From Candidatus Heimdallarchaeota archaeon (lineage in GTDB: Archaea; Asgardarchaeota; Heimdallarchaeia; Heimdallarchaeales; Kariarchaeaceae), in contig JASBSB010000001.1 of assembly GCA_030149205.1 (NCBI GenBank), forward strand, positions 360,001 to 392,000: DNA of 32,000 nucleotides, given 5' to 3'. How positions within the stretch are numbered: position 1 is the first letter of the stretch; the number at the start of each line of letters is the position of its first letter. Shown here piece after piece: positions 1-32,000 of this stretch. The position numbers were made by a program, and so were the translations under genes. The notes under the pieces were generated by a model. The model made no database searches and had not been told where the DNA came from. It worked only from the letters and a program-made list of their open reading frames with translations.

Positions 1-1
1 A

Positions 2-736
2 TTACTTAGTAGAGGCTTGATGATATGAGTGTTTTTTTAGTAAAGATTCTACGAAGTTCGGGTCATTTTTGAGGAGTTTTATTAATCCAGACATTAATAG
101 TACAGAATTTATTGCCGTGTAAGATAGCTTACTTACGTTATTTAAGTCTTCATTTGTCAACGTTTTAAGTTGTTCTTTAAACGTATTTTGAATTTGAGTT
201 TCTAAATCAGTCATAAATTTAGCAAAATTAACCTCCACATTTTGCTCTATGGGTACCAATTTCAAAAGGGTAAGTAAGCCAATACCTTTCAATGACTGCT
301 GATGTAATCCATCGTCCTTACAGGCTAGACAATCAGGGCCACAAAATGAATCAACATCATTTTCTTCTGAATTTTGGATGAAGAACACTTTTGCAGTCCT
401 TCCCCAAATTTTCTCTGTTGCAGTCTGTCCCTGGGTAACTCTTTGACCCACCTCATCAATAACCCCTGTACTTTTCAACTCTCGAAGATATCTATAAATC
501 GTCTTTTCAGATTTTAATTTTGAAGAGGAACCTGCATATGTGGGATACAATTCCACAATTTCCTTGACTGTAAAATTTCCATGTCGTAAAAGTGCTACAA
601 TTGGATACCTTTCATTGCTTAAGAGCAGTTTAATAACATCTGGATTCGAGATAAACTCTATAGTTTTAGGGGCTTTATGAATGAAATCCTTACTAACTTT
701 ATCAAATTCATTAAGTTCTGATGATCCATCATCCAC
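2..736 (-). CDS. Winged helix-turn-helix (ArsR-like) protein, probable transcription regulator, with a CxxxCxxC Cys cluster
   Basis: 244 aa, GTG start, TAA at 2-4. wHTH pattern 'ALLRHGNFTVKEI...SEKTIYRYLRELKSTGVIDEVG', wing 'TEKIWGRTAKVF', then 'FCGPDCLAC'. Confidence 0.7.
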   Translation of the reverse strand: MDDGSSELNEFDKVSKDFIHKAPKTIEFISNPDVIKLLLSNERYPIVALLRHGNFTVKEIVELYPTYAGSSSKLKSEKTIYRYLRELKSTGVIDEVGQRVTQGQTATEKIWGRTAKVFFIQNSEENDVDSFCGPDCLACKDDGLHQQSLKGIGLLTLLKLVPIEQNVEVNFAKFMTDLETQIQNTFKEQLKTLTNEDLNNVSKLSYTAINSVLLMSGLIKLLKNDPNFVESLLKKHSYHQASTK

Positions 737-969
737 AGTTTTAATGCGAGTTGAACTTTAAATAACTTATTAAAGGGTAAAATTGACAAATACTTAATTT
801 TCTTATCAAAATTCCAATTAAGATATAATTTTTAGAATGCATTCTAATTTCTTGTGATTGTTCATATTTTTACAGAAACTTTGTCTTATTGAAAATATAA
901 TAACAGTATATACGCTATTGTTCAAAATTTATCTCAATTGTATATGCGCGAAATTAGCTCATCATTAAT

Positions 970-1009
970 TTTCTCAATTTATGAGAAACTATATATAGTT
1001 CATTGAGAA
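970..1009. promoter_or_regulatory. Cluster of overlapping inverted repeats (candidate operator) around a TATA-like element
   Basis: TTTCTCA-N5-TGAGAAA (970-988), perfect palindrome AACTATATATAGTT (987-1000), and TTCTCAAT (971-978) / ATTGAGAA (1002-1009). Lies between two divergent wHTH genes. Confidence 0.4.
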
Positions 1010-1032
1010 TATAATATTAGGAAGTGAAACTA

Positions 1033-1146
1033 ATGGATCAATTATTAGTGTCAATCATGAGTCAAAGCAGTCAGAATATCAGGATGTTTAATAGGGTACA
1101 GTCAAAGGATAAGAGAGCAGTTCTACCCAAAAGAAAGCTTAACTAA
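1033..1146 (+). CDS. Putative 37-aa small protein (MDQLLVSIMSQSSQNIRMFNRVQSKDKRAVLPKRKLN), absent from the ORF track
   Basis: ATG preceded by SD-like AGGAAGTGA. Its TAA overlaps the SD of the next small ORF. No homology recognised. Confidence 0.3.
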   Translation: MDQLLVSIMSQSSQNIRMFNRVQSKDKRAVLPKRKLN

Positions 1147-1159
1147 GGAGGAGAAAAAA

Positions 1160-1267
1160 ATGATTACCAATATCCTATACATTATGGAAGACATAAACAA
1201 ATTTAAGGTTAACAAACCAGTAACATCTAGCAAGAAAATCATCAGCAAAAAAACAAACAACAGTTAA
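1160..1267 (+). CDS. Putative 35-aa Lys-rich small protein (MITNILYIMEDINKFKVNKPVTSSKKIISKKTNNS), absent from the ORF track
   Basis: Strong SD TAAGGAGG at 1144-1151, 8 nt before the ATG. Internal operon genes in this window use similar GAGG-type SDs. No homology recognised. Confidence 0.35.
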   Translation: MITNILYIMEDINKFKVNKPVTSSKKIISKKTNNS

Positions 1268-1364
1268 GTCAAAAGTTTTGTTTATCATCTAACATATTGA
1301 ACTAATTCATCATATAATTTAAAAGCTATGAATTGCTAAATAGATTGAATTAAGGATAACTGAG

Positions 1365-2015
1365 ATGAATTCCAAGGATATTAATTTAAAAGACCTGTTC
1401 CTAACGAATGAAATCATTGAAATTCCACAGCTAGAGTTCTCTAAATCTTATCTAGAGATGTTATTAAAACAAATTAAGAACAATCAAATTGGAGTTTTAA
1501 AGAGGTTTTTTGAATTCATCTCATTAAGTCCTGCGTCTTCTTTTATTGCAGCTAAAACATTTCTCTCTGATTCAGCAGTTCAATTAAAGGAGATTGTTGA
1601 AGAGTCCTCATATTCACAACCTGCGATTTCTCAAAGGTCGGCCCAGCTTGAAGAAATGGGTTTACTTCAACGAAGAAAGGGAAAGGAGAACCGAACTGTA
1701 GAGTTAGAATTGGAAGATTTTAACAAGATCATTTATAGGTTTCTGGATCAGATAATTAATAAAACTCTCAAACCCACAATAAGGGCTCAGCTTAAAATTA
1801 GGGAGACACTTGATCAACTAATTGCTGAATTACCGGTTGAAACTGTCGATAACCATGTACTATACGGTTATGCAAGTTTTAGAAATGACCTTACCTTTGT
1901 TATCAAACGTTTAGCTACAATACTTGAATGGATGATTAATTTGTCAAAGATTGAGGTGAAGGAACCAGAGGAGATTGATGAGTCCATGGTTTTAGAGATC
2001 TTAGAAAGAATTTAG
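1365..2015 (+). CDS. MarR/ArsR-like winged HTH protein with an internal HTH
   Basis: 'VQLKEIVEESSYSQPAISQRSAQLEEMGLLQRRKGKENRTVELEL' is a typical wHTH recognition helix and wing; the flanks look helical. Confidence 0.7.
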   Translation: MNSKDINLKDLFLTNEIIEIPQLEFSKSYLEMLLKQIKNNQIGVLKRFFEFISLSPASSFIAAKTFLSDSAVQLKEIVEESSYSQPAISQRSAQLEEMGLLQRRKGKENRTVELELEDFNKIIYRFLDQIINKTLKPTIRAQLKIRETLDQLIAELPVETVDNHVLYGYASFRNDLTFVIKRLATILEWMINLSKIEVKEPEEIDESMVLEILERI

Positions 2016-2033
2016 AATTGATATCATTCTAAT

Positions 2034-3122
2034 TCATGACTGAACATCATCAGAATTTGAAAAGTTTACATCAACCTTCACATCTTCGAAATTATCAACG
2101 ATATCGGATCTGTCTACAGAACCTTCTAAGATTTGAACTGTGGTCAACCCAAAATTTAAATTTAGTTCTACAAGTCTTTTTCTAAGGTCGTTTACACGCT
2201 TAGAATGGAATTTAGAGATGTACAACATGGATACAAAATATGCCGGTCCGATTATGAATAATATGACTAAAAAGAGAACAAACACAGCTAGAGTATAAAT
2301 TAGAATAGTATCTCCAGTCTTTGTATTTAAAGAGAAAGAATCTGGGTTAGAAGTAACTAGCCGAGAAAATATACTTACTAATAAAGAAACTCCTCCCAAA
2401 AGACCTGTCAGTCCTAAGAACCTGCTGAAAACTCCATTTCTCAAAGAGGTTGATACATCCTCAATCAATCTTTCTTCAAGGTTAATAGAACGGACAGAAC
2501 TGTCTTGTAGAGCCCAGAGTGTTGGGATGAACCACGAAACCAATATTGGTGAAGTTGCTGTAAAAAGGAAGAGCAATCCGGTATAAATCGTAGGTGTGAT
2601 TGGAGAAGCCTTCGGAGGAAGTAATTGAAAAAACAGAAAGCTAATTCCAGAGCCTAACAAAACCACCATCCCTAAACTCGCAGAGATAACATCAAACATT
2701 CTTGTTTTCAATATTTTTCGGGTTGAGGTAATTTCAGCATCGGGAACCTCCGCTTCAACGAAATAAATTTTTTTAGGATCTAAGTAAAGACCTAAGGCCA
2801 TTAGTATCCCTTTTTTCAGGGCTCCTATGATTCCTTGGAATTCTAAAACATTGTTCTCCTTTGATTTTATATGATTTTCGAAGTTTTTAATAACAATTCT
2901 TTCTAGTGTAAACCTACCAATATAATTCCAAGTCAAAACAGAAAACAGTAGAATAAAAAATAACAAAATAAAAGTTGATCCTTGAAACAGTACAAACCAC
3001 TGAATATAGGTTATAATAACAAACAATGAGATCAAGAGCCACCTTTTTTTTGGAACCTTCGACACATTGAAAGTCATTTTTTCTTGTGTAATTTCATCTG
3101 TTTTTAGCAAATAGTTGGACAT
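2034..3122 (-). CDS. Multi-pass membrane protein of unknown function
   Basis: About 6 hydrophobic segments. The track start at 3236 overlaps the upstream zinc-ribbon gene by 62 nt, so ATG 3122 (MSNYLL) is preferred. Confidence 0.7.
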   Translation of the reverse strand: MSNYLLKTDEITQEKMTFNVSKVPKKRWLLISLFVIITYIQWFVLFQGSTFILLFFILLFSVLTWNYIGRFTLERIVIKNFENHIKSKENNVLEFQGIIGALKKGILMALGLYLDPKKIYFVEAEVPDAEITSTRKILKTRMFDVISASLGMVVLLGSGISFLFFQLLPPKASPITPTIYTGLLFLFTATSPILVSWFIPTLWALQDSSVRSINLEERLIEDVSTSLRNGVFSRFLGLTGLLGGVSLLVSIFSRLVTSNPDSFSLNTKTGDTILIYTLAVFVLFLVILFIIGPAYFVSMLYISKFHSKRVNDLRKRLVELNLNFGLTTVQILEGSVDRSDIVDNFEDVKVDVNFSNSDDVQS

Positions 3123-3174
3123 AATGTTAGAATCTAAGGATTTAGTCAAAAACCTTTTGGAGAATTTGAACCGC

Positions 3175-3357
3175 TTATTGTTTTTTCCACCAAGAAATGA
3201 TAATTTTGCTTGACTTACAGCTTGGGCATTTTGCAATTACCCCAACTCCCTGTTCCATATATTCCTTTTCAAATACAGCATCATTAAATCTAAACTTGCA
3301 TTTTAGACATCTATAATGGTCAGGTCGCTTGACATTATCATGTCTTCTTGAACTCAT
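3175..3357 (-). CDS. Small zinc-ribbon protein (CxxC-X-CxxC)
   Basis: 60 aa, 'YRCLKCKFRF...KCPSCKSSK', co-oriented with its neighbours. Confidence 0.7.
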   Translation of the reverse strand: MSSRRHDNVKRPDHYRCLKCKFRFNDAVFEKEYMEQGVGVIAKCPSCKSSKIIISWWKKQ

Positions 3358-3441
3358 AAGAAAAAACTGTTCAAAAGACTTAATATATTTTCTGAATCAA
3401 GTCCTCTTGAATCTAAGTTTCTTGATAGATTTGTAGATTGA

Positions 3442-5478
3442 TTATGAAAAGGGTTTATTTGCAATGTATAAATCAAAAACAATTGATAAATTTGACACGA
3501 AACGTATCAAGGTGAGAGGAGATGAAGGTATATATTCTGTGGTTACTACCTCGACCTCTCCATTTGAAAATTTAAAATTAAATGTTAACAATATTTCTTG
3601 TAACCCTTGATCCGCAGGGAGAAATCTATGAACATGAAAGTTAAATAAGCGAGAGCCTGTAAGTACAATTGGATCGGTTTGTTTTGAGGTTTTTATTTTG
3701 ACTGTTTTAAGCTCAGGATTCTTGGTATTTAGACTGTATGTAAGCTCTTTTATTGGAATTTCAGCCCCTGTCATATCAATTGTTTCAGATTCGAAACAAA
3801 GTCTGAAAAAACCGTGTGATTGCAAGTTTGTATTTTTTAAATGGAATCTTAACAAATAGGAATAGAGCCAGTCTAATCTTTGGGGTAAAACCAATATATT
3901 GTGTTTAAGAGAAATTTCGTTATTTTTCAAAGCTTCAAAGGAAGTTGCTTTAGATAAAATCTGTTGAAATCCAACGACAAAAAAAAGCAAGAAAACTAAC
4001 GTTGTACTAATGATAAATGTCTGTGAACTTGTAACAATTGTTCCTAGCGAATTTTGAACACTTATCGAGAAGAATTGAGTCAGACCACCAATATTTAGAA
4101 AACCAGCATTGTACCATTGAATGAATACTAAAATGATAAAAAGTGAGAAAAGATAAATTAAAAGGTTTATGTTTTTCAATCTCAGAAAACCTAAAGCATC
4201 CCTTAAGACAGTCGTTTTAGGTGAAATTCCTATCTTTATTGATCGAACATATTCCTTATGGATAAATTGATAGTATCCTGTTTCAAAAAAACCATAGACC
4301 TCTTCTGAAAGAATAAAGTAGCCTAAACCAGTTTCACTCACTTTGTTATCTAAATATCTGTTAATTAATTTGTACAATATGAGATTTATCAGTATAATTG
4401 CAAGGCTTGAAATAATAACTGCATAAATGAATTGAGTTGATCTCAATCCAAACTTAATTGCAAAAAATATGTTGAGTGTAAGAAAATACAAGATACTTAA
4501 AACTAGATTAAAAACTATCGTTGATTTGTTGATTTTGTAGAATTCTTCTTCTATTGATAAAGGAAAATAAATTGTTGATTCTTTCGAAAATGGCTTTACA
4601 GGAACTACCTCATCACTATGTTTATCTAAAGTTAAACCAAATACAGTTGAAAAAAATCTAAATTGATTACGGATACCCACAGCAGACAAATCAAATGAAA
4701 GCAAATTTTCTCTCCCCGTGCCAAATGTGTAAGTTAGGTTATTAGATGTGGGAGAAAAGGTCAATCGATAAATAAGGATGGTGATTGTCAAAATTAATAG
4801 TTTTAATCCATTAAACAGGAACTGAGGATAAAAGTAGTCACTCAGAGTAAACACACTAAAAATGATAGCTACAAGAATATAGAATCTAAGTGAAATTAGT
4901 GTTTTATTTTTTAATAAAACTCTCCGTAAACTTGAGTTATTATACACCTTCAATGAATCTCCAGTATATGCAATCTGTAATGCAATAGCTAAAAATACCA
5001 AAATCTGGACTTCGACAATGGAAACTGTAACATTTTGAATGTTTTGTATTCCAGTAATCCAAGATATGTCGAGTTGGAAGAAGAATGCAGCTTTGATAAA
5101 TTTATCAACCTGGATGCTTAAGTTTTGATTGATCACCACATTTAAAAAAATTATAAGACTCAAATAGATTGTAGTTAGGAAGAAAATATTGAATTTACGA
5201 TTATTGGTGAGAGGGTGGGTGTATGAGTAAATTTTGTTCTTTGTTAAAACTAGTTCCTCCTCCACTTTCAGGAGGTTTTTCAAGATGAAAACAAACAAAA
5301 TGCTGAGAAGAGCAAAAAGATAACTATTTACAAGCAACAAGAAGAACGGTAATAGGAGATAAAACATCCAATTCTTATAATCGATACGTTCAAGCTTTAA
5401 CTGAGTTATTGGGGGTTCACTTTCTTCCTTATAACCCAATTGAGATGCTAAAAGATTCTCATGTAATGCATTAAACAT
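3442..5478 (-). CDS. Large multi-pass membrane protein, possibly with PH-like modules and a soluble beta-rich C-terminal domain
   Basis: 678 aa, about 10 TM segments, SD GAGGT upstream, hydrophilic C-terminal ~140 aa. 'ELVLTKNKIYSY' resembles a motif in the adjacent gene. Confidence 0.65.
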   Translation of the reverse strand: MFNALHENLLASQLGYKEESEPPITQLKLERIDYKNWMFYLLLPFFLLLVNSYLFALLSILFVFILKNLLKVEEELVLTKNKIYSYTHPLTNNRKFNIFFLTTIYLSLIIFLNVVINQNLSIQVDKFIKAAFFFQLDISWITGIQNIQNVTVSIVEVQILVFLAIALQIAYTGDSLKVYNNSSLRRVLLKNKTLISLRFYILVAIIFSVFTLSDYFYPQFLFNGLKLLILTITILIYRLTFSPTSNNLTYTFGTGRENLLSFDLSAVGIRNQFRFFSTVFGLTLDKHSDEVVPVKPFSKESTIYFPLSIEEEFYKINKSTIVFNLVLSILYFLTLNIFFAIKFGLRSTQFIYAVIISSLAIILINLILYKLINRYLDNKVSETGLGYFILSEEVYGFFETGYYQFIHKEYVRSIKIGISPKTTVLRDALGFLRLKNINLLIYLFSLFIILVFIQWYNAGFLNIGGLTQFFSISVQNSLGTIVTSSQTFIISTTLVFLLFFVVGFQQILSKATSFEALKNNEISLKHNILVLPQRLDWLYSYLLRFHLKNTNLQSHGFFRLCFESETIDMTGAEIPIKELTYSLNTKNPELKTVKIKTSKQTDPIVLTGSRLFNFHVHRFLPADQGLQEILLTFNFKFSNGEVEVVTTEYIPSSPLTLIRFVSNLSIVFDLYIANKPFS

Positions 5479-5482
5479 TAAA

Positions 5483-6154
5483 TTACCTCTTAATAAGTTG
5501 GTTAATCACTTTTAAAATCTCCCCATGATCTTTAGGAAGGTGAAATGTAAAAATCGGTCCTGAACTTATTGCAATTGAGAGAACCTTCCTTCCTATAGGG
5601 ATGGAATAAACAAGACTAATTAAACCTACAATAGTCAACAGGAGTCCCAGAGGAACTAGAGGTGAGATGTTTGTAAATACAGAATTTATTCCTGTTGAAG
5701 CTAATATCGAATAACCCAAACTAATAGTGAATAGTCCCAACCAAAACCTAATTTGATCAAAGGGTTTGTTTCCGTAATATAAAGAGCCAACTGAGTCAAA
5801 AAATAGATCTGTAACAGACAAGTAGTTAAAAATTTGAATTGCTTTGAGAGAATATGCACTTTCTTCAATCTTTAACACTCTTTGAGAGGTTATTACAATC
5901 ATTACCTGAATTTTAATTCGCAAAAGATTGTACAATAGAAAAATAGTAGACAACAGAAAAACTATCCACCAAAAGGAACCAATTTGTAAAGACAAAAACA
6001 GACCAAATCCACCAATAAGAAGCAAAAAGAATACTGATAACACAGAAATAAAGTTATAATCAGTGTAGTTGAATTGATTAATTATCAACTCTTCAGGAGT
6101 TAAGAACACACGAAACCTATTAGCTAGTACATTGGCTTCTTCTTCAGCTTCCAT
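5483..6154 (-). CDS. Membrane protein with a bacterial PH-like (YdbS/bPH_2-type) module
   Basis: TM hairpin followed by 'IVITSQRVLKIE...SVTDLFFDSVGSLYY', then a second TM hairpin. The family assignment is tentative. Confidence 0.55.
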   Translation of the reverse strand: MEAEEEANVLANRFRVFLTPEELIINQFNYTDYNFISVLSVFFLLLIGGFGLFLSLQIGSFWWIVFLLSTIFLLYNLLRIKIQVMIVITSQRVLKIEESAYSLKAIQIFNYLSVTDLFFDSVGSLYYGNKPFDQIRFWLGLFTISLGYSILASTGINSVFTNISPLVPLGLLLTIVGLISLVYSIPIGRKVLSIAISSGPIFTFHLPKDHGEILKVINQLIKR

Positions 6155-6214
6155 TCTAACTAACTTATAATAAATAGGATATATAAGATATCCAAATAAT
6201 CTTGAACTAATTGC

Positions 6215-9200
6215 TTATCTTTCTGATTTCTTTATCTTAAGAAGTAATTTTTCAGATCCTATATCCCATTCCTGTTCAAAATCTGGAGCTTCCATTGTTT
6301 TTACTGTTTGAACAGTCTGTGTTTCAGAGAGGATATACTCACTATGCTTTTTGAAGGCCTGCTTGAGATTATTGCTTTTTGTTTCTACTAAGAGAATTAT
6401 CTTATCTGTAAAAGCCAGGTCTGCGCTTTTTCTCATATCTTGGATCCTTCTCACAATCTCCCTTGCTAATCCTTCAAGTTCTAATTCTTTTGTGATTTTA
6501 GTTTTGACAAAGACAGTCACTCCTCGTGATGAGCCCATTGAAAATCCTTCTTTTGATATCTCTCCCACATTGATTTCATCTGCTGTAAATTCCCAGGTGT
6601 CGTTCCCTAAAGTGATGGTCACAGTACCATTAGCCTTCATTTCTTCTACAATCTTACGTGCATCAGTCTTTGGTAAGGTTTGAAGGTAGGATTTAAGTTC
6701 AGTAATTTTTGATTTCAACTTAGGTGCGAGTAATTTAAGGTTGGGAAGGACACTATAGTCAATATATTCATCTGATGTTGTTGAGCTAACAGATTTCACA
6801 TTAAGTTCACCTGCCACAACCTGTAAAAGTTCACCTAGATCAGGAGATTCCTGAGGAAGTGATATTACAGCAAGTTCTAATGGTTGTCTCATCTTTATAT
6901 TTGCCAGGGACCGTGCCGCTCTACCTGCAATTGCAGCATTAATAGCAACCCCCATTTTCTTGTTTAACTTTATCTGCAGTAAACTGTCATCTGGTTTGGG
7001 AAAATATTGTGCATGTACACTTTCAATCGGAGCATCCAATTGATCACGATTTAGATTTAGAAACATTTCTTCTGAGGTAAAAGGCATGATTGGAGCAAGT
7101 AGGAGAGATAAAGTCCTTAATACCTCATATAGAGTATCATAGGCATATTTTTTGTCATCGTCTAACTCATCAGTATAAAATCTTCTTCTGGATCTACGTA
7201 GGTACCAGTTACTCACTTCTTCGATGATAAAATAATCTAGTGATAATACAGCTTTATGAATTGTAAGGGTTTCCAAACCATCTCTTACCTCTTCTATTAC
7301 CTCTTGCAGTCTTGATATGATCCATTGGTCGATTTCTGCTCTATCAGCAACCTTAGATCGAACAACTGGCTCATATTCATCTACATTGATGTTGGTAACA
7401 AAGAAACTATAGACATTCCAGAGGGTGTTTAACATTTTCCTCTGTGCTTCCTCAGTAAGCTCTATACTAAACCGGGTTTGATTCCACGCTGGGGTTCTAC
7501 TGAGGTACCATCTGACAGCGTCTGCACCGACTTTATCAAAAACCTCATCGGGATTGGTGGTATTCCTTAAGCTTTTTGACATTTTCTTACCATTATCGTC
7601 TAAGACATGTTCCATGCAAAGTGATGATATATAAGCTGGTTTATCAAATAATGCTGTATTTACTGCAAGTAAACTGTAAAACCATCCTCTGGTTTGATCT
7701 ATCGCTTCTGTTATCCAGTTAAAGGGAAAATCATTTTCAAATTCTTCCACATTTTCAAAGGGATAATGGTACTGAGCAAAAGGTGCACTACCTGAGTCAT
7801 ACCAGACATCAATTACGTATTTTTCACGAATCATTTCTTTTCCACAATCAGCACAGTCCCATTTTACTTCATCAATCCAGGGCCGATGTAATTCAAATTC
7901 CTCTGGCAACTTTCCAACTCTTTCTATAAGGTCTGCTTTGCTTCCAACCACTTCTGTCTTTCCACAGTCTGTACATATCCATATAGGTAGTGGGGTTCCC
8001 CAGTATCTGGATCGAGAAAGATTCCAGTCAACCACATTCTCAAGAAAATTGCCAAATCTTCCATGTTTGATGTAGTCCGGTTGCCAATGGATCTGTTCAT
8101 TGTTCTTCGTCAGGTTCTCTCTTAACCTTGACATTTCGATAAACCATGATTCTGTCCCGTAATACAGTAAAGGAGTCTTACATCTCCAACAATGTGGATA
8201 GGAGTGTTTGTATGATTCTTTCTTAAAGAGTTTACCATCTTCTTTTAACATTTTTATGATTTTTTTGTCTGCATCCTTAACCCAAATTCCTTCCAAAGGT
8301 GGAACATCAGCTGTAAACTTCCCTTCTAGATCTACACATTGAATAATTGGTGCTTTATATTTGCGACCGGTTTCTGCATCATCTGCACCAAAGGCAGGTG
8401 CAGAGTGCACTATCCCAGTTCCATTTTCGATAGTGACATAATCTGCAAGAGTGACAATAAATGCATTTCCAGGGGTATCGGCAAAATAAGGAAAGAGTGG
8501 AACATATTTCTTAAATTCAAGATCCTTTCCCTTATAGGTCTTAAGAACTTTTTTCTTTTCTCCAAAAACCTTTTCAACAAGCTCTTTTGCCAGTAATAGT
8601 TTCTCACCATCATGATTAACCACAACATATGTGATATCAGGGTTAACAGATAACATTACATTAGAAAGAAGAGTCCAAGGTGTCGTGGTCCAAGCCAAAA
8701 ATTTTATTCCATCAAAATCAACAGAGTCGAACTTGACGAAAACTGATGGATCAACAACCTCTTTATACCCTTGGGCTAATTCATGACTTGAGAGTGTCGT
8801 ACCACACCTGGTACATAATGGGGCAACTCGAACTCCCTTGTAAAGGAGGTTCTTATTGTACAATTCCTTCAGAGACCACCACACACTTTCAATGTAATTA
8901 TCACTCATTGTGATATAGGGATGATCAAGGTCAAGCCAGAACCCTATTCGTTCTGTCATTTCTCTCCATTCTTTCTCGTATTTTAGTACACTGGTTTTAC
9001 ATAACTGGTTAAATTTTTTTATCCCAAAATCTTCAATGTCTTGTTTCTTGGTAAAACCTAACTCTTTTTCTACTTCAAGTTCCACTGGGAGACCATGACA
9101 ATCCCATCCACCTATTCTTGGTCTAACATAGAACCCTTCCATAGTGCGAAACCGTAAAATAATATCTTTTAGTGTTCTTGTTAGCGCATGTCCAGCATGG

Positions 9201-9388
9201 GGTAGACCATTTGCTGTTGGAGGACCTTCTAGCCAAGTCCATTGGTTTGAAGACTCATTTTTTCTTAATTCTTGGATCTTGTTAAAAAGATCCTGAGATT
9301 TCCATTTCTTCAAAACTTTCTCTTCCATTTTTGGAAAATTGTTTTGCGAATTAACAGGTTTGAACACTAATCCTTTCTGTTTAATCAT
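6215..9388 (-). CDS. ileS: Isoleucine--tRNA ligase (type 2, archaeal/eukaryote-like)
   Basis: 1057 aa. 'EGPPTANGLPHAGH' (HIGH), 'GWDCHGLP', CP1 editing motifs 'WTTTPWTL' and 'GTGIVHSAP', 'EAIDQTRGWF', 'KMSKS', and the long C-terminal extension of type 2. Confidence 0.98.
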   Translation of the reverse strand: MIKQKGLVFKPVNSQNNFPKMEEKVLKKWKSQDLFNKIQELRKNESSNQWTWLEGPPTANGLPHAGHALTRTLKDIILRFRTMEGFYVRPRIGGWDCHGLPVELEVEKELGFTKKQDIEDFGIKKFNQLCKTSVLKYEKEWREMTERIGFWLDLDHPYITMSDNYIESVWWSLKELYNKNLLYKGVRVAPLCTRCGTTLSSHELAQGYKEVVDPSVFVKFDSVDFDGIKFLAWTTTPWTLLSNVMLSVNPDITYVVVNHDGEKLLLAKELVEKVFGEKKKVLKTYKGKDLEFKKYVPLFPYFADTPGNAFIVTLADYVTIENGTGIVHSAPAFGADDAETGRKYKAPIIQCVDLEGKFTADVPPLEGIWVKDADKKIIKMLKEDGKLFKKESYKHSYPHCWRCKTPLLYYGTESWFIEMSRLRENLTKNNEQIHWQPDYIKHGRFGNFLENVVDWNLSRSRYWGTPLPIWICTDCGKTEVVGSKADLIERVGKLPEEFELHRPWIDEVKWDCADCGKEMIREKYVIDVWYDSGSAPFAQYHYPFENVEEFENDFPFNWITEAIDQTRGWFYSLLAVNTALFDKPAYISSLCMEHVLDDNGKKMSKSLRNTTNPDEVFDKVGADAVRWYLSRTPAWNQTRFSIELTEEAQRKMLNTLWNVYSFFVTNINVDEYEPVVRSKVADRAEIDQWIISRLQEVIEEVRDGLETLTIHKAVLSLDYFIIEEVSNWYLRRSRRRFYTDELDDDKKYAYDTLYEVLRTLSLLLAPIMPFTSEEMFLNLNRDQLDAPIESVHAQYFPKPDDSLLQIKLNKKMGVAINAAIAGRAARSLANIKMRQPLELAVISLPQESPDLGELLQVVAGELNVKSVSSTTSDEYIDYSVLPNLKLLAPKLKSKITELKSYLQTLPKTDARKIVEEMKANGTVTITLGNDTWEFTADEINVGEISKEGFSMGSSRGVTVFVKTKITKELELEGLAREIVRRIQDMRKSADLAFTDKIILLVETKSNNLKQAFKKHSEYILSETQTVQTVKTMEAPDFEQEWDIGSEKLLLKIKKSER

Positions 9389-9523
9389 ACGGTTCGCCTA
9401 AGTCTGCCTAGAAAAAATTATATTAATATTAATCGGTAAAGTCCAACAAACTAAACCTCTCAATTTATGGTTGTTCAAGACATTAAACTTACAATTTAAG
9501 AAACTTATTAATCCAGTAAAATC

Positions 9524-10102
9524 GTGTTTGACAAAAAGTTAAGGGTGTTGAGAGACAAAATTCTGATCAAAATTGGTTTCTCTATTGACAAGCTTAACCC
9601 AAATATTATCACCCTAACAGGTTTATTTGTGGGAATAATAGGGATGGTTCTCTTAACACAGCATTACTATTTGCCAGCTTTATTGTTATTTATCCTAAAT
9701 CGACTCTTAGACGGGATTGATGGATATGTGGCCAAGGTTACCCTCAAAGAATCTGATATGGGAGCTCTTCTGGATATTTTTTCGGATTATATCATATATT
9801 TAGGGTTTCTTCTCTCAATAGCTTTCTTAAGCCAATCAAATTTTAGTGTACTTTTTTCTATTATAATAACATTGAGTCTCTATTGTTTGAATTTATTAGC
9901 GTGGAGTTTTCCACAAATCATTAAAGGAAGAGATAATCCTATTCAGGTATATTCAAGTGGGTTAATTGAGGGTTTCGAAACTGTTGTTGTATATATTATC
10001 TTGATTTCCTTTCCAAGTTATTGGCTTTTAACAATTAATATATTTAATGTTCTTCTCATCTTTACTATAATTATACGATTAACTAATTTTAATAAAAATT
10101 GA
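9524..10102 (+). CDS. CDP-alcohol phosphatidyltransferase family protein (YnjF-like)
   Basis: Signature 'LDGIDGYVAK...GALLDIFSD', N-terminal 'PNIITL', 'GLIEGFET' motif, about 6 TM. GTG start. Confidence 0.88.
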   Translation: MFDKKLRVLRDKILIKIGFSIDKLNPNIITLTGLFVGIIGMVLLTQHYYLPALLLFILNRLLDGIDGYVAKVTLKESDMGALLDIFSDYIIYLGFLLSIAFLSQSNFSVLFSIIITLSLYCLNLLAWSFPQIIKGRDNPIQVYSSGLIEGFETVVVYIILISFPSYWLLTINIFNVLLIFTIIIRLTNFNKN

Positions 10103-10138
10103 TATATAATAAACTAATTTGTTATATAATAGTTAAGG

Positions 10139-10146
10139 TTTTTATA
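10139..10146 (+). promoter_or_regulatory. Putative archaeal TATA box for the MerT-like gene
   Basis: TTTTTATA ending 22 nt before ATG 10168, the spacing expected for a leaderless transcript. Confidence 0.35.
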
Positions 10147-10167
10147 TTCTAGCCTTAACAAGATATC

Positions 10168-10560
10168 ATGGAAAAGACAATAGGTATGCACCTTAAGGAA
10201 TTAAGAGGAATCATCTCCCTCTCTGCTTTTCTCGCTGGGTTGTGTTGTTTTACCCCAATAGTCCTCGTGTTATTGACTGTTAGCTCTGTATCATTTGCTG
10301 CATCTCTATCTGACACATTATACTATGGCTATGCATGGGCATTTAGAGGGTTAGGGTTAGCTAGTCTCTTAATCGGGCTTTTTTATTATTTTTACAAAAA
10401 AGAAAATATCTGTACCTTAGATGAAGCAAAAAGACAGAGAACAAAGATAATAAATATTACTTCTCTGGTTGTTTTAATTGGAATCGCGGCATATATTATT
10501 TGGCTTTATGTCATAGTTGAGTGGATAGGTGTTTTGCTGGGAATTTGGTCATGGTATTAG
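10168..10560 (+). CDS. MerT-like small heavy-metal transporter family protein
   Basis: Cys pair in the first TM ('FLAGLCCFTPIVL'), 3 TM, and a loop Cys ('ENICTL'), as in MerT. Confidence 0.6.
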   Translation: MEKTIGMHLKELRGIISLSAFLAGLCCFTPIVLVLLTVSSVSFAASLSDTLYYGYAWAFRGLGLASLLIGLFYYFYKKENICTLDEAKRQRTKIINITSLVVLIGIAAYIIWLYVIVEWIGVLLGIWSWY

Positions 10561-11057
10561 ATTACTGTACAGTTTAGTTTTGGATATTTGTAGCCACTAA
10601 TAAATTTGAACAAATTTTGAACTCTGTTTTCGTTCACCCGAAGATCACTGTTACCTAAACGAGACTGACTCTGAACCCAAAAACTTGATCTGGAATTATT
10701 ACAAAATAGGTAAATGTAAAGATCATCAGCAAATCTAAAAAATGAGCTCAAAAATTTTGCGTGTATAAATGTATCATTTGAAAAGAGAACAGTCCCTCGA
10801 GGTTGGTTTTTTATCCATTCAATCAAAGATGAATGAACATAATTGATTGAAGTGTTGATCAGTAAGGGCTTTAGACCGTCTCCTCTGACATTTATTTCTG
10901 CAACTCTTGTACAGTTTGGTGTGTTTGGACAATTTTGCGGAAATTTATTAGGTGGATCAGGTGAGATAACATAAATTATACCTAATGAAAGTAAATAAAT
11001 TAATCCTAGAATTACTAACCCAATTATTCCTTTTTTGAAATATTTCGTGAGGGTCAT
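10557..11057 (-). CDS. DUF1499 domain protein with an N-terminal membrane anchor
   Basis: 'CPNTPNC', 'FIHAKFLSSFFRFADDL' and 'SQSRLGNSDLRVNENRV' are characteristic DUF1499 motifs. Confidence 0.88.
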   Translation of the reverse strand: MTLTKYFKKGIIGLVILGLIYLLSLGIIYVISPDPPNKFPQNCPNTPNCTRVAEINVRGDGLKPLLINTSINYVHSSLIEWIKNQPRGTVLFSNDTFIHAKFLSSFFRFADDLYIYLFCNNSRSSFWVQSQSRLGNSDLRVNENRVQNLFKFISGYKYPKLNCTVI

Positions 11058-11058
11058 C

Positions 11059-13371
11059 TTAATCGAATATTAAATTATGTTCGTATTCAGACCATATCCA
11101 CAGAGGTAGTTCACTACTTAAAGAGGTATTAACCCTTATTGGGTAAGATATATCAAGATGAACCTCCTTTAGAGATTTCATTGGAACTAAACAACTGATA
11201 TCTAGTTCTTCTACCTCAATATCTGTTAAATCTACAAACTCTAGAGAAAGTACCCCCAAAGGATTAAGATTTAATTGTGTAATTCTATTTTTTGAACAGG
11301 AGAAATATTTTAAGGTCAAAATTGTCTGAAGTGGAGTCAAATCTAAGCTTTCTATGAAATTATCAGAAATATCTAATAAAATAAGATTTTGCAAATTTGT
11401 AAGCGGACTAAGGTCAATGTTTTCAATTAAGTTTCCATTCAAGTAAAAATACTGCAGTTTTGTGAACTGTGAAAATTGGTTGACTTCTAAGTCCTGGAGG
11501 TTGTTTTCACTTAAAATTAAAAGTTGTAATTCAGAACGATCTTTGTCAACTGGAAAGTTTATTTGTGATAATTTGTTTTGCTGTAGTTCTAACTCCTCTA
11601 ATTCTCTAATTGGCAAATTTTCTAAATTTATATATTGCAGTTGGTTAGATGAAAGGTTTAACTTCTTTAAACCTTTTGAATATCTTAAAAAATCAGCATC
11701 AAAATCTTCGAGAAGGTTTTTGCTCAAATTAATAACCTCAAGATTTGTGAATATGTGAGACTCAAGAATATAACAGTCTACGAAGACATTATCTGAAAGG
11801 TCAAGTTCTCTGAGTCCTCCATTTATGAGACAGTGAGGTATTGTATTTAATAGATTATTTTGAAGATATAATTTCTTAAGCCCATTAAACTGTCTTTCAA
11901 AGACATTAATCTCATCCAATTTATTATTTGCAAGGTTCAAAACCTCTAGATCATCTGAATTACCTAATGGTTCAAGATTAAATTGTTTCAGTTCATTATT
12001 AGATAAGTCTAACGTATTAAGTGATATCGAAAAATGGGGGAGTTCGATTTCCTGAAACTCATTTTGACTTAGATCAAAATATTCCAAACTTTGAGTGTTT
12101 AGACTTTTAAGAGAGCAAACCATTAGTTTGTTATTTGACAAATTCACAGATCTTAGTTTGTGATGGTGTTCGAACCCAGAGAAATCTATAGTCTCAAGAT
12201 AATTTGAGGAAAGATCTAAAAATGAAAGCTCAGTAAGTTCTATAAGAGGAGATAAGTCCAAATGTTTTAATTTATTACTCTTAACATCTAACAGTTTTAG
12301 ATTATTACAATTTACCAGGGGATCCAATGATAAATCTGAAATTGAGTTATAACTCAAATTCAATTCTTCAAGGTTTTTAAATTCTTCCAAAAAGGTCAAA
12401 TTTAACTCACTGAGGGTGTTGTTCGATAAGTCGATAAATTTCATGGAATTTGGGATACATGAAAGAATTTCACTAATTTTAGCCGGTTGAATTCCACTTA
12501 GGTTAATTCTTTCTAATTGAGACCACTTTTTCAACAATTTCCAGTTAAAACTTAATTTATCGTTATATGAAATATCAAAGTCCAGAATATTTGGGAGCAG
12601 GTCAAAAAAATTTTCAGACAGTTTCTCTAGGTTGTTGTGGTCTAGGTAAATTGATGTTAAATGTTCCAGATTTTTTGATGGGGCTTTGACCTCTCTGATT
12701 CTATTTTCTCCCAAATTGAGATAGGTAAAATTATTCATGTCAGTGAAATTATCTAATGAAAACTCTTCGATCATATTGTTATTTAGTATCAAATTTTCCA
12801 AGTTTGGAAATTTTTCATTAATATTTGTCAAATTAAATTCTGAAAGATGATTGTAGGCAAGAGAAAGTATGCTCAAATTATGAGGCTCTGATTGGTTGCT
12901 TAAAGTAACAGTGTAAATTAAGTTGTTGTCCAGAATAAGATATTGCAGTTCTGGAAGATTACATTCCAATCCAGATAATTCTATATCACAGAGAGAGTTT
13001 GAATTAAGCCAAATTTCTTTTAGATTTGGTAACTTTAAATTTTGAATTGGAAATTTTGATAGGGAATTATTTCTGATAAACAGATATTCCAGTCCTTTTA
13101 ACATTGAAAGACTTTCAAAATTTATTTGATTCAACTCATTTCCATCTATTTTCAATGATTTTAAATTTGTAATATCCCTTAGTTTTTCAAATGGAATTGT
13201 TTTGAATGCATTATTTGAGAGATATAAAATTTCAAGTTCAGGCAGATACTGAAATTTATCAAATTCAAGAGATTTAATATTAAGGTCACTTAGGTCAAGC
13301 TTTAATATAGATTCATCGACCTCGAATTTAAAATATGTTTCATCAGCCATTTCTCCCTTAATTGTTATCAT
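11059..13371 (-). CDS. Leucine-rich repeat protein (roughly 28-30 repeats, no signal peptide or effector domain)
   Basis: LxxLxLxxNxL repeats over nearly all 770 aa, with recurring 'DLSPL/NLEPL' elements. Confidence 0.95.
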   Translation of the reverse strand: MITIKGEMADETYFKFEVDESILKLDLSDLNIKSLEFDKFQYLPELEILYLSNNAFKTIPFEKLRDITNLKSLKIDGNELNQINFESLSMLKGLEYLFIRNNSLSKFPIQNLKLPNLKEIWLNSNSLCDIELSGLECNLPELQYLILDNNLIYTVTLSNQSEPHNLSILSLAYNHLSEFNLTNINEKFPNLENLILNNNMIEEFSLDNFTDMNNFTYLNLGENRIREVKAPSKNLEHLTSIYLDHNNLEKLSENFFDLLPNILDFDISYNDKLSFNWKLLKKWSQLERINLSGIQPAKISEILSCIPNSMKFIDLSNNTLSELNLTFLEEFKNLEELNLSYNSISDLSLDPLVNCNNLKLLDVKSNKLKHLDLSPLIELTELSFLDLSSNYLETIDFSGFEHHHKLRSVNLSNNKLMVCSLKSLNTQSLEYFDLSQNEFQEIELPHFSISLNTLDLSNNELKQFNLEPLGNSDDLEVLNLANNKLDEINVFERQFNGLKKLYLQNNLLNTIPHCLINGGLRELDLSDNVFVDCYILESHIFTNLEVINLSKNLLEDFDADFLRYSKGLKKLNLSSNQLQYINLENLPIRELEELELQQNKLSQINFPVDKDRSELQLLILSENNLQDLEVNQFSQFTKLQYFYLNGNLIENIDLSPLTNLQNLILLDISDNFIESLDLTPLQTILTLKYFSCSKNRITQLNLNPLGVLSLEFVDLTDIEVEELDISCLVPMKSLKEVHLDISYPIRVNTSLSSELPLWIWSEYEHNLIFD

Positions 13372-13534
13372 TTTACACCAAACTTAATTTTTATTAATTT
13401 CACCATAAATAAAGAATTAATAAGCAATTTTTTTCCTATTGGACTACTTGTAAAATTGAATTCAGGAATTAATGTACCATATTCATTCCTAAGTGTTTCT
13501 TACGATAGAAAACTTGAAAGTAAAAGCCTAACTT

Positions 13535-15424
13535 TTATGATTTTCCAGCAGCAAGTTTCATTTGATGTTCAATCAAAGAGAAATATTTCCCCTTTGTTCG
13601 TACTAAATCTTCATGTGTTCCAGATTCCACAATTTCTCCATCTTCAATCACAAGAATTCTGTCAGCTTCACGAATTGTAGACAGCCGATGTGCAATAATG
13701 AATGAAGTTCGATTTTGAAGGAGATACTCTAAACTTTTTTGGATTTGAATCTCTGTAAACACATCAATATTTGCGGTTGCTTCATCTAATATCAAAATTT
13801 TGGGGTTGGCAAGCAGTGCAGAGGCAAATATCAATAGCTGTCTCTGACCAGTTGAAAGTCTACCACCTCGCTCTTGAAGAGGTGTTTTCAACTTGTCGGG
13901 TAACCTTTTCACAAACTCATCTAACCCGACTACATTTAGAACCTTCCACATCTGTTCTTCGGTCGCTTGAGGATTCCCGAGTTGTAAGTTATACTTAATG
14001 CTTCTTGAAAAAACATAAAAGTCCTGAGGAACGGAGACGACTTCATCCCTTATTGAATCCAAATTATAATCACGAACCTCATACTCGTCCAAATAGAGAT
14101 TCCCCTTCTGGAACTCGTACAACCTTGAGAGAATATTTATTATGGTCGTTTTACCTGCTCCAGTATGTCCAACAATAGCAATTGTCTGGTTTGCTGGAAC
14201 TTGAAGATTAAAGTCGTCGTAAATCGGATTCCCTTTCTCATATTTAAATGTCAGATGGTCAAAGGTTACATCCCCTTTTAGGGCTGGAATTGCTGGGAAC
14301 TCTGAATTTCTGGGTACTTTTGTTTTTGTTTCAAACAATGCCAGAACTCGCTCAGCTCCTGTTAATGCATCCTGCAGCTGTTGGTAAAGATTTCCTAAAA
14401 TAACAACAGGTCTAAACATGATAGTGTTGTAATTAATGAAAGCCACCAATAACCCTAGACTTAGTATGCCTGTCATAACTCTATAACCACCTACGAGCAT
14501 TATTACTGCAGTGGCAATTGATGAGAAATAAAGCATTGTGGGAAAGAAATACGCATTAATATCGATTGCATGTATGGTTGATCTTCTCCTTTGATCATTG
14601 ACAATTTGGAAACTCTTTATGTTAGCCTTTTCCTGCCCTAGACCCTTTGTAACCTTAATTCCAGCAATAGATTCTGCTAAAGTTGCCATCAATATCGAGT
14701 TATCCTTCCGAGACTCTTTTCTCCTTGGACGTGCCAGTTTTCTAGATCGCTGACCTAAGAAATATACAGGTATCATCAATGTTATTGAAATTAATGACAT
14801 GACCCAATCTAGCTGAACAATTACTACTAGAACGGCTAATAGTGTGATTAGATTTACGAAGTTTTGTACAATTGATCCCCCGATGAACTGTCGAATTGCT
14901 CCGACATCTGATGTAACCCTTGACATAATCCTACCCACTTCGTTCTTGTCATGATAACTCATATCCAGCTCCTGTAGGTGTGAAAATAGTTCATATTGTA
15001 ATTGAATCGCTGCTTTTATTGAAACTGTCCCTATAATAAAACGCTGTTTATATGAAGAATAGAATGTAATAAGTTGAGCTGATAGATATAGAACCCCGAT
15101 TAACAGAGAATAAATTATAATCGGTTCTAAGCTTGGAAATTGACCCTGAATAAAATTAAACATCGGATTGATAAATCCTTTATCTATCAAATCTACATTA
15201 AAGATTGGTCCAACTCCATTGTTTTGTAGAAATGTTATTGCAGCTGCAAGTATCAGTGGTCCAACCACTGTAGACGCAGAAAATAAGATCATATATAACA
15301 ATGTCACTAAAATTTCTCTTCGATATTGATTTGCATAACCAAACATGAACTTAATAAGTTCCAAGTCAGAATAACCAAAACTACCCCTTGCTGACTCTTT
15401 TTCAGCATCAGTATGTATACTCAC
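13535..15424 (-). CDS. Heterodimeric ABC exporter subunit (TMD+NBD; TM288/TmrA-like)
   Basis: Walker A GHTGAGKTT, non-canonical signature LSTGQ, Walker B ILILDE, H-switch IAHR, N-terminal TMD. Confidence 0.95.
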   Translation of the reverse strand: MSIHTDAEKESARGSFGYSDLELIKFMFGYANQYRREILVTLLYMILFSASTVVGPLILAAAITFLQNNGVGPIFNVDLIDKGFINPMFNFIQGQFPSLEPIIIYSLLIGVLYLSAQLITFYSSYKQRFIIGTVSIKAAIQLQYELFSHLQELDMSYHDKNEVGRIMSRVTSDVGAIRQFIGGSIVQNFVNLITLLAVLVVIVQLDWVMSLISITLMIPVYFLGQRSRKLARPRRKESRKDNSILMATLAESIAGIKVTKGLGQEKANIKSFQIVNDQRRRSTIHAIDINAYFFPTMLYFSSIATAVIMLVGGYRVMTGILSLGLLVAFINYNTIMFRPVVILGNLYQQLQDALTGAERVLALFETKTKVPRNSEFPAIPALKGDVTFDHLTFKYEKGNPIYDDFNLQVPANQTIAIVGHTGAGKTTIINILSRLYEFQKGNLYLDEYEVRDYNLDSIRDEVVSVPQDFYVFSRSIKYNLQLGNPQATEEQMWKVLNVVGLDEFVKRLPDKLKTPLQERGGRLSTGQRQLLIFASALLANPKILILDEATANIDVFTEIQIQKSLEYLLQNRTSFIIAHRLSTIREADRILVIEDGEIVESGTHEDLVRTKGKYFSLIEHQMKLAAGKS

Positions 15425-17211
15425 GTTCTATCCCCCTCATCCTTTAAGAGATACTCCTCTTTATTCCATGAAACTATATTTTGCATCTGATTATTAATGA
15501 CAGAGATGTATTTTTTATACAATCCATCTTGATCCATTAACTCCTGTTGGGAACCATCTTGGGTTAAAACTCCATCCTCTAATACCAACACCCTATCGAC
15601 ATACTTCAGACTAGATGGCCTCTGTGATATAATTATTACCGTTTTATCAGAATAGTTCTGACTTAGTTCCTTTTGGATTCTTCCTTCAGTCTCAGGATCT
15701 ACAGCACTAACAGAGTCATCAAAGATTAAAATTGGTGATTTTGTCATCAATGCTCGTGCAATTGCAACCCTTTGTCTTTGTCCTCCCGACAGTGTCACAC
15801 CCCTTTCACCAACAATTGTGTCATATCCTTGAGGTAACTTTATGATTGTATCATGAATCTGAGCGATCTTTGCCACTTTCACTACTTCTTCAAAACTCTC
15901 CTCGCGACTTCCGAACAAAATGTTGTCCTTTATTGACAGGGTGAACAGAAAGCTGTCTTGATGAATAATTGTAACTAGGTCTCTTACAGACTTTAATGAG
16001 AATTCTTTGATATTATGGTCGTCAAAATAAATGTCTCCAGAAATTGGGTCAAAGAACCTTGGGATTAAATTAATAAGAGTGGTCTTTCCAGATCCTGTCG
16101 GTCCAAGAATTGCTATCCTCTCACCTTTAGAAATTGAGAAGTTAACATCTTTTAGAACCATGAAATCATTATTCGGGTACTTAAATGAAACATGGTCAAA
16201 AGTTATGGAATAGTTTGAATGGGGGATCGTTAAACGACTCTCATCTTCTACAAGGTTCTTTTTAGATTGAAGTATTTCATTTAGTCTTCTTGCGGCTGTG
16301 TTCGCCATTTGAGCCTGGATTGCTAGATCACCTAAAAACCTCCCAGGAACCGCAATTTGCAAACCTAACAAGATAAATGCTACTAAATCCCCAATCGATA
16401 TAATACTGAATTGAACAAAGATAACACCGATTACTAGAATCAATAAAATAAGATTAGAAATTATAAATATCATTCCAGGTTGAAGAACAGATGTGACTTT
16501 AATCTCTTTAAATGCTGCATCATAGTAATCCTGAGCTTGTGTATTGAAATCTTCAATTTGTTCATTTTCTCTTCCAAATGATTTCACTGTTTTAATGCCT
16601 GAAAAGTTTTCTGCCAGCACCTCGTTTACTTTTCCCCATCTGAATCTGGTGGTATAGAAAACCTCAGCATTCTTTTTGGAGGAAACCGTTAGAAGCAATA
16701 AAATCAATGGAGCAGCTAATAAAAAGATCAAGCCTAAAACTGTAGATGATAACATGAGAGAAATCACAGTACCAATGAATAGAGAAATTGTCAATAACAA
16801 GATTCTATAACCCCACCCCAAAATATCTTGTAGTGAATACACCTCTTCTATTGTTCTTGCCATGATTTGTCCAATCGATTCTTTTGAATAAAATTCCAGG
16901 TCTTGATATTGAAGTGTATCATAAATATCTCTCCTGATGTCATATTGTATTTTTTGCGAAAATCTGTTGTTTTGATGACGAGCAAGAATATTTACGAGCC
17001 AATCCATAGACCCTAACCCAATAAGGTATAGAATGCCAAGAGCTAAAATAATGAGATTTTTAGATGGGATTCCAGTTACAATGATTTCTTTTATTGTAAG
17101 GGGGATTGCAGTTTCAAGTGCAGCAACGGATAATATAGAAAGTGAAATAATTGTAAACCTTAATTTTTGAGTCCGAATATAGGGCCAGATGAATTTTATG
17201 TAATTAAGCAT
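15421..17211 (-). CDS. Heterodimeric ABC exporter subunit (TMD+NBD; TM287/TmrB-like, degenerate site)
   Basis: Walker A GPTGSGKTT, signature LSGGQ, Walker B ILIFDD (E to D), switch ISQR (H to Q). Overlaps its partner by 4 nt. Confidence 0.95.
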   Translation of the reverse strand: MLNYIKFIWPYIRTQKLRFTIISLSILSVAALETAIPLTIKEIIVTGIPSKNLIILALGILYLIGLGSMDWLVNILARHQNNRFSQKIQYDIRRDIYDTLQYQDLEFYSKESIGQIMARTIEEVYSLQDILGWGYRILLLTISLFIGTVISLMLSSTVLGLIFLLAAPLILLLLTVSSKKNAEVFYTTRFRWGKVNEVLAENFSGIKTVKSFGRENEQIEDFNTQAQDYYDAAFKEIKVTSVLQPGMIFIISNLILLILVIGVIFVQFSIISIGDLVAFILLGLQIAVPGRFLGDLAIQAQMANTAARRLNEILQSKKNLVEDESRLTIPHSNYSITFDHVSFKYPNNDFMVLKDVNFSISKGERIAILGPTGSGKTTLINLIPRFFDPISGDIYFDDHNIKEFSLKSVRDLVTIIHQDSFLFTLSIKDNILFGSREESFEEVVKVAKIAQIHDTIIKLPQGYDTIVGERGVTLSGGQRQRVAIARALMTKSPILIFDDSVSAVDPETEGRIQKELSQNYSDKTVIIISQRPSSLKYVDRVLVLEDGVLTQDGSQQELMDQDGLYKKYISVINNQMQNIVSWNKEEYLLKDEGDRT

Positions 17212-17389
17212 ATTATCAACTTTCTACAGAAATAGGCTTACTCAAATTGACTGAATATATTCCTTTTGTAATCGATAAATCTAATACTTTATTTTTCTTC
17301 AAGAGAAACTACCTATTATTGGCTGGGGTATTTTCAAGTGTTCTTTTTTTAGACCGCGACTTTATTAGAGATTAAAATATATTAAAAAC

Positions 17390-18574
17390 ATGCAAGAAGA
17401 AATTGCAGTTGTTGGGGCTGGAGTAACAAAGTTCGGAAAAAGGTTTGATGTTTCATATCGAGAATTGATGGCTGAGGCTGCTTCTGAAGCTATAAATAGC
17501 ATGGACAGGCCCATCACACCAAATCAAATTCAAGGACTTTATGTTGCAGCCTCAATTCCTGAGTTGACTGTGGATCAAGCTCATGTGGCTAACCTCGCTG
17601 CTCAAGAGCTAGGTTTAGAACCAGAAATAATAGCTAGAGTTGAAATGGCATGTAGTTCTGGATCAACAGCTATAAGAAATGCCTGGGCTGCAATTAAGTC
17701 TGGTTTAATTGATACTGCCCTTGTAGTGGGTTTAGAAAAAATGTATGCAAACACTCAGGCTGCGAACCATGGGCTATGCATTGTCCCAGATGTAACATAT
17801 GAGGCAACAAATGGAATTACTGCCTATTCTGGATTTGCTTTAATTGCACAGGAACATATGAAATTATACGGGACAACAAGAGATCAACTATCTTCGGTTT
17901 CAGTTAAGAACCATTCAAACGGTGCGAAAAATCCTAAGGCTCAATTTTTTGAGAAGGGAGAAATTACACTTGAAGAGGCAAAATCTGCGAGAATGGTATC
18001 AGACCCTTTGAATTTATATGACTGCTCTCCAATAACGGATGGAGGAGCTGCTGTTATTCTAACTCGTGGATCATTAACAACAAAATTTTCAGAACAACCG
18101 GTTTGGATCAAAGGGTCTGGCCAAAGTGTTGAACCATCTCTAGGAGTTTCTAATATGAAATCCTTAACTGAATGGACTGCTTTGAAACGAGCTGCACAGA
18201 AAGCCTATCAAACATCAGGAATTTCTCCCTCAGACATTGACGTGGCTGAAGTCCATGATTGTTTTACAATTGCGGAAATTATTGAGTATGAGGACTTAGG
18301 ATTTACCGCTAAGGGAACTGGAGGTAAATTTATTGAAGATGGTGAATCAGCTCTTTCTGGCTCTCTTCCCGTTAACACTTCAGGAGGGTTAAAAGCAAAG
18401 GGACATCCAATAGGTGCAACCGGTGTTGCACAAGTTGTTGAGATCACTGAACAACTTCAGGGAAAATCAGGAAAACGACAAGTTGATGGAGCTAATATCG
18501 GCCTAACTCATAATCTGTCAGGATTTGCAACTCATCATGTGGTTCATATCCTTTCCAATGAGGAGGCAAAATAA
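17390..18574 (+). CDS. Thiolase, SCP2/archaeal type (acetyl-CoA C-acyltransferase)
   Basis: Nucleophile 'EMACSSG', 'EVHDCF', 'KGHPIGATG' and C-terminal 'THNLSG'. Confidence 0.95.
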   Translation: MQEEIAVVGAGVTKFGKRFDVSYRELMAEAASEAINSMDRPITPNQIQGLYVAASIPELTVDQAHVANLAAQELGLEPEIIARVEMACSSGSTAIRNAWAAIKSGLIDTALVVGLEKMYANTQAANHGLCIVPDVTYEATNGITAYSGFALIAQEHMKLYGTTRDQLSSVSVKNHSNGAKNPKAQFFEKGEITLEEAKSARMVSDPLNLYDCSPITDGGAAVILTRGSLTTKFSEQPVWIKGSGQSVEPSLGVSNMKSLTEWTALKRAAQKAYQTSGISPSDIDVAEVHDCFTIAEIIEYEDLGFTAKGTGGKFIEDGESALSGSLPVNTSGGLKAKGHPIGATGVAQVVEITEQLQGKSGKRQVDGANIGLTHNLSGFATHHVVHILSNEEAK

Positions 18575-18984
18575 TGGGATCCAATACAATAACACATCTA
18601 CCATACAAAATCGAGAAAGGAACCAAAATTCAAAAATTCTGGGATGAACTCAACAATGACAACTTAATGACAACTAAATGTAAAAATTGTTCCGAGTTAC
18701 ATTTCCCACCACGTACGTTGTGCCCAAAATGCTATTCTACTAAAACAGAATGGGTACAGCTTGGTTTAAGTGGTAAGGTTGAAAGTTTCACCTATGTTAG
18801 AACACCCCCCTTAGGGTTCGAAAACCCCTTCTATCTCTTAGTAGTGAGATTGGAAGATTTAGATAAACCCATAACAGGGAGATATGTTGGTGACAAGGAC
18901 ATTTATATTGGTAAAAAAGTAGTAGTTGCGTTTGAACAGATTGAGAAACAAAATTTTCTGGTATTCAAAGAACAAGTAGATTAG
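18574..18984 (+). CDS. DUF35 / ChsH2-like Zn-ribbon OB-fold protein, thiolase partner
   Basis: 'KCKNCSELHFPPRTLCPKC', 'GKVESFT', OB-fold C-terminus. TAATG overlap with the thiolase and SD GAGGAGG. Confidence 0.92.
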   Translation: MGSNTITHLPYKIEKGTKIQKFWDELNNDNLMTTKCKNCSELHFPPRTLCPKCYSTKTEWVQLGLSGKVESFTYVRTPPLGFENPFYLLVVRLEDLDKPITGRYVGDKDIYIGKKVVVAFEQIEKQNFLVFKEQVD

Positions 18985-19551
18985 TTAAGGAAAACTTTCA
19001 TCACTTGTCGCAGACGTTATCATTTCTTGTACCAACCAATCAAACATAGAATCTACGCCATCACCTGTCTTTGCCGAGGTTTCAAAATATGAAAGTGGAC
19101 TATTGTTTAATATTTCATCCAATAGGGCTCTTACACCATCTAGGTTAGCTTCATTAACAATTCTTTTTTCAATTAGGTCAATCTTATTACCAACAAGTGC
19201 AATAGGAACTTTCCTGTTTATTACAATCTTCAGGATATCTTCTAACCACCACAGGGTGTTTTCAATATCAATCTCACGTGTAACATCGAGTACTAAAACA
19301 CATCCGGCAACTCCAGTAGTATAAGATTTTCGGATCTCTCGAAACTCCGCATCCCCAGCTAGATCCCATATGACCAGTTCAGCATCATATGAATCAGATT
19401 TTAATTTAACTGTCTTAATTTCAACCCCTAAGGTTTTCAGGTACTTTTCGTTAAAACTCTCACCCGAAATCATCCTTCTTAAAGAGGTTTTACCAACTCC
19501 TTGGTCTCCAAGTAACACGATTTTAAAGGCGAAAGAATTCTCATCAAGCAA
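18985..19551 (-). CDS. Rab/Ras-like small GTPase
   Basis: G1 GDQGVGKT, G2 T in 'YLKTLG', G3 WDLAG, G4 NKID, G5 ETSAK. No C-terminal Cys motif. TTG start. Confidence 0.92.
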   Translation of the reverse strand: MLDENSFAFKIVLLGDQGVGKTSLRRMISGESFNEKYLKTLGVEIKTVKLKSDSYDAELVIWDLAGDAEFREIRKSYTTGVAGCVLVLDVTREIDIENTLWWLEDILKIVINRKVPIALVGNKIDLIEKRIVNEANLDGVRALLDEILNNSPLSYFETSAKTGDGVDSMFDWLVQEMITSATSDESFP

Positions 19552-19704
19552 TTAAATTCAATCCTACTTGTCTGTTTTTCTTTAAATGTTTTGTGCATTT
19601 TCACACCAACTTAATCAATAATAGATTGTATTTTTCATTAGAGGCAATATAATATTTGCCAACCATAAGAAGAACCATTTATATATATTCTTTTTTTTGT
19701 TAAA

Positions 19705-20469
19705 TTGAACATGGACAAGGCGTCTCGCATCATTTTTTCAATTCTAAAGCTTCAAATGAAAAAAATTGCAATTGCTGGTCCCACAGGGGCAGGGAAAACC
19801 ACATTATTTAAATTGGTCTTTCCTTACAATGAGTACAACCTTAATGAGGTTGAAAGAAACATTACCAGGGAAGCTCTTTCAGAGATATCTATAACACAGA
19901 TTGAGGAGGATCAGTTTGAAAATTCGACAACTACTGTAAGTTTCAATGTAAGTAATGCAGTGGCATGTATTGACCTGGCTAATCGAATGAACATTTACGA
20001 GATGAAGAATGATCTAAATTTTCTCTTAGAAAATGATTTTGATTACATTCTTCCCATCCAAATTATTGATATTGCAGGTCAGGACAGGTTTAGATTCATG
20101 GTTGAAACCATGATAAGGGGATCTTCAGGAGTTATTTTTGTTGCAGATGGTACAAATGTATCCAGTATCAATAGACTTCCTGAATTTCGTGAAATTGTTC
20201 ATCAAGAAGAACTTCGAATTAACAGGAAAATTGAATCAATTGCCTTTGTAAACAAATCCGATATGGCAAAGAGAAATTTATATGTAGGAAGTGGCCCTGC
20301 GAGGTCAGCTCTTCCTGAAGATGTTGAGGTCTTTGAGACAACTATGTTTGATAAAGACACCTATCTCTATCCGATTAGAAAATTAATTGTCAAAATGTTT
20401 GAAAAACACCTTACAAGTGAAGACCTAAGAAATCATGTAAAGAAGATGTCTTCATTACAAAGAACTTAG
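19705..20469 (+). CDS. MglA/CvnD-like small GTPase with insertions around switch I
   Basis: G1 GPTGAGKT, 'STTTVSF' (compare TTTVAMDF), 'DIAGQDRFRFM...RGSSG' (compare GQxRFxFM...RGAxG), G4 NKSD. The true start may be Met3 or Met18. Confidence 0.8.
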   Translation: MNMDKASRIIFSILKLQMKKIAIAGPTGAGKTTLFKLVFPYNEYNLNEVERNITREALSEISITQIEEDQFENSTTTVSFNVSNAVACIDLANRMNIYEMKNDLNFLLENDFDYILPIQIIDIAGQDRFRFMVETMIRGSSGVIFVADGTNVSSINRLPEFREIVHQEELRINRKIESIAFVNKSDMAKRNLYVGSGPARSALPEDVEVFETTMFDKDTYLYPIRKLIVKMFEKHLTSEDLRNHVKKMSSLQRT

Positions 20470-21392
20470 GTAAAAAAGGATATCTCTCTTTGCATACGAC
20501 GAAGATACATGGGGTACTTATACGTCATTAGCACTTGCGAGACCAATGCAGCCTGATCTTTGAAATTTTCAGAAAGCCAGTTTTCTAATTCCTTCTCACC
20601 CAGCCTATCCGACAACAAGTACAAGTCTCTTAAGACATCCGTGATATAACTGTCCACGAATGGTCGAGAATATACCCGAGCACCATAGATTAATAATGAT
20701 TTTGCTGTGTAGTGGCCTATTCCTGGGATATCAACTAAATTTTTGAAACCTCTCTCCCAATCTGGATAGTAGGTATAGATTTCTATCTCCCTTAAATGAT
20801 TAAATACCTCGCCAACATATTCAAACCTTGTCGTAGAAAAATATTGTTTCCAGACATTCAAATCAATTTGAATAAGCTCGTCCTCGGTTGGAAACAAAAA
20901 ACGTCTGTCATTCCAAGGCAAAGGATGTCCATATTCACTTAATAATTTATATTGCTTTTGACGGTATTCGATCGGGTCTGAATTTTGTGAAAGAAGAACT
21001 AACACTAAAAGTTCCATAAAATTTGAGTTGGCGTAAAGCCTGAAGCCAGGAATACTAAATACCGCACGAGCAAACACTTGGTCTCTCTGAATTATTGGTT
21101 TAAGATCTGTAAACGTCTCTCTTATTCCTAGTTCGAAATCCAATCGCTTGTTTATTTCAGCTTTGTTTCTCTGGGTTAATGATTCTGTGGAAATTACGTC
21201 TACTGTGAGTTCTGTACTCAGGGCTTTGGTATGAGTAACTATAACTTGACAAATATTTCCAGACTCCAGCTGAAATACTCGATCCCAAATTTTTTGGTTA
21301 TAAGGTGAGGATACAAAGTAATAAGGTCTAATTAAGCCTAAATTTATTGGTATTTGTGTAGTAATTTTGTAGGAGATAGTGTCCATTCTCAA
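20466..21392 (-). CDS. HhH-GPD DNA glycosylase, AlkA (3-methyladenine glycosylase II)-like
   Basis: HhH 'LVDIPGIGHYTA' lacks the AP-lyase Lys of Ogg1/Nth; conserved Asp in 'PFVDSYI'; N-terminal alpha/beta domain. Confidence 0.85.
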   Translation of the reverse strand: MRMDTISYKITTQIPINLGLIRPYYFVSSPYNQKIWDRVFQLESGNICQVIVTHTKALSTELTVDVISTESLTQRNKAEINKRLDFELGIRETFTDLKPIIQRDQVFARAVFSIPGFRLYANSNFMELLVLVLLSQNSDPIEYRQKQYKLLSEYGHPLPWNDRRFLFPTEDELIQIDLNVWKQYFSTTRFEYVGEVFNHLREIEIYTYYPDWERGFKNLVDIPGIGHYTAKSLLIYGARVYSRPFVDSYITDVLRDLYLLSDRLGEKELENWLSENFKDQAALVSQVLMTYKYPMYLRRMQREISFFT

Positions 21393-22346
21393 TTATTTGG
21401 ATTTTTCTTTCTTTTTGTCCTCAGAAAACATACCTTGGTTTAACAGAAGTTTGAAGTCTTCAAATCCTAATTTTTCTCCGGACTCTATTTTTTTCTTGAT
21501 ATCAATTGCTCGTTCTTTTTCATTCCTCTTATTTTCTGCATCAATGAGCTCTCTTTCACGTCTTTTCTCCTTAGAGGTTTTCTCACCAATTTCTTTCCTG
21601 ATTCTATCTGCTTCTTTTGAGATTTCATTGATCTCATTTCTAATCTCTCTAATTTTCGTACTAATCTCTTGAATCTGTTGGTGTTCCTCATCAGCAATTT
21701 TCTTGATCTCAAAAGATTGTGCTTTCAATTCTAAAAACTTATTATGGTGATCCTGTGATTCCTGTGCAAGTTTGGTCAATTCCTTATGATATCCTCTTGC
21801 TGTACTGGAATGCATTCTTAGTTTCTCTCTTACAGCACGAATTTCATCTCTCTTTTCGTTTGCTACTGTTAACTGGTCGAGTTGTCTGTATAAATCTTCA
21901 ATTTCTGAAATTATCTCATTCTCTTCTTTGTTGTCTAGATTAGGTGAAATTTCTAGCTTGTTTTCAAGTTCATCTATACGTCTGCTGAGATATTTTGTTT
22001 TTCGATAACTATTGTTTGAACCTTTGGTTTCTCCTAGAGCTTCTTCAAGTTTGTCTAACTCAGCTTTTGCCTTAGCCACATCTTCCTTAGCCAGATCTCT
22101 CAAAGCTTTTTTTAGTTGGACCTCTTCGTTAATTTTGTCCCTTTCATCAAGATGTGTTCGAGCCTCTTTGTAATGGTCTCTAAACTCCTTGTTATGACCG
22201 TCTCTTTTCTCACGAAATTCGTTTCGTTCCTGTTCGAACTTTCTGACCTCAGTTATGAGGTTTTTCCGTTGATTACGTAACTCGTTGAGAGTCTCACGTT
22301 TTTCTTTCAAATCAGTTTTGTCCATTGTAACCGACAAATATTTCAC
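21393..22346 (-). CDS. Conserved archaeal coiled-coil protein (COG1340-type)
   Basis: E/K/R-rich heptads with the characteristic C-terminus 'AIDIKKKIESGEKLGFEDFKLL'. The start may be ATG 22325. Confidence 0.8.
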   Translation of the reverse strand: MKYLSVTMDKTDLKEKRETLNELRNQRKNLITEVRKFEQERNEFREKRDGHNKEFRDHYKEARTHLDERDKINEEVQLKKALRDLAKEDVAKAKAELDKLEEALGETKGSNNSYRKTKYLSRRIDELENKLEISPNLDNKEENEIISEIEDLYRQLDQLTVANEKRDEIRAVREKLRMHSSTARGYHKELTKLAQESQDHHNKFLELKAQSFEIKKIADEEHQQIQEISTKIREIRNEINEISKEADRIRKEIGEKTSKEKRRERELIDAENKRNEKERAIDIKKKIESGEKLGFEDFKLLLNQGMFSEDKKKEKSK

Positions 22347-22483
22347 CTATAATAAATACAAGAGAGACCAGAGTATAAATACCTTAAAGAAGATGGTCAC
22401 TCAATTTTAGATACGTACTTTTCTATAATTCAATGATTATAAATAAGTCGATAGTTCACAATACAGTTTTTAGAATGTGTTGT

Positions 22484-23785
22484 TTAAGGAGATATTCTGT
22501 TGATTGTACGAGGATATAATGTGGTGTCTCTGATATGTTCAAGATTCAGAACCCATTGAACAAATCTTTCCAATCCTAGTCCAAATCCACTATGTGGAAC
22601 TGAACCATACCGTCTTAGGTCAAGATACCAATAATAGTCATCTTGATCCACCGGTGGATCCATTTTGTTCATTCGATCTTTCATGCTCTCTAAATCAGTT
22701 TCTCGTTCACCACAACCAATAACCTCACCTAGGTTTGGAAAAATAAAATCAGCAGAATTTGTAACTTCTGGTTTTTCTAAGTTGATTTTGTGGTAGAAAG
22801 GTTTCATACTGACAGGAAACTGTTCTAATATTATCGGAACACCAAAATGGTTAACCAATTCCCTCTCAGGGGCATCAGATATATCTTCTCCAAATTTAAC
22901 AGTAATTCCTTTCATCTGTAAAATTTCGAGCGCCTCTGAATACGAAACCCTTGGAAATGGTTTTTGTGGGACTTTTAAGTCAATCTCAAAAAAATCTAAT
23001 ATCTCTTGATCATTCTGTTTAACTTTATTTAAAACAAAAATTATAAGATCCTCCAAGTATTCCTTAAGACCTGCAAAATCCATAAATGCATACTCCCCTT
23101 CAATATGTGTGTATTCAGTCAAATGTCTTCTTGTTCTACTTTTCTCAGCTCTAAATGAGGGTAAGATACAAAATACGTCACGCAATGAAAAAATCGCCGT
23201 CTCTAAATATAGTTGTGATGATTGTGTAAGGTAGGCTTTGTCTTTAAAATATTTAATTTCAAACAGTTCTGAACCTCCTTCAGCTTGAGCTTCTACAATT
23301 GTTGGAGGTGTTACCTCTTCAGCATTTCTTGAATAAAAAAACTCTCTAAAATATTGGACGATATGTGACCTTAATCTTAGAATTGCTGAGGTTTTTGGTC
23401 CTCTAATGACCAAGTGTCTCTTGTTCAGTTGTGTTTCAATTCCAGCTCCCTCAGGCAATAGTTGATCGTAATCCTCAGTTGATGTGTCAAATATCTCGAG
23501 CTCGACCACTGACATTTCCATGTTATATTTAGCCCGGGGGTCTTCTTTCACTTTACCTGTGGCTTTTAATGATGCTCCTCTGTATAGATTTTTTAATGAG
23601 TCAAAATGAGGGCTTTTTAATGAATTCTTTTTTATGGTGAGTTGTAAAGTTTTGAAGGTGCTACCATCAAAAAACTCAATGAAAATCAATTTTCCCTGTG
23701 TTCTCTTCTGCCAGATCCAACCTTCAACACAGACTTCTCTTCCAAAATTTTCTGGAACATCATTTATTCTAACAATTGTGACCAC
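22484..23785 (-). CDS. asnS: Asparagine--tRNA ligase
   Basis: OB-fold anticodon domain, motif 2 'FRAEKSRTRRHLTEY', motif 3 'LRRYGSVPHSGFGLGLER' (AsnRS-type rather than AspRS). GTG start. Confidence 0.95.
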   Translation of the reverse strand: MVTIVRINDVPENFGREVCVEGWIWQKRTQGKLIFIEFFDGSTFKTLQLTIKKNSLKSPHFDSLKNLYRGASLKATGKVKEDPRAKYNMEMSVVELEIFDTSTEDYDQLLPEGAGIETQLNKRHLVIRGPKTSAILRLRSHIVQYFREFFYSRNAEEVTPPTIVEAQAEGGSELFEIKYFKDKAYLTQSSQLYLETAIFSLRDVFCILPSFRAEKSRTRRHLTEYTHIEGEYAFMDFAGLKEYLEDLIIFVLNKVKQNDQEILDFFEIDLKVPQKPFPRVSYSEALEILQMKGITVKFGEDISDAPERELVNHFGVPIILEQFPVSMKPFYHKINLEKPEVTNSADFIFPNLGEVIGCGERETDLESMKDRMNKMDPPVDQDDYYWYLDLRRYGSVPHSGFGLGLERFVQWVLNLEHIRDTTLYPRTINRISP

Positions 23786-23816
23786 TGTAAATCATTCTAG
23801 TTATAATTTTCTTTTT

Positions 23817-23825
23817 AAAAAAAAA
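23817..23825 (-). terminator. Oligo-T (T9) archaeal-type terminator candidate downstream of the DPM2-like gene
   Basis: A9 run on the + strand, 10 nt after the stop at 23836. Confidence 0.35.
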
Positions 23826-23835
23826 TTGTTGTCGA

Positions 23836-24132
23836 TTACGATGTTTCTGCGGATTCAGTTTCAACTTCTTCTGTTGCTTTCTGTAAATCTTCCTCTGTCC
23901 ATTCAACTGGTGGAGGAGTGGTAATAAGGGTAAGACCAATCCATCCCATTATTCCAAACACAACCAGAATCATCAGAAACACTGGGATTGTAATAGCATA
24001 CATGAACACCACATCATTTAATTTTGATGGAAACATGGCAGGATATGCTAGTAGATAATAGATTTCAAAGATTATTGCAAAAAGACTGATGAGGGAAATG
24101 ATTACACCAATTAACTTATCTGTGCTTGCCAT
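23836..24132 (-). CDS. Two-TM small membrane protein resembling eukaryotic DPM2
   Basis: 98 aa. 'TDKLIG...SL...YP...YAITIP' has the same spacing as human DPM2 recalled from memory. Followed by TPPP and an acidic tail. Confidence 0.65.
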   Translation of the reverse strand: MASTDKLIGVIISLISLFAIIFEIYYLLAYPAMFPSKLNDVVFMYAITIPVFLMILVVFGIMGWIGLTLITTPPPVEWTEEDLQKATEEVETESAETS

Positions 24133-24150
24133 TGATTCTAAATCATAGAT

Positions 24151-24168
24151 AGGTTAAATAACCTTTCG
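24151..24168 (-). promoter_or_regulatory. BRE-TATA promoter candidate for the DPM2-like gene
   Basis: Minus strand reads CGAAAgg-TTATTTAA, 21 nt before the ATG. The TATA lies within the inverted repeat AGGTTA-N2-TAACCT. Confidence 0.45.
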
Positions 24169-24198
24169 TCAATTTCTTTCGTAAATTGTCAAAGATTT

Positions 24199-25524
24199 TT
24201 AAGAATCCATGATTTCCAAGATTGTATCTACACATCTTATTATAAGTTCTGAACCATCAATGTGAGGCACACTGTTTTTCGAACAATATTCTATTAAACG
24301 AGTTGTATTATTAACCAAGGGGATATCTATTATTAAACTCACTTTATCCAGATATTTTTTTGGAACTGGCAAGATATTTGGGAGATCACCTTCTCCGAAT
24401 GGAACACAATTAAATATCAAATCAAAATCTATGGACTCACTTGGATCTATTGGCTCTACTTTAGGAAAAAAGGAATTAATCACTTCGATTTTTTGAAAGT
24501 TTCGATTTCTTACTCTAATCAAAGATGATCCGGGGTAGGAAACTGCAACCAGAGATGAAACGACAGAATTAAGACCCTCGATATACACATTAAAGAATTT
24601 CTCAAGAGAGTATTCTTTAAGGATTTTTTGAAAGGTTAGATAATAGATATCATAAGCCTTCCAAACTCCTCCTATATGTCTAATGAGACTAATATTTTTT
24701 GAGATGCTTACTGAGCTATCAAATTCTTCTACAAAAGGATATAATTCCGATTGAAATGGAGGAAAAACGAACAAACTGTTAATATACGTAGATTTAAACA
24801 CAGGAAATGCACGTGTAAATTCAATGATATTATTCAATTCTAGGACAGTAAACTTAATGGAATCACCATTTAGAACATCAAATACTTTTACTGCTTGAAT
24901 TTTTTGTCCTTTTCGTGTGAGAACCAATGTATTAAGGTTATATACTGATAAGTCCTCTCTTTGATCCGAAAAGAAATTGTTTAGATCATCTCCACAAAAC
25001 AAGGAGAAGATTTCTTTTAAATCACCTTCCACAAATATATGGTAATCTTGGTTTGTACTATTGAGCTTTTTTACCCAATTATAAATTTCAAGAAGGTCAG
25101 TTATTGAGTTAGGGTGAACTATTATCTTTGCTACGAAAGTCCCAAGTGATTTCTTCAAATCGATTATACTCTCAAAATCTATTTTTGCTATACCCTCATA
25201 ATCTACAAAGACAACGATTGGTATCGACCCATTTTCTAAAAGGGTCATAGAAAGTAAATCATAAGGGTACAGAAACTCAATGTAGTGGGGATGCAAGTCA
25301 ACGATCTTCTTCAAAAGTCTGATACGCATATCTAAAGAGCCAAATTCTGACCAATAAGGTAGTGTCAATAAATATTTTTGATTAGTCTTTTCGTTGATTT
25401 CATTTAACAATCCACTGGAGAGGACGAACTCATTAACCTCAAACCTTTTAATTTTATTAGAGTCAAAGGACGATGATAAAAAATCCTGAATATTATCAAA
25501 ATTGATAATCTCGGGTTTCTTCAT
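24199..25524 (-). CDS. Degenerate type I 3-dehydroquinase / shikimate dehydrogenase (AroD-AroE) fusion-like protein
   Basis: N-half 'GTFVAKIIVHPNSITDLLEI' matches AroD GADIPKIAVMPQS. C-half 'VRNRNFQK', 'DLIFNCVPFG' and 'TTRLIEYCSKNSVPHIDGSEL' match the AroE Rossmann domain. Most catalytic residues are substituted. Confidence 0.7.
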   Translation of the reverse strand: MKKPEIINFDNIQDFLSSSFDSNKIKRFEVNEFVLSSGLLNEINEKTNQKYLLTLPYWSEFGSLDMRIRLLKKIVDLHPHYIEFLYPYDLLSMTLLENGSIPIVVFVDYEGIAKIDFESIIDLKKSLGTFVAKIIVHPNSITDLLEIYNWVKKLNSTNQDYHIFVEGDLKEIFSLFCGDDLNNFFSDQREDLSVYNLNTLVLTRKGQKIQAVKVFDVLNGDSIKFTVLELNNIIEFTRAFPVFKSTYINSLFVFPPFQSELYPFVEEFDSSVSISKNISLIRHIGGVWKAYDIYYLTFQKILKEYSLEKFFNVYIEGLNSVVSSLVAVSYPGSSLIRVRNRNFQKIEVINSFFPKVEPIDPSESIDFDLIFNCVPFGEGDLPNILPVPKKYLDKVSLIIDIPLVNNTTRLIEYCSKNSVPHIDGSELIIRCVDTILEIMDS

Positions 25525-25622
25525 CTAAAATATCAAAGTATTGGTTATATTTAATTATTATTACCGGTTCAAATATATCTTGCAAGTGTACAATACTGTT
25601 TTTAAATCTCCTTTTCTCCAAA

Positions 25623-26438
25623 TTAGATCTGAATTAACTGCAAGAATGGAATTAAAATTGAACCCCAAAGTAACCATATAACATAGGCTAACCAGAAGTA
25701 AACAATTCCTGGTATCTGAGCTCTCACCCAAACAAATTCTCTCTTGGTTAGAATTGAGGATGAATGAACGCTCTGTCTTAGTTCCTTCTCTTTTTGCTCT
25801 AATACTTCATCTTCCTCATTATACACAAACAATTGCTTTGTAGAAACCCATTCATTGTCTACAAATTCTTCTGCGGGATCTAGAAAACTGGTTGAAGAAA
25901 GCTTTTTTGGATCTACTTGAAATGCTGTTACTAAAAATGTGATTTTCGTAAAAATTGAGAGCCGGTGTTCGTTTATGAACCACTTTCTGAATTTAAAATA
26001 ATTGAATATATTCAATATAAAAATAGGAACAATTGTTAAAACTAAGCCAAAAATAAAATTTGCAAGGATCAGGAAAAGTGGAATCAAGGCAAAGGCTAGA
26101 GGAATTGTCATTGGGATAAAAGAGAAAATTACTGGGCTAGAGAAACTCAGAGCAATTAATGCTTTTGAATCACCACCACCCCATATACCCATGGAATAAA
26201 ATAAGAATCCAAGAATAAGACCTGAGGCAAAATTAATTAGAATCCCAAAAAGTTCTAAAAAAGAGTAGGGTTGTAGAATCCCACAGACTGTAACCACCAG
26301 TAATCCTGAAATTCCTTGAGTTAACCACACCAGATTACTAGTGTAGCGGGTTTTGATATCTTGATAGGCCCCTATTGATAACGCGACTAAAGTAATAATA
26401 ACTAAAATAAATTGACAGCTAAGATCCATGAATTGCAC
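25623..26438 (-). CDS. A24 family prepilin/preflagellin peptidase (FlaK/PibD-like)
   Basis: Catalytic Asp motifs 'AYQDIKTR' and 'GIWGGGDSKAL', FlaK-type C-terminal 'VWVRAQIP', multiple TMs. The start may be ATG 26429. Confidence 0.88.
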   Translation of the reverse strand: MQFMDLSCQFILVIITLVALSIGAYQDIKTRYTSNLVWLTQGISGLLVVTVCGILQPYSFLELFGILINFASGLILGFLFYSMGIWGGGDSKALIALSFSSPVIFSFIPMTIPLAFALIPLFLILANFIFGLVLTIVPIFILNIFNYFKFRKWFINEHRLSIFTKITFLVTAFQVDPKKLSSTSFLDPAEEFVDNEWVSTKQLFVYNEEDEVLEQKEKELRQSVHSSSILTKREFVWVRAQIPGIVYFWLAYVIWLLWGSILIPFLQLIQI

Positions 26439-26444
26439 TTTTCC

Positions 26445-27923
26445 TTATCGTGTATAGAAAATTTGAGAATTAATTTTATGAAGTGTTTTTAACACCTCAC
26501 ATGTTATTGCTATATCATTGTTCCATGAACCATTACTTTCTTGCTGTGCTCCAAGAAAATATACAGCATATTTCACAACATCTCTCTCGACTGAATCATT
26601 ATGGATTACACTCCTTAAACAAAGTGCAGTAGCATAGACAGAATTATCCCAGCCTCCTTCAATTCCTTGTTGGTTTCTAATGTACTCCTTCACCTTTTCT
26701 AACCTGGTCTCGATTCTCAATTCTGTGTCTGAAAAGCTCGGTAGGTCAAATGCAAAACCTTCATCTTTACTTGGCTTAATTTCTACTATTGGCTCGTTAT
26801 CTGTAGTCATCTCGATTAATGAGTTAAACAATAAGCCCAAAAATAGGTTTGAGATATTTTCTTCTTGAGCAGTTACATTAAATCTGGTGATAGAGCGATT
26901 CAAAACAATATTAAATGTGTTTGCGATAATATCCGCCAGAAGTTGTGCTGGTTCCATTTGACCTAATAATTTGTAGATAGGTCCAAGAACGGGAATGTAG
27001 GGAAGTTTTCCTGAGGCAAGAAATTCTTTGGATTGAATTTCATTTACAAAATCCCACTCGCTAAAATCAAACATTAATTTGGTAATTTCAGCCAGCTGTT
27101 CGTCATTAAAAGCAGCATTCTTAGGATCTACATTCAAAATGAAAAGCAATGGAATTAGTTTCTCGTATGTTGGTTCAATATCTATTTTCTCAATAACATC
27201 TAACACTAGATAGTAGATCTGCTCAAATGTTCGTGTTTCCTGTTCTCCGTTAACAATCTGAGTCCATGAGTAGCTGAGCGGTTTTTTCAAATCCACAAAA
27301 AGTCTACCTACCTCAGATGTTTCATAAAGAGGGTTTTTCTCACCCCAAGTACCAGATGTATCTTGCTTGCTGAACAGCCACTTTTCAGCCCTCTGGATCA
27401 ACTCATCAATTTTCAAATCTGACAAAGGTATTCTCTTAAGCTCTTCTTTAATGTCTTTGAACTGACTGATGAGGTGGGTAGTTTCACTTTTACTTTGGGA
27501 ATTAAGCAGAAAATATCCGGCAGCAATAACCGTGGACATGATATTAACAAAATAAAGTAATGATAACAATTCGAGATTTTGAGTGTTATTTGTTTGAAGT
27601 CCAATACTAAATAGAAATGTACTTACTGCCCCTGTAAGTAATAAAATTGCTACAACCCTGTTTTTTATTGAAAAAAACATCCCAAACTTAAAAAATTCAT
27701 CTAGGAAGGTTAACAATAATAAGATTATTACAAAATATTCAAAGTAAAGTGCATAAAATGGCAATCCAACCAACTCACCCTTGCTTCCCAAAGAATTAAC
27801 CATTGATTGAGTTATTACCAGATTAAACCCCACTGTAACAACAAGATAAATTATTTCTAGACTCTCTATAGTCCGTTTTCTTGAATAATTTAAGACTTTG
27901 CTATAGCTTTCGTTACCACTCAT
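26445..27923 (-). CDS. Membrane-anchored protein with prenyltransferase/squalene-cyclase-like QW repeats
   Basis: About 4 N-terminal TMs, then repeats 'WLFSKQDTSGTW' (W193), 'YIRNQQGIEGGW' (W425) and 'FLGAQQESNGSW' (W467). Confidence 0.7.
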   Translation of the reverse strand: MSGNESYSKVLNYSRKRTIESLEIIYLVVTVGFNLVITQSMVNSLGSKGELVGLPFYALYFEYFVIILLLLTFLDEFFKFGMFFSIKNRVVAILLLTGAVSTFLFSIGLQTNNTQNLELLSLLYFVNIMSTVIAAGYFLLNSQSKSETTHLISQFKDIKEELKRIPLSDLKIDELIQRAEKWLFSKQDTSGTWGEKNPLYETSEVGRLFVDLKKPLSYSWTQIVNGEQETRTFEQIYYLVLDVIEKIDIEPTYEKLIPLLFILNVDPKNAAFNDEQLAEITKLMFDFSEWDFVNEIQSKEFLASGKLPYIPVLGPIYKLLGQMEPAQLLADIIANTFNIVLNRSITRFNVTAQEENISNLFLGLLFNSLIEMTTDNEPIVEIKPSKDEGFAFDLPSFSDTELRIETRLEKVKEYIRNQQGIEGGWDNSVYATALCLRSVIHNDSVERDVVKYAVYFLGAQQESNGSWNNDIAITCEVLKTLHKINSQIFYTR

Positions 27924-28004
27924 GGATATCTTAAGTATAGGTTCTCCTTAGAACTTAAAAAAATATGCTGATAAAACGCTTATATTGTAAAGTTTCAAAA
28001 ATAT

Positions 28005-28373
28005 TCAATACGGAAACAAGACAGCAATTAACAATAAAATTAAGCTAATTCCTACTCTCACCAAGAAATCTCTTCGTAATTTAGCCTTTAATGTACTAGC
28101 ATCTTCGGTAGATGTGTTTTCGTTACTCAGTATTCTTAGATCTCTTCTCATAGAAAAGAGAATGCCTGCAATAAAGACTGGAAAAATCAGCAATGACATA
28201 TTACCAGGAGTTTGTTTTATCTTAAAGCCAATAGTAAGAGCAAACTCTATAAGAAAAACAAAAAGCAGACCGAGAGAGATCTTATCTACCAGCTTAACAG
28301 GTTCTGAGGTCTTTTTATACTCACCCCAAACTTGCGATAACAATTTTCGTGCATTGAATCCTTGTGTTGACAT
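28005..28373 (-). CDS. Three-TM small membrane protein resembling oligosaccharyltransferase subunit DAD1/Ost2
   Basis: 122 aa. 'EY...KLVD...EF...PGN...LRI..N...DFL' parallels DAD1 'EY...KLLD...QF...PFN...LRI..N...DFL' recalled from memory. Confidence 0.6.
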   Translation of the reverse strand: MSTQGFNARKLLSQVWGEYKKTSEPVKLVDKISLGLLFVFLIEFALTIGFKIKQTPGNMSLLIFPVFIAGILFSMRRDLRILSNENTSTEDASTLKAKLRRDFLVRVGISLILLLIAVLFPY

Positions 28374-28435
28374 AATTCCTAAGTGGATAAAATCCTTGTG
28401 CTAAATAAGAATTCCTACAAATACATAAAATATGA

Positions 28436-28744
28436 TTAAACTACTCGAAAAACTTCATATCTTTTGGCTCGAGGTCTATTCATTACCGCGACTTTTTTGC
28501 ATGTAGGGCACGTTATACGCAAATCAATTTTTTTACTGGTCTTACTTGCCATCTTTGTCTGGGTTACTGGTTTCTTGGAGTAACGACCAAGGTTTCCATG
28601 GCCTCGTCTCCTGTGTTTCTGCCTTCTGTGACTCCAGTTTAAACCACCAGACCTTCTTCCACCTTTTTCCTGCTTAACCTTTCCCTCTACATGGGTGTTA
28701 CATTTTCTACAATACATTTTGATTTTATCTGGTAATCTTGCCAT
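28436..28744 (-). CDS. rpl44e: 50S ribosomal protein L44e (eL42)
   Basis: 'YCRKCNTH', 'RRRGHGNLGRYSK', 'KTSKKIDLRITCPTCKK'. ATG 28744 is preferred over the track's GTG 28753. Confidence 0.95.
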   Translation of the reverse strand: MARLPDKIKMYCRKCNTHVEGKVKQEKGGRRSGGLNWSHRRQKHRRRGHGNLGRYSKKPVTQTKMASKTSKKIDLRITCPTCKKVAVMNRPRAKRYEVFRVV

Positions 28745-28822
28745 AAATACCACTTAGATTATAACAAATTTAAAGAAAGGATTTAATTAAAAGTGTCGAT
28801 ACGTTCACCCAGGAAAATTGGA

Positions 28823-29776
28823 TTAGTTTTTTCTTTTTGAAGTGATGAAATTTGCACCCATTAGCCCCAGTATAACACCAACAATGCTTATAACTGCAAT
28901 TATTGCGGAGTTTTCTAGGGTTAGTGGTATACCAGTGAGTGTAGTTGTTGGAGATGAAGGGACTACTGCAGGGATGGTAATGCTAATATTTTGTTCAACT
29001 GAAAGAAAATAAAGCCCATTAACAATCGTTCTTATAAGGATGGAATTATTCAAAGTTTTTGTAACATTTGATGTGGGAAGATTTACGGCCTTAAAAGAAA
29101 AAGTTGATTCTCCCTTGGAATCAGTTCTCTGGCTCATGATATTTTTTCCATTACTAAAAATCCCAAAAGAGGTTGTTAATTCTATAGTTCCATTGACCAA
29201 TGGTTGTTTCAGGTAGGTGCTTTTTGTCAAAATGGTCAAAGATTCACCTGCTTTAATTGAAAGCCTGGAAAATTGTGCTATAGTCACTGGTTCTGGAATA
29301 ACCTGAATCACTGTGATAGAGGCTGTTTCTGTTAAGTTAGTATACCCAATTTTGTGGAGATTAATTGAAATGTTTACATTATTATAATATGAATCAAATA
29401 CAACAGTAGAAAAATTTAGATCAGTTAGAAAGATACCTGAACTGTTTGTAAGACCTTGAGTTGAATTTGTACTTGTTGAGGAAAATTCACCCTTTGTAAT
29501 CGTTAGTGAGACAGATACATTAGATAAGCTAACATTTGTTGTTTTATCCTTAACCTTTACAAAAAAAGAAACCGATTCGTTCTGATATAGTTGCTGGAGT
29601 GTAGTGTTATAATTCAATGCAAATAAATTGCTTTGTTTAGTATATACATCGTCTTGGACTCCATTCAGATGTCCTGATGATGGGACAACTAGAGTTGATA
29701 AGCAAAGAGAAACGATTAACAGACTTATGAGGATGAATTTAGAAAAAGGGTACACGATTAAAATAAGACAAAACAC
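28823..29776 (-). CDS. Cell-surface glycoprotein-like protein (signal sequence, Ig-like beta repeats, C-terminal TM anchor)
   Basis: Hydrophobic N-terminus, two 'T(N/D)SxG' Big-like modules, 13 N-x-S/T sequons, Pro/Ser/Thr linker, TM and basic tail 'SKRKN'. Confidence 0.75.
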   Translation of the reverse strand: MFCLILIVYPFSKFILISLLIVSLCLSTLVVPSSGHLNGVQDDVYTKQSNLFALNYNTTLQQLYQNESVSFFVKVKDKTTNVSLSNVSVSLTITKGEFSSTSTNSTQGLTNSSGIFLTDLNFSTVVFDSYYNNVNISINLHKIGYTNLTETASITVIQVIPEPVTIAQFSRLSIKAGESLTILTKSTYLKQPLVNGTIELTTSFGIFSNGKNIMSQRTDSKGESTFSFKAVNLPTSNVTKTLNNSILIRTIVNGLYFLSVEQNISITIPAVVPSSPTTTLTGIPLTLENSAIIAVISIVGVILGLMGANFITSKRKN

Positions 29777-29809
29777 TATAAAAATAATTTGAAATTTTTA
29801 CCTTGTACT

Positions 29810-30196
29810 TCAGTGAGAGTTAATCATTTTCGTCCCCGTTGATTCAAAATATGCGTCTAAATAGGGTCTTGCTGGATGCTTAGCTGAGATTCCAATTTCA
29901 TCCAAAGATTCTTTCATTAATTTAACCCACTGGTCTCGAGCTTCTTTGTTAATTTTGAATGGAAAGTGACGCCTCCGAAGCATAGGATGACCTCTTTTTT
30001 GTTCATATTCTCTAGGACCTCCGAATCTCTGAATCAGAAATAAGGCTTGAAGTTCTTTTCCTTCTTCTAAATCTTCTGGGAACAATGGTCTTAAAACCTG
30101 ATCATTTTCGACCTTTCCATAAAAAACTTCAACAAGTTCGTAAAATTTTCCAGAACCTCCAATAAGGGAATATATCTCTTTATCTGATGCTAGCAT
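29810..30196 (-). CDS. Group II truncated haemoglobin (trHbO / GlbO / YjbI-like)
   Basis: 'YSLIGG', 'FY..V..D..LRPLFP', 'FLIQRFGGP..Y...RGHPMLRRRH', 'ARDQW'; proximal His in 'RRRH'. Confidence 0.93.
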   Translation of the reverse strand: MLASDKEIYSLIGGSGKFYELVEVFYGKVENDQVLRPLFPEDLEEGKELQALFLIQRFGGPREYEQKRGHPMLRRRHFPFKINKEARDQWVKLMKESLDEIGISAKHPARPYLDAYFESTGTKMINSH

Positions 30197-30818
30197 TATA
30201 TATCAAAATTTGATTTATTCTATTTCAATCTTAGGATACCTCTATTTGAGTTACAATTAAACAAGAGCACACAAATTTTTATAAAAGAAATTGAGAAGCT
30301 GGATAAAAAAATTGTAGTTTTAAATAGAAGCAATATTTTTTAACTCTGCTTTCCGAGTATTTTCATCATTTTGAGTCTCTGATTGTTCGATGCACATTGA
30401 GAAAAATCAAAATCAAAGAAACCAACATTGTTCTTACCTTAAATCACAGATAAGTATACGTTCAAACTAAGCTTACGTTTGTTGAATTATTGAAATTATG
30501 TATGGGTATAATGTATATGGGAGACCCACTTTCCGCAGGTATGTTACCCTCTTAGAAATAGAAGTTTGTTTTTTCTGAAAATCTCTAAAAATAACAATAG
30601 AATACAAATTTATTATTTTGGTGGAAAATGATATTACTCATATGAGGAATCCCAAAATTCCAAAGGTGCAAAAACAACAAAGAAATCTAAGTTGAATTTT
30701 AGATTGAGTGAATATTTTTGAGAGTAAGAGAATATTTGAAGAATATCAAAATAGTTTGTTTTTAGGTAAATTGTGTTATTCAATCAAATGATACTTCTAA
30801 ATTTATCTATAATAATCC

Positions 30819-31730
30819 TTATTTTATCAGTGAGAGGGCATTTTCTTTGAAAATCTGTGATATCGACTGGTCAGATAGATTCATCGATTGGAAGATCCTG
30901 TAGAATGAAATTGCATTCTGAAGAATACTGGGGACTCCCGGGGAAGGAAAGTCAGAACCAAAGATACAGCGATCAATAAATCTATCTATTCTAGGGAAAT
31001 ATTCAATAAGTTTTGTTGGCGGTACACCTGATAAATCAAAGTGTATTTTTGGAAACTTTCTCATGAGATATTCAAACTCTTTTGTCCAAAAGGGACGACC
31101 TCCATGTGCCAATACAACTTTAATAGTTGGATAATCTATTAATACATCCTCGATGTCAAGAGGATTGCCATACCTGCTTCTTGCTTTTGGAAAAATACTA
31201 CTTCCGGTATGAAATAATATTGGAGTTTTCGTAGCCTCACATATCTCATAGAGGGATGCTAAACTATTGTTACCCTTTGTATATTCGTTTGGACTTAACA
31301 ACTGATGAGGCCCATGAACTTTTACCATTTTAATCTGTGATGTTTCAAGATAATCTTTGATTAAGCTGCCTGAATTGTTATGATTGAATGGCTCTACTCC
31401 TCCCACTGGAATCAGAAAACCATCAGATTGTTCACAAAAATTGACAGACCAATTATTTATTTCAAAACCGTATCCCATTACCCTTGTCGACTCATAATTA
31501 ATTAAGAAAGCATGTTTTACCCCTTGGTCCTTAAGCAACTCAACTAGTGGATTCGGGTCATTCACATCAAAATTAGATTTATTTTCTTCAAAAAGGAATG
31601 GAAACTCCTTTTGTATCATTTTTAGTACACCTTGATCTAAATGTCCTGGCCCCATCCAATGTAAATGGGCATCAACATAATTTGAGAATAGGGTAAAGCT
31701 TGTTTCCACAAGGGTAATTTCATAAAACAA
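30819..31730 (-). CDS. Amidohydrolase_2 family metal-dependent hydrolase
   Basis: 'DAHLH', 'KVHGPH', 'LFHTG', 'VLAHGG', 'FGSDFP'. TTG start, exact position uncertain. Confidence 0.9.
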   Translation of the reverse strand: MFYEITLVETSFTLFSNYVDAHLHWMGPGHLDQGVLKMIQKEFPFLFEENKSNFDVNDPNPLVELLKDQGVKHAFLINYESTRVMGYGFEINNWSVNFCEQSDGFLIPVGGVEPFNHNNSGSLIKDYLETSQIKMVKVHGPHQLLSPNEYTKGNNSLASLYEICEATKTPILFHTGSSIFPKARSRYGNPLDIEDVLIDYPTIKVVLAHGGRPFWTKEFEYLMRKFPKIHFDLSGVPPTKLIEYFPRIDRFIDRCIFGSDFPSPGVPSILQNAISFYRIFQSMNLSDQSISQIFKENALSLIK

Positions 31731-31830
31731 CTATTAACCTTAGTAAAGAGGAAATTACATCACTGCTTTTTTCTGATTTCAAATTGGTTTGAAGTAAAGC
31801 TTAAAATTAAATTGCAAGTATTTTACCCTA

Positions 31831-32000
31831 ATGATTCCTGGACTTATCTTTGATCTGGATGGAACTACTGTTGTTAATGAAGAGGGGATGCTAAATGCAT
31901 TTAAAAGAACTTTTTCAGATTTAAATATAACTGAGCCTAAAAATGAAGATATTCTAAACTACATGGGGACACCCTTAGAGAATGTATTAGAAAATTTGAA
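31831..32000 (+). CDS. HAD-superfamily hydrolase (phosphoglycolate phosphatase-like), 5' part only, absent from the ORF track
   Basis: Translates to MIPGLIFDLDGTTVVNEEGMLNAF...MGTPLE, with HAD motif I (DxDGT). Runs off the end of the window. Confidence 0.88.
   Translation, partial: MIPGLIFDLDGTTVVNEEGMLNAFKRTFSDLNITEPKNEDILNYMGTPLENVLENL

Follow-up and report, generated by a model that had tools for sequence, protein, structure and literature searches.

DPM2 is the regulatory subunit of the type-II dolichol-phosphate-mannose (Dol-P-Man) synthase and also a component of the GPI-GlcNAc transferase, of which PIG-P is an essential subunit. The membrane tether of DPM1 is another small protein, DPM3 (PF08285), which has two transmembrane (TM) helices and a cytoplasmic C-terminal helix within about 92 amino acids, and mammalian DPM2 reportedly contacts DPM3 directly, not DPM1 (Maeda et al., 2000). 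In the type-III Dol-P-Man synthase (DPMS) of P. furiosus (PDB 5mlz) two pairs of TM helices are fused to a DPM1-like catalytic domain, and Gandini et al. (2017; PMC5526996) proposed that these pairs are the topological equivalents of DPM2 and DPM3 and noted that DPM2 is similar to the TM helices of the archaeal type-III enzyme; a later account expects the TM domains of the eukaryotic and type-III enzymes to be structurally distinct (PMC12992685, 2026). DPM2/PIGP has been listed among duplications that are of archaeal origin and predate LECA (PMC12872463, Nature 2025).

Here we analyse a short gene in a 32,000-nucleotide stretch of DNA from a Candidatus Heimdallarchaeota archaeon (the whole stretch is referred to below as the window). 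The original prediction for this gene, made from the sequence and from a comparison with human DPM2, was a two-TM protein that is a prokaryotic counterpart of DPM2. We compare the protein and its relatives with DPM2, PIG-P, DPM3 and the type-III synthase, and consider which enzymes it might serve.

The gene and its predicted product

The open reading frame at 23836-24132 is a real gene, because homologues are present in all 41 genomes of the same order, as found by six-frame search, and in 100 of the 151 sampled genomes of the phylum. Its parts, and the signals that flank it, are the following.

23836 to 24132, minus strand: coding sequence of the 98-aa DPM2/PIG-P-like hairpin protein, from the list of open reading frames, stop codon counted in
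24154 to 24161, minus strand: TATA-like box TTATTTAA, putative promoter of the gene's own, read by eye with no statistical test
23817 to 23825, minus strand: T9 tract, putative archaeal oligo-T terminator, 10 nt past the stop codon, read by eye with no statistical test
24034 to 24123, minus strand: predicted TM helix 1 (residues 4-33, AlphaFold2), with D5-K-L-I-G9 at its start and the conserved P31 at its end
23920 to 24012, minus strand: predicted TM helix 2 (residues 41-71, AlphaFold2), with M-Y-A-I-T-I-P at its start and the invariant W64-I65-G66 at its end
23908 to 23919, minus strand: T72-P73-P74-P75 motif at the end of TM2, T72 and P75 being invariant in 23 homologues
23842 to 23895, minus strand: predicted C-terminal acidic helix (residues 80-97, AlphaFold2, pLDDT about 85)

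The TATA-like box sits in the 66-nt gap behind the upstream gene and has a purine-rich GAAAGG immediately 5' of it, likewise recognised by eye on the minus strand. Its distance from the ATG of the hairpin gene is 22 nt, a spacing compatible with a leaderless transcript. The BRE-TATA promoter and the T9 tract that the original prediction assigned to this gene correspond to the putative elements read here by eye, and the residues on which it was built (T4, D5, G9, S16, L17 and P31, and the run Y45-A46-I47-T48-I49-P50) can all be read directly in the translation. The two TM segments that it claimed correspond to the first two of the three helices (4-33, 41-71 and 80-97) in an AlphaFold2 model computed from a 23-sequence alignment, which has a mean pLDDT of 89.7. 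On this model the 98-aa protein is predicted to consist of a two-TM hairpin and a C-terminal acidic helix, the latter probably cytoplasmic.

Distribution and conservation of the family

A word-indexed protein search with the window protein returned nothing beyond the protein itself, and an NCBIfam scan returned nothing meaningful. In a library of 1.84 billion protein representatives a profile of the hairpin core matched 319 clusters at E<=1e-3, and the window protein itself matches the family profile there with 90 bits (E 7.8e-21). The detections in the phylum, made with the same core profile, extend over 41 of 53 genera.

Across an alignment of 23 archaeal homologues G9, W64-I65-G66, T72 and P75 are invariant, and the window protein has them all. 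Of the other positions that had been matched to DPM2 in the original prediction, D5 and P31 reach at least 90% conservation, S16 is conserved only loosely, and T4 and L17 show none. What is conserved in the family is Gly, Pro, Asp, Trp and Thr and not bulk hydrophobic residues, and an acidic tail is common to all homologues in the alignment. Most of the 150 library matches listed carry the T-P-P-P motif, which, judged from these alignments, can be taken as a signature of the archaeal hairpin family; TPPP-tailed relatives in other archaea, which had been suspected from the outset, do exist.

The family motif YWALAIP appears at the start of TM2 of the window protein as the variant M-Y-A-I-T-I-P, in which the Trp is lost. 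The window copy is 40-43% identical to orthologues from the same genus (L011, L013, L014), compared with 60-63% for the DPM1-like enzyme of the same genomes (see below); its terminal branch in the tree is long, and no other orthologue of its own family (f1) has so short a loop. It is a fast-evolving, unusually divergent member of the hairpin family. The maximum-likelihood tree itself, with 83 hairpins and 95 columns, leaves 47 of 79 branches unresolved, and the positions of eukaryotic DPM2 and of the PIG-P fragments in it are unreliable; its sole supported clade is a group of paralogues (group B, support 96).

The same genome has a group B member, a 92-aa hairpin (G000:C12:32870-33148, minus strand; L039:6871-7149) that carries the tail T-K-E-P-x-x-L-x-Y-E-E-A-Y in place of T-P-P-P and the acidic tail, and orthologues of it were seen in 8 further genomes of the family. 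In this genome the end of the group B gene overlaps with the beginning of a PlsC-type acyltransferase gene (PF01553, 85.9 bits), and an acyltransferase of this type lies near the group B hairpin in 4 of 10 loci. Some other relatives have an acidic tail that is extended by a Lys-rich linker and a C-terminal domain that by eye resembles a helix-hairpin-helix (examples are L005:1501-2103, plus strand; L010:1315-1770, minus strand; P0012, P0015, P0085 and P0142), an odd extension for a presumed glycosyltransferase subunit.

Relationship to DPM2 and PIG-P

When searched by itself against Pfam, the window protein scores below the gathering thresholds of both DPM2 (PF07297; 14.2 bits, E 0.054, threshold 27.3 bits) and PIG-P (PF08510; 13.1 bits, threshold 39.3 bits), and it scores 15.3 bits with a holin family. 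At E<=1, 20 of 23 homologues match the Pfam DPM2 model and 19 of 23 the PIG-P model. Six of the ten homologues tested (L004, L009, L010, L012, L015 and L021) exceed the DPM2 cut-off, with 31.1-35.2 bits, and the best relative on PIG-P has 37.1 bits, none of those tested reaching 39.3. In the opposite direction, the archaeal profile retrieved, out of 1.84 billion proteins, mollusc and plant proteins that NCBI/UniProt name DPM2 (E 1e-6 to 3e-6) and a DPM2-like protein without a name from a eukaryotic transcriptome (E 2.4e-7), as well as a PIG-P fragment (P0123; 43.8 bits, above the PIG-P cut-off).

Alignment of the archaeal core with 11 eukaryotic DPM2 sequences by hhalign gave a probability of 99.2% and an E-value of 2.6e-19 over 79 columns; the 11 sequences were taken from the archaeal profile's own matches, which makes this result mildly circular, while the Pfam result is independent. 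The alignment pairs D5, G9, S16 and P31 with D6, G10, S17 and P32 of DPM2, and Y45, A46, I49 and P50 with its Y-A-x-x-I-P, across a DPM2 loop that is three residues longer, and thereby reproduces the register of the original prediction. A profile search of PDB sequences gave only matches at E>6 (VMA21, TMEM258), with no DPM2, PIG-P or 5mlz chain among them. Foldseek with the predicted hairpin structure found in the PDB nothing but generic helical hairpins (E>=2).

Shared ancestry of the archaeal hairpin family with eukaryotic DPM2 and PIG-P is very probable, because relatives exceed the Pfam DPM2 cut-off, named DPM2 proteins are retrieved by the archaeal profile, and hhalign aligns the two families with high probability. 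The window protein resembles DPM2 in size (98 aa, against about 80-100 aa), in its two-TM hairpin, and in three features that lie in register, a D-x-x-x-G where TM1 begins, a Pro where it ends and a Y-A-x-x-I-P where TM2 begins. It differs from DPM2 in its sub-threshold score and in a loop shorter by 3 residues; moreover, the Y-Y-T-x-W that is invariant in mid-TM1 of DPM2 is absent from the archaeal consensus, the window protein having F-E-I-Y-Y there, and TM2 ends in W-I-G-x-T...T-P-P-P followed by an acidic helix, whereas the tail of DPM2 is short and basic.

The likenesses to PIG-P are of a similar kind, namely the N-terminal two-TM hairpin, the YWALAIP motif of TM2, and Thr and Pro, as T-x-P, right after TM2, which in the archaeal family take the form YWAxAIP...TPPP and in the window protein that of M-Y-A-I-T-I-P and T-T-P-P-P. 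The archaeal YWALAIP and T-PPP motifs match the PIG-P consensus in PMC3217874, which also warns of TM-driven false homology. However, the globular C-terminal part of PIG-P, about 60 residues, is missing, and all that comes after the hairpin is an acidic helix of 18 residues. The overall layout of the window protein is also that of DPM3, without a sequence relationship, and the hairpin profile has no similarity to the TM domain of the type-III synthase 5mlz at E<=10.

By these scores, motifs and retrieved proteins, relatedness to DPM2 and to PIG-P is about equal. Since the kinship to PIG-P is about as close, we regard the protein as a member of the DPM2/PIG-P family and not as a DPM2 orthologue, and on sequence grounds it is best filed as an archaeal family member that is the orthologue of neither. 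The original prediction of a prokaryotic DPM2 counterpart consequently holds as to homology but not as to specificity for DPM2, and comparison with the Pfam DPM2 model, negative for the window protein, was positive for six of its ten tested homologues.

Genomic context and candidate partner enzymes

The neighbours of the hairpin gene in the window are of the housekeeping type, AsnRS and a conserved 441-aa protein, and at hairpin loci of the sister family they are NAC, an arcTGT-like PUA protein and V-ATPase subunit F. The gene of the 441-aa protein (24199-25524, minus strand) shares its strand with the hairpin gene and immediately precedes it, a placement kept in 7 of the 8 related loci where it was detected; the protein has no Pfam match, and its C-terminal part has, by eye only, a shikimate-dehydrogenase-like look. 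A DUF7121 protein (21393-22346, minus strand) is found near the hairpin gene again in related genomes. The window also encodes a 492-aa protein with weak squalene-hopene-cyclase-type repeats (26445-27923, minus strand), two Ras/Arf-type small GTPases (18985-19551, minus strand; 19705-20469, plus strand) and a 770-aa leucine-rich-repeat protein (11059-13371, minus strand). Small GTPases and leucine-rich-repeat proteins are typical eukaryote-like signature genes in Asgard archaea, and the Ras-family GTPase genes of the window mark the organism as one of these. Among sequencing runs, no RNA run with this DNA is listed, and the one run that covers it in full is a sediment metagenome, which may be its source.

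The closest relative of the P. furiosus synthase in this genome is a 234-aa GT2 enzyme (G000:C4:61575-62279, plus strand; L036:5576-6280), which matches 5mlz at E 1.1e-29 with residues 9-232 on residues 24-242 of 374, that is, over the catalytic domain only. This DPM1-like enzyme is single-copy and was matched in 37 of the order's 41 genomes. In this genome, as in each of the 29 full-length orthologues extracted from relatives, the enzyme ends at about 230 aa and has no hydrophobic helix, so that it requires either a partner in the membrane or an amphipathic anchor. Where the type-III synthase has two helix pairs fused to its catalytic domain, this genome has the catalytic domain on its own and two free hairpin paralogues. 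Every orthologue of the GT2 enzyme ends in the basic amphipathic stretch S-K-I-G-K-K-x-I-x-x-F-x-K-S-L-F, and near its gene are a second GT2 gene, a nucleotide-sugar-dehydrogenase-like gene and a Ras-like GTPase-looking gene, the latter two recognised by eye.

A further difference from the eukaryotic DPM2 system is that no DPM3 (PF08285) was found in this genome, the best match (16.7 bits) being a spurious one inside a branched-chain amino-acid permease. The PIG-A-specific domain PF08288 and the models PF06432 and PF05024 (PIG-C/PIG-Q) likewise found nothing in this 93.5%-complete genome; the negatives for PIG-C and PIG-Q are weak, because the PF06432 and PF05024 controls gave no match anywhere.

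At 30 loci of the DPM1-like gene the flanking 1.5 kb contain no hairpin gene, and at 40 hairpin loci no DPM1-like gene occurs within 1.5-3.5 kb. In a phylogenetic profile of 151 genomes of the phylum, a test limited by GT2 paralogy and profile sensitivity, the hairpin and a close DPM1-like orthologue show no clean co-variation. The Asgard families f7, f16 and f24 have the hairpin in 4/4, 13/14 and 3/3 genomes, respectively, against 0/4, 0/14 and 0/3 for a close GT2 orthologue; many families possess the hairpin without such an orthologue, and pairing of the two is therefore not obligatory. A complex prediction for the DPM1-like GT2 enzyme with the hairpin returned 'no answer' (score 0.00) and is evidence neither way. 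Sugar-nucleotide genes occur near some members, with an NTP_transferase gene beside P0031 and PGM/PMM near the loci of family f2. The genome has six GT4-type genes, the nearest of which is about 138 kb from the hairpin gene.

Tandem-duplicated relatives beside GT4 genes

The archaeal profile also matches four-TM relatives in which the hairpin is duplicated in tandem (E 1e-6 to 1e-10). They are found directly upstream of a pair of GT4 genes on three independent contigs (L095:6001-9658; L096:638-4569; L097:26-3530), and on at least two of the three a methyltransferase gene follows the GT4 pair. The organisms appear to be bacteria, two of the contigs having neighbours of clearly bacterial type; the neighbours on L095 include SpoIID, RuvA and OmpA, and L096 is high in GC. 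An inositol monophosphatase gene is found immediately upstream on L095, and the first GT4 enzyme matches PDB 7qsg, 'D-inositol 3-phosphate glycosyltransferase', at E 5.5e-64. The position of the tandem relatives directly upstream of GT4 genes ties the family to soluble glycosyltransferases of prokaryotes, outside eukaryotes. This context supports a glycosyltransferase-helper role in general, and the PIG-A/PIG-P pair may have a prokaryotic analogue in the tandem hairpin with its GT4 operon.

Discussion

Kinship of archaeal proteins with DPM2 and PIG-P is already on record, both through Pfam-based annotation and in the literature: one archaeal cluster of the ESM Atlas bears the name 'Dolichol phosphate-mannose biosynthesis regulatory protein family', and the archaeal origin of DPM2/PIGP is listed in PMC12872463. 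The kinship that the original prediction put forward is, in this respect, not novel. What the locus adds is context and not discovery, in the form of a divergent family member, another paralogue within this genome, a DPM1-like enzyme that is conserved and lacks TM helices throughout the order, and a bacterial GT4 operon.

Regarding function, we lean, by analogy with DPM2 and PIG-P, towards the view that the hairpin is a non-catalytic membrane subunit for a cytoplasm-facing glycosyltransferase that has no TM helices of its own. Such a subunit would dock, stabilise or activate an enzyme that loads sugar onto a membrane-lipid acceptor. A more specific form of this reading, in which the hairpin and the 234-aa GT2 enzyme together make up a split, type II-like dolichol-phosphate-mannose synthase without DPM3, is put forward only tentatively and we hold it to be rather improbable as it stands; in a split synthase of this kind the T-P-P-P motif and the acidic helix would act as the cytoplasmic docking element. 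In favour of the hairpin as a helper of a Dol-P-Man synthase are the match of the GT2 enzyme to no more than the catalytic domain of 5mlz, its lack of a hydrophobic helix here and in its orthologues, and the negative searches of this genome for DPM3, the PIG-A-specific domain, PIG-C and PIG-Q. Against this particular pairing speak the separate locations of the two genes, the housekeeping neighbours, the many families that have the hairpin but no close orthologue of the enzyme, the contact of mammalian DPM2 with DPM3 and not DPM1, the loss of Y-Y-T-x-W in TM1 and the lack of similarity to the TM domain of 5mlz. Taken as a whole, the account that combines DPM2/PIG-P ancestry, a role as a glycosyltransferase membrane subunit and the 234-aa GT2 enzyme as candidate partner is the best explanation of the data that we have, and we judge the chances for and against it to be evenly balanced.

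A different partner would be called for if the hairpin were PIG-P-like in function and served as the membrane subunit of a GT4 enzyme (of the PIG-A/MshA/PimA type) that glycosylates an inositol lipid or a lipid with another polar head. Much of the evidence above bears on this: relatives score as high as 37.1 bits on PIG-P, the archaeal YWALAIP and T-PPP motifs are those of the PIG-P consensus (PMC3217874), a true PIG-P fragment is recovered by the archaeal profile, the bacterial tandem forms lie directly 5' of two GT4 genes, with an inositol monophosphatase beside one of them and a match to 7qsg for the adjacent GT4 enzyme, and GT4-type genes, six in number, are available in this genome. On the other hand no relative reaches the PIG-P cut-off, the globular C-terminus of PIG-P is absent, the nearest GT4 gene is some 138 kb away, and neither the PIG-A-specific domain nor PIG-C or PIG-Q was found, the last two negatives being weak; we consider a PIG-P-like role unlikely here. 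We think it equally unlikely that the family, although descended from the same stock as DPM2 and PIG-P, performs some other housekeeping task at the membrane, as a subunit, an assembly factor or a tether acting through its acidic tail, that is unrelated to glycosyltransferases. The hairpin gene does keep company with translation and housekeeping genes and not with glycosylation genes, it does not co-occur with a particular glycosyltransferase, the tails of several relatives are fused to a helix-hairpin-helix domain that is probably nucleic-acid-binding, and the source of one member calls it 'predicted DNA-binding transcriptional regulator'. Yet the two eukaryotic relatives that have been characterised both serve glycosyltransferases as subunits, the tandem forms of bacteria share operons with GT4 genes, and conservation is highest in the membrane hairpin, as it is in DPM2 and PIG-P.

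That the resemblance is a chance likeness between hydrophobic hairpins, or that the reading frame is not a gene, is an idea we regard as effectively refuted. It draws on the mixed, sub-threshold scores of the window protein taken by itself, where a holin family ranks above DPM2 and PIG-P, on the generic hairpins that Foldseek returned from the PDB, and on the caution of PMC3217874 about TM segments. Against it stand the conservation of the protein in 41 of 41 related genomes, the nature of the conserved residues (Gly, Pro, Asp, Trp and Thr rather than bulk hydrophobics), the 99.2% hhalign probability, and significant reciprocal matches between independent models, the Pfam HMM matching the relatives and the archaeal profile matching named DPM2 proteins.

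Returning to the hairpin as a glycosyltransferase subunit, a broader and more speculative scheme can be drawn, which we find somewhat less probable again than the split synthase considered for this genome. In Asgard archaea of the Lokiarchaeia type a split Dol-P-Man synthase would use the two hairpin paralogues in the places of DPM2 and DPM3, the hairpin would be an ancient adaptor of soluble glycosyltransferases that act on lipids, and the bacterial operon would be an analogue of PIG-A/PIG-P. DPM2 and PIG-P are small subunits of the ER membrane, and even in eukaryotes what they do is only vaguely understood; an archaeal family ancestral to both would offer a simpler system in which to learn what the hairpin does for a glycosyltransferase. 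It would also bear on whether multi-subunit enzymes of the Dol-P-Man or GPI type existed before eukaryotes.

Follow-up and report, generated by a model that had tools for sequence, protein, structure and literature searches.

Homologues of eukaryotic oligosaccharyltransferase (OST) subunits in Asgard archaea have been used to argue for a complex glycosylation and translocation machine in the archaeal ancestor of eukaryotes. We know of no small OST-type subunit in archaea with a tested function. Two further small membrane proteins of eukaryotes, DPM2 and PIG-P, each with two transmembrane (TM) helices, are regulatory subunits of dolichol-phosphate-mannose synthase and GPI-GlcNAc transferase, respectively. 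Homologues of Ost2 have been reported to be restricted to Heimdallarchaeia (PMC10307638), and an archaeal origin has been described for DPM2/PIG-P (PMC12872463).

Here we analyse a run of seven genes in a stretch of 32,000 nucleotides (the window) from Candidatus Heimdallarchaeota archaeon (contig JASBSB010000001.1, positions 360,001 to 392,000). An initial annotation had read the run as an undescribed membrane module for processing and glycosylating exported proteins. Both of its small eukaryote-like proteins have the published precedents cited above and, taken together, the seven genes form a largely ordinary run. The new part is a family of toroid membrane proteins, whose function we only infer, and the linkage of its gene to an Ost2-like gene and a signal peptidase gene.

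Layout of the gene run

The seven ORFs are all encoded on the minus strand and are separated by 6–98 nt (69, 62, 81, 6, 98, 66 and 50 nt in gene order, with asnS included; Table 1). The co-orientation and short gaps noted initially are thus confirmed, and the labels given to the seven genes and to asnS are upheld by profile matches, fold or sequence features; asnS scores 395 bits against a TIGR00457 cut-off of 342.6. Apart from the spacer between the toroid and A24 peptidase genes, every spacer is AT-rich and contains T-runs and TATA-like elements, so the genes may have promoters of their own. The run encodes no sugar-transferring enzyme or glycosyltransferase. As the initial annotation had cautioned, neither STT3 nor any glycosyltransferase is encoded in the window. 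STT3 is on a different contig, and the STT3, Ost1 and SecY genes are scattered elsewhere in the genome, away from the run.

Table 1. Genes of the run and the adjoining asnS gene, in gene order (window coordinates).
Feature	Coordinates	Strand	Evidence and placement
Sequon-rich type I surface protein, 317 aa	28823..29776	-	Sequons, weak Big_1 match; species-level neighbour
Ribosomal protein L44e	28436..28753	-	Pfam, NCBIfam; family-level neighbour, outside conserved core
Ost2/DAD1-fold small membrane protein, 122 aa	28005..28373	-	AF2 model, Foldseek, VIA; trio gene 1
4TM + QW-toroid membrane protein, 492 aa	26445..27923	-	AF2, fold matches; trio gene 2
A24 aspartyl peptidase (prepilin/prearchaellin-type, class III signal), 271 aa	25623..26438	-	Pfam, NCBIfam; trio gene 3
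Pseudo-AroD-AroE, 441 aa	24199..25524	-	Weak DHquinase_I and aroE matches; neighbour within family f1 only
DPM2/PIG-P-family 2-TM protein, 98 aa	23836..24132	-	Pfam family matches; neighbour within family f1 only
Asparaginyl-tRNA synthetase (asnS), downstream housekeeping gene	22484..23785	-	TIGR00457

Three genes are linked across the order

Comparison of related loci reveals that the Ost2-like, toroid and A24 peptidase genes, in this order, are the sole part of the run conserved order-wide, their linkage being kept across three families. The Ost2-like gene lies directly upstream of, and co-oriented with, the toroid gene in 32 of the 38 genomes that carry both on one contig (10 of 13 genera), although all genomes in the linkage counts come from one order and kinship inflates these numbers. 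This is the most tightly conserved pair across genomes. The A24 gene directly follows the toroid gene in the window and at 13 of 18 related loci, and lies within 4 kb of it at the other five. In the window the nearest neighbour of the toroid gene is the peptidase gene, 6 nt away, rather than the Ost2-like gene. In several relatives the toroid and A24 ORFs abut or even overlap, and so short a gap or an overlap is typical of co-translation.

The same comparison bears on the initial proposal that all seven genes form one module, in which the two dead-enzyme folds would be accessories and the sequon-rich protein a substrate. Its gene-order prediction holds for the trio and fails for the other four genes. 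Short gaps and shared orientation are what such a module would show, a probable DPM2/PIG-P-family protein and an Ost2-fold protein do lie within 4 kb of each other, and several genomes of family f1 hold five of the genes together. However, linkage beyond the family extends to three genes only. In closed genomes of other families the DPM2-like gene lies 95–690 kb from the Ost2-like gene, and it is inverted in one relative (L053). L44e adjoins the Ost2-like gene in families f1 and f2 only, in three arrangements (upstream co-oriented, downstream and divergent), pseudo-AroDE and the DPM2-like gene join the cluster in family f1 only, and 20 related loci show no conserved orthologue of the surface protein next to the cluster. 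With the glycosyltransferase lacking from the run and STT3, Ost1 and SecY located elsewhere, the seven-gene reading is largely contradicted by synteny and we regard it as extremely unlikely. The run is a composite rather than a single module, and cautions against reading modules from the gene neighbourhoods of single genomes.

The trio itself might be ordinary adjacency, that is, an inherited gene order in which an OST accessory, a toroid protein and a housekeeping pilin peptidase are transcribed separately and serve unrelated processes. The kinship of the compared genomes favours such a view, and so do the promoter-like elements in every spacer but one. The link is also broken in places: the Ost2-like and toroid genes are 36–40 kb apart in the two closest congeners, they are separated in a further genome (G036), and in another (G039) the toroid and peptidase genes are absent at the trio locus. 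In genera g8 and g12 the peptidase gene is displaced by 2–4 kb; in g12, the largest genus, it is 2–3 kb off. However, the genes flanking the trio are wholly different between families, so that the trio persists while its surroundings have been fully reshuffled. This persistence, the order and strand maintained in most genomes and the tight toroid–A24 junction make plain adjacency rather unlikely.

The Ost2-like protein

The AF2 model of the Ost2-like protein (pLDDT 90.4) contains helices at residues 8–21, 24–49, 56–83 and 89–119, arranged as an N-terminal helix and three TM helices, as required of an Ost2/DAD1 protein of about 110–130 residues. In size and architecture it resembles the eukaryotic proteins of known structure (yeast 6EZN, 6C26 and 8AGC; human 6S7O and 6S7T), which are also its best structural matches in the whole PDB. 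In a Foldseek search against 350,542 PDB chains, ranks 1 to 6 are all yeast Ost2 or human DAD1 chains (TM 0.58–0.68, probability 0.96–1.0), followed by a clear drop, but the E-values of these matches are weak (0.08–0.6). Human DAD1 (6s7o_D) is also the first VIA match (Z 11.7, rmsd 3.6, 110 of 110 residues), where unrelated long-helix proteins reach comparable Z values of about 10.

Sequence profiles remain below threshold. The Pfam DAD model (PF02109) aligns to the window protein over positions 3–106 of its 109 with E=0.0026 and 18.5 bits, short of the cut-off of 27, and it matches 6 of 37 family members (2 of 21 plus 4 of 16) at E≤1. A search of the PDB with a profile of the family brings up no DAD1/Ost2 chain at E≤10, and none of 95 public relatives bears the Pfam label. 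The Ost2/DAD1 identity of this protein is supported by its predicted fold and by the gene company of its orthologues in the sister order.

The family is single-copy in 68 of the 83 genomes of the class and is found in the Heimdall group only, as are the published Ost2 homologues (PMC10307638). According to hhalign, it forms one family with the small protein of the sister order (98.9%, E 2.4e-17), known from the Ost2-Ost1-Sec61alpha neighbourhood of Hodarchaeales (families f5/f6). There, the Ost2-like gene lies about 1–3.5 kb from Ribophorin_I/Ost1 (identified at E 9e-17) at 11 of 13 loci and from SecY at 9 of 13, and it is accompanied by genes for Trm112-like, ferredoxin, ribophorin I and SecY proteins; the toroid family is absent from these f5/f6 genomes. 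Here, in contrast, the conserved neighbour is the unrelated 4TM-toroid protein and not Ost1, Wbp1 or Swp1. The company of the Ost2-fold gene therefore varies by Heimdall lineage, with Ost1 and Sec61alpha in one, and the toroid protein and a pilin-type signal peptidase in another.

The QW-toroid membrane protein

The second protein of the trio is modelled (AF2, pLDDT 81) as four N-terminal TM helices followed by an (alpha/alpha)6 toroid with three QW motifs, and matches the Pfam family SQHop_cyclase_C with 29.4 bits. Full-length relatives are present in 42 of 46 genomes of the order and in none of the 36 genomes from elsewhere in the class, and a library search with the protein gives only 24 matches below 1e-30; the family is confined to one order of Heimdallarchaeia. 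The toroid domain is probably cytoplasmic, which would place it on the opposite face of the membrane from glycosylation.

Top fold matches of residues ~165–492 are class II terpene cyclases (Z 17–19), with which it shares the (alpha/alpha)6 toroid and the three QW motifs (squalene-hopene cyclase (SHC) 1GSZ, single-domain 8PAJ, MstE 6SBB and drimenyl diphosphate synthase 8ZG0). It differs from them in its single toroid and its four N-terminal TM helices, and also in the acid motif: neither the DxDD-type general-acid motif of these enzymes nor any invariant Asp is found among 19 sequences of the family.

It is conceivable that the protein is a membrane-tethered relative of these cyclases, an enzyme or carrier acting on polyprenyl or dolichyl lipids, with the Ost2-fold protein as its small membrane subunit. 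The peptidase would then be a passenger in a cassette for lipid or dolichol chemistry, and not for protein maturation. This would agree with squalene-hopene-type and other class II cyclases being the nearest matches in both sequence and fold, with the close conservation of the Ost2-like and toroid gene pair, and with two near-invariant acids, E201 and E289, the latter within E289-W290-(D/E). However, the catalytic motif of the cyclases is lacking, HMM alignments of the family to SHC span the QW repeats only, and sugar-acting toroids (GH88/GH105 enzymes and epimerases) follow the cyclases with nearly as high scores. The tightest coupling of the toroid gene is, moreover, to the peptidase gene, not to the Ost2-like gene. 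We consider a lipid-handling role of this kind quite unlikely.

The A24 peptidase

The peptidase scores above the Pfam cut-off for Peptidase_A24 (32.8 bits against 26.5), has an Arc_PepC_II-type C-terminal region (28.2 bits) and is classed as FlaK-like by NCBIfam. Both catalytic Asp contexts, YQDIKTR and GGGD, are present in its sequence, as in archaeal FlaK, PibD and EppA with their two catalytic Asp including that of GxGD. It is the sole A24 match in the genome, as expected for a housekeeping enzyme of this type. What sets it apart from FlaK, PibD and EppA is that its gene is coupled to a toroid membrane-protein gene and not to archaellum or pilus genes.

A possible role for the cassette

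We tentatively propose, with slightly less than an even chance of being right, that the products of this trio, the core cassette kept across one order of Heimdallarchaeia, act at the membrane on shared clients. The clients would be exported pilin-like, archaellin-like and surface proteins. The A24 enzyme would cleave their class III signal peptides at the cytoplasmic face, and the same proteins would be N-glycosylated by an AglB/STT3-based OST with the Ost2-like protein as a subunit. The toroid protein, without the cyclase acid motif, would most likely have an accessory role specific to the lineage, either as a scaffold for the peptidase or by holding or presenting a ligand, which could be a polyprenyl lipid or a polar head group. 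The three proteins may also associate physically. L44e, the dead AroD-AroE paralogue and the DPM2/PIG-P-like protein are neighbours at the level of the family, and the sequon-rich protein at the level of the species. The result is a concrete three-protein hypothesis.

In a bolder version, the toroid protein takes the place of Wbp1/Swp1 as membrane partner to the Ost2-like protein and provides a physical link between the oligosaccharyltransferase and the class III signal peptidase. One machine would then remove signal peptides from pilin-like and surface proteins and N-glycosylate them, and its toroid domain would hold either the polyprenyl-linked donor or the client N-terminus. This we regard as very unlikely.

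Local neighbours of the cassette

The DPM2-like protein of the window matches Pfam DPM2 over positions 1–71 of 75 with E=0.054 and 14.2 bits, below the cut-off of 27.3 and in a range (E≤1) where the model gives chance-level matches in 9 of 14 control genomes. However, 38 of 40 members of its family match DPM2 (best 7.5e-9) over the full length of the model and 37 of 40 match PIG-P, and the family is present in 82 of the 83 genomes of the class. With two TM helices and the length of about 90–100 aa seen in DPM2 and PIG-P (PF07297/PF08510), the protein is, on these profile matches, probably a member of a real archaeal DPM2/PIG-P family. The archaeal protein has its own conserved WIGxTxxxTPPPxxW motif as well as an acidic tail; in many relatives a helix-hairpin-helix domain is found at the C-terminus. 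Unlike DPM2 and PIG-P with their DPM1- and PIG-A-type partners, it has no transferase gene beside it in the window, in the related loci L053 and L055, or next to a paralogue on contig C12, where the neighbour is a PlsC-type acyltransferase.

Pseudo-AroDE shares the two-domain architecture of bifunctional dehydroquinase–shikimate dehydrogenase (SDH) fusions. A genuine AroD-AroE fusion with strong Pfam matches is encoded elsewhere in the genome (G000:C4:985150-986640), and alignment with it indicates that the window protein is a clear but divergent paralogue whose SDH catalytic residues have been lost, in agreement with its initial description as degenerate. In the window protein and its orthologues, HSLSP with its substrate serines, the lysine of NVTxPxK (now Q), the aspartate of NTD (now DIY, NTE or NTQ) and the NADP glycine loop GAGGA (now EGLNSV and similar) are all replaced, so that the Lys-Asp dyad is not kept. 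In the dehydroquinase half, the SxH histidine aligns to Asp, while the Lys of the VKIxATP motif may persist.

The surface protein has, from its sequence, a signal-like segment at the N-terminus and a TM anchor at the C-terminus. Its 317 aa contain 13 N-X-S/T sequons, which places it above the 99.5th percentile among the long ORFs of the genome; shuffled sequences of the same composition contain 6.6 ± 2.1. L44e is recognised by NCBIfam and by Pfam (39.3 bits against a cut-off of 25), and its true start is probably the ATG located 9 nt downstream (MARLPDK...).

Conserved gene order in the run

In the window's genome (G000; 3.3 Mb in 12 contigs, 93.5% complete), of which the window is C4:360001-392000, the seven co-oriented genes of the initial annotation were recovered with exactly the same coordinates and are followed by asnS, the successive gaps being 69, 62, 81, 6, 98, 66 and 50 nt (6–98 nt overall). 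Family scans reproduced the gene labels (see table), and the public relatives of the window's proteins are labelled Candidatus Kariarchaeaceae or Heimdallarchaeota.

Coordinates of the gene run, its surroundings and compared loci (window positions unless a genome, contig or fetched locus is named; G, genome; C, contig; L, locus)
Feature	Position	Strand	Length (aa)	Remark
Globin, truncated type (bacterial-like)	29810-30196	-	128	33 nt upstream of sequon-rich gene
Sequon-rich protein	28823-29776	-	317	13 sequons
L44e	28436-28753	-	105	family scan, 39 bits
Ost2-like	28005-28373	-	122	
4TM-toroid	26445-27923	-	492	squalene-hopene-cyclase QW repeats
A24 peptidase	25623-26438	-	271	Peptidase_A24, 32.8 bits; Arc_PepC_II
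AroDE-like	24199-25524	-	441	weak DHquinase_I and aroE signals
DPM2-like	23836-24132	-	98	
Asparagine-tRNA ligase (asnS)	22484-23785	-	433	family scan, 395 bits
DUF7121 protein	21393-22346	-		downstream of asnS
Small-GTPase pair	18985-20469	divergent	188; 254	Ras/Rab-like; second member with long insert
Leucine-rich-repeat protein	11059-13371	-	770	LRR_8, E 1.4e-55
Genuine AroD-AroE fusion	G000:C4:985150-986640 (L050:2151-3638)		496	
DPM2/PIG-P-like paralogue	G000:C12:32870-33148 (L051:8871-9149)	-		overlaps start of PlsC-type acyltransferase gene
Helix-hairpin-helix fusion	L039:4008-4460	-		
TPR protein	L026:3257-4657 (G046:C13)		467	two genes after Ost2-like
Ost2-Ost1-SecY locus	L057:8137-13369 (G057:C1, about 2761137-2766369)			12 similar loci, L058-L072

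Gene order was compared in 20 genomes of the order and on one metagenomic contig, over up to 10 kb on either side of the Ost2-like gene, and the Ost2-like and toroid genes were also compared by genome-wide coordinates. Of the 38 genomes that carry the Ost2-like and toroid genes on one contig, 32 have them side by side and co-oriented, with Ost2-like immediately upstream. By family, this adjacency is found in 26/26 genomes of f3 and 6/10 of f1, and in f4 one gene lies between the two. The A24 gene directly follows the toroid gene in the window and in 13 of 18 related loci, and in genera g8 and g12 the distance is 2–4 kb; the two ORFs, 6 nt apart in the window, overlap or abut in several relatives. 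Flanking genes are wholly unlike from family to family, those of f3 being KaiC-like, decarboxylase, thioredoxin, SIS and MMPL genes, while the order of the trio is kept; the trio therefore forms an island of preserved gene order. Between the Ost2-like and toroid genes the link is broken in the two closest congeners (36–40 kb apart) and in genomes G036 and G039, the latter having neither a toroid nor a peptidase gene at this locus. Plain inherited adjacency of the three genes appears unlikely to us.

Conservation across the order thus holds for the Ost2-like, toroid and A24 genes but not for L44e, the AroDE-like, DPM2-like and sequon-rich genes. L44e adjoins the trio only in f1 and f2, where it is upstream and co-oriented, downstream, or divergent. 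The AroDE-like and DPM2-like genes follow the trio only in f1 (DPM2-like being convergent in L053), and where genomes of other families are closed, DPM2-like is 95–690 kb from the Ost2-like gene. The sequon-rich protein has more sequons than 99.5% of the genome's long ORFs and exceeds shuffles of the same composition by about 3 standard deviations, and none of the related loci compared has a conserved orthologue of it adjoining the cluster. Other glycosylation and export genes of G000 are dispersed, with STT3 at L052:9033-11315 (minus strand) on C2, Ost1 at about 46608-47318 on C12, a weak Wbp1-like candidate at 64567-65160 on C8 and SecY on C4 231 kb away. The STT3 neighbourhood was considered as a glycosylation island and rejected, the neighbours being eIF5A, a TFIIS-like protein, RuBisCO and a PHP protein. 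Gene order supports a three-gene cassette, and the seven-gene membrane module for processing and glycosylating exported proteins, as originally proposed, is not supported and must be regarded as very improbable.

The Ost2/DAD1-like protein

The Ost2-like protein aligns end to end with the Pfam DAD family (positions 3–106 of 109) at a sub-threshold E of 0.0026, and at E<=1 the same family is matched by 2/21 orthologues of the order and 4/16 of sister families. Searches with its family profile yielded no DAD1/Ost2 chain from the PDB and, from 5.8 billion proteins, only Heimdall-group hypothetical proteins, without reaching eukaryotic DAD1. All 95 public relatives are unannotated Heimdall or Hodarchaeales proteins. 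No family was found in a language-model atlas, nor anything related by shape in the ESM Atlas, and scanning genomes in six frames with the Pfam DAD and DPM2 models gave chance-level matches in controls as well, so that these scans are uninformative. Sequence by itself does not establish homology to Ost2/DAD1.

The AlphaFold2 model, built from 21 archaeal sequences only (pLDDT 90.4), consists of an N-terminal helix and three TM helices. In a Foldseek search of 350,542 PDB chains, the top six matches of the model are all yeast Ost2 or human DAD1 and align over the full length (TM 0.58–0.68, probability 0.96–1.0), with unrelated proteins following after a drop. An independent structural aligner also places human DAD1 first (Z 11.7, 110/110 residues), unrelated long-helix proteins scoring about 10. 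The family is single-copy and class-wide (68/83 genomes), and the proteins of the order and of the sister families constitute one family (hhalign 98.9%, E 2.4e-17). In family f5/f6 of the same class, a Trm112-like gene and a small ferredoxin come after the Ost2-like gene; a 688-aa Ribophorin_I/Ost1 gene (E 9e-17) lies about 1 kb away in 11/13 loci and SecY about 3.5 kb away in 9/13. On these three lines, namely the model with its Foldseek matches, the second aligner, and the family distribution with its f5/f6 neighbours, we accept the protein as having the Ost2/DAD1 fold and as probably homologous. Ost2 homologues have been reported in Heimdallarchaeia and only there (PMC10307638). The class-wide family matches this statement, the published set not necessarily being the same family.

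The 4TM-toroid protein and the A24 peptidase

The AlphaFold2 model of the toroid protein (pLDDT 81) has four N-terminal TM helices and an (alpha/alpha)6 toroid at residues of about 165–492, predicted to be cytoplasmic from the K/R-rich N-terminus preceding the helices. Class II terpene cyclases are its best structural matches (Z 17–19), with GH88/GH105 hydrolases, sugar epimerases, transcobalamin and thioester domains close behind. Sequence likeness to the cyclases is limited to the QW repeats, and in an alignment of 19 sequences, which has three QW motifs and the conserved polar residues E201, E289-W290, R343 and K451, no aspartate is invariant; the protein is thus no canonical cyclase. A lipid-handling toroid having recruited the Ost2-fold protein, a reading that the cyclase-like fold could suit, seems to us improbable.

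The toroid family is order-specific: full-length relatives occur in 42/46 genomes of the order and in 0/36 elsewhere in the class, and the other members of the phylum have none. A single-sequence word search gave 3 matches and was superseded by genome-wide and library searches, the latter yielding 24 representatives below 1e-30 among 1.84 billion proteins. Shape search of the ESM Atlas gave only weak matches, and no description of the family was found. That the toroid protein is the published Swp1/ribophorin II homologue was considered and rejected at sequence level: no family member matches Ribophorin_II, and G000 has no Ribophorin_II_N match.

The TPR protein of a congener (L026) barely attains the Pfam Ribophorin_II N-terminal threshold (23.5 versus 23.4 bits) and has no orthologue in G000 by tblastn. 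Toroids of f1 carry a variable, very acidic insert (alignment columns of about 450–570) with repeated short [FL]-x-L-P-[DSNG]-[FL]-like motifs, which in the window's protein is poorly modelled (pLDDT <50, residues 381–399).

A24 peptidases are textbook enzymes. The one encoded here has no second match in G000 and retains both catalytic aspartates (YQDIKTR, GGGD), and is therefore the housekeeping class III signal peptidase of this organism.

Our tentative reading, held at slightly below an even chance and mostly because of the linkage, is that the membrane proteins brought together in the cassette serve the same clients. These would be exported proteins bearing class III signal peptides, which the A24 enzyme would cut and an STT3-based OST carrying the Ost2-like subunit would N-glycosylate; the toroid would be a lineage-specific non-cyclase accessory, tied most closely to the peptidase. 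Taken alone, this shared-client mechanism is rather doubtful. Heimdallarchaeia Ost2 homologues (PMC10307638) and an archaeal origin of DPM2/PIG-P (PMC12872463) have already been published. Apparently new are a 4TM-toroid family specific to this order, the conserved linkage of its gene to those of the Ost2-like protein and the sole A24 peptidase, and the way in which the trio contrasts with the sister lineage's Ost2-Ost1-SecY arrangement.

The DPM2-like and AroDE-like proteins

The DPM2-like protein aligns end to end with Pfam DPM2 (positions 1–71 of 75) at a sub-threshold E of 0.054. Among 40 profile-gathered relatives, 38 match DPM2 (best 7.5e-9) and 37 PIG-P (best 1.3e-7), and a language-model search returned archaeal clusters, in one of which 11% of members carry DPM2. 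Family-level evidence for this identity is strong, and the family occurs in 82/83 genomes of the class. DPM2/PIG-P has been listed among families of archaeal origin (PMC12872463, 2025). No glycosyltransferase adjoins the DPM2-like gene in the window or in two other contexts. The paralogue on C12, about 13.5 kb from Ost1, was considered as a possible neighbour of a DPM1-type transferase; this was rejected, the neighbour being a PlsC-type acyltransferase. In 13/40 DPM2/PIG-P-like relatives (P0005, P0011, P0012, P0021 and others) a C-terminal helix-hairpin-helix domain follows the acidic tail, which is unusual in a membrane protein with two TM helices.

The AroDE-like protein is a divergent paralogue (profile E 8e-26) of the genuine AroD-AroE, which has strong Shikimate_dh_N, DHquinase_I, Shikimate_DH and SDH_C matches and is the parent of this dead copy. 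Relative to the genuine enzyme, the HSLSP substrate serines, the NTD aspartate and the GAGGA NADP loop are lost from the protein and from its orthologues, and Q replaces the NVTxPxK lysine, so that the label "degenerate" is justified at least for the dehydrogenase half. An Asp aligns to the dehydroquinase SxH histidine, and a lysine in a VKIxATP motif may persist.

Further along the window, the DUF7121 gene is kept beside DPM2-like or asnS in several f1 relatives (L028, L032, L053). In the second GTPase of the divergent pair the insert separates the P-loop from the Ras-like core, and the 770-aa protein consists almost entirely of leucine-rich repeats.

Follow-up and report, generated by a model that had tools for sequence, protein, structure and literature searches.

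A conserved paralogue of the AroD-AroE fusion in Kariarchaeaceae, predicted to be a pseudoenzyme in both of its domains

Background

Bifunctional proteins that join a type I dehydroquinase (DHQase, AroD) to a shikimate dehydrogenase (SDH, AroE) are represented by plant DHQ-SDH (structures 2GPT, 2O7Q and 2O7S) and by the archaeal and bacterial AroD-AroE fusions. One paper lists such fusions for Methanofastidiosa, Methanomassiliicoccales, Planctomycetes and Acidobacteria alone (PMC11237513). The protein described here, P0001, shares both folds and their order and is encoded in a 32,000-nucleotide stretch of a Heimdallarchaeota genome (the window). Unlike DHQ-SDH and the AroD-AroE enzymes, P0001 lacks the DHQase His, the SDH Lys/Asp dyad, the Ser-x-Ser, Asn, Tyr and Gln ligands and the GxGG loop, and its gene, unlike that of canonical AroD-AroE, lies outside the aro operon.

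Candida albicans Aro1 (7TBV, 7U5U) likewise contains a natural type I DHQase domain in which the His position is substituted and the activity is covered by another enzyme. This domain carries several active-site substitutions, including the one at the catalytic His, and its activity is undetectable in vitro (PMC9074039). Aro1 is an essential multi-enzyme of five domains, active apart from this dead one, whose loss is made good by a type II DHQase (PMC9074039), whereas P0001 is a stand-alone paralogue predicted to be dead in both domains, for which the intact canonical fusion, itself of type I, would compensate.

The fold of the second half of P0001 is common to the SDH paralogues SdhL (HI0607, 1NPY), YdiB, Ael1 and RifI. 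All four are NAD(P)-dependent dehydrogenases which retain the Lys/Asp pair and the glycine-rich loop; in the P0001 family both were lost. A likeness to prozymes, in mechanism only, may also be drawn: there too a dead duplicate is kept under selection beside its live paralogue in the same genome. A literature search for dead shikimate dehydrogenases and for Asgard shikimate paralogues found no description of the P0001 family. Within the literature searched it is a real, previously undescribed family of predicted pseudoenzymes.

The favoured reading, to which a probability of roughly 0.7 is given, is that P0001 is a soluble pseudoenzyme, a paralogue of the organism's own AroD-AroE, which kept both folds and lost both reactions and in which a remodelled barrel pocket binds something.

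Gene and domain organization

The features of the gene within the window are as follows.

24199 to 25524, minus strand: whole gene of the 441-aa AroD-AroE-like paralogue P0001, 441 codons plus TAA (ORF list and translation)
24199 to 24201, minus strand: TAA stop codon of the P0001 gene (ORF list)
24955 to 25524, minus strand: AroD-like half, a type I dehydroquinase-like barrel, residues ~1-190 (DHquinase_I, HMMER alignment to 2GPT)
24202 to 24894, minus strand: AroE-like half with the shikimate dehydrogenase fold, residues ~211-441 (NCBIfam aroE, VIA)
25183 to 25206, minus strand: position of the lost catalytic His, V107, and the following D108-x-x-G111-x-x-K114 (column comparison)
25126 to 25128, minus strand: K133, where the Schiff-base lysine is retained (same column as the catalytic Lys in 2GPT)
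24751 to 24753, minus strand: Q258, where NVTxPxK has the catalytic Lys (HMMER alignment, motif table)
24643 to 24645, minus strand: Y294, where NTD has the catalytic Asp (motif table)
24562 to 24576, minus strand: G317-L-N-S-V, replacing the GAGGA dinucleotide-binding loop (motif table)
24502 to 24510, minus strand: R339-N340-R341, a new family-invariant Arg and the retained canonical NR (motif table)

The initial annotation described an intact 441-aa frame. The minus-strand ORF is indeed present at 24199-25524, and the chance of an open frame of this length at the base composition of the window is ~7e-15. The protein has no membrane segment (maximum Kyte-Doolittle 19-residue mean of 1.4). 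An A+T-rich, TATA-like element ~25-35 nt upstream of the ATG was considered as a promoter and discarded, since the G+C content of the genome is only 33% and such an element is no evidence of one.

Homology and fold

Taken alone, P0001 shows real but weak homology to both enzymes. Its match to Pfam DHquinase_I (PF01487) covers residues 48-158 and scores 16.4 bits (E-value 0.01; cut-off 22.2), and its match to NCBIfam aroE (TIGR00507) covers residues 235-429 and scores 33.7 bits (E-value 2e-8; cut-off 200.2). P0001 therefore stays below both the AroD and the AroE family threshold, and a Pfam scan gave no SDH-domain match (PF08501, PF01488). At the family level the homology is strong. PF01487 is matched by 15 of the 19 members at E-values up to 0.01 (best 6e-30), and a profile of all 19 matches Arabidopsis DHQ-SDH (2GPT) with an E-value of 1.7e-34 across both halves. 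These relatives came from an exhaustive HMMER search; a word-indexed protein search had returned the query alone.

For structural comparison an AlphaFold2 (AF2) model built from the alignment was used, with a pLDDT of 77 overall and ~90 over the AroE-like half; residues 1-36 of the AroD-like half are poorly predicted. A model predicted from the single sequence reached a pLDDT of 34 and was not used. 2GPT is the best match both of the sequence profile and, for the P0001 model, in Foldseek (E-value 1.7e-16). In VIA the model aligned to 2O7Q over 408 residues with a Z-score of 20.4, tied by Z with single-domain SDH chains. The best single-domain match was HI0607 (Z 21.2, rmsd 2.8 Å, 226 residues), which the family profile also detects (E-value 2e-27). 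More than 30 SDH-family entries had Z-scores of 19-21, the best of them at an rmsd of 2.7-3.5 Å over 215-230 residues, and many AroE/YdiB chains scored 19-20.

In the predicted model the AroE-like half has the two-domain SDH fold according to VIA, and the HMMER and structural alignments both span a dehydroquinase-like N-terminal part and an SDH-like C-terminal part in one chain. The fusion recognized in the initial annotation is thus recovered by HMMER, Foldseek and VIA, with the predicted folds in the order found in the plant bifunctional enzyme. The VIA match list was filled with SDH-domain entries.

Active-site residues

The residue assignments of the initial annotation were checked in an L-INS-i alignment with 13 canonical fusions and in a HMMER alignment to 2GPT. 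In the AroD-like half, K133 was correctly identified as the Schiff-base lysine: it falls in the column of the catalytic Lys in 2GPT and in all 13 canonical fusions, and it is retained in 18 of the 19 paralogues. We take it to be the equivalent of Lys170 in Salmonella/E. coli numbering, and the lost general acid/base histidine presumably corresponds to His143. The absence of this His had also been noted, but in a register that is off by one. The true His column is V107 and not D108, which aligns with the canonical Asp/Asn that comes next after the His. The column holds His in 13/13 canonical fusions and in 0/19 paralogues. Directly after it, D108, G111 and K114 are invariant in 19/19 paralogues and make up a paralogue-specific motif, D108-x-x-G111-x-x-K114, in which D108 or K114 may conceivably serve as a new base.

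The three other altered motifs of this half were read correctly. ExR is E29-V-N31, with the Glu retained, TxR is T-L-P56, and the SR of SRL is F-S174, which leaves N31, P56 and S174 in the Arg columns of P0001 and removes its substrate-binding arginines. Each of the three Arg residues is found in 0/5 members of the window's own clade. Outside the window's genus, the substrate-binding Glu/Arg/Arg/Arg set is retained in 13-14 of 14 members. Together with the retention of K133, this suggests that dehydroquinate-like compounds may still have been bound, or slowly converted, by the ancestral paralogue.

In the AroE-like half, the reported loss of the NVTxPxK Lys (the motif ends in Q258) and the change of NTD in NTDG (now D-I-Y294) were both seen again. 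The catalytic Lys and the catalytic Asp are each present in 13/13 canonical fusions and in 1/19 paralogues; this is P0013, the sole paralogue with both. As had also been reported, GAVNT is changed (the Asn of xNT is S279), GAGGA is replaced by G317-L-N-S-V and the terminal Gln is lost (C431). P0001 thus has neither the catalytic Lys/Asp dyad nor the GxGG(A) loop. Across the family, HSxSP, the Tyr and the Gln are each found in 0/19 paralogues, and of the GxGG loop the first Gly alone survives (18/19), preceded by a conserved Y-I-E. The NADP-binding NR, the pair that serves the 2'-phosphate, is retained as described (N340-R341). R339 before it is invariant (19/19), and NR itself is kept in 9/19 paralogues, including 5/5 members of the window's clade. 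We suspect that R339 may form a salt bridge with E316 at the former NADP cleft, which could be plugged.

From these substitutions we infer that P0001 has lost both ancestral activities. Public annotation implies the opposite, that the protein still works as a dehydroquinase, a shikimate dehydrogenase or both, through an unusual active site: relatives are called "type I 3-dehydroquinate dehydratase" or "shikimate dehydrogenase/dehydroquinate dehydratase" in NCBI and IMG, and the family includes the DHquinase_I matches given above. This is extremely unlikely for P0001. Three independent alignments agree that the His, the SDH Lys/Asp, the NADP loop and the residues that bind substrate are lacking, P0001 scores far below the curated cut-offs, and a canonical copy is present. 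Because public pipelines give such enzyme names to relatives of P0001, a non-enzyme could enter metabolic reconstructions of Heimdall archaea as one of the steps of the pathway, or be taken for a second isozyme.

Canonical copy, phylogeny and distribution

The initial annotation found no other aro gene in the window. Pfam scans, which covered the 27 other ORFs with a length of 100 aa or more and a 98-aa DPM2-like ORF, gave the same result. An intact AroD-AroE fusion is encoded on the same contig, ~600 kb from the P0001 gene, in a complete-looking archaeal aro operon (G000:C4:983650-988137) with genes for ADH synthase, DHQ synthase II, AroD-AroE, archaeal shikimate kinase and EPSP synthase. The AroD-AroE of this operon (G000:C4:985150-986637) is a canonical fusion of 496 aa with an aroE score of 230 bits, above the cut-off of 200.

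In the phylogenetic tree the 19 paralogues are monophyletic and so are the 9 canonical copies, each with support of 100/100, and 4 other fusions fall outside the group that the two form (100/98). The predicted dead family is the sister of the canonical fusions of Kariarchaeaceae. The finding also places an AroD-AroE fusion in an Asgard family, beyond the groups listed in PMC11237513. The paralogue scores at least 407 bits in 12/12 genomes of one family, Kariarchaeaceae according to the names of proteins in relatives; elsewhere among the 400 Asgard genomes searched there was no match above 142 bits. Orthologues of P0001 exist, as a functional gene would lead one to expect, in 11/11 other sampled Kariarchaeaceae genomes, and in 10 of these 11 the copy is intact. 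The G009 copy, from a MAG that is 63% complete, has two in-frame stops.

Dead paralogues that activate a live partner are an established pattern. P0001 might accordingly act as a prozyme-type regulator, which forms a hetero-oligomer with the live AroD-AroE through its dehydroquinase-like domain and tunes the activity or stability of that enzyme. In the genomes searched, the paralogue is restricted to the family in which the canonical fusion also occurs, the tree places the two as sisters, and the homodimer of C. albicans Aro1 is mediated by the DHQase domain (PMC9074039). However, shared descent alone predicts such co-occurrence, and the two genes lie ~600 kb apart here and are never adjacent in the contigs examined. 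This role is quite unlikely.

Selection and constraint

The comparison with a near-identical strain, represented by contigs of an independent metagenome run (X2), gave 51 differences over the gene, of which 26 are listed; among these 26, 25 are synonymous and 1, a conservative R69K, is non-synonymous. A related-locus search with a further alignment found 7 loci, and in an orthologue pair from these (L046 and L047) dN/dS is 0.116, with both halves at or below 0.13, similar to neighbouring genes. A related-locus search with the own-genus alignment found no relatives in JGI metagenomes. Between the window gene and its same-genus orthologues synonymous sites are saturated, as the amino-acid identity is 25-30%.

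The proposal that the gene is selected rather than decaying is therefore upheld: such strong purifying selection indicates a conserved pseudoenzyme and not a decaying gene. A young, functionless pseudogene could be suspected from the longest branch in the family, the deletions relative to orthologues and the stops in the G009 orthologue. The synonymous excess refutes it, and its probability is next to nil; in addition, the 441-codon frame is open at 33% G+C, all family-invariant residues are present in P0001 and nearly all the other Kariarchaeaceae genomes have an intact copy. The initial reading as a pseudoenzyme is supported, as the checks of fold, orthologues, selection and an intact canonical copy all came out in its favour, P0001 being a homologue without essential catalytic residues, accompanied by a live paralogue and encoded by a sequence under purifying selection.

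P0001 is nevertheless the fastest-evolving member of its family. Its end branch measures 1.81, against 0.84 for its canonical partner, and its linker and the N-terminal region of its SDH-like half are shortened relative to orthologues. Statements about the whole family may for these reasons hold less well for P0001 itself.

The two halves differ in constraint. With the window's genome (G000) excluded, mean pairwise identity among paralogues is 0.31 in the AroD-like half and 0.26 in the AroE-like half; for the canonical copies of the same genomes it is 0.34 and 0.38. The AroE-like (Rossmann) half is the less constrained of the two. Within the family, conservation is highest on the former active-site face of the barrel around K133 (D89, D108-x-x-G111-x-x-K114, K133 and G167), and residues 67-167 hold 9 of the 12 invariant columns as well as the near-invariant K133.

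Proposed role

The initial suggestion that the protein may have been repurposed as a scaffold, sensor or new-substrate enzyme is narrowed by the lower constraint on the AroE-like half and the conservation of the K133 barrel face. On the same grounds we infer a role in binding at the barrel pocket.

The AroD-AroE fusion would have been duplicated in or before the ancestor of Kariarchaeaceae. The barrel half of one copy would be dead for want of the general acid/base His and, in the window's genus, also of the arginines that bind dehydroquinate. The Rossmann half would be dead because its Lys/Asp pair, its residues for substrate binding and its glycine-rich loop for NADP have been lost. Pathway chemistry would be left to the canonical 496-aa fusion of the aro operon. 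What binds at the remodelled, lysine-centred pocket of the barrel may be a small carbonyl compound or acid, or else a partner protein, and the dead Rossmann domain would then act as structural or oligomerization ballast. A bolder reading can be put forward tentatively, in which P0001 would be a regulatory or catalytic invention specific to Kariarchaeaceae and derived from a shikimate-pathway fusion: either a barrel rebuilt with K133 and the new invariant D108-x-x-G-x-x-K114 so as to bind, or process covalently, a ligand other than dehydroquinate, or a prozyme-type subunit that controls flux through the live AroD-AroE.

A neofunctionalized enzyme was also considered, in which K133 performs Schiff-base chemistry on a new carbonyl compound, D108, K114 or D89 replaces the His, and the Rossmann half is a non-redox accessory. 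The near-universal K133, the invariant D108, G111 and K114 just past the lost His at the catalytic strand end, the strong selection and an AroD-like half nearly as constrained as the canonical one (0.31 against 0.34) agree with this. However, the window's clade has lost all three arginines for the carboxylate and hydroxyls of the substrate, a missing His is by itself enough to abolish activity in the single natural case tested (PMC9074039), and no conserved metabolic neighbour gene points to a pathway. A new enzymatic activity is therefore unlikely.

The pseudoenzyme reading makes the family a clean natural case in which a bifunctional fusion was duplicated and both activities were probably lost, with the copy remaining under selection as strong as that on neighbouring genes. 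The losses form a graded series: most genera retain the dehydroquinate-binding residues, P0013 retains the SDH Lys/Asp, and the window's genus retains little beyond the lysine. With a live copy for comparison, this series makes the family a good system in which to study what pseudoenzymes are selected for. Long-standing open questions are left untouched by the finding.

Gene neighbourhood

Most contigs of six genera have the gene order L44e, Ost2-like, QW, A24, AroDE-like, DPM2-like, DUF7121, AsnRS, as do further metagenome contigs. Most of these genes point in one direction, and the spacing from A24 to the paralogue is 26-102 nt. The order is broken in places. In three genomes of the same genus a penicillin amidase gene lies between A24 and the paralogue, and in these three a flavin reductase gene follows the paralogue and replaces the DPM2-like gene. 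In two contigs QW and A24 are absent from the syntenic block.

The retained order, the shared direction and the short distance to A24 could indicate a cytoplasmic accessory of the neighbouring membrane proteins (Ost2/DAD1-like, QW-repeat, A24 peptidase and DPM2-like), acting in glycosylation or protein maturation. This is very unlikely. The block includes the unrelated AsnRS, L44e and thiolase genes, the Ost2-QW-A24 trio is present in other families without the paralogue, and the adjacency to A24 and to the DPM2-like gene is lost in the three same-genus genomes, as are QW and A24 themselves in the two contigs.

The co-occurrence of the paralogue with the DPM2-like gene was examined as a lead and dismissed, because the DPM2-like gene is order-wide (39/41 genomes). 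The neighbours are heterogeneous (AsnRS, L44e, DUF7121 and thiolase/DUF35, with penicillin amidase in relatives), and the gene neighbourhood of the paralogue gave no functional lead and no conserved metabolic neighbour that would hint at a pathway. The gene order shared with membrane and glycosylation-type genes seems to be inherited, since the block also spans unrelated housekeeping genes (AsnRS, L44e, thiolase).

Identification and fold of the AroD-AroE-like protein

P0001, the AroD-AroE-like protein under study, is encoded by the following frame, taken from the ORF list and its translation.

24199-25524, minus strand: AroD-AroE-like ORF, 441 codons

At the base composition of the window (G+C ~33%), the probability of a random frame staying open for 441 codons is ~7e-15. 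No membrane-like segment was found in P0001. As a single sequence, the protein resembles known families only weakly: Pfam DHquinase_I matched residues 48-158 under the cut-off (E 0.01), and NCBIfam aroE matched residues 235-429 (E 2e-8, 33.7 bits where the cut-off is 200). The initial annotation, an AroD-AroE fusion apparently dead in both domains, was right about two degenerate domains. As both scores lie under their cut-offs, this recognition could not have been obtained from a routine annotation threshold.

A word-indexed protein search with P0001 returned the query as the sole match. Searching 1.84 billion representatives exhaustively with HMMER uncovered 12 full-length relatives (462-501 aa, E 8e-47 to 2e-15), followed in the ranking by ordinary shikimate dehydrogenases of ~270 aa. 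In whole-genome searches, orthologues were found in 11/11 other genomes of the same family, covering six genera, and in 0/29 genomes of three sister families. The names attached to the relatives' proteins identify the group as Heimdallarchaeota, 'Candidatus Kariarchaeaceae'. Across 400 Asgard genomes, the paralogue profile scored at least 407 bits in 12/12 genomes of this family and at most 142 bits outside it, where the matches were mostly separate aroD and aroE genes.

The genome carrying the window branches deeply within its genus, which explains why close relatives of P0001 are missing from protein collections. Even its housekeeping proteins are very divergent from those of three listed congeners, with 37-40% identity for the canonical (intact bifunctional) AroD-AroE and 41-45% for the QW protein.

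The proposed combination of a TIM barrel with a shikimate dehydrogenase (SDH) fold was upheld by profile and structure comparisons. The profile of the 19-sequence paralogue alignment matched both halves of the Arabidopsis bifunctional DHQ-SDH (2GPT, E 1.7e-34), as well as HI0607 (E 2e-27) and stand-alone type I dehydroquinases (E ~5e-14). An AlphaFold2 model built from the same alignment reached a pLDDT of 77 (C-terminal half ~90; residues 1-36 and 186-221 modelled poorly). Its top Foldseek match was again 2GPT (E 1.7e-16, 479 columns), and VIA-align superposed it on HI0607 (Z 21.2, rmsd 2.8 A, 226 residues) and 2O7Q (Z 20.4, 408 residues).

Origin of the paralogue and the canonical copy

In a maximum likelihood tree (LG+C20 PMSF) the 19 paralogues form one clade and nine canonical Kariarchaeaceae fusions another, each with 100/100 support, and the two are jointly split (100/98) from four AroD-AroE fusions of other origin. 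The topology agrees with the fusion having been duplicated in the ancestor of the family or earlier, with the exact timing insecure because the outgroup is small and some of the branches are long. The P0001 end branch, at 1.81, is longer than that of its canonical partner in the same genome (0.84) and than the median (0.65).

No further aro gene was found within the window, as the initial annotation had stated. The contig also carries, at a distance of ~600 kb, an archaeal-type aro operon (C4:983650-988137) for ADH synthase, 3-dehydroquinate synthase II, an AroD-AroE fusion, an archaeal shikimate kinase and an EPSP synthase. The intact aroD and aroE that had been suggested for a search elsewhere are thus present as a canonical 496-aa fusion, in which all motifs are intact and the aroE part scores 230 bits, over the cut-off. 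Among the 400 Asgard genomes, single-frame matches covering both AroD and AroE are nearly limited to the window's family; in the others, aroD and aroE are mostly separate frames of 230-310 aa. The fusion as such is already known from other archaea, being listed only for Methanofastidiosa and Methanomassiliicoccales (PMC11237513). No description of the paralogue family was found in the literature searched. Within genomes G012-G040, Shikimate_dh_N (PF08501) was detected in 0/25 members of sister family f2, among them two closed, single-contig genomes, and in 0/3 of sister family f4; these Heimdall-group families may be without a shikimate pathway.

Loss of catalytic residues

Motifs were scored in an L-INS-i alignment of the 19 paralogues, nine same-family canonical fusions and four other AroD-AroE fusions, and cross-checked against a HMMER alignment to 2GPT.

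Table. Catalytic motifs (motif; canonical fusions; paralogues; P0001)
AroD catalytic His; 13/13; 0/19; V107
AroD Schiff-base Lys; 13/13; 18/19; K133
AroD ExR, TxR, SR arginines; 12/12 to 13/13; 13-14/14 outside the window's genus, 0/5 in the window's own clade; E29-V-N31, P56, S174
AroE HSxSP loop; present; 0/19; absent
AroE catalytic Lys; 13/13; 1/19; Q258
AroE Asn of xNT; 13/13; 10/19; S279
AroE catalytic Asp; 13/13; 1/19; Y294
AroE GAGG(A) loop; present; first Gly only; G317-L-N-S-V
AroE Tyr; 11/13; 0/19; L403
AroE C-terminal Gln; 13/13; 0/19; C431
AroE NR pair; 11/13; 9/19; N340-R341

Every loss listed in the initial annotation, and the retention of K133 and the NR pair, was recovered; only the register of the His had to be corrected. 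The His column holds V107, and D108 matches the Asp/Asn found next to the His in canonical fusions. The residue losses are shown, and on their account the protein would no longer carry out either ancestral reaction. Taking them for a loss of activity has support in a published natural precedent: the Candida albicans Aro1 DHQase domain carries active-site substitutions, including one at the catalytic His position, its activity is undetectable, and a type II enzyme makes up for it (PMC9074039).

Purifying selection and the location of constraint

Selection was estimated in two independent ways. Co-linear orthologues from another genus, 92% identical to each other, lie on two metagenome contigs (L046 and L047). 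With 43 non-synonymous and 88 synonymous differences, their dN/dS (Nei-Gojobori) comes to 0.116, with 0.10 in the AroD-like and 0.13 in the AroE-like half; the values for neighbouring genes span 0.01 to 0.40. Contigs from a hydrothermal-vent metagenome of a different study are ~95-97% identical to three pieces of the P0001 gene. Of 51 differences, the 26 best supported (about half) comprise 25 synonymous and one non-synonymous (R69K), and selection by support should not favour synonymous changes. The presence of orthologues and a dN/dS far from 1, by which the initial annotation had set a maintained gene apart from a decaying one, were thus both found. In one 63%-complete MAG the orthologue (L034:722-2188, contig C77) has two in-frame stops, TGA and TAA, six codons apart in the inter-domain linker, reflecting either local loss or an assembly error.

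Residue losses, a live canonical copy and purifying selection together support the pseudoenzyme interpretation: a family-restricted, doubly inactivated AroD-AroE paralogue kept beside the live enzyme.

Nine of the 12 invariant paralogue columns fall within barrel-half residues 67-167 (R67, P87, D89, D108, G111, K114, I134, P138, G167), as does the near-invariant K133; the AroE-like half has only D269, R339 and D400. The canonical enzyme already has several of these nine. The new residues G111 and K114 make up, with D108, a paralogue-specific D-x-x-G-x-x-K motif directly following the lost His. Over the same genome pairs, leaving out the window's genome, pairwise identity of the AroD-like half is about equal in paralogues and canonical fusions (0.31 and 0.34), whereas the AroE-like half is clearly less conserved in the paralogues (0.26 against 0.38). 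Pfam DHquinase_I is detected in 15/19 paralogues and the SDH domain in just 3-4. This pattern suggests that the selected function resides at the barrel face that once formed the active site, and that the Rossmann half is probably a module with its structure kept and its chemistry dead. Within the old dinucleotide cleft, the invariant R339 could pair in a salt bridge with the conserved Glu that precedes G317. Most likely the paralogue binds something at the remodelled, lysine-centred barrel pocket. Rival readings would make it a new Schiff-base enzyme, or a prozyme-type regulator of the live AroD-AroE fusion.

Genomic neighbourhood

The gene sits in a block (window 21393-28753; loci L025-L035, L046, L049-L051) of L44e, Ost2/DAD1-like, QW-repeat membrane protein, A24 peptidase, AroDE-like, DPM2-like, DUF7121 coiled-coil protein and AsnRS, which recurs in six genera and further metagenome contigs. 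In a third rival reading, the paralogue would be an accessory of the neighbouring membrane proteins. However, the block also holds unrelated housekeeping genes, the Ost2-QW-A24 trio is adjacent in sister families that lack the paralogue, and the DPM2-like gene is order-wide. In three same-genus genomes, moreover, the paralogue is flanked by an inserted penicillin amidase gene before it and a flavin-dependent reductase gene after it. The neighbourhood therefore assigns no function to the paralogue, and inherited synteny is the simpler reading. The inserted gene, missing from the window, and the QW-repeat gene are as follows.

L026:6099-8573 (G001; same position in G002 and G003): penicillin amidase family (Ntn hydrolase), 825 aa, between the A24 peptidase and AroDE-like genes
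26445-27923, minus strand: QW-repeat (squalene-cyclase-like) membrane protein

The QW-repeat protein occurs in 38/41 genomes of the order, usually with the A24 peptidase directly after it. A 2025-26 preprint on Asgard diterpenoid cyclases (10.1101/2025.02.07.637177) reportedly mentions Kariarchaeaceae.

In L046 (Ga0114931_10000905), the A24 peptidase gene (5158-5949) is interrupted by one in-frame stop and the DUF7121 gene (7823-8737) by three; both are intact in L047, and the intervening AroDE-like gene is intact in both contigs. Other features of the window are:

17390-18984, plus strand: thiolase and DUF35/ChsH2-like pair (archaeal acetoacetyl-CoA thiolase type)
18985-20469, head-to-head: Ras/Rab-like and MglA-like GTPase pair
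29810-30196, minus strand: truncated bacterial-like globin
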